Assembly: GCA_965655095.1 (NCBI GenBank)
Contig: OZ296652.1
Location: 71,920,001 to 71,984,000 of the forward strand
DNA: 64,000 nt
Direction of reading: 5' to 3'
Origin: Haplodiscus bocki
Taxonomy: Eukaryota
Shown here: piece by piece, positions 1 to 64,000 of the stretch
Layout of the letters: every line of letters starts with the position of its first letter
Position numbering within the stretch: position 1 is the stretch's first letter
Translations under genes and position numbers: made by a program
The notes under the pieces: generated by a model
Told to the model about the DNA's origin: nothing
Databases searched by the model: none
What the model saw: only the letters and a program-made list of their open reading frames with translations

Positions 1-351
1 ACTAAAAGTAGACTCGTCACATTTTATGAAAGCTTGTATTTTTCCGAAGTAAAAAATGCTTGCATTTGCAGGCAATTTTACCCGATAGCCAAGGAAAATT
101 TTACCTTGTTTTAGTGAAACTTGCAAGCTACTCTCAAGCAAAATTAGCTCCAAGCTCGTGTATTGTTACCTGAAATTTTATGTTGTTCTCGCCGAAAATT
201 TACTGCCAATTCATGCACCGCAAGTAAAACGCATGAGGGGACGGAACACGCGCTACACGTAGGTACAATTACTTGTTTTTTCATGTTACCTGAGCCATTT
301 CCAGAGATTTTTCTTCAAAAACCAAAAATTAATCGACAACAGTTCCTGATA

Positions 352-1342
352 CCCCCTAGAACAATCCTGGTGTATTCATTCTTTAGCTCACCAAATTTTT
401 GCGCTCAACTGATGCGTAGAGCCTATTTTGAGATGCTCATGGTTTGTTGCTTTTTGTCTAGGTTGTATCTATTGCCATACTTTTTTTTTCTAAAATTTGA
501 AAGTTTATCAACTTACTGAACCTAACTTCTGCGTACTAATGGTACCCTATTTAGCATACAAGATGTACTTGCAAAACCATCTTTATTTGATTAGATCGGC
601 CGAAATGACATTTGCAGAAGCTAGGTCACGTGAGACCAAAAAATGGTCTTCAGTATTTTAGAATCTTTTACGTAACAGTTCATGTGACTTCTTTTTACCG
701 TGGATGCTCTTTCATAATAAGTTTTGGATCAAGTTCACCAACTCTCTACCAGTCAATGTGATGTCAAGGCGAATTTGTTTTGACAGTAATTCCAATTCAA
801 GGCAGGAGTCCAATACAAATCGGAACATGTTCATTTCCGGGTTTAGCTTTTGGCTGCAATTATAGTTTTTTTCCTAAACAACTATTTTCCTGTCTTAAAA
901 AGCTGTCAAGCTATCCTTCGCCTTAACTGTTGCAGCGGCGAATTGTACCTTTTTTAACTTCGACAACGGATTTTTTGGATCTAGGCTCTGAGTAGCTGAG
1001 TCTTGTAAATGCCTATGAAATTATTGCAAATTCTCGTCACAGAGCATCGAACAGAGCTCGGACTTGTTACTATACCATATGAGCGACTCTGCCCTTTCAA
1101 TTTAGCTCTAGCGATGTTTTATGAGTTCAAAAATTTTTCCAAGCAGAAAGTACTGAGTCGATTGGTTTATTATCTCCATAGCAGCTCTTACGATTTCAAA
1201 ATGGTCATTATCACCTGTTTTTCAATGAGTAGACAGGGACAATTTTTATAGTCTGAAATGAAAAATGCAAAAATTTATGGGTCCTGGTTTCTAGTATAAT
1301 TCCTAACCGTGGTAAAAACCAGCAAATATTGTTACCTAGGGG
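352..1342. mobile_element. Putative non-autonomous DNA transposon with CCC...GGG ends and TA flanks
   Basis: Left end ta|ccccctagaacaat (350-365) matches the reverse complement of the right end attgttacctagggg|ta (1328-1344). The interior is non-coding with repeated GAGCTC-like words at 980-1190. Confidence 0.35.
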
Positions 1343-3139
1343 TACGTTTTGAAAAGTCTGAAAATCAGACAGGCTGACCATTTTTGAATCTCTGCACGTT
1401 ATTTCTGCCTAGGTGGTATTTTTCCCCGGTAAATTAGTTTTTTGATTGAATTTTGATCACGCTTTTGTATTCTGAAATTTACTTTTCGGAAGAATTGTGA
1501 GGAAACACAACGCATTAAACTTTCGAGTTAAAAGTCATTCCATATCCCGAAGTCTCCAGTTAAACTTGATGAACAACCATGTGATATTCCAATGAGTCAA
1601 GGCTAGAGTTCAAAGTTAGCGAAAGTCACGTTTTGCGGAGATTATTTGTTTCATCCACCAATTTTACAATCTTCAATGAAGTTGAGTCAGAAAATGAAGT
1701 TGCATACAAAACCTTTTCAATGAAAAATGTTGTTAGGCTTCCAATTTTCAACAAGTCTATCAGTTTTTATTCATTAACCCTGTCTGCAATTGGAACCCTG
1801 TTACAGTTGAATTTTTCCTGCATATTTTGATTCAACTTAATTGTGTCCTGAAATAGTGTGCAAGCTAAAATAGCCAGTGGAACAACTCTCGACTAAGAGG
1901 CCGCCGACAAACATCCTTCTGATGGAACCGTACAACTACTTGCAATACCGTATAGCAAGAAGTTCAAAGAGTCATCATGTAGAGATAGTATTGAGAACTG
2001 AAACTACACGTTAAAAAAATCAGTTTTAAACTGGCTTTGTTTCTGGAACGATGACTTTTGATTTCTAGTTGACTCAATTTTATCTTCAATACTTTCCAAA
2101 TATCACTCCATTTTTGTTTCATATGGTTGCTAAAAAACATTTGAGCATAGCTTCGGAAGCCCTCTGGCATTGCTGCTCTGCTCTTGGGCCTACCGGCCCT
2201 CCAAATTAGGCTCCAATGTCCGCGGGCCTCCAATACCCGTGTCAAAAGTATACGAAAAATCTCTGGATATAAAAAAAAAGAAAATGATATAGCAGGAAGC
2301 AAAACTTGGAAATTTTTCAAAAAAGCAACAATTGTAAAAGTGGATGAGAATTTTGAGCTAGTTCTCAAAGCAATTTTTCCTCTCGTGCTTTTTGGCGGAC
2401 AGTCACATGGGGATTTTTCGAAATTGGACATGGATAAAACCAATACCTTGGTAACAATATCTAATTGTGCGTGACTGAAAACGGCCCTCGGGATTTGCTC
2501 ATACCTCGGGAACTTCGTGTCGAGTCCAGGCACAAATCACTTCGTGCCGTTTTCAGTCAATAACAAACCTATGCTTTGGGTCTTCTTTGCAGATACGAAT
2601 CTTCCGCGTCATATGCAATGGTGGGATAGGATGATCCAAGTAACATTACATTTTTCGTCAATCTTGGAGAATTTAAAATTAACAAACTAAGCAATTCATA
2701 AAGTCCCAGGAATTTTTGAAATTTAACATGGATTACAACTGCCTGGCGGATTTTTCAATTATTTCGGTCACCATTTTTGAAAAATAAAATAACCATCTGA
2801 TACCCGTTTCAGTGCCCTTTCTCAGGGTGCCTTTCTTTACTCTGAAGGTGTAGTATTTTATTTTCTCAAAATTTTGCACAGTTTATTATAAATGCGAAGT
2901 CGGAAGCCTGATTATGTTCCTCAATTGCAACGATCTTCAAGTCAACATTGCACCTTTGGTTGCAAAAAAATTAATCTAAAGCTTTTTGTTCTACTGTTTT
3001 TAGCTGCAACAGTTTAATTAGCTACTTCTATTACTGAATTTCTTTTTATATCAAAAAAATAAAGCTTCAACAAAATTATACAAATTTTTATAGCAGAATC
3101 AGACCAAAAATTAAATTGACAGTTTCTATCTATTATTTA

Positions 3140-4066
3140 TCAGCAGCCAGGCATCAATTTTATTACATCATTATAATCAAAGTTATTTGGGTATTCGTTG
3201 AACAGTTTGACTAAATTTAATCGCTCCTTCTCGTCAGCAGTAAGTTCCGCTTTCTTTTGGAAATAAAACAACCTATGTTGATTAACTAAAGTCTGTGCTT
3301 CCAGTGGGTTCACTACCTCAGGGTCATACTCACCTCTCATTAAAATGACACCTTTTTCTTCACTGAGTTCGGAGTAAAACTGGCAGCTTACAACAATTGG
3401 AGAGTTTTCTTGGTATGTTTGATAGGAACTTAATTTGGTAAAAAGCAATGATGAGAACAAGCTCTGAGTGTAGAAAAATTCGAATCCGTCATCTCGCGGT
3501 AATGCTAAAAGAAATCTTGGATAAAGGTTCAAAAGTTCTCTATAACTTGTATAGCAATCGGTTTTGATAAGGGCACAAACATAGTTCTTCTTTGCATGAT
3601 ATTGTTTCCAGATATTCTCAATTTCATCACATTCAAGGTCCTTCAAAAGGTCAACTTTGACTATTCTGTTCAAATCTTGAGAATACGAAGCAGTTGAGGA
3701 AGGCCGAGCTTCCAATTTGGTTTTAGTCCTCATGGTATTTCTCTTGGATTCATGCGCTGAAACCATAGTCTCAGGGTCCGTTTGAGGTTTCAGCTCGGGC
3801 TTAGTTCCTTCTCGCAATGCTGATAACTTCTCAGCATACAGATGTGGATTTGAGGCTTTGAGATGCTGCAATTTTTCTTTGTATTTGTTGTAATATGGAT
3901 TCTTGCTCTCTAATAAACTTTGCTCTTTTTCAACTGCAGGAATAGTTTCAGATAAAACGCATAGAGACGAAAACGTTTTAAGTCTCCGTTCTTGAGACAA
4001 CAAGTATGAAATCATTGAAATTTTCAATCTACCTTCTCTTAACTTTAGGACATTCATCTGAAACAT
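3140..4066 (-). CDS. ATPAF1: ATP synthase mitochondrial F1 complex assembly factor 1 (ATP11 family), 308 aa, single exon
   Basis: Intact ORF. Basic, Ser/Leu-rich N-terminus resembling a mitochondrial presequence. ATP11-type blocks in order: NPYYNKYKEKL, KVDLL..DEIENIWKQYH, PRFLLALPRDDGFEFF, YSELSEEKGVILMRGE, EAQTLVNQ..FY, LFNEYPNNFDY. Confidence 0.95.
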   Translation of the reverse strand: MFQMNVLKLREGRLKISMISYLLSQERRLKTFSSLCVLSETIPAVEKEQSLLESKNPYYNKYKEKLQHLKASNPHLYAEKLSALREGTKPELKPQTDPETMVSAHESKRNTMRTKTKLEARPSSTASYSQDLNRIVKVDLLKDLECDEIENIWKQYHAKKNYVCALIKTDCYTSYRELLNLYPRFLLALPRDDGFEFFYTQSLFSSLLFTKLSSYQTYQENSPIVVSCQFYSELSEEKGVILMRGEYDPEVVNPLEAQTLVNQHRLFYFQKKAELTADEKERLNLVKLFNEYPNNFDYNDVIKLMPGC

Positions 4067-4500
4067 TTTGTATTTTAGAGAAGTCTTTACTACAACATCA
4101 TTTTTTCAATGAAAATTGAAAGTTTTTTAATGAAGTTAAATAAACTACAGCGGGATGCTATTTACGTTGCGAGCGCCTCATATTTCAAACTCCTTTTTTG
4201 CGTTGTCCAATAAAAAACCTCTTTTCTTCCAAGTTATACATACCTTTTCGCAGACAGTATCGCATCGTTTACTTTCTCAAATCAAATTAACTTAATGAAT
4301 TAAGTAATATTTAATGATCGACGCTTCAGTGCATACCTTTCAGTCACGTCAAAGCTGAAATACCAATACTTAGCTCGTTTCTTTCATATTAAATAAAAAA
4401 ACTGCTATCATACGAAGCAACCACCAGCGCTGAAACTGTATAAACACAATTTATTATCTAATTAATAGCCAAAATAACCATAATTCATCTGCAGACATAC
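4067..4500. promoter_or_regulatory. Probable bidirectional promoter shared by ATPAF1 and the CAP-Gly gene
   Basis: Only 434 bp separate two divergent ATGs. The interval is TE-free, with CCAAT words (~4207, ~4363) and a CRE-like gtcacgtca (~4343). Confidence 0.55.
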
Positions 4501-5846
4501 ATGGCTGAACAGTACAAAAGATCAAACTTTCAAATTCTGGGTGATGATTTGCGAGACACTGAGTCAAACCCCACTTTTGTGCGACAGTGCTGTATTGATA
4601 AGCAGAATCTTAGAGAAGAAGACCTTTACAACGATGAAAACTGGGACAAACCCAAAACAGGCAAAATACGAGAGCAATTCAAATACAATCGGTATGAATT
4701 CAGAAACGGGACGTCTAGTTTCTATGAACTTGAACTGAAGAAGCGGAAGCCCTGTTGTCGGTCGCAAGATGTTTCGCGACGAAAAATGAAAAAGATGGAA
4801 GACAAGGCTGCCCGATCAGCAGAAAGGGTGGACTGTTTTTTCTGTGATTGCAGCCATTGTGTTGCATTTCACAGACAGATTTTGGCGAAACACAAAATTC
4901 CTTTCATGGCTGAAAATCGAAGCCAGCCAAGTTCGCTCACGGCTCAGCGCCAATACCACAGCAGAAAGACTTGGAGGGATGAATATTGGTTGAGAAAAGG
5001 TTAATAATTCTCTTCAGACGAACATATCAAGCATACTAGAAGATACAAAGCAATTATTAATGGATACAATTTCAGAAATAATTTGTTAGTTTTTAATAAT
5101 ATCTTGAAGATTTGCCACAAGTTTATTTTATAACGTAAATTGCTACTTCAATGAATATTTCAACGCATGTTGTGTTTATTTAAAACATTTTTGCTTCAGG
5201 AGATCGTGTGGTAATTGACGGAAAATACAGTGGGAAAGTCTTGTTTTTGGGTCCGTTGAAAGATAACCTCGTGGTCTCAGAACTATACGTGGGAGTCAAA
5301 ATGGATGAATCTAACGATAAATTTGGAACTGGCATTTTCAACGGAAAATATTACTTTGAAGCGCCTCCAGGCCGTGGTGTCTTTGTGCGTTATGACCAAG
5401 TAGCGAAAATGAAAAAATTTGACCCAACAATTGAAGGTGGGCCTCATAAAAAGGTTCTCAAGAACCAATCCTCCTTAGCTTGGCTATATGGTAGAAGCCT
5501 AGATGAAGAGGAGGCGAGAGACTATTCGGCTTACAATAGGGCGAAATCAGCATCGCCCAAGCCAAAAATCAAACACGAACCGAAACTGACTTTGAAAGAA
5601 AAGCGGCAGAAAGAACTGTATCGCGAGTGGTGTTCAAAATACGGAAACAAAGCAGCACAATTGATGTGGAATAATTTGAACAAACTTGCCCACGACCACA
5701 GAGAGGAAGAAAAAAGAATTATTGAGGAAGAAAGATTAGCTGAGCTTCGCAGACAACAGGAACTTCTTGAGCAGCTAAAATTAGAAGAGGAAGCTGCTTT
5801 ACAGAACCATGAGAACCCAAAATCTCCTTTAGAGCCAGCCAATTAA
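4501..5846 (+). CDS. CAP-Gly domain protein with C-terminal coiled coil; exons 4501-4999 and 5200-5846; 381 aa
   Basis: Donor AAAG|GTTAAT at 5000 and acceptor tttttgcttcag|GA at 5199 define a 200-bp phase-1 intron. Splicing gives WLRKGDRVVIDGKYSGKVLFLG...YVGVKMD...GTGIFNGKYYFEAPPGRGVFV (CAP-Gly), followed by an E/R/Q-rich helix. Confidence 0.88.
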
Positions 5847-6835
5847 CAGTCTAAAATTATTATACTCAGGGATCGGAAAATAATAAGACCAGTATTAGTG
5901 ATGTTTTTATTAGACGGCAGTGTAACACAAGCACCATCATTAAATGCATCTAAGCGAATATCGATCGGTAAAATCCACGAGAAAATTTTGGAATTTTTTT
6001 CACTGCACTTTGCATTAAATTAATGGCATTCACTATGATATTTCAGGTGACCAGGAATAACATCTAAAATGTAACGTCTCAATACACTTCACGAATTACG
6101 TCCAAAGCCATGCCATGCTCATTCCGTATCTTAATATAATGCGTTCTAGAAGTGATTCATTTGAATCTAATGCCTGAATAACTTTAGACTTTATTCTTCA
6201 GATGTCATTCCGCCCCAACTATTTCAATGCATTAATTATTTCATGAAAACACATTTATTATTTTCCAATCCTTGATTATACACTAGCACGACGACATAAC
6301 ATTTGAATTTAAAAACTTCATATTTTCCTATCCCTGATTATTCACTAGCACTAGATAGAAATTAATTCATAAATCAAATCCATACAAACAGTAATCAGTC
6401 TAAATGTGCTTCTCGAAGTTGGTTACCTCACATCTTTGAGTGTTATGTACCATTGTGGACCGAAATGTCAAGACTCCTCCTGCTCTGAGTATAACCAATC
6501 AGCAATTTTTATTACGAATTACCATTTCGCACTACTAGTGAACGTTTAATCTGAAAAACTTGAAATAACTAATTTTAATGCTGTGATATTAGGAAGTGTT
6601 GTCTCACAGCTCCGAAGATTATCAAAGCCATAATATAAGGAAATATGTCGTCTCACAACTCCGAACGTCAGCAACTTCGAAAGTGAATAAAGTGTTGCAT
6701 AGCTCTGAAAATAGTTTGATTATTTGTACCAATGAACTCCAACTGGCCCATACATCTGAGTTAAAACAATATAAGAATCCAGTTTCAACAATTATGACAG
6801 AGAGGTGAAGCTGTGCTTCGCACGATTCCATAACG

Positions 6836-6987
6836 CAACTCCGAAAATAATAAAAGTAGTTCACAACTCCGAAAATATTAAAAGTAGTTCACAACTCCGA
6901 AAATAATAAAAGTAGTTCACAACTCCGAAAATTAAAAAAGTGATCCACAGCTCCGAAAATAAATTAAGTGTAGCTTAACTCCGAAAA
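6836..6987 (+). repeat. 28-bp tandem repeat (~5.5 copies) in the left subterminal region of the MULE
   Basis: Units of CAACTCCGAAAATAATAAAAGTAGTTCA start at 6836, 6864, 6892, 6920, 6948 and ~6976. Confidence 0.95.
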
Positions 6988-7914
6988 ATATTGATTGAAA
7001 TTTATTAACGGAATATTATTATTACAAATTGAAAACATTGCAAATTTTTATTACTTTTGGTATTAAATTGTATTACAAAGTTAGGCCATCGTATCCCAAT
7101 TGCTATCTACAGATCTATTCCCCAAACTAAGGGAATTTTTCAGCGCCAAAATTTGGGAGTTATATTTTCGCCATTTCTTTTTTTGCAAGGCAGGGACGCG
7201 TCCACGGTTGAGGTGGGCAATCTTACTTCGGGTTTCTCGTTCCTGTAATTTAAGAAAACGCTTCGAAACCCAAAAATTGGGCCTGGTACGATTATTTTTC
7301 CGATTCCACGAATTGCTCCATCCTTCACAGGCATTTGTTGTTTTTATTTCTTATTTTTTCGTTTCTATTATAGCGTCCCATAGCGTGGGGAGCTATTTGT
7401 TTTGGTTAATTTTGGCTAAGACTTGAATTTTGCGGCTCCTTTTCTACGTGCAAATGTATTTTTTGCGGGTACAAAGAGTTGAATTTTTTGTTATACGGGA
7501 ACTCACATTTCAGATGAAGGTTTACAGCAGAATGATTAAAATATTTTCAGCAAAATTGTTCACAGCATTAAAACGATTACAAACTATGAGTTGTTCAAAA
7601 ATTATTGGGAGCGATTATAAATGTACTTCTCATCCATTAGAAATTGCCGATAGGCGGCGTGACTTGAACATTCGGTCAAACGAAAACAATTATTCAGCGC
7701 AAGCTTAGCCAATAAATGCAATATTAGAGAGTCGCGGTGATACGAGGGCCGATGAATAACATTACTGCATCACGATTAAAAACGGAGGAAATTTAAGCTT
7801 TACAAAATCACAGGCCTGAAAATAAATGTGCGCTGAGAAAATTAAATGACCGAAAAGAAATAGTAAATTGACCTTTGCGTAAATAAAATGAGAAAAGTTT
7901 TCTGCTTGTGTTTG

Positions 7915-9370
7915 TTATATTATCAAAATCATTCCACATGGAAATCGGGAAAGTGCACACCCAGGTTGGGTTAAATGTCTCAAAATTTCGGCGAATCCAG
8001 GGTAAATCGAAACCAATAACTGGGCTGTCGAGCGGGAACGAAATTCAGCCATCTTTGGGCAAACTTGGGCCAGGGGCAAATACGCAGTGGCCATTATCAT
8101 TTGAATTGCGCGCTGCAATTGATTTTTCTGACTATATTCATGCTGTAGTCTGAAATCCTGAACTTTTCGAGAAAATGTCTGAGATAGGTGAAAATGGCAA
8201 CCCAGATGCTGTGTATCGGGCAAATCAGTTTCAATAGCACTGATTATTCCTCCTTCATAATCAGTAACAAATTTTTCGGGTCGAAAATTGCCTTTTCTCT
8301 TCAAAGTTTGCGATAGAAATCGGTACTGGGGGGGGCAGATTTTCCATTCATATAAGAATAAACCAATGGCAGTTTACATTCGTCATTATCTCCAAAAATT
8401 ATGTACAATTGATCATAAGGCTCTGGGGCAACTTTGAAGGTACCATCACCCAGAAGCGAAGTACATCGTCCCAAAAGATTCAGGGCTTCCCGGGTTGCGA
8501 AAATTGTAACACCTTTTGATGCATCATGTTTAAGCGAAAAGGGCTTGCCACCCAAAGTTTTTGCCCATCTTCCTTCAATGTGGATATCAGAGTGCTAAAA
8601 AAAAGTTCGAAAAATTTCGAAAAAAAAGTTTAAACGTGAAAAAATACCTCATGTGGGACAGAGGGCATTTTTTTGCAATGATTCGGTATATGCTGCTTCT
8701 TACTGATCTGTAAACCGGGGCCAGTTATGTCGGATATTCTCCCAGAACGTTGTCGAAAACTTTTTTCAGGGGGTCTTTTCCGTTTCTCTCCCCTCCCCCC
8801 ATCCAGCAGATTATTCCCCCCCCAGTCGAAGCTGTAGCTGCTGCTACCAGTTTACATGTATTTATTCACTGAATACGTCTTTCGGGAGTCAATAGACAGT
8901 GCACACAATTCACAAATCTCAAGTACCTTCCAAGAAGCTGACTGCTTGCTGAAGCTAGTTAAAGTAAACAAATAGGTAATTGCAATAACTTTAACAAACA
9001 AAAACTTGAACCATACTGCTCAGCTGAGCATATACAGGTGGGGGGGGGAATAAAAATTTTGTCAATAGGGCTGGGGGGAAGAAACGGAAAAGACCCTTTT
9101 CAGGTTTTGAGTTGGGTCTTTTTTCAGCCTTTTTTCCATTTTTTGTCAAATTTTCTCCATAGTCAGATCATCCAGAGATTCCTCAGGGTGACTATGAGGA
9201 GTTGGGAGCGACGAAATAAAGGTAATATTTGAATCAACTATCATTCTTGTACCGCATCTGCAATTGCATTCCAAATATATTTTTGAGTGGTTTTCTTGTT
9301 AATTTTGTACATAAAATTTTCGTCATAAATCAATTTTCTACGTTTACCTTGAAGAATTTCAGGCATTGTC
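7915..9370 (-). pseudogene. FLYWCH + MULE (DDE) transposase, frameshifted and interrupted
   Basis: FLYWCH-like KLIYDENFMYKINKK...YIW (9241-9370). MULE motifs LGDGTFKVAP..YDQLYII, LPLVYSYM, FVTDYEGGIISAI and LGCHFHLSQ. Frameshift at ~8304. Confidence 0.9.
8771..9096. mobile_element. 326-bp MITE inserted in the MULE
   Basis: Perfect 17-bp TIR GGGTCTTTTCCGTTTCT / AGAAACGGAAAAGACCC and a perfect 8-bp TSD TTTTCAGG (8763-8770 and 9097-9104). Confidence 0.9.
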
Positions 9371-9799
9371 AACTTTTTTGCAAACCAATAATGTTTAAAA
9401 AGAAGGCCGAAAACTAACGCCGCGTGGGTCACGTGACTGAAAAATTTGGCGGCACAAGTCGGAAAATAAATTTGCGTTGCACAAGACCGAAAATGAATTT
9501 AACACCAACCCCTCCCCCCTCCCAACCCTGAAGCGAAATCGTGATTTAAAACATTTTTTTTTCACTTATTCGGTTTAAATTTTCGCATATCCATTCTGGC
9601 GTGTGTGTGTGGGGGGTGGTGGTGGTGGAATTAACAGAAATCGGTTGTTAAATTGGATTGGACGAGAGATTTAATCATTTTTAATTATTTTAGTCTAAAT
9701 AAAGTTTCGGAGTTAAGCTACACTTTTTTTATATTTATTTTCGGAGCTGTGAACGTTGGGAGCTGTGAGACGACACCCTTCGCACTTGAGCCAATGGTA

Positions 9800-12700
9800 T
9801 ACTAGTGAACACATCATACAAGTATAACAGATTTTTGAAGGGACCACAACCAAGACCACTCAGACACCAAAACAAAGAACTACAGCTGAAACGATTCAAA
9901 CAAATTCTTCCAAGTCCCGACCTCATATGCTGACCATTACACTAACAATCAGATTGCTATGCAATTCGTCTATAACACAGACTTAGTGATTGCTATAGTC
10001 GAATCATGTTGAGCTTCAACTATTGTTCGTGGAAAAAGAAATGAGCTGATAGATCAAAGAACCAAACGAACTCAGCGTCTGGGAAAAGTGTGAAAGTAAA
10101 AATGTATCTATACTGGAGAAGACAAAAACGCTAATATGGAAATTGGAATGTAGAACATTCAGATGCAGCGATCAATTATTGAATGGCCTCTGTGTCCAGG
10201 ATGACTTTTATTAAATGTCGTAACTCGTCTAAGCCTAAACTTTGCGAGACTTTCCATGAGCCTCGAAAGTGGAACAAATCATGTAAAGTTTCTGACTTCG
10301 GAAAAAATTACATTTCCGAAGTACATTAGCCTAATTGTCAGGGTAAATTCATTAAATAGTTTCGAATGAATATGGCTGATGATCGAGTCAAAACCAGGAT
10401 TGGCCCCACGACGTCTGACGATGGTGGCAAGGAATATTACACGAGCATTGGCGAGCTCCTCGATGCCGGACCAGACCGGTTCCGACGTCTCTCTAGCAAA
10501 CTGACCTAAGACTGGCTGATCTTTCTTCTTCAACATACCGTGGAACACCTGAAGCAAGTTAAGTCTTCCAACTTCTTGATTTCTTCCAAAAATCACAAAA
10601 ATCAAAAACTGGGTGACATCAAATCTGTTTGTTCGTCAACTATTGAATCCAATCGTCAAGTATCTCTGTCTTCACCCAGTCGCTGGAGTGATGTTGAAAC
10701 TTCATTGAATGAATATGACTATGATGTGACTCCAGCAGATTGTGTTTTACTTTATAACGTTGTGGAAACAATTCATTACAATTTCGGCGAGAAGGCTGTG
10801 AAAGAAATTCCTAAGAATTCAAAAGTTTCATCGAACGTGCTCGTACGCGCGGTTCGTTCTGGTGCAACCAACACCAACAAGGTTTCTGAAGCGCGCCCTG
10901 TTGAGGTTAAGCTAACTTCAACTAACGGCTCATGAACTTTTGTTGAACCTAAGTTGATGTGGAACGATCCACAGAAAGAAAAGGCTCTGCTGAGTCTTCG
11001 ATTTTGCCCGGGTCAACTTGGGTTTCAAGCGTGATCTGTTGCGAATCAGCGATCTTAAACTTTTCTATTGTGACAAAGTGCTTGCTGAGAACCTCTCGGC
11101 GGATGATATAATTGCATCGTTCAAGTCAGATCTGACATCTTCCGTGGAGACTTCATCCGATTGACCTATTCCAACTATTGAGTATTCGGGATATGACATC
11201 AGAAAATACACGTGTTGACTTGCTAACTCTACAGGAACTTCGCAGCATTGGTATACTTCTCCTATCTGAGACTCGGTTGAATCCCTTATTTGATGTTAAT
11301 TTCTGTTCTCTTTTTAGAGAAATTCTATTTGGTGACGAGAAGAGTTTGCAATCACGGTACTCATGGTGGTGTTATTGCTCTCTGTCGCCTAACTCCACTC
11401 GGAACCTTTCTGCGAAAATCATCGACATAGTTATGATTCTACTGTCGCTGCTGCTTTACAAAGTTCTCATAATTCGCTGGCTCTGTTCATCGTTTTCCAC
11501 CCACCTCCTGCCACTAGTTCTTACAGGATACTTTTCGACATTTTCAGTAGTTGTTTTGAGGTTGTTGCTCGGAAAGCTAACAGTTTCTACCAACTTGACA
11601 AGTTCAACATGTCCTCAATCGTGTTGGGTGACTTCAATTCTCCCGACTCAGATTGTTCATCTATGTATAGCACTACCAACAGTGAACATGAAGTCCTGGA
11701 ATATCTCAAATTTCTTGAATCACTACCTCCCATCACTACTCGGCAAACGCACTGCTAAGGAGGTGTTCTTGACAAAATTGTGACTAAGGACAACTTTTTT
11801 ACTTGTTATACTTTTGAAGGTAATATCTCAAGTCACCAGTCTTGTATCATTTTTAACAACCCTTCTGAATTTAACCAGCCCTATCAACTTCCAACTGAAA
11901 AATTATTCAACGTCCATACCGACATGGTGAACTTCGATAAGTCCTGGGAAAAATTTATTTTTCCTTCATATCCCTCAGAAACCAACGCGAACGAGTTCAT
12001 TTCATTCGTTTCATGGAGTCTAAAGACTTGTTTTCCTAACAAAATGAAAGTACGGAGGAACAACCCTGGATATAACAGCTCACATACAATTCACTAATTC
12101 AACAAGCTAATTACAGCTAGGCGAATGTTGTCTAGAAATTCCATCGAAAACAATCTTGAGAGTATTCAATCGTTACAAGGATATTATTGGGATTCTGTTG
12201 AGTTGGATAAAATCATCTACATCAGTGTTTCATCAACTTTCAGCCTTAAACAATGGTTCTCGCTTTTGAGCAGCCCCAGAAATCCTTCCTTACCGAAGAC
12301 AATGTTTCTTTCGCAGGAGAAAATATTTAACTCGGAATTTCCAACCACCTTCAACAAGTATTTTGCGGGAAATTTCAATTTGATTCTTATGATGGATCGA
12401 TTTCATCCTATATTGCCCTGCAATAGGATTCTGCGCCAAATTTTGTCTCCCGTTTTTGTACCCCATATGAAATGATTAAAACGAAAGAGTCTACAGTCTC
12501 TACATTTGATGGTTTGCCGAGTAAATTACTTGTAAAAGCACCAGTTCTGTTCGGAACAATACTCTATCCTCTTTTTTGTTTCAAAATCTTGGTTAAAGTT
12601 TTGATCCTCCTCATGGAAAGTTGTTTGGATAACTCTTGTTTTCAAATCGTGATCTTGAAACAGTACGACGTATTATCGTCCAATTACTTTGCTGCCTAAG

Positions 12701-13990
12701 ATCTCTCTTTTCTGAGAAATTCCTTCTTCATTTCTTTTTGTCGAATTTGAAATCGAAACTTCGTCCAAAGCCGTTTGGCTCTCAGTCTCGTGAAAGTTCT
12801 CTCCAGCAACATTTTGACTATCTGGAATGTGTTTTTCACGAGAAAGCAATAAATCGTTTTTCAATTTATTTTGACTCTGAAAAGACCTTCGACAAAGTTC
12901 TTCATTTCATATTACTCAGAAAACATAGCTTCCACTTGGATTATGATTTTTGTTCATTCTTCGATTCTTAACTTCTCAACAGATATCAATATCTGCACGT
13001 CAAAGAGTTCAGTTCGGATCTCATACATCGGGTCAATGGTTTTCCTCAGGGCGCTGTTTTTGGGCTTCTTATGTTTTTGAATTTTGTTAATGATAGTTCA
13101 TCTATCTTCTGCGTGGTGTGGCCGTTTGCCTCTGATTTGAAACTCTCACTTTCCAAACTCAGTTTTCAGGATGATCTCTGGCGACTTTATTCGTTGAATT
13201 TAGTGATTGGAATGATCATGAATTCTGAAAAAACCAAATGTATTCACTTTACCGGCACCACTCTAATAACGTTTTTCCCTGACTTTCTACTTGAGCGCAT
13301 GAATTTGCAAAAGGACTTGGGTGTGTATGTCGCACATGATCTCAAAATGAACCATAAAATTACAAGACAACTGGAAAAGGCCTGGCAGAGTTTCTCTGAT
13401 CTGAAGTCTAAAGCACCCTCCAACACTCTCCCCATTAGAGAGCTGCAGCTGTACCATAGTATGGTGTTATAAATTCTACTTTTTGGTTCACAGCTTGGTA
13501 CCCAGACATTACACTTCTAAGTCAACAGGAATCTTCTCAACAATCCTGTTTCTCCTGGACTTTTGGACCCAAGCGATCGTAACAAGAGCACCTCAAATTT
13601 TCACAGTTTCTGCCAATTTGTTATCAGCTGGAGTTCATTATCTTCTCATTCCTCTCTCAACTTTTACATGATAAATAAAAATTCAAGTTTCCTCCTTATT
13701 TACTGTCTCGAGTACCCGAATGACAACTCGGAGCTTGACTGACGAGTAAGCTCCGCCATTGGAACCCCAGGCGATAAGTAACTGTTTCTTTTTTCGGTCG
13801 TGCTGTCACCATGGCAGACTTCTTGTGCTGAAATAACATATTCGATGGTTTCAATAACTCCAACAAACATGCAGTCACAGCCTATTTTCTGCAGAAAGAA
13901 ATCAAACCCACGTTGTTTTGTTCATTGTGTAATTGTTGTACTTGCAGTCAGTGTAATATCATCAAGAGTATTCGTTAACAAACTTTGGAT
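9800..13990 (+). mobile_element. Near full-length decayed non-LTR retrotransposon (CR1/L2/Jockey group)
   Basis: ORF1 remnant 10540-10935 (RPVEVKL). APE endonuclease motifs LLSETRL and LGDFN (~11623-11637). RT motifs YFDSEKTFDKV, GFPQGAVFG (~13038), FASDLK and KDLGV. Many frameshifts. Confidence 0.85.
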
Positions 13991-14199
13991 CTCGAAAGAG
14001 AAATGAGAGTTTCTCTCTTGCTCTTTCTCCTCTCTCTCTCTCTCTCTTTCCCTCTACAAAAAATTGTTTATCGTTTTGTCAAATAGCGTTGAGCAGAAGC
14101 AAGACTTTACAGAGTACATTTGTTGTTTTTTTCAATCTTTGGCGGGATTAACGTTGATTGTTTCTTGTGAAACATTCCCGGATAATATAATGAAATTCA

Positions 14200-17100
14200 C
14201 AGTGGTAGTAGCAATAGTGGTAGTAGAAAAACTAGTAGTAGCAGAGAAAGATTTAGAGCCAGAACTCAAAAGTTAGCACCCGTCAGCATTGGTCCTGATT
14301 TGTTTTGAGTTTGCCATGTGGATTACAGAGACCGCATTTGCAAAGGAATCGCCATGTTCAGGGTATGTTCTCTAGGAAGCATTGGTTAAAATAATGCCAG
14401 TAAATTAGCATGATAGTAGTTTTGTCTATTGGGAGTTCGAGTGACTTTGTGAAACGGAGGACTTTGTTGTACAGTATTGCAGCAGGTATGAAAAAGTTGT
14501 AGTTGCCCTTGGAGCGTTTCGTGTCCGTAACTTTCAGTTCGTTGCGGAACACTTGTTTCGTAGTTTTCGTTTCCATGATTTTAACTACATATTCAGGGCT
14601 CAAGTCGTGGTCTCTACCAGAGAGTTTGAGTAATATCAGCAGGTTGTGTGTCTCGAAAAATATGGACAATGGTGGCAGATTCAGTTTCCTGAAATTTTTT
14701 TGCAGACATCGCCAATACTAGAAATATACATCCACCTGACTGATCTTTTTTGACTTTCCTCTAAGTTTTCAAAAACTGTGATGTTTGGAAACCATGCTTG
14801 AAGAGATCTGGCCCGAATTAGCACTGCGTAACCCGTGTAGGCATTCATTTCCAAGACGAGACTGCTGTGAGCTGACAAGCTCCGCTTCAAAATGAAAAGA
14901 GCTTTCAGTGCTTTCTTTCTGGTCCGACAATTATCATTCCAGGACAGTGATTTTTTAGCTTGCAACCATACGTATCTTTGTATTCCAGGGCAGAATAATT
15001 GTTCCCCCTGGACGCTGCCACTTATGGATTCACGCAAAGTAACCAAGGCATATTTGCTCATATTCACTCTCATGCTGTTTTGGTTGCACCAATCAGCAAC
15101 AGCTGTCAGATCGGAATCAAGCTCTTCTTGACTTGAAGCAAGTACCTTGAAAACATCAGCGAAACCAAAAGCGTTCTGAGGACAGTATAACGTTTGGTCT
15201 GTCATTTTTAAAGATCAAGAAAAATAGAGGTCCCAATATTAATCCTTGCGCGACGCCTTTTGTGACGACTCCATTTCTTGATCTTTCATCCCATATTTGA
15301 ACGTACTGCAGTCTGTTTGTAAGATAAGATTTCAGAAAATGCAATAAACTTCCTCCAATCCCAATATCTGAAATTTTCCGTCGAAGTGTACCATGAGGAA
15401 CAGTGTCAAATGCCTTGGAAAAATGTTGGTGTAGACACTGAGCTCTTGATATTTGTGTCAAGATTTTCAAAAAACTTTGAAAAGGTAAAAAAGTAGCTGC
15501 ACGACTGCAAAGCGTTTTTTCCGGAAACTGAATTGTTTTGGGTGTAGCCTTTCTTTGACGTGATTGTAGATGGCATCGTGAAAATTTTTTCCGAAAACTT
15601 TTGAGACGCAACGTAACGGACGGAATGGTGTGTAGCAACTGATGTCAGTTTTACTACGATCCTTGAAAAATAGGAAGATTTGTGACATTCTGCGCAGCGG
15701 AAGATAAATACGTTTGTTGATTGCTGTCTGGAAAATTATTCTTGGGGACTTGGAGATTTTGTCAGCAATATTTCGCAGAAGTAGGTTTCCAATTTTGTTA
15801 GAGCCGGTGGAATTGTCCAGATTCAAGTTCTTGATAATCTTTGCCACCTTCCATGATAACCCATTATAATCAACCTTCGTCATTAGCAGTTTGTTTATGG
15901 ATTTACCTTCCATGCTGATTTGACTGTCGAACACATCCGATGGATTGAAAACACTGATGAAAACAGTATTCCTCTGTTCGCAAATGTCTACAGTTTTTGA
16001 AGCTAATTGTTTGTTATGATTCAATTTTCTAAGAACAGGGGGCAACTTTTGAGTCGAGGAAAGGTATTTTTGAATTCTGCTGAATCATTTGGACTGCAAG
16101 GCGTCTTTTCCGCAGCAACCCAAATCAATGTCAATTGCTTTTTCAAATTCTTGTTCTAACCATCTAGTTTTCTGTTCAGGTTTGACATCAAAGCTTGATC
16201 GTTTAGTTTTTAAAGTATTACGTTTTTTCATCAACTGGTCAGTGTGACCACTTATCCATGGTTTCAGTGAGATTCAATGCATGGTAGTGATAAGAATGTT
16301 AGGACCAACTTTTTCATCGAACCAATCATACTATTGATTTACTAGAAAAGTGACAAAACTGCAGCGGAAACAATTCAAGAAAAATTTAATTAGGCTTTTC
16401 TTGAATTCATCCCAGCTAGCTTTCTCCAGAGCGAAATTTCGCAATATAACTGCAAACGGTTCCGGTGAAACGTGTATGATTGTTGAATAAAGTTGTTGAT
16501 CAGTCAGGGTGTAATTTTTCAAGTGTTTTGTGTCAACTTTGGTTTCACATCAACATCCGGACTGTTTGTGAGTAAAATACCTAACTGTTTGTGGGACTGG
16601 TCATGAAAAAATTCTCCGTCAGATTGTGCAAGCAATTCCTGAGGAAAACAGTTTTGGAAATCGTATTTTTTTGTGAGAATCATCCAATTGGTTCTATTGA
16701 AATATATATCATGAGTATTTTTTGTGCTGGTGCAATCATGAATGGAAAAGTGTTTTCTTGACATCTCAAAAACAGATGAAGTTCTCCACTTGACCTTGTG
16801 TGTTCACTTGGAGCAGATGAGTTAAAGTTACTGCATTTTTGCAACTTCCTAGTCATTAGTGTTACGCTGACACTAAGAAAATCAGCAAGCGTTATTTGTA
16901 ATTTAACTTCTTGATGGAGAAAACGTTGTTTACAGGATTAAAGACACCATCATGTTTTGAGTTATTGGAGTTTGTTTCTTTGCTTTTCTTGAATAATGTA
17001 TGCCTCTCTAGAAAAAGGCGTCATACGGTACATTGTGTTTCATCCAGGTTTCAGTGAGACATGTCTTATCATAACCATGTGTCAACTTGCATTTTGAGAG

Positions 17101-18100
17101 AACCAAACTTATGTTCAGCTCTAGAGTGCTACGAACATTAAAAGTAAAAATTCTGGGTAGTCAACAACTTGATTTTTTGTTGCCTTGCCTTTTATGGAGT
17201 TTCTAATACTTTCCAATCGTGGTTCACAAAGATTTGCAGAGACAAGTTTCTGATTCTGAGTGGTTTTGACTCGATTCCGTTTCCGATTTTTTGTTCACAC
17301 AGTTTCAGTATTCTTTTTTCTCCTTCTATCTCAGCTTTGTTCAGTCCTCAACTCATAAAAAGAAGTCGGGGATTTTCCTGTAAGTCATGAGCTTGTACGC
17401 TGACTTCAGTGTCATTTTTTAATTAACTATAGCAATCTCAAGGTCGAAGATCAACATAGAATGACATTTATCCAGATTAGGTTGTCCAATTGTGCGCCGT
17501 TTTGTTGCTTCAGCATCAATTTGCATATGCTCGATCAGTGACCGTATGTCATGATGGTTGTTTGCAGATTTAAGTTCGGCGGAGGCAGTCTTGTCAGCCT
17601 CCAGAAGGCATTTTAGTCGGATCTCCATTTCGTTGCCACTTAGGAAAAGACTTGACTAGCTAGCGGATCATCGCCAACAGCCAATCTAAGATTCGACAGT
17701 GAACTCTTTTGTCTCGATTTCATTTATGACTTCTTTTCTTCCCTGACTTTGAACGTTTTAGTAACACTTTCAGCATAATTTTTGAGTTGTCTGTTTACTT
17801 TTCCATTGTTGTTTTCCCAAACCTCCTGCTGACTGTTGTCAATTTTTGGTCTGTTGCAGGGTTTTCTGTTCGTGCAGTCATAACAAACTAGTAGGACGTT
17901 TAGTTTCAATTCTATCATGACTTTGATTTGTTGTGCTTCGGAACTGGTGCAATTTGGACGCCAGTGGAGTGCTTTTCCACAGAACAAAGAGGCACAATTT
18001 TTCTCCAGATTTCTTTCCAGATTACCTTCCACAGTTTTGTCTCATCATGCAAGCTCCAATGATAATTTATCACAATTGAAGTGAAAAAAAACAAAAGTTT
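14200..18100 (-). mobile_element. Near full-length decayed CR1-like LINE with a PHD-like ORF1 and a (CTA)n-like tail
   Basis: RT motifs FSKAFDTVPH, GVAQGLILGPLFFLIF and FADVFK. Pre-RT motifs STGSNKI and YTPFRPL. ORF1 CASLFC..H...C...VCYDC (17724-18032). Degenerate GTA repeats at 14202-14241. Confidence 0.88.
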
Positions 18101-18199
18101 CAGACCACAAAAGAATGATGGTGAGCTTACTTCGAAGTATAAAACTTCAGAAGAGATCACAACAGAATTCGCAGATGGGTAAAAAAGACTGATACTCCG

Positions 18200-20150
18200 A
18201 GGTGTAAAACATCAGTTGAAACCAGACTTGCATACAATCAGACCAATCTTTTCCTTGTAGAAGCTCATCGTTTTTTCGTCAGTCGTTTACCGTTTTTGAA
18301 GTTTTTGAATCGCTTCGTCTGCACCAAAGTTTTGAGATTTGTTTGATCATCGAAAAAATTCTTGAGTACTTCTAACTCAGTTGAGGTTCATGGGTGCAGT
18401 TTGGCAAGTCCCCAGTTACAACAAAGATCTTTTGCTTTCTGTGTCCGTATCAAAGGTTCAATTTCGTCAATAAGCAGGATATCTAGTTTCTCCAGTTCGT
18501 CAAGGATGGACGGGGTACTGAGCTGTCGAGTGTAAACAGAAGCAATAACATGAATTTGGAATTCTCTCAAAATACCCAGGGGTTGATCAGTTTTGCAATT
18601 TGTATTGTAGATCTTAGGGTGTTGGTAAGACTGTTTTTATTGACATCGTTTCACGGGGATACTTGCGTAGATTTTATACAACCTCTCCTCCGTAACCACG
18701 GTAAGTTATTGTTAGCACCAGAAATGTTAGGATTGAGGCTCAATCCACTCGTAGTAGAAGAATTCTTTTGGTATTGGGCCCTAACTTGATAGGGAAGGCT
18801 ATTTAACGTTTTGAGCAAGGAGCGAGCTCCAACAACAACCATCATCAAGAAAAATTGTTAAATAAGCTTGCGGGTACAAGTTGACATCAGTCCAGGGAAG
18901 CAGAGTGACGAATAGGAAGGAACTCTTTGACAGTTGGGGGACCACCACAGCTGTCACCTGAGACTATTCATCAGTTTTCGAGATTTTTGAGTGCTTCTTT
19001 TTCAGAAAACGTTAGACAAGGCGTTGCAGAACGAATTTTGAACTTAAACAATCTTCCTCGACAGTTTCATAAGAAAAATTGAGGGCAACGTCAATTTCCG
19101 TTTTCAATCTCTAATTTCATTTCTCTGAAGATTCTGGCTGCGTTACTTTTTTTGGTGTACTTTCTTGTGACAACTTGTCTGATGGTCTTTTCGTTGCCCT
19201 TTACAATAAATTTGTGCCTTCATCCATAATAAATATTGGAGTGTTCGTTTTTTCAAAGTTCTGCCCGGGTAATGATGAAACAAAAAGGTGTTTAGAGCAA
19301 GATGCAATGATTCTTTATTTTCACCACGGCACATATTTAGTCCAACAACAGGTAAACATAGAAAAAGCGACACATTCCGCAGTTTGTCAAGTAAAACACT
19401 CACTTTAAAATTGGAAATTGTCCAGAACAATTTCGGTCAAGGTTTCCGGAAAACCAACAAACTACTAATTCCGCACAATACGATGAGCAACATTTTATCG
19501 AAATGCATGTAAAATACTTTGAGGCATCTGTCAACAGAATATCTGGTCTGCGTTCTTGACACCGCTAATCAAGGCTGCTTCCTGTTGTGTCAACGAATAG
19601 GGAGCAAAAGATCATCTAAAAGCTAAAAAATCGAGAAAGAGTAATACATGTGAAAAAAGCTAACAAAAAACAGAAAATTGAAAAGGAAACTTGCTGAAAA
19701 ATACTACAGCCCCATAACATGTTGGAATGGAAATTTACCTTTTGTCAGTGGTTCCAGGCAAGAAATGTCAAGCCAAAAAAAATGACCGAAAATCATTGCT
19801 CCAAAGAAAAACAAGAACAAGTCGTTTTTCTGAAGCCTGAAAAAAACAGTAACAGGGCCCTCGAACTGATCTAAAACTCAACCATAAAGGACCCAAGAAA
19901 AGATGCTAGTTTCGATTTCGAAAAAGGACAGAGGAAAAATCCTCCTTAGGTATAACAACACTGAGCTCACTATTGAACTTTCTGTACTCTCTCTGACCAC
20001 AAGACGAGAGACTTTCCCGGACCAAACCAGTCCACAGTTGGTGATTTAACATTTGAGTGCAACGACTCCTCAGAGACATATTAAGCTTTGAACTACTTTT
20101 CTCAAAATTAGTAAAGTCCCCTATATTCATGCTCCGTGTTTGAGGAGAAG
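18200..20150 (-). mobile_element. Highly decayed Ty3/Gypsy pol fragment (RT C-terminus, RNase H, integrase region)
   Basis: Minus-strand SFLGSF (~19885-19903) and RNase H-like YSLTQQEAAL (19571-19600). Confidence 0.45.
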
Positions 20151-21249
20151 ACACTCGCCGGGTGAACAGTCCGTTGAGGTGCTCGGAAGAATTTGATTTT
20201 CTGAGCAACTTGGAAAAAAACTAGAAAAACTCTAGTGTTCTCAATCAAATTGTCAGGATATTGTTTTCCGCGAAAGAGAAAAAACTTCGACACAAATCAG
20301 TTGAATACTTTTTTTCTGCTATTTAAAAAGGTTTTAACTCATGTGAAATCGTCGATCCATGAAAAATTAGACCGTATTGTACATTTGGTTTGACATATAC
20401 ATTGCCATATCACAAGAGAACACTTTTTCCACCAATGAACGAAGGCACAGAAAAACACAAAAATAACTAAGCAACATCTTTGAGGACAGAATCAATATGA
20501 TATTCAAGTTGTAAGAATCCAATCTAACAATTTGCTCAAAATTTGAACTTAGAAAGTGATATGGTTGAAACACTCAATTTGAGAGCTTGATTTTGCTGTC
20601 AAAATGAACCAACTGCGTTTTTTGATGGTTTTGGAAAACCTAATTTGAAATAAACCCGGTAAAACAACATCGAACATTTCTTTCACTTCAAGTTCAGATA
20701 TATCATGATAATTAAAATTTGCTTGTTCAGCAAAAACAGAACTTAAGTTTCATCAGACAACTTTGTTAAGTCAGTGACGTAAAATATAAACGACGTACAA
20801 GGGACAAAGTATTGAGCTTTGTGGAAGCACAACTTGGATGTTGCATGTCCGCGATGTGATTTTGTGCAATGCAACACTCTTGCGATCTGCTACATAAAAT
20901 TGAAATTCTCCAGTTAGTCGCTACACCCAAGACTCCAAATTTCTTCTTTTTGTCTTATCCCATTACATAGATGGGTGATTGTAGAAGGCACGTTTCAAAA
21001 GTTTACCCAACGCTGGCATGATGAAAATCGACCGATAAATATTTGAGTCGGATCATGTACCAGCTTCGAAAAACGGCAGTTTTCATGAGAGTTTGGGACA
21101 AAGTTGCAACTCATTGAAAGAGAATGACTTCCACAAGAAAACTAGAGGCTCTACTAACACCGGCGAGCTAACATAAAAAATTTCAGCGGAGATGTTACTA
21201 AGCCCTACAGCATTCCCGTCCGACAAAATCAATACGAAGTTCATTGTTT

Positions 21250-22330
21250 TCAGTTCATCCAGTTGAAAGAAGAATGTCGTTCAGCATACGCTCGTTTGAC
21301 AAAAAGATCTAAGTTTTTACCCCTTAAATTCGATTTTTCCATCCAAAAGACTTTTCAGCAGTTATTCGAGATCGCAGACGAATAAAACCTGCAAAATACT
21401 TGCAAACGTCCTAATGTGAAACAATGTGGTCAACATAAAAGTTGTATTCAGAGAACGAGACGTGTAAGAAACAACAAACGCCGGAGCACTGCGATAATTT
21501 CCGTCAAAGCCGTGCAGCAAGGTTTGATGGAATGTACATCAGAAAACTTCAAAAGGAACCCTGGTAAACTGAGTGGGAGGTGGTTTTGCAAGAAACAACT
21601 TGGGATCTGCAGAGAACGGAAGTTATCAATTTTCCTGCTTCCAATTTAGTTTTGATCAAATAGTTGGATTTCACAGACATTTTTCCTGAAAGATTCCCCA
21701 GCCGTTAGTCACTACAAAAGAAGACAAGTACCAGGTTGAAGAGCAGAAGTTTTGAAGTTTTCGCCTTGTTGCATATACGGAGTCCGTTAAGGGGAACTAC
21801 ATCCAAGTTTTTTTGTACAAAAAAACAACCCCAAAATCTGAACACTGATGGCAAAATTGAAAGTGTTAAGTCGGGAACAAACGGCCTTCGGCCATCCGGA
21901 GACGTAAAAACTACTTACAGTTCCTGAGATGCGTGACCTAGAGGGAAACCTAACCAAGAATTCTGGCAAGGAGCAAAATGGAAGAATTTTTTGAAAACGA
22001 GTCCTGTTGATTGGCATATTGTCGGCCAAAATGTTGATTGAAGCTACAACGAAGGAAAACACCATCAAAAAACTAAATTGCTGGCAATTGTTCACACTCT
22101 CGGCCCAGAAAAAGCCTGAACATGGAACACTTTGAAGTTTTCCCATGGCATAATTTTCTTTGAGAAACAATTGATGATTGGGACCATGTTGAAGGATTCT
22201 TTCCAGTAATTTCAGTGATAGTTGCATTCGGATGTCGTGGACCAAAATACCGGGAACACAATTTGATGTTTTCGGCGTAACAAAACGCCGTGACAAAAAA
22301 ATAAATCATTTAACGTCGATTTGGAATTAT
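21250..22330 (-). mobile_element. Second decayed Ty3/Gypsy RT/RNase H fragment
   Basis: YAMGKLQSVP (MPxGLxxAP-like) in ORF 21787-22296, RPFVPD (RRFIPxF-like, ~21868-21890) and VDH (TDH-like, ~21430). Confidence 0.45.
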
Positions 22331-25300
22331 TTTTTCGGAAAATGATCTCGGCAAACGCCTTCAAGAAAGAAGTCAAGCGAGTGAATCCGATTTTGATCTC
22401 AAAGAATTGCTTCCTCTAAAAAACTTTTTGGCATGCCCAACTTATTGAGACTCTAGTGCACGACGCAAATGTAGAGTTTATTTTACAAAGATTGCCTTCA
22501 AAAATGGAAATCTCTTGAATTGTGCTTTGGCAGATTTAAGTCAGTGGTAACTATTGCAAAAAGTAAGTTCGAATATATCCCATAATCAAAAAAGCACTTT
22601 CAAGCAGTTTTGGCGTCTCACGACTCAAATGCTGGAAATACAAAACCATATTTTTTTGATCGCAAGAACTTGTTGATTCAGACGTTCGATGATGTAGCTA
22701 AACCGGAGCTCATCGAGAAGAACTTGGATTCAAGGGAAAAACATTAGTAACTTTTTGTCGTGTACTGAAATAAACAGCCTTAGCTGAGTCAGTTGAACTT
22801 GAATGCTCCCTAAACTATATAACAATGAAGTTTAAACAGCTTAGGTGATTTAATCATCATGTTTCTTTAATGGAACAGGAAACTGAACAGGAAATATTAG
22901 CTCACATGTGCAATAATTCAATAATTGAAATGTTTGGTTCTGTCTAACCGGAACGATGTTGATTGAGAGATCTCATGTTTCTGTCTGCTCAGCCAAAATG
23001 ATTTTCCTTCTGTCAAAAATACAAAGCCATGAAAACCTAAAATACATTTTTTTTCAGTTGGTGACAGTAGGGAAACGAACTTGTGATGCAATACAGTGAA
23101 GCATTTCCTTATTTGTTGTTAGGGGCCGACCTGTGCTCCCTACCAAGAAATCAATGTAAGCATTTCACGTCATCTACCCATCCTAATCACAAATCATCCA
23201 CAAAAGATTCATTTTCACGCTGAAGTCCAGTTCCAGAGCCACGGAGCTGCAAAAGTAAAACAGGAAGAGGATCGACAGTATCATTGAAGTAGATAAGTTG
23301 CAAGCTCGATCGGTAGACTGGGTTTTGTTTCAATTTCAGAATTTAGTGCTTTTACTCCGACACTGGGCGTGAAAAACACCCATCGATGTCGGCACGTTAA
23401 CAATTGAATTACAATTGATGTTTAATTTAGGCACAATGACAACACGATGCACGGATTTAAACAATCAGTCGGACATTTGAAGAGATGTTTTTACTCATGA
23501 TTAATATCAAAACTGTTGATGAAATCAAATTAAGTTCGGATGTTGTAAGTTTCAAGATGATTTAACGCTTCGACTTGTCATAATTCTTTCCCTTTAACCT
23601 GGAACAACATCTCCGTTCAACTTTCCGCTCCTAATTTGAATTTTTTTTCAAAGATTTTAAATTTGACCATCAATTACCAAACACTTTACTTTACTGCGGG
23701 TTTCTGAAAAGATTTTTTTTCACAAAAACTGAGTTTTACACTACTCTGAGGTTTCTGTTTTTGTTTTTTGTCTTATGGGGTGGCACAGTTGCTGTCATCT
23801 ACGTTCTTTTTGTCGATCGCTGATGTTTTTTTGCTTCTACAAGGAAGTTGACTAATAACTCTTCAAAAAGACTCTCTGCAAGATTTTTCCCGAGTTTTCG
23901 AGAAATTTTTTCTCAACAGTAAAAACCTTGTGTCAAGGAGTAACTGTTGTTTTAAAAACGGTTTTTCGTTGAGTTTTCAGTTTTCTTTTTTTATGCTTTA
24001 ATCTACCTTAATCGTATTTTTTTTCAACTTCAAATAATTTAACTTACTCATTGAACCTAAATATTGCTCAACCGCAACTTACACTAAGTCCCTAATCTGG
24101 TTAAAAAAAGAATTTTTTTTTTCAATTTGAACAAGTACAGCAAAGTAATTTTGCAATAACAACGATTCCTACTGAAAAGAAAGCTAGTTTTTGACAATCG
24201 CATCTTCGAGGTTGGGCCCCCAGATTTTTTTGAAACTTTCACTTTGGTTACACGTCAAAATTTAAAACTTTCAATAGCAGCTTTTCAGGATCGGTTAAAC
24301 AACCCACAGTTGCAACAGCAACATGTTTTTTTCCTTGAAGAACTTCAATTTGACTCCAAAACTGATAATCGAGATAACTCATCGGTAACATTGCAAGCCA
24401 GGGCCCTGAGAGCCTATCCGGATCAAAATATTTTGGCATTTGCAGCAATTGACGCATATGCAGCAGATGCTGCTGCTGGACAAACCCGGTTTGAACAGGA
24501 CACAGCGCGTCGGGCAGAAATGATACCTTCTGCTCAAAAAACACGTTCAGTTCGAAATAGGCACCATTTCGTCAAACTTATGCCTGAATGGCTACGTGAA
24601 AATTTACTTGAGCAGCCTGAGAAGACTACCGGTGAAGACATTTAAGTTTTTGCGGAAAACAGCTGCCACTCCCTAACTTCTCTTGGAACGATGACTCAGT
24701 GATGGCCGATTCAAGTGAAATGTGTACTCCAATAAGATCTACATTTGTTAAAAAACTGACAAAACTTAACACAAGTCAAGAAGCTATGAGTGTTTGCCTA
24801 ACTGAATTGTCCGAAATGTTCGATCCGAAGAACGCAGCATAAGTTTAGCAAATTAGTTCAGCGACTCTCAAAAAAATCAAGCACAACGTCTTCAAAGAAG
24901 CTCTTTCTCGCAACTTCGGGGAAGAAATCCAGTTTCAATTGTGGATATTGGAAACTCCAGAAGCCACTTACGCAGAAACAATTGGGGATTCAGCGGAATT
25001 TGACCGAACTTTCCACAACTCCGCTGGAAAATTCAAAACCAGAAGAGTTAAAGGCTTTGAGAACAGTTACATCAGAAACACTTTTAATGGCAAAAAAGAA
25101 GGTTCTTTTTCCGACAGAAAACTTCGAAGTTTCCATCGGAAAATCAGTTTTTTCAGCAAAAAGATCGGAAAATTCAAGCTCAGGGCTCTAACTTTCAGAC
25201 AAGACTAACGTTTAAAGTCTTCACCACTGATGTTAGTATGTGGCGTACACAGCAGTCAACAGCGACCTTTCATGCGGCTATTCCAATCATTTATCAATCT

Positions 25301-28300
25301 TCTGCACTGTTGGACGAAATCTTCCCAGTGGTGGAATTTGAAATCCATGTAATCAGAAATCAAAACAGTAAACGAGCAGCACAAAACTCAAAGGCCTACC
25401 GACGCAACAAAAATCCAGCCGAATAAACAAAACACATGCTCTATATTTCCTTCTTAAGTCTCGCAGGAAAAGTGTGCTGTTCTTTCACTTTTCGTTAGAG
25501 GAGGAAACACTTTTTTATGCCAGACCTAAATGTTTTTTTTTAAAAGAAAACGGTGAGCCGTTTTATACACAAGCTCCTGTGCTACCACTTTACCTTTTAC
25601 ACTGGCCAGATTTGACAATTCAGCTGAGCCAGTTCTTACCTGAACAAAAGAAGCCGTACTACAAAAAAAACTACCGAAAGTTTTGCTGCTTTCGACAAAG
25701 GAAGTAAACACTCCGCCTCAGTCTCAAGAACTCTCGGAGCGCCATTTGGCGAAATAATCAGATCTTTCAAATCTTGTCACGGACTTTTTCTACCTAGTGA
25801 GCGACTGGAAAAACAGTGTAACATTACTCTTACCTCGTTTCTTAGGCAAAATGGTGATGACAGTAAAGTTTTCGTTTCAGTCATAAATCGTTCTGATGAT
25901 CAAATTACAATGAACAATCAATCAAAAACAGTGCGGTTCAACATTTCAAATGAAAGACAGGCTAGCAATTTATTCAAAACAGACCCTCTGTTGATTTCAA
26001 CTGAAAAAATGCGTAGCGCGACTGGTTTTGAAGACGGACTGAACCAGTTGATTCAACAATATATTTCTCATGTAAATGACACACCAACAAGTCGCGCACT
26101 TCCGGAAAACTAAAAAAACTGGTTTCCAATTAGAGAGTCATGTAAGGATTTTGCTAAATTGACGCCTCTGCAACGAGAAAACTATGATAAGATATTGAAA
26201 ACTCAACGCTCGGAAAAAATGCATCCGTGCAGTAATGACTTCAAATGGAAAGATTTTTCGAAACAATTTCTTGGGACGTTTCTGTCCTAGAAACTAACCA
26301 AAAAAGGCGAAGTCAGGAAGTTCTGCTTGAATGCCATGATGTATCTGTCAAACACTCCTTTGATGAGAGGTAGAACACAGATTTCATGTTTAAATTAACC
26401 ACTGAACACTCATTTCCGGTGTATGTTCAACGTCCGCCAGCTTCATTTCACCTACGTGATGAGACTTTGAAGGCACCTGCCTTCTGGCACGGCATTAATT
26501 TTATATTAACTTGTCAAATACCAATGACAGTAGTCCCTAAAGGTTCATCGCAAATCAACTGATTAAGTGAAATTTCTTATTCACTTATTCCGCGTGAACC
26601 ATTTTCTAGGCCATGATTCCACAAAAAGCATTTATCCGATCTCATATAAGACACATGCCTTAAATCATTTCGGTGGCAACAGTTTGTTGTGTATTGTAGA
26701 GTAATCCCAAGCATTTGATTGTGTTCAATTTGTAGATGACCTTCCGGTTCAAAATCTGGCTCTTAACTTCGCCTCGCAAACTTTCGGCTACAATTGCTCA
26801 ACCCAAGCTCAAAAAACATCTTTGACGAGATTGAGTCTAATGGCAAGCACAATTTCCGCCCGTGAATAGCAGCGGAAGTTTTTCTGCAAATTATGGATGA
26901 TGTTTCTGCCGGGTTGAAAAAACTTAATGAAATGATACCTGCTCTGCGAAGTTTTTCGATTCTTTCAGACAATCGGGTATGAAGTTTTCCGCACACAAAC
27001 ATGTTTTCGGAAGAACAAAATTTGTCTACCTATATAGCAGAAATTCTCCTGCAGGAGTTTCGTCTGATTGCACAGAAACCGAAAGAACTTCTAGAAAAAT
27101 TCGAATGCAGAACACTGTGAAACAATTAAAACGCTTTTTTGGCTTCGCACAACTTCTTTTTAATCTTCCTTTTCTGATCCTGGTCAAAAAACACTACCAT
27201 TTTACCGATTGTTAGAGAAAAAAACACATTCATAGTCACTTAAAATTATCACGAATCATAAAACCTTTGAAAAACTGATTCACAGGTGCTACAAGTTTGA
27301 CATTACGTATAGCAGATCCACGTCTCCAGTATGTCCTCATTTGTTATGCTAGTTTTCATGGGACTGGAATTGTGCTTTAGATTGAAGATTTTTTCATTGA
27401 TCGAAATGGGAAAAAAGAAAACTTATACACCAGTTTTTATTTAATTCAAGACTCTTCAATGCTACGCAATTGAAATTTTCCTTGTACTACAAAAAATTCT
27501 TATTTTTGTATTTTGCCCTACACCATTTTGCCCTTTTCTTTTGTGGCGAAACGAAAACGGTCATGGTGTTAAAAGATAGTCGAAGCATACCGCATTTTTT
27601 TCGACAAAGTTTTCATCCTTCTCATTGCAACTGCCTAGAGCGAGTTTCGACTTCAACATTTTGCTTAGGCACATACTCGGCAGGGCAAACGCCGCTGCAG
27701 ATTTTATTTCGCGAAATGAAACGGATATTAGTTTGAGTTTACACATAAAATTCACGGATTACCGGCTTATACATGAATTTGGAAATGGAACAAAAGCGAA
27801 AACCCCAGATGTATCTTTGTCAAACATTGTTGAAATAACTCCTTTTTCAGAAGACTTGCTCAGTGATCTTGACGAACATTTCGTCAACCAGTTAAAAGTT
27901 CATGGTCTTTACGAAAGTTTTCTAGCGGAAACCGCTATTTATTAATCCGATACTCCTAATACAGCCTTTCTCTTTTTGACACAAGTTCTACAAGTCAACT
28001 TAAAAGAAATCAAGGATCCTGAGGAGGGCCTCAGTGATTTATCTAATAGATCTTAGTCCCCTTATTTGAAGCAAGAACACGAAATTTTTGAAATCATTCG
28101 TGAGGTAATTCTCTTGAAAAATCCAGGATATTCTGATCAATCTCCAATATGGCCTATTGCTTTGCTAAAATCCCCAAAAAATCTTTGCCGCCTAATGGTG
28201 GAAGATGATATTCTCTGTCATCTTCCCCGGGACAAATGTGACAAAGCGAATCACGAACAGTTTTCTGTACCTGAACTTTTTTGGCCTGAAGTAATTTTTC

Positions 28301-30199
28301 CGTTTAATTATTTCAAAAACCACAGGACCTTCTGGGATTGCAAAATTGTTCAAGAATTCTGCAAACGGTTTACTTTCCAAATTTAACAGAATTCCTAACT
28401 TGTCAAAAATTCGTTACATGCTTACAATTCAAATTAACTCTTTCTAAAAATTTGAAAACGCCTCTAAAACCAGTACCAGCTCTGACTTCAAATTCTAATT
28501 GGACATCTGAAATGAAATGGTTGGGCCAATAAAGTAACCAGTTTACCGTTGTGTGTCGGCAGCTATTGATGTTTTTAGAAATAGATGGTTGTTGTCTCTT
28601 TGATAAATATCAGGGCAGGACTGACGTCAAAACATTTAGGACATAGTTGGTTGCCTGAAACCATTTCTTCCACTCTGGGTACTTTTTTGCTGAATTGTTG
28701 GATGATTCAACGGAAAGACTGAAAATGGAAATAGATCAAGCAAGTTTTAAAGACCCACACACGGTGGGAGTTGTCGAACGCTCTCATAGCCCACTTAGCC
28801 GCATTCTCAACTGGAATCCTAATGGCCGATGGACTTGTTCGTAAAAACACGTGCAAAAAGCAACCTAAAGCCACAGTATGTGTTATCATTCAGCGATTAG
28901 CTTGAGCCCTACATTTCATTTTCGTGGACGTGAACCACTCAAACCGTTAGATTCACGAAGTGGTAAGACATTGATTAAACGTCTTCTTCTGATTAGTGAG
29001 TGTGTATTCGCAATGAATGATGGGAAGGGAAAAAATTCTCCGAAACGAGTTTTAAACTTACGGAGTGCTACAAAAAGTACAGTTCCTATGAAGACTGCAA
29101 AACTGAAGCCAAGATATTGGCCCTCCCTACTGACATTCACTCAACATTCAATTGATGCGTCAATCCGATCTTGCTATGAAACTTTCACCTAATTGGTATA
29201 CCATTTACCGTGTGGATGAAGTTTTGACAAACTGTAACTACTTCAATAAAAAAAGTGAGAACTAACAATACACAATGACTCCATCTCACCAGATTGCGCT
29301 CAGTAAATCCACAAAGTCGAATGGTTGATCTCAGGGTTATCAATTTTGAGAACTTTCAATTCAAATTATCGTTGAACAAATTTTGCGAGCAACCAATGCC
29401 CTTTGATGAAATCAATCCTTTCTTTTTGGAACCGCCCACCAGAGTGACTACAACACAAGATGTAACGAAGGGTCTGCCACTTGTAACTGTTAGCTTTCGA
29501 TTTCCAGTCGCTCCAGCACCCGTACCAGTCGGACTGGCAGCTGGCACGGCTCCGGTACCCCCAATTGCTGTGGCGTTGGCTGAACAAATTGAACACAAAG
29601 TGACAGAGCCACCGTCACCAAAACGACCTCTCCTTCTATACTAGATGTTCGTTTTTCTGACAGTTTTGATGAGTTTTTGTCAAAAGAAACCTCACAAGAC
29701 GCTATCATGTTCATGTTGCGGGAAACTCCTGGTAAGATCGATGGAGCGAAACAAACACTGCCATTCGAAGCAATACCCGCTGACCGGCAACCTCCACTCC
29801 GCCTTTTGTGTACAAACTTACACACAACTATTTTTTGCGAAAGTCGTTTTAAACTAGACGTAATTCTCCCACGAAATGTACGTTTCCAATCAGCTTTGAG
29901 TAACAATAACATTTTAACTAGTTGTCAGGCCAATAGACATCAAACCATTTTTGAGTCTTTAGAAGGAAGTTGTGCACAACTAAAACAGGCTACCTCATTA
30001 GGCCCAGATCTATCTACTCCTGTTTCTAGTCCAAAACTTTTCAGTCAAACATAACAGCAGCAGACAGCACCTGCATACTTAGAGAAGCAGAAAAGAAATA
30101 AAATTTTACTACACCTTGACGAATTTAAAGAAAGAGCCAAGATCCTGGATTGTTGTAAACGCAGTCAAAAATGCTAGTATCCCACAATTTTGTCGCTTT

Positions 30200-30630
30200 T
30201 TTCGGCTTATTATTTTGTTAGCTATTACATTTAACATGTTGTATTTCCTAAAACTACGCTTTGGCAAAAACTTGGCTTTCACGATAGCCTGTTGCTATTT
30301 TGACCTGCCGGATTTTCGAAAATTGCCTTTGAAATAAAGCCACCTGGCTCTTTCGCAAACTATTTTTATCAACATAACATTCGATTTATCTAAAATTTAG
30401 TAACAAAGCGGCAACATTTTCTGAAACTTTACTACGAAACGCTAAAACAGAGCTTCTAAGTGTCAAGGCAACATTTGGAGCGTCATGAGATTCAAGAAAA
30501 TACCATTGCTAATTTTGGTTGTGGCAATGATTAGTTCCATTGGCCAACGTTTTTTTTCGATTTCATTTGAAACTTTTCCAAAGTAAAAAACAATACTTCA
30601 GCATAGTTGCCAGCGCAATCGCAACTCCAG
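30200..30630 (+). pseudogene. Putative env 5' part (signal peptide, cleavage site and fusion-peptide-like segment)
   Basis: Hydrophobic RLIILLAITF directly after pol. Basic-then-hydrophobic QSKKQYFSIVASAIAT ends where the antisense insert begins. Confidence 0.4.
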
Positions 30631-33600
30631 AAGTTGACAGCATTTCCTGCTCCCAACCAGTGTTTTTTTGGGCTACACACTGGACTTTGATGTGCCCCAG
30701 AACTTCAGGTACCCACTGTGACCTTCAAATATCTGTTTCTCAAAGTCAACAATACTTTCCGACCTATACTTCGGTTGTGGGGGCTCACTTCGGATGCTGC
30801 TTTGATCCCTCACACTCAGGTTGGTATTGGAGCCAAAAAAAATTATCTCGCCCTCTGGCGCTCTTCCTGAAAATTAGTCAAAACCAAAAATTTTACACAA
30901 AAAACGGAAAGTTTCTCCCATTTTGCTCATAAAATGTATATCAATGTCCCGATAGGACATTATTGTATCACACGCACTCTTCTGGTGGCTTCATCTCTCC
31001 TCCACTTCATTTTTACAAGTTCTCGGAAATTTCGAACATTTTTTTCGAAATAATTGCTGATAATTACAGATGATATGATTGACAATTGTTCATTTTTTGC
31101 CGAGATATTTTTGCCTTCCTAGCCAGCGAGCAAGAAGTTGCTCCAGGTTCTTGATTTGTTTCATCCAGGATCTTAAGAAACACAGTATTTTTTGTACAGC
31201 AACAAAAATTTCTGAAACTTCTAAATTTTTAGGTCCGAATGGCAGCCCTTTGATTGATAATTTCCAATAGCAAAAACGTCATTACTTTTTAACAGGTTGA
31301 TCTGGATGGGCTCTCATTGCAACATTTTATAATTTTCTGCAAGGACACACTGTAACACGACGGCTGCTCTGCTAGCTGGCTCTTTTTACTCTGCTGGGTA
31401 CTGTAATCAATCATTCCCATTTTCTTAGTGTTTTTATTGTATATTGTCCTCTCCCAACCGGCAGGTTGTTCCAAACATCTTCAATACTAAGAATATTACG
31501 AAGTCAGTGGTAAAGTTTTCGAATGCTGAACGTATCTTACACATGGCTCTGACCATGAAACCTGCTTAGCAGTCCTTTTGTGTTTCCCATTCGTTCGCTG
31601 AATACTCTGAAAATTTTCTTGAAAGTCGGTCCAATTCGGGATCCCTCGTTTGTTTTTCATTGGCTTATCTGAGCCGCCGAAAGGCATTGCTATTTTTCTT
31701 TCCTGTGGAATACTTTTTTCTTTCTCTTTATCTCTCCTAATTGACGTGTTTATCATCATATGTTAACCACCACTTTTCTTCCCACTCATGAGAAAAAAAA
31801 CAATGGAGAACCAGCAGACTCCACCCACTTCAACGAGCTTCCTTTTGCTTTCAATTGCGTCAGGGTTCCCTAGAAGCACCAAATCATGTTACTCACTTCC
31901 TTCAGCAGCTCGAACACTTTTAGTGCCCAGTTCAACACACTTCCGAACTCCTGCAGCTCTGGCACCTGTGAAACTTTTTCCAATAACGGACTTTATTGAA
32001 AGCTCGGGAGCGATTGAGACAGTGGTACACATATCTTTAGCAATGAAATCTCCTGGTTTTGAAACAAGTCCTTTTTACACTTGAAAATAAAAACTCACTA
32101 ACTCACGACAGACAGTCTCCAGTCCATCAGTAATTTTGGGAATCACAAACCCCGTTTCAGTTAGTCTTTTTCGTAGAGTGGCTAGATCCTTGACATGCTC
32201 TTGTACTTTTTTTCACGGGTTGTACACATTGTTGCACCTGTTGTTCTGTCGGAACTTTGAAACCATCAGACCGTAATTGATCATTTTTACTGTATACAGC
32301 AGTAATCGCTTTCTCCATCGATCCTTCTCTCGTTTTTTTTCTCTCACAACAACGCGTCTAACCGACGCTCCTCCACCATCTTGACAACAGCAATATGCAT
32401 TGAGGGCTTCATAATTAATTTACAAAAAACAGAGTTTACGCCTTTTTTAATTACGACTTAGAGCATTTATGTGTCCATTCCTAGCTTCATGGCTGCCAAG
32501 AAAATTTGTTTGTGTACATCTCGCCTTCCGTCTAAATTTTCACCGTGGAAGCTTCAAGTGCCTTCGGGGATCCAATACCTCTTGTTTTCTTTGCAATAGT
32601 GATTTGCTATTGAGGAAATTTCACATTCTCCTTTGTTTGCACATCCGCGTTTGGTGCATTCTCCTCTTTGATATTTTGGCGATATATATTTGCGTCTTTT
32701 CTATCATTTCATTCATTCTACATTCAAGCGCTCGTTGCTTTCAATTTCCTTGACCAATGATTTTTGCGATACTTGACGAGCGGGAAAATCCCATCCAGTT
32801 TTACTCAACTTCAATGCAAGTTGATGCTAACTACATTGTCATCCGCAATATAAACGATTGCGAGGGGTATCTCACGATGGGTCTTGACAATGGTGATGTT
32901 TTGCAGCTCGACGTTGGTGATGAAAAATGGTTCGAACTCGGCACTTTTAATCATTGTAGTGTTTTTAAAGTCCCGAAATAACATGGACTGTGTAGACTCG
33001 GTCAGTTCAAAAATCTTGAAAACAAATTGAAAAACAGTTTCAAAGCTCTCGAATCAACTGTCTTCCCGTATTCGATTCTTATTTGGAGTCAATAAATCTG
33101 GACAAATTGGAGCTAGATTTTTTCGATTGGATTTGATTTGATTTATAATATTCTCGTTTTGTTGAACTCAGCGCATCAATTCCAACTTGTTCTTAGTGAT
33201 GTGTCCGACACTAACCAGAAACACATCGCAGTCCGCTTATAATTTTCCTTCTAGAGCTTTTTCTTAAAACGTCTTTTTGCAATTTTGAGTTCTGCTAGCG
33301 ATGATTAAAACGGCGATCAGTTAGAATACTAAAAAATTTTCGACTAGCTGAAATTTCCCTTGCTCTTTTGTTTTGATTACTTATGGAATGTTCATTTTTG
33401 AACACGTTTAATCGAAAAAAACAGAAAACAATAAATTCCAAACAGCTGTTTTAAGCTACAACTCAAAAAATTCAACTCAAAAACTGTTTTTTTTCCATTC
33501 GCTTCAAAACTGTTTCTGACCGCCCAATTTCTGTAGTGGTCTTTTCTCAACTCTTGCAATTGCCGAAAAAAGCGATGAAACTCATAAACCACTGCATATT

Positions 33601-34940
33601 AAACATGGCAAGCCACACCGGCGCCTTTGCCCAGCATGACTGCTACTACACTTCACACGGACACTTCCTCCACTGATGCCTTGCCTTAGAGTGAGTCTAA
33701 CATGAAGGGTCGTTTTTGCACCCACGCCCATCTACCGTTACTACTTTTGACAACCGATCCATTGCTGCAACATAGTTGCTTGTGGCTTCGCCACGACTTT
33801 CCTTGACCCGCTTAGTTGCTTTGAAAGACTAGGAAAATCATTACGATCGTTATCATTAGTTTCTTTTCTAAGTTGAAAAACTCGAAAATTCGTTTAGATT
33901 TTAATAAAATTGAACACAAAACTGCAGACAAACACGCTTTATGAACAGCTGCGTTGCAAAGCCAAATTACTAGTTCTTTTCGGCTTTCGTTTTTAAGGCC
34001 AAGTTCAATGGGCGTCCTATTGAGGTTTCAATTTCGAACATCCGCAACAGAATTTCCTAAACAAACATGACCTTTTCGAAAAATCTGATCATCCACTATT
34101 GGATGTCAAGGATAGTTTCTCGATTTCTTCACCTCCTCGAACTTTGAAACCACGGCTGAAGAATTGACTTTTAACCACTTTGTAAGTTCACAAATATTTT
34201 CAGCGAGTTTTCACAAATTTTGTCATTCTTTTTGTTTCCTCCACCAGTCAATATTTTGATGATTTAACATTAGTTAACCAAATCCATAAATGCTTCTTCT
34301 TTTACATCTGCTGTTCACTCCTGCCTCTTTTCGAAGTCAGTGGGCATCAAAAACCGAGTGCCCAAACAACGCTAACTATATACTTGAAAAGGGGATTTTT
34401 TTCCACGAGCAAGGCAAAATTCCTAACAAAGAAAATCATTTGCTTTGACTTTTTGGCACATTTCTATACTCATGAATATGCCATGCAACCGTATATCGAG
34501 CAAACTATTAAATGCTTTTCAGCAATATGGGATTTGCCTTCCATTTTTTGCCCGTTAATTTTTTCAAAAACTTTTTGTCCCTTTTTTTCTGTCTTCTATG
34601 TTAGTTAGATCACTTTTTCAAATCGAAAATGAAAATCGTGAATCACACGACGACATCAATACTATCCACAAAGATATATCAATGCTTCTGCGCCTTCATT
34701 CATTGCTTCTGCGCCTCCATTCCGAGTAACAACTGACAAGACTTTGACGCGGTGCTGGTGTGGGCCTGGCTGCTACTGCCGTCACTGGTCTCATCGAGGA
34801 AAGTGTTGCCTCAGGTTGTTCAGACTCTTGCGGCCTTGCTAGAATTTTAGGAGGTTGTGGCGACGGAACCCAGGCACGCGTATTGAAATTCGCTGCCGTT
34901 TCTTAGACTACCCAGACGTCCTGACGCAATTATTTGTAAC
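30630..34940 (-). mobile_element. Nested antisense Ty3/Gypsy internal fragment (PBS-gag-RT-RNase H-start of integrase)
   Basis: On the minus strand: TTACA followed by PBS-like TTGCGTCAGGAC (~34918-34940), zinc-knuckle-like VKCSSSHAGQRRRC (~33615-33660), RT TGFVIPK (~32135-32155) and GLVSKPGDF (~32045-32072), PNWTDF (~31625-31645). Confidence 0.6.
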
Positions 34941-34944
34941 AGAT

Positions 34945-36630
34945 TGATCAAAAACACGGGTAAAAATTTTTCCTGTCAAAAACGAATTCACCGCCCTGAA
35001 TGCAGTCCAAGTTTAGTTAACATCGACTCAAAACCAAAAACGGGCGTTTATCCATGAACAATTCATTATGTTTGAACGAGTTTTTCAAATCCAACTTGGT
35101 TGTAATCAAATGATTTCTTTCGAAACCACAATTAAACTTCGACTTTGACGCTTTGTGTTCTTTGTCCGCTATGATTCTTCATGATAAAATGAGTTTTGGT
35201 TCAGCTCTGTTTGCCTTTGAAATGTTTTCCTCCATTCCATCACTGTTGTTTGGCGAGGTCGTTCAACTTTGTGGCTAGTTCCTACGATTTCACTCATAGT
35301 AATGTTAGAAATTGTGGCGATCCAACAGCGTAAGGCTGAAAATCGCGTTTCCGTTGCAATTCCGGTTACCGATCTTATATCATTTTGTGATTCGCTTTTG
35401 CTGGACGATGGTATAGCGATAGCACAAGAATACTTGTTGACACATGGCAAACAGTTGGCTTCTCGGCAGACAAATTTGCCACGTTATGAAGCTAAAGTGA
35501 TCACTATGCCGTATCCAGATAGTTCGCACTCGGCTCTTGAATGGATCTTGTCGCTCCATATCTAGCTATCCCCGAAAACCAAAAAATGGTCTGTTTCATC
35601 TCTGTACCGGTTTGAGCACTATCTCGGTTCATCCAAGTACTGAATTTGTTCCAAGAATTTTCCGGTAGAAATTGGACATTCTTCTTTTTTTTTTGCTGCC
35701 ATGTTTTTTGATTGCTCCGATGATGCTCTTCCATTTTGTGTTACTTCACTTGTTTCGTTACCATCTGCTGAACCAGTCACAATTTCAGGTTGTGGAACTG
35801 GTACTTCAACATCAACCTCAGATGACTTTCTTATTCGTAAAACTCATGCAACATTTTCATCATCCAAACGCAATCTTTTGCTGGTTGTGGCATTTGTATC
35901 AGCACACTTGAATGTGGTATGCAGGTAATGACAAGGAAAATCAGAATCAGATCTGATCTAGCCAGTCACTCTGAATTTCCTGCCATCAAATTGTGCTTTT
36001 CATTGCCACATACCATGGCATCATTAATTATGCAAATAACCCGTTTAGATGAGTTTCCTTTTTATGACTCGAAGGCAGAAGTGGAAGTGAGGTTTTTGAA
36101 AGAAGTTCGGAAAGAACTGTTACTTAGTACGAGAGTCCGCGAAGTGAGCCAACCTGTAAATTTAGCAAGTCCTCTTGCAATTGACACGAAAGTTGTGATA
36201 CCATAGCTCATTCTCGATTTCATCGAAAAGGCCCCTTCCAAAATTTCGTTCAGTTTGACTGATATTGTTTTTGTGATTTTGACAGCATTACATCTGTTTT
36301 TCATGTTTGTTTACAACAAACACCTTCTTACAGAACGACTGCTTTCAAATGTAGTTAAATCAAATAATCAAAAACAACTTGAACCAACTGTTCATGTTAC
36401 CGAGGAACACCTCGAAACCTTACCAGTTCGTGAAAAAAAATGGGACGACGTTTTCGATTTCCTCAGCAATTTACTTTTTCGGTCCTCAAGAAACCTACTA
36501 ATTCTATGGCTCAATCAAACATAGCAAATTGCTTACTGGAGTTACTCCAGCAGATGATGACACTATCCAAAGTGTCAAACATCAGTTTTCCAACAACAAT
36601 TTGCCAGACCAATTCAAATCAATCCTGAAA
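34945..36630 (+). pseudogene. env-like membrane fusion glycoprotein, 3' part, frameshifted
   Basis: Consecutive plus-strand blocks: helical KNEFTALNAVQ and QLNFDFDALCSLSAMILH; LVPTISLIVMLEIV..VAIPVTDLISFCDS..LASRQTNLPRYEAKVITMPYP; Cys-containing ectodomain 35701-36206; single transmembrane segment DIVFVILTALHLFFMFVY plus cytoplasmic tail. Confidence 0.7.
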
Positions 36631-37399
36631 AGGAAAACGCAACCACAAGCGCTTGATTGAATTCACGTCTCCATTGTTTAATCACGCATTACTAAAAACT
36701 GATTTCAAATTAATGTTTTTTTGCAATAAAATGTAAATTATAAATGTAGTAATTTTCTGACTAAAACGCAACAGAAGACGAAAGCAACACTTTGGGACTA
36801 GCACAAACAGCAACGTCGCAACAAGAACTCGTAAAAAATTTGGGCATTGGATTACTTGTGCTGGTTGTTTCTGTTTTTTTCCATTTCAAAACGTTTTTTT
36901 TGGGATTCTGCCTACTTATCGGAGATCTCTTCGGCTTCATGCTGTCATTTCAGTTCAGTCGATTTGATTTTTCCATTCTTCTCATTTCAACATTACACTG
37001 GATTCCCCCAACCGTCTGTTGGTATTTTACAATGGGCGGGAAGTGTTTGATAGGAGGAAATGTCATTTACTGAATTGAAAAACCTTAGTTGAGGACAGTT
37101 TTACTTGAATTTATAACTCTGATTTCCTTGGAAATTAAACCATTTAGCAATGAAGTTAAAACAATTTAAGTCATTTATTCATCATGTTCATTTAATGCAA
37201 AACGATATTGAGCATGAAATAACGAGCTCAGGTGAAACATATTTCATTATCTGAAAGGTTTGGTTTTAAATAACCGAAAGAAATGTGACGCAAACATCTG
37301 ATATTTTTGTCCAGTCAGCCAAATTCGCTTTTCTTTTGTCAAAACTACAAGGCAATGAGGACTTGAAAAACAAATGTTTTATTGAGATTTCTCGGCACT

Positions 37400-37890
37400 T
37401 TCAGCCTCGCAGCATCTCGATTCAAAAATGCAAACTCGCTGGTGGCCTGAAGGAGAATTGCTTTTACAGTGAGAAAACTGCCAATTGAGATCTTTATGGA
37501 TGAAATTTGGCCGGCAGTTATGGCAGAAACTGAGCTTGTTTATCGCCAAAAATCAACACTGAAAGCAAATTTCGCTACTGTCGGCCTACAAACAAAACAA
37601 TGTAAGACGCAGAATTTTTGGCGCTTTACTTCAAAGTGTTTTTGTTTGTAGAAAACTGCTAATTATGACGTTGACGGCGATAAACAAGCCAGTAGTTCTA
37701 GCAGAAATGGATTTTCAATATAGCAGAAAAACAAAATTTATTCCACGTTTTGGCATTATAGGCGTAATAGGGTTTCAGTGGAAAACTCAAAGTTGCTCGT
37801 GGTTCCTTTGAATTCGCAGCGAAAAATGGAAACTGCCAATTAAAACCATGTAGAAGCGGATCCAGTAGCTAGATAACAGGAAATATGAAA
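37400..37890 (+). repeat. Degenerate ~178-bp tandem repeat, about 3 units
   Basis: AAACTGCYAATT recurs at ~37475, 37653 and 37830. CCRGYAG motifs follow at ~37511, 37689 and 37862. Confidence 0.6.
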
Positions 37891-39183
37891 CATAAAATGT
37901 CAGGTGATCGGAAGTGAATTACTTTCTGAATTAGGTCTAACACAACTACTGAGGGAGCAAAATCAGTTTGGAATCAAAATTTGTGTTTCATTGGCATTAA
38001 AACAACCAGAACGGTGAAAAAAACAAGCATACTGAAATCACGAGAAAATGTCATGTATTTACTCTTAGGAACAGTCATCAAAATTCGGCTTGTCAAGAAA
38101 ATCCAACAAAGTTGATTTTTTTCAGAAACTTTTCAAAAAGAACAATTTGTTTCAATTGAGAATTTTTGACACAGGGAGTACAAACTCTAGAAAGAAACAT
38201 CAAGAAATATCAATAAAAATTAGTTGTCTAATGATGAAAAATTTCTTAAAAAGTATGAGTGTCTACAAACATTTGAAGGAAGCAGTTTGTAGAGGGATTT
38301 GAACCTACAGGGTAATTAACCGCAGTGGCAGTGCATTGCTGCTTTAATCAGGTCACTATCAGTGTGGACTAGCAGGGCGAATTGCATGTCTGCTCCGTAA
38401 GTAAACTAACTAAAGTGTGCGCGACATAGGTGATTTTCAATGAGGGAATAAGAAGCTCAGGTACTGAAATGAATTTCTTCCTTTCAAACTCTCGTTCGAC
38501 AAAAGGACTATTTAGGTATCAATAAATCAGTTTTTTTCAAATCCAATTTTATGTAGTTCAGTTTCCTGGAATTACAGTCGAATAAGAACTGATGCGCTTT
38601 TTATTAATTTTACAAGAGCTCGAAGAGAAAGGAGATATTGAGGCTGTTGCAAAAAAAACAGCCATGAGGAAATTACCAAAAATTGGACTCCTTCCTTACT
38701 CGATGCAGATCGGAAGCATTTAAAAAATTTGAAGCGTAGTAGTCGCTTCAAGTATTATTGAACAAAGGAAGAAATTGACGGAAATTTATATGCCTTGTTA
38801 AAGCGTACTGGACGATTGGTTGAAGATGATTGATCAATGTTTTTTGTTCTATGGAAAATTGTGAAAAATCTGCAACCGATTTAACACCAAGACTTCGAGA
38901 AGGAGCTCTTTGAATTTGAGATATTGCAAATTTGAGATATTGAAGAACAGCAGCGGAATCTGAGGCTGAAATGATACGAATTCGAACTATGGCAGGCCTG
39001 AGAGCTACAGAGGCAAACTCACAATGTCGAATTCGGCACAAGTCATTAAAAATTTGTTGGTAGAAGAAATGTTGCAAACCTTACATTAAGTTACAGACCC
39101 AATATTGTTTGCTTCAAGGTCGGAAAAAGAAATGACGACAGACATAATCTTCTCTCAAAGAAGGAGGGGCCATGAAAAGAATA

Positions 39184-39952
39184 CCCGGGTTTACACCCTT
39201 ACAAAAAACATGGAAATCATAAAAATTCATGTATGGTGATCTATGAAAACAGTAAAGTCATAGCAAGTGCCATAGAGGTCTATGATAACATTCAAGTCAT
39301 AAAAAGACCATAATGTAGTATGATTCCATGCAAGTCATACATTGTACCATGGTATGACCACAGTATCGAAAAGCATGCGCGAATTTTATTAGATTATGGT
39401 AGCGTATTATAGTGAACAAAATTTTGAGTTGAAAAACTCATGGAAAAGATTACATTAAAGTGTGAAGTTCAAAACTTCTGGCAATAATTGAGTAGGGAAC
39501 ATAATATATGCCATGTACGTTAATTTTTGGTTGCCTAGAGTTAAAAAGGAGATCTTGTGAAATCCCATTCCCAAAAAGTATAGTCTACAGTGATGTAGTG
39601 TTCGACAAATTGTGAGAAAGCTGTAAATCATTCTTTCCTAGCATAATGGCGGAACGTTAAACTCTGACAGTTGCTGATGGTTTTGCCATTGCCAGGTCTT
39701 GAAGTTTTCAAGATGTTTGAATTACTCGAAACTATGTACAAAAGAATCTCAAAAAAAAACATGAAAATCATTGGATGACCATTCAAAAAAAACATTGGAG
39801 TCATTAACTGGTCATACAAGTTTATGGCTGACAGACTTTTTACACTATTACCATAGAAAAAAAACAGGAAATTAATGGCATTACAATAGGGTGTTTTTAT
39901 TGTATGGAAGTTTATGGTGCATAGTATGATTTGCATGTCAGTTCAACCCGGG
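39184..39952. mobile_element. 769-bp non-autonomous DNA transposon with CCCGGGTT termini and TA flanks
   Basis: ta|CCCGGGTT...AACCCGGG|ta. The interior is non-coding and dense in CATG/CATA/TATG words. Confidence 0.65.
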
Positions 39953-40179
39953 TATATTTTTAACAATACTGTCTTCTGAACGCGGGAAATTTAGAGCCAA
40001 ACCGGCTCAATTACAATCAAATCATCCAGCGCTGGATAAAAACTCCAGCTCATGCAAATTAAAAAGGCACTACGATAAAACGTGTCGTAACTGCAAGTAA
40101 TGCCGATGACATACAGGCGAGCAGAATTATACAAATAACACTTCGAACTTCGAGGAAGAGAAGCCGTCGGAGGAAAGAA

Positions 40180-40449
40180 GTGATGAAAAAAGGACATCGA
40201 GCATCACATTCAGGAGGTAACTCTAGATTTTTTCGACAATGGTTGAACCAATTGTTTGCAGAAAAAGTCCATGAAAGTCATCCGGAAATATTTGCTATGT
40301 CAAATACAGAAAGTAAGTTGCTGATGGAGACGTTGAGAAATTTGTCAGCAAATGCAGTAAGTTCAATCAATTGTGACCAAGGCAGGAGATATGCACAAAC
40401 ACTTGGACGAAAACGGAAAGAATCCGGAAAGAATCTACACATGAAATGA
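40180..40449 (+). pseudogene. Possible C-terminal fragment of a second MULE transposase
   Basis: WLNQLFAEKVHESHPEIF resembles the MULE W(H)xxFxxxVxxxHPxI(W/F) motif that follows the catalytic Glu. Confidence 0.3.
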
Positions 40450-41899
40450 CTGGGCTCTGGGAAAAACTGGCAAATACTTTCATCGATGTGGCTGTCAGGA
40501 CCTGATCGATTGAATCAATGGCTTGCGAGGATTGTCCTTCTGACAACCTTATAAACTGTTTGTTATCAATCATTGCTCGATGAGGAGCTCCTCTTCAACT
40601 GTTGTCTATCAATGTCATGGAATTCATCAATAATAAAATTACTACATGGTTGGGAGGCCTGGGGAGCAACAGAACGAAAGTCGAGAAATTTTAGTCCAGA
40701 TGGCACGGAAAATCTTGGAGGGATGTTAAAGTTGTTAAGGGCTATGAAAATTTAAACTTGAAACTTGAATTAGGACTTCGTTTTCTTTCATTTCCACAAC
40801 GATTTTTCGTGATGCTCAAGAATACATTTTAGGCATCACGTGGTAATACACCCAGTCGATTATTCTCGGGGAGCAGTTTGGGGTTACCGGCATTTTTCGA
40901 CTGCGAAATTGGTCAATTTTTTCTTAGAAGCTGAGCCCTGATAAGGATGGATGATGGATGTCCTGCAATTTACGTTTCTAGTAAGGGCTCCAACAGGGCA
41001 TACCTGTAAGGAAATGAGCGTACTGTGTTTGCAAGTCATCTCAAGTTGCCTGATCTCGTTCTATCAATAATAAAACCAAAAAATAGGCCGTTAGATACTC
41101 ATGAACACAGGGCAGCAGAATAAGCATCAATGGGTGCAAAGTCAACTTTTAGAGGAGCTAAAGGAGAACTAGTCTGAAGTTACGGTGGCGAAAAACGGAA
41201 AAGTGTCTCAGCCAAATACAAGCGCAAGGGCTATGTGAGGTATTAAGTATGTCTTTCAAATTGGAGGAGATTTTGCCTCGGCGGCCAGTTTTTGAATTCT
41301 TCGCGGTTCTATTTTTGCGCAAAGCTAAACTTATTTTGTATGAATTGCGCGAAAAAGAGCGCAATTATAGGAATCGAAAACCGAATTTCGAGGTGGAGAA
41401 GTTGTTGGAGGAGAAAAGCGATGATAAGAAATACATCATGCAATACATTCAGAGGTCACTCTAGCTCAACAGTGCGTAGACAAGGAGAAATTCAAAAGGG
41501 GCGCAGACTCGGCATACAGACAATTTCTAGATCATCAATCACGATAACCTCAACAGCTATGCGGACAAAAAAAAGAAACAATCAAGTCCAAAAAATCAAG
41601 TTCAATACATTGAGGCGAATGATGGACATTTTGTGAGACATGAAGGACCCTTGGAATAAAACTTTTTCGAAGAGTGGCGAATTATTCACATGATGTCGCA
41701 GTAATTAACTCCAATTAACCAATCGTACCGATTGGGCGTGATAATACCCGCAAAAGCCTGGTTCACGAAATGTGACACGTACGCGAGGCCAAACCACTAC
41801 CAGCAGGCAAGGGTCACCAGCTACAATGAATGTGAAACCTGGAACATAACTCAAGTTGTTTCTGGCACGCAGAGTTCCCTCAGCGTTACAGGATCAGAT

Positions 41900-44800
41900 T
41901 AATCGAGTTCTAATCGTCTCACCTCTAGTTTGGCAAAAATATGGAAGACAAATCACTTCTGCATTGACTACATAAACTATGTTAATGGCGAAATCATGAC
42001 TGAAATGTAAGCTTTACCGGACATAGAAAACGTTGTTCCAGAAACTGAAACGATCTAAATCTTCCACTGGAAACTGACTTGTCATCCGCCTACTATCAAA
42101 CTAAACTTGACAACGAAGCACAAAAAACTCCTATCATCAATACAACTCAGGGATTAAATATAGTGATACGACTTCAAAAGGGCATCAAAAAATGATCCAT
42201 GGATCTTCCAGGAACGAAATGAGGAAATTTGGAAAGTTCTGTTGGGAAAATTCATTTCCCAAGACCATGTCATGTTTGTGAGCCCACCTCTAGGCAGCTG
42301 AAAATCGCTACACTTCGGATAGCCCTTTGGATTTATCGTCGGCATTGAATTCAATGTTCGACAAATCAAATCAAATGAGCTGCAGCAAGAATAACTTGGT
42401 CGTTTGGGTCATCTGAGACTGTCCCAATGGGACTTTAATTGAGTACAGTTTCCACTTGGCAGAAAAGAGCAGACAATTCTTCGAAGCGTAGCACATTGCT
42501 CCCCATGATTTGGCGCAAATGACGTTTGGCGCACTTGATGGCAGCTTCCCATAATCCCCCAAAATGGGGAGCTCTAGGAATTATGAAGACCCATTTCATG
42601 TTAATTCCAGTTGTGGTTGCTTGCAAAACTTTTTCATGTTGTTGATGTGAAAATTTCTGAAAAGATGCTAATTCTGCCTGTAAATCCGATCAAATTTGAT
42701 CCCTTGTCTCTGTATTAGGCAGACCTTCCGGGCAATGAATCTTCGAAAAGCACCAATGCACGCAGTCGTTGTCATGTCAGATGAAATCTCCAGGTTGCAC
42801 TGCTCTGCTTGCGAAGCACACGATGATAGTAAAAAAGGCTTTTCGCTGGCTTCGTTTTGCAGTTCCCCTCTTCATGAAGGGCCCTCCAAAGTCCAGACTT
42901 ACATTCTGAATTGCTTTCTCTGGAAAATCAAAGTAGGTCTTGCTTCAGTAGGTTGGCCATTATTAGAAGTGTAGGTTTCACTTGACATTTGAAGCATGTT
43001 ACACAGTTTAAGATGGTCTTGTGAAATTAATTCCGACATTCTGGAATCCAAAACTTCATTCGTGTTCGGGCCACTATTTGGCTGGTTCTTCCACGAAAGG
43101 TGTGTTTATGTGCATCAGATATCTTTATTCTTTATTCTTGCTAATTTTGTATTAGCAGGCATAAATCTGGGATATTTGGCTCCGTCAGGCAGATCAGCAT
43201 TCATTACACGTCCAACAACACATAGGACACCGTCAAAGAGGAGCGGACAGAGCTTCAAGTTTTTTTTTCCTTCGCTTTGCTTCTGGAGCGTCTTCATTTC
43301 TTCATCGTAATCTTTTTTTGTTCTCAACCCAGTATGACCATCAACATCGCAGCTTTTTCTTCTGGGGAGATGTACGCTTTTTGATTGTTGCGTTTTCACA
43401 TTAGTGTTTTGATGAATTGCTAGCAATATGCAACAATCTTCATGGCTTTCCTTAAATTTTTGTCTTGCTAACTCAATGACATTCTTAATGTCAACTGCTC
43501 CGTTGTTGTTCGTTGTTGCTGTGTTCTCTGCAACTGTGGTGACAACGCCTTCCTTTGGTTATTCCTGTGTATCTGACGGCCGGAAGGGTGAGTAGAAATT
43601 ACCATTGAGGAGCCATTCCTGTACTTGCCACCATAGTGTCAAGTGTATCAAAGTAGGGAGATTGACGCTACGAATTTTCACTTGTATAGGATTCTCTTTG
43701 GAAAGCCTATAGTTCTACTTGAGATCCGTCTCCTCCTACATCTTAGCTGCTTCATCTGCGACGAATGGTGTCCACCAACGGGACTGAGATTCAAGCCAGT
43801 TCAGGACAGTTCTTCAGTCAGTCCATGGAAGCTGATATTCTGTTCAAACATTCATTTTGGACATCAATTTTTTCACTGACGCAATCAACAGCGTTCCTAG
43901 AAGGGCATTACATTACACTAGTCTCGGTGTCGTCTGGCCTTCGATGGGGCAACTTTGGTTTTGGCAGTTAACAGAGCTCATTTCACACATCCATGGTAAT
44001 CGCTTGAAACCACAAACACATACGTTGCGTATCCGATTTCCTAAGCGTCAAAAAAGACACGCAGTGTGAAAAAGTGTGTCTGCTTATCTTTGAAAATGAA
44101 CATCGGAACTTTGATCATAACTCTCTATTGAAAATAAGAATCTTGTAAAACCTCGGGCAGTTGCTCAATTCCGTTGTATAATGGCTGACGATGTTTCCTG
44201 CATCAACAGCTTTAACTTTGCTGTGGCACGCGATAACCACCCCAGTAGATCGAAAAACTTAGCGATATCACTGAGCGTGCTGCGTTCTGTAAAATTGTAA
44301 GTCTCGAAGTCTTCTTCAAGCTGAGATAAAATAAAACTAATTACATCGCAGGATGGACTCCACGTTATGCCCAACGTCTTGATCGCATGGTCCACACATC
44401 CCGGAATTTAAATTCTCCATTTGTTTTTCAGTTTCCATGCGGAGGGCTCATTACATAAGATAGTTTACTAAATGTCTTTTTATTGAGCATAAAGCAAGAT
44501 TGTTTCACATTGTCAATCAGTGATCTCTGTCTGGAGTTTTTTGGCTTCAATTTAAGATGCAGAACCTGTGAAGATATCATTGACAGAAAAACTCCTGTCG
44601 ATGACATCCCTGTTTCAAGCGTGACATTCTGTTGTCCCTCAGACTCTTACAAACATCGAATTCTGTGATACGAGGATATCGCAACTGCCTATGTGATGCG
44701 AGCCATTCTGTTTGTTTCAATGGGTCGGGACGGCGATTCCCTGCAGATTTTCGGGTGAAGGTCTTCTCAATTTGTGTCCATATCTTTTACCCGAAACAAC

Positions 44801-47250
44801 TTAGCGATGTCTGCGGTCTTTGAAATTTCAAAGAATTGAAATCCTATAAGTATGTGATAAAGATCAATTTGTATCTTGGGACCCACCAACAAGCTATCAT
44901 TGTAGGATATTCCTGCAGTCGTTTTCGAGCATCCATCAAATATTACCCACAACTTTGTTGTGGTGCTGTTACTCTTTTGCACACAGTGATGTGGTAGGTA
45001 GAAATGTCGAGGATTAGGGAGTTCGGCTCTAGGAACAATTTGCAAAGGCCCAAGATCAAAGAATTCCTTAACCAATATGGAAAAAATTTGTTGCAGCTTG
45101 GCATCCTTTCGGAGTTTAGCTACATTGTTAAAGAACTAATTTGAAGCCAGGCCTTTGCTGAAGCTCAACTGTATTTTGTCAGTCTTGAAGGCCAATTGCA
45201 CAATAAAATGCCCTTCTTCTTTGCATCTTGTCGTGAGAATAAAATGATTTTCACATTGAAATTCTTTTGTGAGACGCTTTCCTTCTCGGGTCTCTTCAAG
45301 ATTCAAAAAACTGTTCCAGTTACTGTTTTGTACTCGCAGCAGCTTTGAGTGCTGCAATATTTGTCAAAATACCACCACCGTGACACCCTTAACTGCAGCT
45401 GTGTTTGACAGTCCCTGACAAAACCCAACCAAATATCGTCTTTCTGATAGTCACTCCATGGTTTCAAATCCTGTTATCGAACAAAACTTCATCTAGAATG
45501 CAGCTCCCCAAAGAACGTAAATTTTTGCTAGTATATCAAATTTGGGGTCAACTAATTGAAGATTGTGAAAATGACGTGTCTCTGCAATGCAATGTCAATT
45601 TGCTCAGTTCGAATGCAGCTTGTAAATTATGGATTATGGACAAGACTGTTTGTGTTATCTAATGGTTGTTTACGTTCACCATTGAAGACCACGAAATGAT
45701 TCGTGGAGGCGATAAATCCAGTCAGTTACTGAATTCGATTCAGACCGAGACATGGAAGTGTGTTGGTAGATTTGGTTGGAAGCTTTGACTTTAGCAGCAA
45801 AAAAATTTGTCAGAGGGGTCAGCCACACTGCCGAAATATCGAAGCACATGAGATAAACGCTGAATGGCCCAACAACAAAGGAAGCTGTCGACACCAGCAG
45901 TTGTTCCATTTTGCTGAAAAATTGAACGTCAACGGTGATCACTTTGCCCGAGACGACTGTTAGTTGTTTTGTTATTTTCCCAAGAATGAACGTCGAGGTG
46001 CTGCCAGCGTCGAGGAGAGCATATACTTTGACTACCGTGCAGAAGCTGCATATACCGGCATTAGGGATAGTTAAACAGAACAGAGTGCCGAAAAAATCAG
46101 AAAGTGCTGCTTTTTACTGTATCACGCATTACTGTTGACTTCTTGATTCGTCAATTTTTTTGCTGTTTTGCCTGTTTTGGACAGCAGTAATTTTTTGGAA
46201 GTAAAGAACAGAAAATCGTTTCTTTACAGGTTGTGAAAATTTGTGATTTGAGCTGCAATGATTTGATGTTTGCTTGTTACATGGTGAACTGTGTGGAGCT
46301 TGGGGTGGTCAGTACTCTGTGGTATACTAAAAAATTGCGATTTTTTTTCGTCTGTGTGGCGATCATGAAGAAATGTGTGATGGCGCCAAGATCAACCAAA
46401 ACTGAGATTTGTCATCTTTGAGTGGCATTCGTTCTGCTTATGGTTTGTACAAAGGCACTTAGTGCACATTTTGCAGTCGCCAACATTTTGCAAGCGCTGC
46501 ATGGACTCTGCAGCATTGCCTAGCGGACGCTCTGTCATTGCATGTAGTTGCGGTCATGATGAACAAGTTTTCGTGGTTTTTTCTATTTTGAGTTGAGCTT
46601 TAAAGTTGGTAGTCATTACTTTGTTGCTCAAAAGTGTTTGGTTTCGGACATGGTTGAAGAAAAGAGATGCGAAAAGCCAACGTCGCTTGTCGTTTGCAGG
46701 TGCATAAACATCGGGCTGTTGCCAAAACATCAAACCAGGGGGTTGACTTTCTGCAATGGTCGCCAGTTTAGGGGTCAGTCATTTTGAGCTGAAGACTTTC
46801 CCATAGTTTGGCATCAGCTAATCAAAGAGCAGTTGAAAATGTGACATCAGTAGTGAAATTTAGGTCTGCAAACGTACGGGAAAGTTCTTTGTGTATTGTG
46901 ATAAAATTGACCGAAGAATTGAGGTCCCTATTTGATGCTAGACGGAAGCTGCCGAGTGCGGCAATGTATGACAAAACACAGAAATCGGAATTCCAAAACA
47001 TTTGATGCGTTACAAATTGTCAGATTGGTAGAATAGACCTTATGAGTTTTTTCGTTTTACCAGATACTGAAATTGGATGATGGGTGATTCTGTGATCATT
47101 TGCAAGCGATTGGTTTCTGTGTACAAATGCGTAGAGATTGTTGCTCCACTTATGACTCTGAAACGGATTACCGTCAACGTGAGATATTTTGAATGTTGGA
47201 GTCTGCAGTGGTTGAAAATTGTTAGGATAGAAAAGGTTTCACTACGAGAA
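41900..47250 (-). mobile_element. BEL/Pao LTR retrotransposon, decayed gag-pol
   Basis: RT FYLPHHCVQKSNSTTTKLWVIFDG and SLLVGPKIQIDL. KTLGITW..SDIAKFFDLLGWLS. DGVLCVVGR. Integrase WVFIIPRAPHFGGLWEAAIK..K. Cys-rich gag region at ~46300-46560. Confidence 0.92.
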
Positions 47251-47439
47251 AAGATTTTGTGTTTGCTGTGAAGAGGTGTGCGTGATTTTAGTAATCACCA
47301 AAAATGCGATTAGGTGTGAGACCCGGACTTTCGTATTGGCCGGCTCGATGTTGGGGACGAGTCTGTACCATTATGGGTGTCGGTGGATGTTGAGCCTTTA
47401 TTGTCTGTGGTTGGCGAAAAAGCATAGAAGGATGTCTGA

Positions 47440-47895
47440 CTGCTGTTGAAAATTGCGGTTGTACTGCATTAAATACAGACGATAAAAGATGTCGACATTG
47501 AAAAAAGTAAAATAATGGTTGACATCTATGCGCAGAGTGCTAGATTAGATGTGATATCACAATTTTCAAAATGTGAATTACAGATGCGTTTGTAAATCTG
47601 GACTGTTGAATAGTACTTGTCTCGTAAGAAAGGTATTGTCGCTGAGCGTATTGGGTCATGCGTAATGGTTACTAGAACTCTTCTGTGAGGTTTATTGCGG
47701 AATAATTGTTTTGACAAAGTATGATTTGCCTGGAACTGGTGGCTGTTCCATACGAAAAAGTGAGAAGGGTCCGTTAAAAAGGCTCGGTAAATTGATCTTG
47801 TAACCTTTGTTCAATCTTTTTTGTTGAAAAACAAGATTGTTGTAAGTGTTGTCCACTACTGGAGATGGCGTGTAAATAGTTTCAAAATTTGACAT
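47440..47895 (-). pseudogene. Polinton/adintovirus-like packaging ATPase remnant
   Basis: LPSLFNGPFSLFRMEQPPVPGKSY is a degenerate PFxxxxxGxxGxGKS Walker A. After a frameshift the frame continues through ORF 47526-47717 to a hydrophobic Walker-B-like IILLFFNVD. Confidence 0.45.
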
Positions 47896-50800
47896 TTTTG
47901 CGCCAGTTTTTTTTTCGTTTTAGACTTTAAATCTAATCAGTGATGATGTATTCTGTTACACTAATGAGATTTGAAGATTTGTCGGTAGGTTTAGAGTAAT
48001 GTGCACTCTTTGTGAATGATTTTGCCACTGTTACTGTTCTGCGTATTGATGGTGATGCCTCCCAGGGGGTAACGCAGTTGCTTTTCAGTGTTTTCAGTGA
48101 ATTAGCGACTTTGTGTGAAATTTTTCAGGCTCCGTGGAAGGGGTGTGAACCCTGATGAATTTCTTTTCATGGGTGAGTGTAAATGAGTAGGAACATTGAT
48201 TTGGGAGCTTTTTCAGGGTTTTGAGTGGTTTTATGAAATTTACTGAAAACTCGAGGGGTGTTGGGCAGCTGGTTGTCTGTGCGAGTGCTGATTGATAACT
48301 ACTCATAGTTGCGAGTGCTGAAGGGTATTTTGTTGTTGTTGTGGATGCTGTCAGGTAAGTTAAGTTTGCTGTAGGTACTTTGAGCAGCTCGTTTTATTGT
48401 CAGTTCCGTCGTCGTTCATTTAGGTGCGGTCGCGCAGTTTCCCATTGTTGTGGGCTCAGTCGGATAGCTTCGTCCTTGAGCGAAAAGAAGCGGATAACCT
48501 AAAAATGATCTCGACAGCAGGTGTTTGATGAGAAAAGGTGTCACAGAAATTCATCAGGATTATGTTGTCGTTAGAGTTGGAGTTCTTGTTGTTGATCTTT
48601 TAGGTGTTTTTCAGTTCATTGTAGTGTTGCAGTTGTGGTGTCTGCTGTAACAAGTCGATGTTTTTTGAAACTGTTTGGCATTAAAGTTTCCGATGGGATT
48701 TACGGAATACCTATGAAGAAGAAAAATGGTTTGCAACCTTTCGGGTCAAGAATGATGCTTATGGAAAACACAACACTCAGCACCCCTAATAAATGCAGAA
48801 TCGTACTGTAATTTGCCAAGACTGGACTTTGAATGGACGCTAGTTGAACGTTGCTTTGTCCCAAATCGCTGTGTTTTGGGCAAGTGGTGGACATTGATTG
48901 GAGGCACAACCAACATGTAACTAATGGACGCCTGTAAGAAACCTTGGGCTATTCAAAAAAATATCCACAGATGGAACTAATCTAATCAAAGAGAAGCAGG
49001 TAATACGAAATGAACGGATTGGGAAGCTAAGGGGGAACGATGGCCCTCCAAGCAATCATATGAAAGACATACGTTTTCTGCTCTTTTTGTCGTTTCGTTT
49101 CAACTGCACCGTAGAAAAAAGCAGTTTTAGGACAGAAAACGTCTCTAAACAGAGGTTGAAGTAAAGTGTATCCAAACTTAAGAATTTCTAATTGGATGTT
49201 TATACAGTAGAACGTCTTCACCAACAAATCAGGAAAGGCAAGAACGCGGAAACAAGTTATATTGGTTTTTTTCTTGTGAAAAAGTGCTAGTGTCTGGAAC
49301 ACCCTGCAAAAAGTTTTCGCTAAACTTGTTGGTTCATTGAAGGTGTGCAATCAGAAGCGTGAAAAAAAGCCGGCAGACAGGACAAAAACTTTCCGTTGTC
49401 AAAGATGTTCTGCTACCGCTTTTTTGTCGACTGTATCTGAAACCACCGCCAAGCAGCGTGTTCAAACAATTTTCTCGTGAAAAAATGTGACGTTGAACTC
49501 AAAGTTTTATCTGAAAATTTTATGAGCTAGGTGTGTAAGGTAAACTTCAGGAAAGAGTTGGTTTCCCCAAGTTTGGCACCGATGGGGGTAGCAAAATTGC
49601 AGTTAAATCTTTCATAACCAGGACTGGGTGCTGAAAATAGGTCCAAAAAAAGAAGCCGGCTAAAAAGAGGCCAATGCTCAAAAGTTTGGAAATGAAAAGA
49701 AGGCTGTGCAATGGTCGCAGTGAAAACTTTTTCCGAAACTGGAAGTTGCAGAAGTCTTCAAATGTCAAATAAAGAAGTCTGAAAAGGTCAATCAATCCCA
49801 AGAAGTGCAAGCTTTTTGATATTGCGCGTTTGGATCCAGAACCCTGTACTCGACAAGCAAAACCAAAATGGAAGTAGATAGATGCTACATAGGCATTGCC
49901 AAATTACATCTGGTAAAAAGACGTTTCCAGTTTTTTCTTTCCTGTAAGTTAAAAATGACTTTAAAAATGGCAGTTTTTCCGCCAAAGTAGACAAAATTTT
50001 GGAAAAAAATGTGATTAAAAGGTAGAAAGCATAAAGAAGATAGTTTTGAATCTGTTTCATGAGTTGCAAATTGCAACAAGCCAGTCTGATGACATAACGT
50101 GTTTTAATGGCTTGATGCTACCAACAAAATTCTAACTCATATTTACCTGCCAGTACTCGTAATCTACATGTTATCCGTCTAGTGTGCTTACTGCTTACTG
50201 TATTTCCACGCGAAAATTTCCCTGTCCGCTGGTCATTTTTTTATTCGGAAGAAACGAACACTTAAGGGGCAACAACTTTGATCAGCGCAACGGAATGAAT
50301 CCTTATCCATACATTTCAAAAATGTTTTCCTCTGGGTTCTTTTGCCTCAATGCTTCTTCCACTGTTTACTGGACAGAGTGTTCAAAATTAACCTCAAACG
50401 AACATGTCGCACTTGAAAACCTTTGAACACGAAGTATATAAAGGTCTTTAAAAACTCAAAGGTATAAAAGACAAAAGTGGAATCTGATTAAATTCACATA
50501 AAGTGGCAAAATCACATTTCAAATAAACCAAATGAACAAAGTGAATTAGCGATGCATTAGGAAAGCAATGCCTCTAAAATAAGTTAGTTCTGGTAAGTTA
50601 GCCAGAAAATTCAAAAGCAAATATTTTTTTGGTAAATTGAAGACACGATAGCCTCAGTAGATAGGCTTTGAAATGATAGTATCCGATCATCAAAGGGATT
50701 TTTTGTATAATTTTCAAAGCCTGTTCCGAATATTAAACCTTGTCTAGCTGTAAGGGACGAAAGTGATGCCTTTTTTTAAAAAAAACACACATCGGCAAAT

Positions 50801-52949
50801 CATTAAAAATGTAAGTCAATGAGTCTTTCGAGCAGATTCATATTAGAGTACAAGAAAAGCTGATATGACTGAGCAAGACAGAAGTATCACAAAGTCAGAG
50901 TTTAAACTGCATACAGAAATGCATTTCGGTTTCCGATGAAAACATCTCTGTATGCAAGCAATATCAATAGCTTGTGATTACGTTCGTGATACTATCGATA
51001 CAAAGCTCACGGGTTTTGTCTGCTCCATTATTTTTGAAAATGTCACCGAGTCATCAGAGTGCCCGTTATTGACGCAAAAAGCGCTCAAACACGGTTTCAG
51101 ACAACTAAAATCCAAAATTAATGAAAGTTATCTCTTCGACCGAAGGCAATTGGTCTCTGACAGTTTGAAGAGATCTTCTGTGGTTCCAATATTAATCGGC
51201 ATACTGCTTGCTTCCACGCTCCACCCTTTTCTTTTCCGTATAGGCTCTTCTGATTCAACCGATATTTTCTCGTTGAACTCGGAAATGCCCTTTTTCGAAG
51301 GTGACATCAATTTTACAAGTAGGCTAATGAAACTGAAGACACGACAGAAGAAAGTGACCAAGAGGCCGCCTGGTTTTCAGTGAAAATAATTACATGTTTT
51401 GCTTCAAATTGTGCCCTTTCCAGTGTCAATGATGAACGAACGAAAACAACCATTTTGATCAAAAAAGTTTGTGATGAATCCCCAAGTAAGTATTTTGGAA
51501 TTCTTCTAGCTCCAAAACCGGACATTCATGAGCCAATTTTTTTCATGACTCGGATTATCAACACGTTTTCTGGATGAATGTATAGGGCCAGGCACCTGAT
51601 TCCCAACAGAGTTCTTCGTTCTTTTCTGCAGTTCGTGCTCAACATCAATTATGCAGTACGGAACACAGATATAATCTGGAACCGGAGCACTATAGCCGCC
51701 ACTAATCAATTTCAGCACACAGTTTTGGAGCCAATTGTTGCTGGAAAATCAGAGAGTTTTCACGAATATAACAGACAATGAAACATATTTGTCTGCTTTT
51801 GAGCTGTTTACCTCTGAAGTTTCCGATAGAATCTCAAACAAATGAGATCTCGTTCCACGCTGAACTTTAAAGGCCAACTGAACAAAATGTATATACTCAT
51901 CAGACTGAATGATCTGTTGATAATTTTTTGTCTATACACAAACAGTAAATCCATAGTACAATACAAAACATTTTACGTAATACAAGCCTTGGTCAATTAG
52001 CATGTGTTTGTTTGCAGTCAATTTGAAGACTTTCATCATCCATGGAACCAAACGCTTTTTTATAGAAATCTGCAATCTTTATATTGCTGGTGGCAGATCT
52101 CTAAAGGAATTTTTGTTTATAGACAACCAAAACACCTTTATAACACGTCTGCAGTATGTATGAGTTCCTCCGGTGACCTTGACCCCTATTTCCAGTTTTT
52201 TTAAACAATTTTTATTTCTTTCGGGCTTCCCGTGTGTTTCGGCAAGATAGTACTTGCACACAATGCCCCCCAAAATTTAACTATGTACTTTCTCAGGCTT
52301 TGAAAAATGACTTTGAACTGGTAAAAAAGTCAGAAACTTTTTCTCTTTTTTTTTGTAAACTCGGGATCTTCCCACCAAAAGGAAAATTTTTAATGTGAAA
52401 GAGAAAATCGTATGATAAACGTCCTTCGCTCGTAACATTTTTTTCAAAAACTTGTTTACTGCTGTTCAACACACGACGAAATAGTCTGCTGTACAGACTC
52501 GTTGCAATTTTGTTTCGGTATTCTTACTTCGCAATATACATCTTAGTTGAAATACAAAGATTTTGGAGCTATCGTTTTTGTGTTTTCTCCTCATTTTTTA
52601 ACTCACAACTTTCTTTCGTAACTGCTCCATGTTTGAATTGTCTGAAAGGGACTTGAGGACGAGCTGTATAAGCTATCGTTCTTTGGTTATCAGGTACTGA
52701 TGAAACTAGGAAAATCGTTTCTCAGCTTTTTTTCACACAAAGTAATTATATAAACCTTCTACCGTTCAGAATACAATTCTTTTAAAATACTTTAACTATC
52801 AACTTTCGAGTCCTACATTTTTCCTGCGCTCGTTAAAAAGGCTTGAAATTTTCTTTCCCGCCATGCGATTGATACTGGCGAATTAGAAAGTACGGATTTA
52901 GTCTCAAAACCCGCGCGATTCCATTGTTAAGTGAAAAAAACAAATGAAA

Positions 52950-55820
52950 AAACAGAAAAGAAACCTAAAAAACTTGTTTGTAGGATGACGTCAAACCGGG
53001 ATTTAGCTAGCGAACTAGTGCTCTTGGGGTTCCACAACGAAGTCGAAAAGTTTTTACTGTTTTTTGCCAGACGTCTTTACACATGACAAAAGAATCAAAA
53101 GAAGTGTCGTTCCTTTTTTCACTCACATCTTGCGAAGTTACGAATATTACTAGCTTTTGCAGACTTGTTAGCGTCTTTTATAAAGCATATGCCCGGCCTC
53201 ACTGCGTTCTGTTACCAACATGTGGAACTTTTTACCACCTGATTTTAGCTCTGCAGAGAAATGAGTTCATTGAAGTCCACGTTTTGTCCCAAATAATATT
53301 ATGACATAATTTAGGGTTTTCCGACAACACAGTCAGTTATCTGAAAACTTTCCCGTTTTGTACCGAACAAAATCAACTTAACTTTTTATAACACTTCAAT
53401 TAAAAACGACAGGTAAATGAGCATACGAAAATTTTCGTCTTCCTAAAAACTATGTCCTTGATTTCAAAAATGCTTTTCACTCCAAAAACTTGATAGATTT
53501 TTCGTCAAAAAACTACATCGAGATCTGAATTTTTTCTGAGCATCAAACACTCACAAAAATCGTTTAGATAACATTTTAATTTCCAGGGAAGTCTTGTTGT
53601 TCTGTCGCTATTGTGCGAACGAGCTAGAAACACATGTGATATTAAACATTCTAGTTACTCGAAGTTAATTTCCTCCAAAACCACCTGCAGGACTAGTTTC
53701 ATAAAGGCCTGGCCAGCAATCTCAAACTTTAAAAATTTATTCAGCGAACGCATTGCTTATTCAATCTAGCACAGAAAACCTGATAAGCTGAAATTACTTC
53801 GAGGTACATAACCGTTGTACCGGTCTTGATACTAAAACTCGATTTCGTTCAGAACGACTGGTTGCTTTTCCTCCATCATCGACTCGACAAGTTTGCACAG
53901 ATTTTTAAAAAGAACAAACGCATGGTTTTTATCCTACAACGGAAACTTGGCCGATTGCAATTAGTGAAAACTCCAAACTTTGATTTCTTGTCACAACCTA
54001 AAACCTAGTTTTTTTTCCAAAACTAACGGTCCGCTCTCCTTCATCATCATCCCAATCAATTACTTCCAACGTGTAGAAAATAACTGACTCAAAGCCTTCT
54101 GCAGTCCGGTCTTTGCTCTAGAAAGAAAATTTTTGGGCCAAAATTGACACAAAAATGTTGTTCCTAGATTTGATCTTGAAACTGAAACCTGATTCTTTTT
54201 AAAACGACTGCTAATTTTTATCCACCAAGTTCTAAAAAGAAACTTTTCCTCGTTTGAGAAGTTAGAAGGGTGTGAAATATTGCACTCAATTTTTTGTAAA
54301 AGATACCTGACAGGCGGAATTTCCGAAAATGGCAATCAGGTAAAATTGGCTAAGATCTTCAAACTGAATTTTCTTCACAGATGTACCTTCTGGATTTTTT
54401 CTTTCAAGGTCTGGAATGCCAGTTTTTCACTTTTAAAAAGCATTCAAAAATGAGAAACTTCTTTTCCGTCGTTCAAACGGAATCCTGACGGATGAAAATT
54501 GCAATATATTCTGGGCAATAATGTTTTTTTTTTGGAAAATACACCTCTTCTACTAATATACTGACTGCCGATTTTCATCCGTTAACGCCTGAATCACGAA
54601 ATTTTGAAGATTACTCAGTAGGAGTCTTTGATGTTTCAAACTGCGAGATTTAAGGTTGTTTGTTAGGCCTTATTGGTCACAAGTTTATTATTGGTAGTAC
54701 TAAGAATGATACTTAAACTCGGTTTCCTTCAACTCCACTGCTGCATCTCTTCAATCAGTTTTGAAAATGATCTTCTTTACATATACAGAGTATTTCAATT
54801 CTAAAAGATGAGGTTTCTTTCTTTGCAACAAAGAATTAATTGGTATTTCTGTCAGACATCACGGAAAAAACAGTTTTTTCTGGATTGGATGTTCAAACTG
54901 TTTTGCCTCAAAAACCACTGGCAGCAGTTCGTCCTTGAATGTCTCCATCTACTGTTTTCTACTTGCAGGAAACTTTTGAATTATAGGAAAAAGTGGTTCG
55001 TGCTTTTGTTAACTAGCATTCTACAATTTTGAAACCTATGTTTTTGCAAAGTTACCTGCTGGAGTTTTCCATCAAGATGTCAATGGACATAGTCTACTTC
55101 AGGAGAGTTTTCATTTCAAGATTATGAGTTTTGCTGCCTGCAGTAATACTTGACAGGTTGAAGTTGCACATGTTTTCAAATATGAATCTTGCACCTCTAT
55201 ATTCATACTGATTCGTTTCCAAAACTGCTGGCTAATGTTTTTTCCATCAAGGTCTGAAGTGGAAAATTTTCTACGCGTATCAGGATATTTAGAAAAACAT
55301 GTTCAAAATTTTATGGTTACTCGATAAACATAACGCGATATACGTTCCTTGCACTGGAATTCTGACAGGCCGAGATTGTCAAAAGTCCAATTTGTAGTGG
55401 TTTTTCTGCCTACTTAGACTAATTGTTCTCCGAAATTAATGACTTGATTTCCACCATGAAGGTCTCACTAGACAGTTTTATTTTTTCAAGATTTTGTAAA
55501 TCCAGTTGAAATATCTCGAGTTTTTTACTTTGTTCCGGAGCACTGATAAATCGATAATGCCATGAAATGCATAAAGCAAGGGTTGAGTTTATACTTGAAG
55601 AAAGTGTTCGAAACTAGATTGAAACCTTTCCTGTTGTTCATTTTTTTGAACATTTGGAAAAACGGGTCATTGAAACATCGAATTTGGGAGAAATAGTTGT
55701 CCGTGATAGCCGTCTGTCCTATTCACTGAATGAATATAAAATTTGAACAATTCATTTCGAGAATAAAATATTTTTGAATGGATTTACGCTGCTGAACATG
55801 TGCTGCCACTGTCCCGCTGT
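52950..55820 (+). pseudogene. Protein-primed family B DNA polymerase (Polinton/Maverick type), heavily decayed
   Basis: Motifs in the expected order: ITSFCRLVS plus Cys/His (53083-53304), DWLLFLHHRLDKFA (DSxxFxxxSLxKL), GFYP, GGIS (54313), DENCNIFWAI (54491; DxNxLYGxAM), AVILDRLKLHMF (55140; ILDxSKxxMY), LYIHTDSF (55195; YxDTDS), KARV (55573; KAKG). Confidence 0.75.
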
Positions 55821-56519
55821 AACCGGCAAGTGTGAACCAAATCAACCTACTGTAGGGGCTTGAAATATTTACACGACTGCTACCATTGCTTCAGTTATTT
55901 GAGACCATCGAATTGCACAGCCTTCTACAAATATTCTATAGTCGAGTATTGGAGTTCTAGACCTCCGACCCTCCTGGAAAGAAAAATCTAAACTTTTAAG
56001 AGTAGAGTATTGAGTGAAACAACACAAAATTCCAAATTTTTCCCTAAACCACGGTTCGAAATTTTTGTATACCCTTACATGCTTTGATCCCTACGCGAAG
56101 CTCCAACTTGTGCCTTCCTGGGTTGCCCTTTTCTGAGGTATTAATTGAGGTAACTGACGCTTAATCAAAATTGGCTTTCAATACAGTCAACTGTACTTGA
56201 GGGGTATTTCATGACTTCTATAAAAACAGAAACTATAGCAATCAAATTTTTAGGATGTTCACATTTTTGATTGGATTGGGATAAAAATTTGAAAGCATAT
56301 GAAACAAGACGGCTGGCTCCCACCGGCATATCATATTTTCCGCATCTCCATTTTAACAAAGATGCTTTGTGAAAAAATGAAAGCGTTTTTTTTTCAAAAT
56401 ACTCTCTATCTTCATCATATTTTAATTTCCAACTTTGAAAATATTCTGATTATTGGCCAAAAAACATCTCAATTAAGGCGGAAAAGACGTGTTTAAGAAG
56501 TAATATCATTTTATATGCA

Positions 56520-57255
56520 TCCTGCAGCAATTTTGCCAGCTTTAGCGATTTTGAAAAAAAATCCAACCTTTTTGTTCGAAAAGATCCAAATTTTCTTGGT
56601 TTTTGAGAAATCTCTTTATATAAGTCGCTTTCTACGGCAAGTTTGCTGTAATTTAGCCATTAAAACATTTTCAGGGTCAGGAAGTGTCTGAAGTCGGACA
56701 TTATGGATTGGCAGGTCAGCGTAGAAAAAACGTCGGATTTGACCGTTTTGAGTGGATGATTTTCCTTCTATATTTTATTTATGGGCGGAAAATAATATTA
56801 AACCCAGAGACATATCTGCAAAAAGTTTTCTAGTGAACATGAATTTCACGATAGTAAATTATAAAGGACGCCGGGATGCCATCGGTATACTTTTCGCCTA
56901 CCAACTTTGTTGAAAATGCATTTTAGAAAAGGGGGTTCTATTGAAAAAAACTATCTTATATACGTTCAGCCAATTTGTCCCCTTTTTCCAACGTCACAAA
57001 ATTTCAGAATTTTTCCGAAAGCCCCGAATCTCGGTCCATAAAAAACTATTTTCAAGAATTATTAGCATTCTACAGCAATATTGCATTAATACGCATTCTA
57101 CAGCAATATTGCTCCTTTCTCCTATTTTGAAAGAAAAATCGGATATTTTGTTCAAAAAATTCGGAATCGTTTTTTTGTCGAAGAAAGGAGTTCTTAAGTT
57201 TTTAAGAAGCCATTTTACACGCTTTCTGCAGCAAATGTGGTATAATTTGCTGGTG
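56520..57255 (+). repeat. Dispersed CTRCRGCAA motif cluster including a 20-bp direct repeat
   Basis: The motif occurs at ~56522, 56632, 57070, 57098 and 57226. GCATTCTACAGCAATATTGC is exactly duplicated at 57065 and 57093. Confidence 0.6.
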
Positions 57256-58629
57256 AAATGTTTCTAAGGTCCAATTCTTAGTTTTGCCATTTTACCCGAA
57301 TTGTGAAACTGACCAAAAAAGCAAAAACTGGAAGTAAATGACCCTTGTAGATGTTTCTTGGTTTTTCTTGCGTTGTATCACAAAAATTTTTATTTTGGTA
57401 TTTAAAAAGTGTAATAGATGCATATGGGAAGTATCATGAGAAAAACTTCGGACCGTTACATACAGTAGTTTGCATGATTATATGCATGCGGTGAGGGGAT
57501 AATTTTGCTTTCACATATCAAAATATGAGCGGAAAATCAAATATTTGACTATGGTGTCGAATTCCGAGGGGACATACATTTTTGAGAAGTGGAAAATCTT
57601 ACTCAAAGGGCTGACATTTTTCAAAGTTACAGTATCCTTTTAAAATTCTGGAAAAGTCTTGATATCTTTTTGCCATTAATCTTGAAAAAAGTCGTACTCA
57701 GTATAGTTTTGACAATAAGCCTCCAAAACTTTGCTGTGAAAGAAACATTTGTCGCTTTACGTTGTAGGTTCATGATTTGCTTGTAGGTGAAGTGTGTAAA
57801 GCAGTGGATTACAAGTATCCATAACTTTGATCCATTCTCCCGGCAGAGAAAAATCGTGTAATTTTTTTAATCGAGCAAATCTGTGCATCTACAGTCAGTG
57901 ATGTCCATTTCTATTTTTAATTTATTTTAATTTAAAATTTTCAGTTACATATAGATTACTTTTTATAATTTACGTTGGCGAAAAAAAATAAATAGTCAAC
58001 TTAGCCGTCGTAAAATGGAAAAAACCTGTTTTACTTTTTGAAAATTAAGTCATTTTTCTTTTGCTTGCGACGTGTTACAAAACGTTGCACGTAATTTAAC
58101 TTAGCCTGAGTGTTTGAGCATTTGATGGACCGGGAAACACGTGATCAAAAGGGCGACTACCTTTCAAGGAGGTCTTCGATTTGATCAGTCGGCAAACTTG
58201 CAATTTAAATTTTTAATTTCACTTGATTTCTTTGTTATCAGCAATTTATTAGGTTAAATTTACCTTTAAATAAACAGAAATGGACCTCACTGTCTACAAT
58301 ACACTTTCGTATCTAAGTATAACTCTAAAACAATTTCAACTTCTTGTGCTGAAATTGCAAGCACATAGTTTGATTTTGCTGTATTCAATTTTTTAAAGAC
58401 GAAACAATTTGAAACGCACCAACTAGCTCAGCATCTTCTTGATTTTTTCAAGTTCCTGGTAATGATTTCAATCAATTTCATCTGAGAAAAAGAGAATTTT
58501 CAAGCCTCTCAAGCCCTCAAAAATGGAACAAACTTAATAAGGATTTTTTTACCATTTTCTGAAATATCAAGAAATTAGCAGCTAACATTCAATATATCCT
58601 TTAATTCACATGGAAGACTCATTATTGAT

Positions 58630-59017
58630 TCAAACGTTACAACAAAGCTTACGCAATGCATTGTTTATCGTTTCCCGGAACCACACGTTGACAGAGTAAA
58701 AAATCAAAGGATTCATATTGAATCCGAGCACGAAGAGCAGCAAGAGACTACTTTCACCCCTCGGATTTGGGTTGGGTCCTCCTGTAAAGTTGTTGACTGT
58801 CTCCACAACTGCGTAGGGTACATTTGTGAGACCAAAAAGCAAGGCAACGTTGATGAACATAACTTCCGTCTGAGCATCCGAATCTTCGCTGAAGCCAAAA
58901 GTTGTCGACAAATGGTTTTTCACATACTCTTTTGCTCCACTGAAAAACCAAGTGAGCCTCTCCAGCTGAATTCTCAAATTTTCAATATACTCCTGTGTCG
59001 TTGTTGAAACCTCAAAG
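58630..59017 (-). CDS. Terminal exon of a rhodopsin-like (class A) GPCR: end of ICL3, TM6, TM7, helix 8
   Basis: Acceptor tttatatcttcag| at 59018. Open frame FEVSTT...VMFINVALLFGLTNVPYAVV (TM6 with Pro), LLLFVLGFNMNPLIFYSVNVWFRE (NPxxY-like, helix-8 FR), and terminal LCC. Confidence 0.85.
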
Positions 59018-59701
59018 CTGAAGATATAAAATAGTTGACAATAAAAAAAGCGTTACCACTTTATCAATTATGTAACTCCAAGTCACAAAATTTTTTTGCA
59101 AGGAGAACGTTTTAACTTGCAGATTCGAAAAGTCGACTCCTTGGCATCACGATTTATTTCAAATATTGCCTGGATAAGAAACACTTCATTATAGTCTTTT
59201 CGGGAACTAATGGATTTTGAAACTTTTAATTCTTATTTACAAACACGTATCGTTTCTCGAACTATTTCGCGTATCGCAGAACAAAAGCTTAATGCGGGTT
59301 CCGTTGTACATACCTGACATTGAAAACCCTTAAGGTGAAGAATTAAGGGATTAAACCAAATTAGTAAAGAAATAATGTTGCATGTGTTTACACTTTCAGA
59401 AGCCATCTAATCTAGCGTTTGGAAGCTGTCCCTGATTGGCCAGTTTTTACATAAAAATCTGGTTCCCGCTGCCTTGACGTTGAGGCCGCTGGCGGTTGTA
59501 CATGCTTGTTGATTTGAAAAAACCTGCGCGTTTCATCATTCAACTCATTTCTGTTCAGTATCAACCAATCAACAAAGCTAGCGCGTTGCTTTTCTGTACA
59601 CAATTTGTGGGTTGTAGTCAAGATCGCTTGTTTGAAATTGTTCTGACGACCACATAGTGTGAGCCTATCACCGTGTTGCAATAGCAAACACTTTATTTTG
59701 A

Positions 59702-59914
59702 GAATCTTTTTTGTTAACTCCCCGCCTCCCACCCCCACTGATTTAACCCCCTCCCCCTCCCACGCCATAATGGATATGCGAAATAATAAGCGGTGTAATG
59801 GTTTAACTCACGCGCGGGTGAATTTTAGCCAATCAGTGACCAGTTAGCTTCCGCGTCGGGAGAGTTAAAATTCTCGTTACTGCTGGTGGGGGGAGGAGTT
59901 AACTGAAAAGATCC
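59702..59914. mobile_element. MITE copy A (in the putative GPCR intron)
   Basis: Ends GAATCTTTTTTGTTAACTCC and GGAGTTAACTGAAAAGATCC. Flanks tattttga / taatttgg match at 6 of 8 positions. The body is highly similar to 61797-62009. Confidence 0.85.
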
Positions 59915-60387
59915 TAATTTGGCTGATGGTTTTTTCTGCAAGTTTGTGACGCAAGCAACAAAGAAACTAACCCACAGAGAACATGACCTAAACGCTGAGT
60001 TTGCTGTGAAGTAAGTGAGTGTTTCAATCAAGAACTTACGGAACTGTTGTCGCAAATTTGAGGCATTCAAAAGCAAAAGGCAGAGATGTTCGAGACTACT
60101 GTTTACTAAGAATATATTTCAATAAAAACAATAAATAGATTTATTTTCAATCCGGTAAAATCGAAAGATGTTCATTAATCAACGAAATACTTTTTTCAGG
60201 TTGTCAAATCTACTCTATGGGGCCTCGGTGGACCTTGGATCAAGCCAGTGGTCTCTTCGTTACGTTTCGTGGAGCTTGTCGAAGTTCTTTCTTTAGGCCA
60301 CAGAGTCGTTCTAATTGTTTAGTCAGCGGATCAGTAGATGCCTTGTTTTATCTAGCTTCCTCCTCGGACGTAACGGAGGTACTTAAC

Positions 60388-61400
60388 CTGCTAGTAGCAA
60401 GGTTAACACCCTCTGGTTCGTGACCAATCAAACGGTGAATCTCATCACTGGTCTCTTTAGTGCCCACTCCTTCGTCAATTGGGGTGCTCATTCCGGTTCA
60501 AAAAATGTTAGTACGGAGTTAAGGTTTTGAATTAGTTTTGCTGTGGTTAAAAAATCGGGTTCAAATATTTACAAGAGGAATTTACTTGTTTAATGATGTC
60601 TCGTAATCACGATCAACAGTAATTGTTTAGAGACCCGGTGGAAACTGAGTTGTGTCGTTAATGAGTGTATTCTGACGTTACTGCGTGTCTAATGACTTGA
60701 GTTTCCCGTGCTGGGTGATAAATTATTGATAATTGGGAACGTGAAACTTTTGTTCACTAACATTGGTTACTTGCTTTAGCACCTTCCTTAACATTTACGT
60801 GACAACGTTAAACCAGCGTGAAATCCATTAATATGGCCTCAATTACAAATTGCACTTTGATTGACTTCACGCCGATGTCTCTTCTTTGTTGTGGCGATAT
60901 TTGTTTATTATGGTAGTGGGTAACAAGGAATAGCTTCCAGCACATATATGGTGGCTCAATATAGCGTTTCATTATTGATTTGAAACTATGGCTGTATAAG
61001 ACGCGCGAAGCACTTCGCTAGACAGCGCTCAGCAGTGATGCTTGGATTAGGATTGAAATATTTCATTCCTAGAGCGAAAATGAGAGCTCGTTAAACTAAC
61101 TAAAATAAACTGCAGTGAACGGATGGTGTTTAGCGATGCGGCTGTAATATTTCACAAGTGCTATGACAAGCAAAGTAATAATAGCATAGGATAGTGCACA
61201 GTGATGTCGATGTAGCTCCTTAGAATACATAGAAAAGTTAATCACGTTCATAACTGATAGGTAGGAAATAATAGTACAGAGAGGCGTTCATATCGTGTTT
61301 TGAATATATAACTGCATAAAATGTTTTTCCATGATGCAGCAACAATGCTCGCATGTCGATGTATAAGGTGATGATAAATAGCATAAGGGCTTTATACATA
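60388..61400 (-). pseudogene. Disrupted 5' part of a class A GPCR (TM1-TM3, ECL2, ICL3)
   Basis: GKTFYAVIYSKHDM /frameshift/ TPLCTIISYLSVMNVINF (ICL1-TM2), then CALSYAIITLLVIALVKYYSRIAKHHPF (TM3, DRY position), followed by stops. Donor AG|GTTAAGT at 60387 is phase-compatible with the 59018 acceptor. Confidence 0.65.
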
Positions 61401-61796
61401 TAACATAGGCTACTCGCATAATCATACTATATAATTCATATTTCCATCATGCGAAGGCAAGACGCAGGCTATCGATCTGAAGTGAATTCCTCGCACTTCA
61501 AGCCTTGTTGAACCTCTATTCAGTCGTGCCAAGAAAGATTATCCGTGATCACGGAAAAAAGTCCTCCCAATGCTCCTCGAATCACTCATGTTCTTACTTG
61601 ATACCGTTAATATGGGGAGTTTGTATCAATACAACGAAGTTTTGATTGCGAAATATTTTTTCCTCGGATCGAATTTATTAAACATATCTAAACATCCCAG
61701 CTCTTGGTGATTGCTGTTTCGTTTTTCTTAAAATTTTTCGATAGCTCTGACAATTTTATCAATTAAAGCTGCAACAAGATCCTCAGAAGCAATTTC

Positions 61797-62009
61797 GGAT
61801 CTTTTCTAAACCCCTCCACTGTTTTACCCCCTCCCCTTCCCACGCCATAATGGATATGCGAAATAATAAGCGGCGTAATGCTTTAACTCAGGCGTGAGTG
61901 AATTATAGCCAATCAGAGACGAGTTTGCTTCTGCGTGGGGATGGGGGGGTTGAGTTAAAATTCTGTTACTACTTACTACTGGTGGGGGGGGAGTTAACAG
62001 AAAAGATCC
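61797..62009. mobile_element. MITE copy B
   Basis: TIR GGATCTTTTCT / AGAAAAGATCC. Flanks gcaatttc / gaaatttc match at 7 of 8 positions. Shares CCCACGCCATAATGGATATGCGAAATAATAAGCGG with copy A. Confidence 0.88.
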
Positions 62010-62599
62010 GAAATTTCAAAAAAAAATTTGATGGAGTGATTTGAAATCATGTAAGTGCCGTCGGTAAGGACCACTTATCCATGCAAATATGTTTTGGTGG
62101 CAGAGAGTCCACAACAGCCTTAAAAAGGAATAGCAGCTATAACATTAGCGCTTAGTGTCGAGACATCTTTCCGTATAATCATACAACGGGAACTCGGCTT
62201 TCCAGACCCTATTGGCTAACCCTTGCGTTTTGGAATAAATACCGGAGTTTTTTCCGTAAACTCAGCTACATTGTAAGATATGTGAATAATTTGTGGGTTC
62301 ATGAATGTAGGACAAGGAACGAGAACTCTTCCGTTGAAATTTTTAAATTCAGAGGATAAGGAGCTCACTGATGAACTCTATGGGAACGAAAGTACGCAAT
62401 TGAAAATATGGGTCGAAACATCGAGACGCAAAGTGATTTGTGGTTACTACCTTTCCTGATAGCTTGTTTTTTCTCTTCTCGTCTTGTCTTATTTTGTCTA
62501 AACTTGTCTGAGAAATGCTGTCATACTTTAGGTTTACCTTCCTCTCATTTGAATTCATTATTGTCCCTGGTCCTGTTCGTGACAGCTTATAATCGACCG

Positions 62600-63850
62600 T
62601 TTCTGCAGTTGTTTACACTTCATATATACTAGCTCTGTATTTTATGATCAGTTTTTTTATTGATTTCGTTATCTGACCATCCCCTCACGCATCTTTGTGG
62701 TTGTGCAGTGTCGCTTCCTATTTAGTAATGGTTGCATACTTCTTGTACGCGAATTCAAATTGGCTTAATCTGTGCATTCCCTCAATCTTGTCGTTGGCAA
62801 TTCACAAATATATTTGCAATTTAGACGCTATGAGGCCAGGTTAGAACTCGGGCTTGAACTGTTACGTTACGCTTTCGAAGCACTTGCCGTTTGTTTCTTT
62901 CTTGTCCTCTGTGATCCATGGGTGCAGAGCCATGTGCCTGACTGTATTTTTCCAATTCTTTCTCCTTATGATATAGGCGAAAGAATTACTGCAACTGGTA
63001 CTGATATGTTGGCTTCCTTATTCAATCAGTTTGCGCCAGTGTTGCTGTGTTTCCCGTCTGTTACCCTTACCTGCTTATCGATTTGCTTTGTTCTAACTAA
63101 TAACACTATCGGAGGATGATTGTTTTGGATGCTCTGGAATCATCTATTCTGTAAACGTGACCAATGCTCCTGAGAAATCTGGTTTCCGTTTTCCTGCGTA
63201 CTGACTGTACATCAAGTAAAATCCAAACGTATTGGATTGACTTTGTTTTTGCAGGGTGGGCTTTTAGATGTTGGTTACTACATGGGTGGGTTCCGTCCAT
63301 TCTCGTATCAAGGTTTTTTTCGTCGTTTTTCTATAACTTAAGAAGCAGGACAACTTGTTGGCTCTCGGTCTGAGCATGTTGTGAACTAGCTAACTAGCTC
63401 AGTATCGTACATGTAGTTTAGAACTTCACAGGTCGCTGTCTTTGCGATGTTCATTCTTACTTGACCTTACTTATCCTCGCCTGAACCACAATCCCCTACC
63501 TCACAAATTGCTTCCTTATACCGAAAACTTCTCCGAAGTAGTGATCTGTTGAGCCACTGGGTTGGTTTTTGTATTAGCTCCTCGTTGCATCTGGTTACAA
63601 ACAATGTTTTGCATTCTGTTATTTATCCCAAATTTTTTCCATTGCACCTCCCCTCGCAGCGGAAAATCGGTTCCGGAAATCTTCTGCAGTTATTGCGATT
63701 CATGTCGTAGGGTGGCTTCACCTGGCCTCCAGGCTTTTCAGGGCATCGTGGCATCGTGCATGTCATCAAAATCATCTTTGTTCATCTTTTACTTTCTTCG
63801 TATATTGTTTGCCGCCAATCTCTTCCCAGTTTTTTCAGTGTACTTTTCAC
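62600..63850 (-). mobile_element. RTE-clade LINE 3' fragment
   Basis: DDFDDM (FADD-like, ~63760-63778) and RFLRSIGHVYRIDDSRASKTIIL (RTE RLRWxGHVxRMxxxRxxK motif), followed by a basic C-terminus. Confidence 0.75.
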
Positions 63851-64000
63851 GCTTTTCTTAGCTTTGGTAACATTTTTAATTAATTAAATTTACTTTTGAA
63901 GTTTGCTTCACATTTGAGGGTGAATTCAGACTGAAGCCAATAAATCAATGTGGTCTATGTCAGCGAAACCGGATTACGTTTGATTTTGCTGCATTTCACT

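Follow-up and report, generated by a model that had tools for sequence, protein, structure and literature searches.

Layout of the element

At 22756-37385, the window, the whole 64,000-nucleotide stretch of DNA analysed here, carries one decayed Ty3/Gypsy element, whose genes are gag, pol and env, the last of F type. It is an old, dead copy with the layout LTR-gag-pol(macro)-accessory cassette-env-LTR, and belongs to an env-carrying Gypsy family with many young copies. The decayed 5′ LTR (22756..23058, plus strand) starts with TGTC, aligns to 37061-37380 and matches the LTRs of relatives, while the decayed 3′ LTR (37061..37385, plus strand), placed by the LTR alignment, has a purine-rich tract just before it. 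The two LTRs are identical in 219 of 299 columns (73%). In young copies the pairs were 98.8-100% identical in six of eight cases, with one further partial pair at 97.8%. A primer-binding-site-like motif, TGGTGACAG (23059..23067, plus strand), directly follows the 5′ LTR, as it also does in young copies. Target-site duplications of 5 bp, read by eye, were found at all six full LTR pairs of young copies; none was recognisable around the window copy. The window gave no Rfam match.

The gag gene (24050..25370, plus strand) is interrupted by frameshifts and stops, and was found by tblastn with natural 449-codon gag frames (E down to 1e-44); a natural gag copy has a zinc knuckle and a weak DUF1759. 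The pol gene (25270..30630, plus strand; approximate boundaries), located with a pol profile, is also broken. Its domains, ordered from natural copies, are protease, a weak dUTPase-like domain, reverse transcriptase (RT), RNase H, integrase and a C-terminal macro domain. Pfam searches of natural pol frames gave the order PR-RT-RH-IN, and the closest solved relative of the RT was that of Ty3 (E 1e-23). The decayed plus-strand Gypsy gag-pol reported in the preliminary description was confirmed by matches to natural frames and the pol profile, which placed gag at ~24050-25370 and pol at ~25270-30630, and intact relatives do exist.

The end of pol encodes a TARG1/OARD1-like macro domain (30257..30630, plus strand). 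A profile of pol C-termini matched 30322-30561 (E 2.7e-24) and 30257-30334 (E 0.006), and an intact pol mapped onto 30089-30555. The macro domain of natural copies matched human C6orf130/OARD1 (E 2e-18 and 5e-16), and the alignment at E 2e-18 covers both the TK and GCGxD motifs, which we take to be the location of the catalytic residues in the TARG1/OARD1 macro domain. The peptide QSKKQYFSIVASAIAT, noted earlier, is present at 30579-30626, but the surrounding 30200-30630, which had been read as the 5′ half of env, is this macro domain.

The env gene (34290..36660, plus strand; approximate end) is contiguous and encodes an F-type class I fusion protein, here with frameshifts and stops. It has its own signal peptide, with a start codon and hydrophobic leader at 34290. 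On the plus strand the env profile matched 34296-36470 only, over profile positions 7-718 of 762, with nothing in 29500-34290, so that the proposed division of env into two halves does not hold. Comparison with a natural relative placed a furin-like site, with a stop inside it in the window copy, and a fusion-peptide-like segment at 34739..34870 (plus strand), and the transmembrane (TM) segment at 36240..36312 (plus strand; in the natural relative, a hydrophobic peak spans residues 643-661 and a helix 645-679). The frameshifted env blocks described at 34944-36630 were all recovered, namely heptad-like helices, an IxMPYP block, a Cys-containing region and one C-terminal TM segment with a tail. 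About 650 bases of env (34290-34944) had been wrongly taken into the supposed insert at 30630-34944.

The assignment of env as a baculovirus-F/paramyxovirus-F-type class I fusion protein, also made earlier, was supported by several comparisons, among them an Atlas value of 0.95. The natural relative P0001 has a signal peptide, furin site, fusion peptide, heptad helices and one TM segment, and the fold of a natural 782-aa relative resembles that of F proteins. Foldseek searches with a natural relative returned henipavirus, RSV and PIV F proteins as top matches in the PDB (E 6e-7), and chu-like glycoproteins, an abalone herpesvirus ORF and baculovirus F in BFVD (E 4e-22 to 1e-18). The TM-scores of Env were low (0.2-0.4), and a VIA Z of 8.6 was tied with coronavirus spike. 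Pfam Baculo_F was found in 6 of 66 env homologues at E ≤ 0.1 (best 3.6e-7). P0001 alone matched no Pfam family and had no significant PDB sequence match; the env profile gave weak haemagglutinin HA2 heptad matches in the PDB (E at least 0.058), which were not used. Among the natural homologues in which the fusion-peptide motif was found, R-x-[RK]-R precedes it in 48 of 62.

The region between pol and env

The 3660 bases between pol and env (30630-34290) are collinear, by tblastx, with a 3.0-3.6 kb cassette between pol and env of young copies, where the distance was 2983-3627 bases in all five copies measured. Three genes lie in the cassette: one, enzyme-like, on the antisense strand, a 95-aa ORF in sense orientation, and a further antisense gene for a small membrane protein. 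The preliminary description took this DNA for another Gypsy element that had landed in env in antisense orientation, splitting 30200-30630 from 34944 onward. That the region is antisense-coding, and that exon 1 of its antisense gene faintly resembles an integrase zinc finger, may explain this reading, to which we now give almost no credence. No env match lies upstream of 34296, 30257-30561 belongs to the pol macro domain, and the middle contains no pol: the best pol-profile score there was E 0.33, compared to E values down to 5e-67 on real pol. Furthermore, young copies with open env frames carry the same middle region, which is therefore native to the element. A ~660-base stretch after the end of pol had only a weak match in tblastx against young copies, and 30600-31310 searched alone by tblastx had none at E 0.01.

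A census of 42 chosen stretches detected the env start in 41, always sense, the small TM ORF in 27, always antisense, and the 95-aa ORF in 23, always sense. The remaining place, the enzyme slot, was OTU-like in 20 stretches, JmjC type A in 7 and JmjC type B in 8, all antisense and never two together; the other 7 had none of these types. Thus, three mutually exclusive enzyme-like occupants share one antisense place. Wherever they were found, the three kinds of ORF kept the same order and strand, and the deepest clade shows an analogous arrangement. In one decayed relative (L045) only ~440 bases lie at the cassette position.

In the window, the slot is predicted from sequence to encode an OTU-like (PF02338) protease gene. 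This decayed gene (31290..32415, minus strand), with a zinc-finger-like N-terminal part followed by the OTU-like protease, is collinear with young copies by tblastx. Matches to these copies suggest four exons on the minus strand, at ~32415-32108 (E 2e-6), ~32040-31769 (E 2e-9), ~31709-31578 (tblastx only) and 31478-31305 (E 6e-6). The window copy has stops inside and its His motif is not intact, and the OTU likeness and splice signals were examined on other copies. There, comparison with OTU by hhalign gave 93.9% (E 1.6e-7). A profile of the OTU-like proteins matched 4 of 19 host-genome OTU domains at E ≤ 2.2e-4 and missed 15, with the best of 1450 decoys at 0.11. GGGKC occurs in all 17 OTU-like copies used, being the criterion by which they were selected, and xHCEP in 16 of the 17; the Cys box has Gly before the Cys where host OTUs have the Asp of GDGNC. 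Single exons had no Pfam match, and the zinc-finger-like part resembled integrase H2C2 weakly (3%, E 0.013).

Splice signals for the three putative introns were present at fixed places in 26 of 32, 24 of 29 and 29 of 33 copies, compared to a 4-8% background, although the copies are related and the counts not independent; one donor pattern was chosen post hoc, and the exon-2 donor overlaps a Gly codon. In one copy (L071) the reading frame is kept across all three introns. Among 63 database matches of 50-204 aa, none was recognised as a spliced OTU-like protein. In contigs from four runs of unknown kind, none of the 15 joints listed, with a further 32 outside the listing, fell at a predicted intron; these contigs were uninformative on splicing.

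The two JmjC-like occupants differ in how readily they can be recognised. Pfam JmjC (PF02373) matched all seven type B proteins compared (best E 2.4e-6), which contain the metal-binding residues, and a genome scan gave eight type B loci above the cut-off, antisense and 1.5-2.2 kb upstream of env. Type A had no Pfam match. Its identity rests on T154, H157, E159, K174 and H233, invariant in 12 of 12 sequences, which point weakly to a JmjC-like protein; hhalign of type A against type B gave 11% (E 0.003). The PDB profile search, the predicted fold (pLDDT 40.6) and the fold search were uninformative for type A; the best fold match (Z 3.3) was to unrelated proteins, with JmjC proteins at Z 2.0-2.7 only.

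Neither of the two smaller ORFs has an enzyme signature. The decayed ~95-aa sense ORF (32769..33065, plus strand) was identified by tblastx with young copies and in the census. It has 23 of 95 columns invariant across seven natural copies, with no Pfam match below E 0.1. The decayed antisense ORF (33557..33865, minus strand; match E 1.5e-25, four stops inside) corresponds to a ~104-aa protein with a hydrophobic leader, a Cys-containing ectodomain, one TM segment and a short basic tail; a natural copy shows two hydrophobic peaks. This small TM ORF is also found in a separate public record.

Selection on the cassette and its probable exchange

In all 14 ORF pairs compared, covering env and all cassette ORFs tested, pN was lower than pS (0.037 versus 0.117 for exon 1, 0.044 versus 0.153 for the 95-aa ORF and 0.019 versus 0.145 for env). 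Among eight young copies whose pol 3′ regions were 88-96% and env genes 90-96% identical, 25 of 28 pairs aligned across only 5-22% of the cassette. OTU and JmjC-A types were each found in two well-separated env clades. As env genes 90-96% identical flank cassettes that cannot be aligned as DNA, the cassette is likely to be a module swapped between related elements.

These data bear on whether the cassette might be passenger DNA, made up of functionless transposon or host-gene fragments that the element acquired between its pol and env. Other repeats of the genome commonly contain OTU domains (144 matches, many of which lie in frames of 2,500-2,800 codons), and the cassette can be absent, as in L045. 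We nevertheless strongly disfavour this explanation: pN is lower than pS in every pair, order and strand are constant, with an analogous layout in the deepest clade, the small TM ORF occurs in a separate record, and the window showed no terminal repeats that would mark an inserted element.

A different explanation accepts that the cassette genes are real and selected, and holds that they control how the element itself is expressed, how its RNA is handled or how it passes between cells, in the manner of Retand antisense ORFs or HTLV HBZ, with an Env that may no longer serve extracellular infection. Two of the cassette ORFs lack an enzyme signature, and the passages available from PMC11963269 describe antisense ORFs in the interval from pol to the 3′ LTR as fixed in Retand elements, with a proposed regulatory role. 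We regard this explanation as unlikely, while giving it some weight. Unrelated enzyme folds replacing one another in one slot would better fit an arms race than fixed housekeeping, and the constraint on env and the retention of its cleavage motif also count against this explanation.

We consider it probable that this dead Gypsy copy with a one-piece F-type env carries a swapped cassette that would supply enzymes against host marks. The macro, OTU-like and JmjC-like domains would counter ADP-ribose, ubiquitin-like and methyl marks, respectively, of host defence or silencing, and Env would allow particles to pass between cells. Introns may outlast reverse transcription if the gene and its introns are antisense to the packaged RNA. 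Internal two-way promoters may drive two head-to-head pairs 300-430 bases apart, namely the enzyme with the 95-aa ORF, and the small membrane protein with env. Cassettes may move by template switching between co-packaged RNAs, for which the end of pol and the start of env would serve as homology arms. More tentatively, the family may represent a 'complex' metavirus of animals. In that case it would be an infectious Gypsy lineage that keeps introns in antisense genes and has an exchangeable cassette of erasers for the three marks plus a small membrane protein, the cassette being reshuffled between family members in circulation together, much as in a defence-island hot spot.

Relation to known elements

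Complex retroviruses of vertebrates are characterised by accessory genes that counter host defence, and Gypsy elements are usually viewed as gag-pol(-env), carrying no more than one additional ORF. The closest parallels are Ty3/Gypsy elements with an env, called 'errantiviruses' when the term is used broadly (Chary and Hayashi, eLife 2026, PMC13524379). They share gag-pol-env between LTRs, a PBS, multicopy young insertions and an F-like env that has a signal peptide, furin site, fusion peptide and TM segment. F-type env is already described across animal Gypsy elements in that work, although the preliminary description had thought an undescribed env lineage possible. No prior description of the accessory cassette was found in the literature searched, with subscription journals and Repbase reports outside the coverage. 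In contrast to the elements of PMC13524379, pol here has a macro domain at its end and is parted from env by 3.0-3.6 kb of accessory genes; 'antisense', 'macro domain', 'JmjC' and 'accessory' do not occur in its main text. Its survey prefilter allowed a POL-ENV gap of at most 1000 nt outside insects, with later manual extensions to 3000-5000 nt, and in errantiviruses in the strict sense (the insect clade) env lies within about 1 kb of pol, compared to 2983-3660 bases here. Surveys that require env near pol can miss such lineages.

Other elements share single features. Plant Retand (Tat) Gypsy elements have, in the passages seen of PMC11963269, a 2.9-6.6 kb post-pol region with conserved antisense ORFs, but they have no env, their ORFs carry TRP28 domains, 'intron' is absent from the text and the passages contain no OTU or JmjC. 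The bdelloid rotifer elements Vesta, Juno and TelKA (PMC5408684) have modular third ORFs common to lineages and a dUTPase between PR and RT, and TelKA has a paramyxovirus-F-like env; unlike the env plus multi-gene cassette here, theirs is a single ORF3 (env, GDSL, DEDDy, TM), and intron, JmjC and OTU do not occur in the text. Oikopleura Tor3b/Tor4b, as covered by passages of PMC4402516, are Gypsy-like with a pol-env spacer and an env with an internal promoter, but those passages describe no accessory antisense genes. According to parts of PMC4977317 and PMC6431247, macro domain ORFs occur in fish epsilon-like ERVs (Retroviridae) and OTU proteases in Helentrons (rolling-circle DNA transposons); in these passages neither is combined with env in a swappable cassette. 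MDG1-group sORF2 and FAST-like small fusogens (PMC11952523) are likewise short single-pass membrane proteins from an LTR element, a likeness by description; sORF2 replaces env, whereas the small TM protein here, with its hydrophobic leader and Cys pairs, is encoded antisense and stands beside a full env.

With many young copies, a selected env and interchangeable cassettes, the family offers a natural experiment on the host pathways that an invertebrate retroelement must defeat, and suggests that introns can persist in an LTR element when antisense.

The LTRs of young copies end in TG...CT, not the typical TG...CA, which is common among Ty3/Gypsy elements and not strict in the passages available from PMC12440569. 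Membership of Troyka was rejected, as its termini are CG...CG with a 3 bp target-site duplication, compared to TG...CT and 5 bp here. Among viral contigs, none of 95 pattern matches was a relative of the element; among metagenome contigs, 1 of 224 was.

Env contiguity and the end of pol

The window element, a decayed Ty3/Gypsy copy at 22756-37385, carries its env in one piece. A profile of 66 env sequences matched five plus-strand segments at 34296-36470 (profile positions 7-718 of 762), a natural env aligned to 34314-36461, and a start codon with leader lies at 34290. The profile had no match in 29500-34290, whereas the preliminary description had an env split into two halves by a nested insert. 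Its supposed 5' half is the end of pol, as shown by the alignment of an intact pol to 30089-30555 and by a pol C-terminus profile that matched 30322-30561 (E 2.7e-24). This C-terminal domain matched human C6orf130 structures (E 2e-18 and 5e-16) and is a TARG1/OARD1-like macro domain. The middle had been read as antisense Gypsy sequence, but a pol profile found nothing in 30630-34290 (best E 0.33), and tblastx aligned this stretch collinearly with what lies between pol and env in young copies.

The element is bounded by a 5' LTR (22756-23058), followed by a PBS-like motif, and a 3' LTR (37061-~37385), preceded by a purine tract; 219 of 299 aligned LTR columns are alike. Frames within 22000-40000 do not exceed 172 codons, and the element is therefore heavily decayed. 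In a tree of 34 natural env segments it had the longest terminal branch of its own clade (0.25) and grouped with uniformly long-branched copies (support 1.0). It belongs to an old and dead subfamily; other members of the family are young.

Relatives were sought across the genome (1.5 Gb, 6626 contigs). Used as a DNA query, the 3' env region gave at least 43 matches (best 40 of 157 candidates scored); apart from the match to itself, identities were 66-73%. With a 114-aa env piece as query there were at least 150 matches (best 150 of 777 candidates scored), and at least 14 of those listed lie in frames of 798-846 codons without stops. Full LTR pairs were obtained for six of the eight young copies examined; the LTRs of a pair were 98.8-100% identical and ended in TG...CT, and target duplications of 5 bp could be read by eye. 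Env and cassette pieces of the family also occur in a tandem array of ~3-kb period (G000 C6, 56.62-56.68 Mb), and two copies, L037 (C2) and L055 (C5), have internal tandem duplications of pol-end and cassette segments. Two stretches, L035 (177-5987) and L027 (1-5532), showed a weak dUTPase-like match (E 0.03-0.05) between protease and RT, where bdelloid elements too have a dUTPase.

The Env was typed through P0001, a natural 782-aa relative whose features are a hydrophobic leader, RQRR, a hydrophobic segment rich in Gly and Ala, long helices, a beta region that contains Cys, a single TM and a tail. Its sequence had no match in Pfam or the PDB; Baculo_F was matched by 6 of its 66 homologues (best E 3.6e-7), and in Atlas the Baculo_F and Fusion_gly clusters ranked at 0.93-0.95 with low recognition. 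The structure model (pLDDT 71, pTM 0.57) matched paramyxo- and pneumovirus F in the PDB at E 6e-7 with a TM-score of only ~0.2 and, among viral models, chu-like glycoproteins, an abalone herpesvirus ORF and baculovirus F (E 4e-22 to 1e-18). VIA-align against NDV F gave Z 8.6 and an rmsd of 4.2 over 291 residues, a result that coronavirus spike ties. With 2433 representatives at E <= 0.001 the family is a broad one, and nearly all those checked are without a name. F-type env is already described in animal Gypsy elements (PMC13524379), and this env is a further member of that type.

An accessory cassette between pol and env

In young copies, three genes occupy the pol-env interval (2983-3627 bases in the five measured): one enzyme-like and antisense, one a sense ORF of ~95 aa, and one, again antisense, for a ~104-aa protein that has a leader and a TM. 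A census covered 42 stretches picked by env similarity or JmjC match, and thus not at random. Of these, 41 had the env start, 27 the small TM ORF and 23 the 95-aa ORF. The enzyme slot was filled by an OTU-like gene in 20 stretches, by JmjC type A in 7 and by JmjC type B in 8, never two together; 7 of the 42 showed none of the three. Strands were invariant throughout. Genome-wide, there were at least 150 matches each to the last OTU-like exon and to the small TM ORF (best 150 of 320 and of 399 candidates scored, respectively). The arrangement has an analogue in the deep JmjC-B clade, which has its own small TM ORF and ~95-110-aa ORFs, and in one separate public record the small TM ORF again lies upstream of env in antisense orientation. 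In the window, ~660 bases between the pol end and the last OTU-like exon (30630-31290) hardly match relatives.

The antisense gene of one copy, L071, contains three GT-AG intervals of 87, 61 and 91 bases, predicted introns whose removal keeps the frame and leaves 340 codons. Predicted splice signals stood at these fixed places in 26/32, 24/29 and 29/33 testable copies, against a background of 4-8%, the copies being related and the counts not independent. An OTU-like profile built from 17 of 35 copies, read through with X at the junctions, matched 4 of 19 OTU domains elsewhere in the genome (E <= 2.2e-4; best of 1450 decoys, 0.11), and hhalign against OTU gave 93.9% (E 1.6e-7). The N-terminal part has H..H..C..C spacing as in integrase zinc fingers, with a weak score. 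The window copy is of the OTU-like type; it contains stops, and its His motif is changed. JmjC type B has a Pfam match. The tentative assignment of type A draws on invariant residues and a weak connection to type B, the predicted fold of type A being uninformative. Many OTU domains lie in frames of 2,500-2,800 codons, in arrays ~15-17 kb apart (L118-L137 and others), likely another large transposon family, which we take to be Helitron-like.

In all 14 ORF pairs pN was below pS; several pairs were saturated, and the unsaturated ones agree. Among the eight young copies the cassette aligned over just 5-22% in 25 of 28 pairs, whereas pol 3' was 88-96% and env 90-96% identical, and the OTU and JmjC-A types each occurred in two separate env clades. 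Cassette diversity therefore far predates the elements that carry it, an indication that modules are exchanged.

Known systems and a proposed mechanism

A probably swappable accessory cassette with predicted introns sets this family apart from known env-carrying Gypsy elements and merits follow-up. As far as the available text of each source goes, plant Retand elements resemble it in their antisense ORFs but have no env (PMC11963269), and bdelloid elements have modular single ORF3s rather than a multi-gene cassette with env (PMC5408684). Macro ORFs are also described in fish ERVs (PMC4977317), OTU in Helentrons (PMC6431247) and a small TM fusogen, sORF2, in env-less elements (PMC11952523), and transposons fused with chromatin domains are widespread (10.1101/2021.11.30.470311). 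Our literature searches found no account of an env-carrying Gypsy lineage with such a cassette.

The mechanism that we propose builds on demonstrated steps, namely layout, contiguity, homologies, selection and mosaicism. Antisense placement would spare the introns from loss in reverse transcription, and head-to-head gene pairs may share internal promoters, for which the internal promoter of env in some Oikopleura Tor elements (PMC4402516) is a parallel. Cassettes could be exchanged through template switching. The three enzyme domains, by their putative activities, may remove host marks and so evade defence or silencing; the main rival to such erasure is a self-regulatory role of the cassette genes. 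Besides host-mark erasure, we propose that the putative function of Env would allow spread between cells.

Neighbouring sequence

Two frames at 43115-46113 (minus strand) presumably resemble BEL/Pao pol fragments; Pfam gave them no support at E < 0.05. The element's neighbours include two host-like genes of eukaryotic kind, one for an ATP11 family protein (3140-4105, minus strand, E 3e-44) and the other for a protein with a CAP-Gly domain (5184-5846, plus strand, E 1e-11), with an unnamed 180-codon frame between them (4462-5004). A 28-bp tandem repeat of ~4.5 copies (6836-6987) has a related match in inverted orientation near 9705-9775, and a MULE transposase fragment (7915-8373) lies between the two; together they are possibly a decayed Mutator-like element. 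Reverse transcriptase fragments, presumably of non-LTR type, lie at 12972-16084, with an RVT_1 match at 15156-15644 (E 9e-7).
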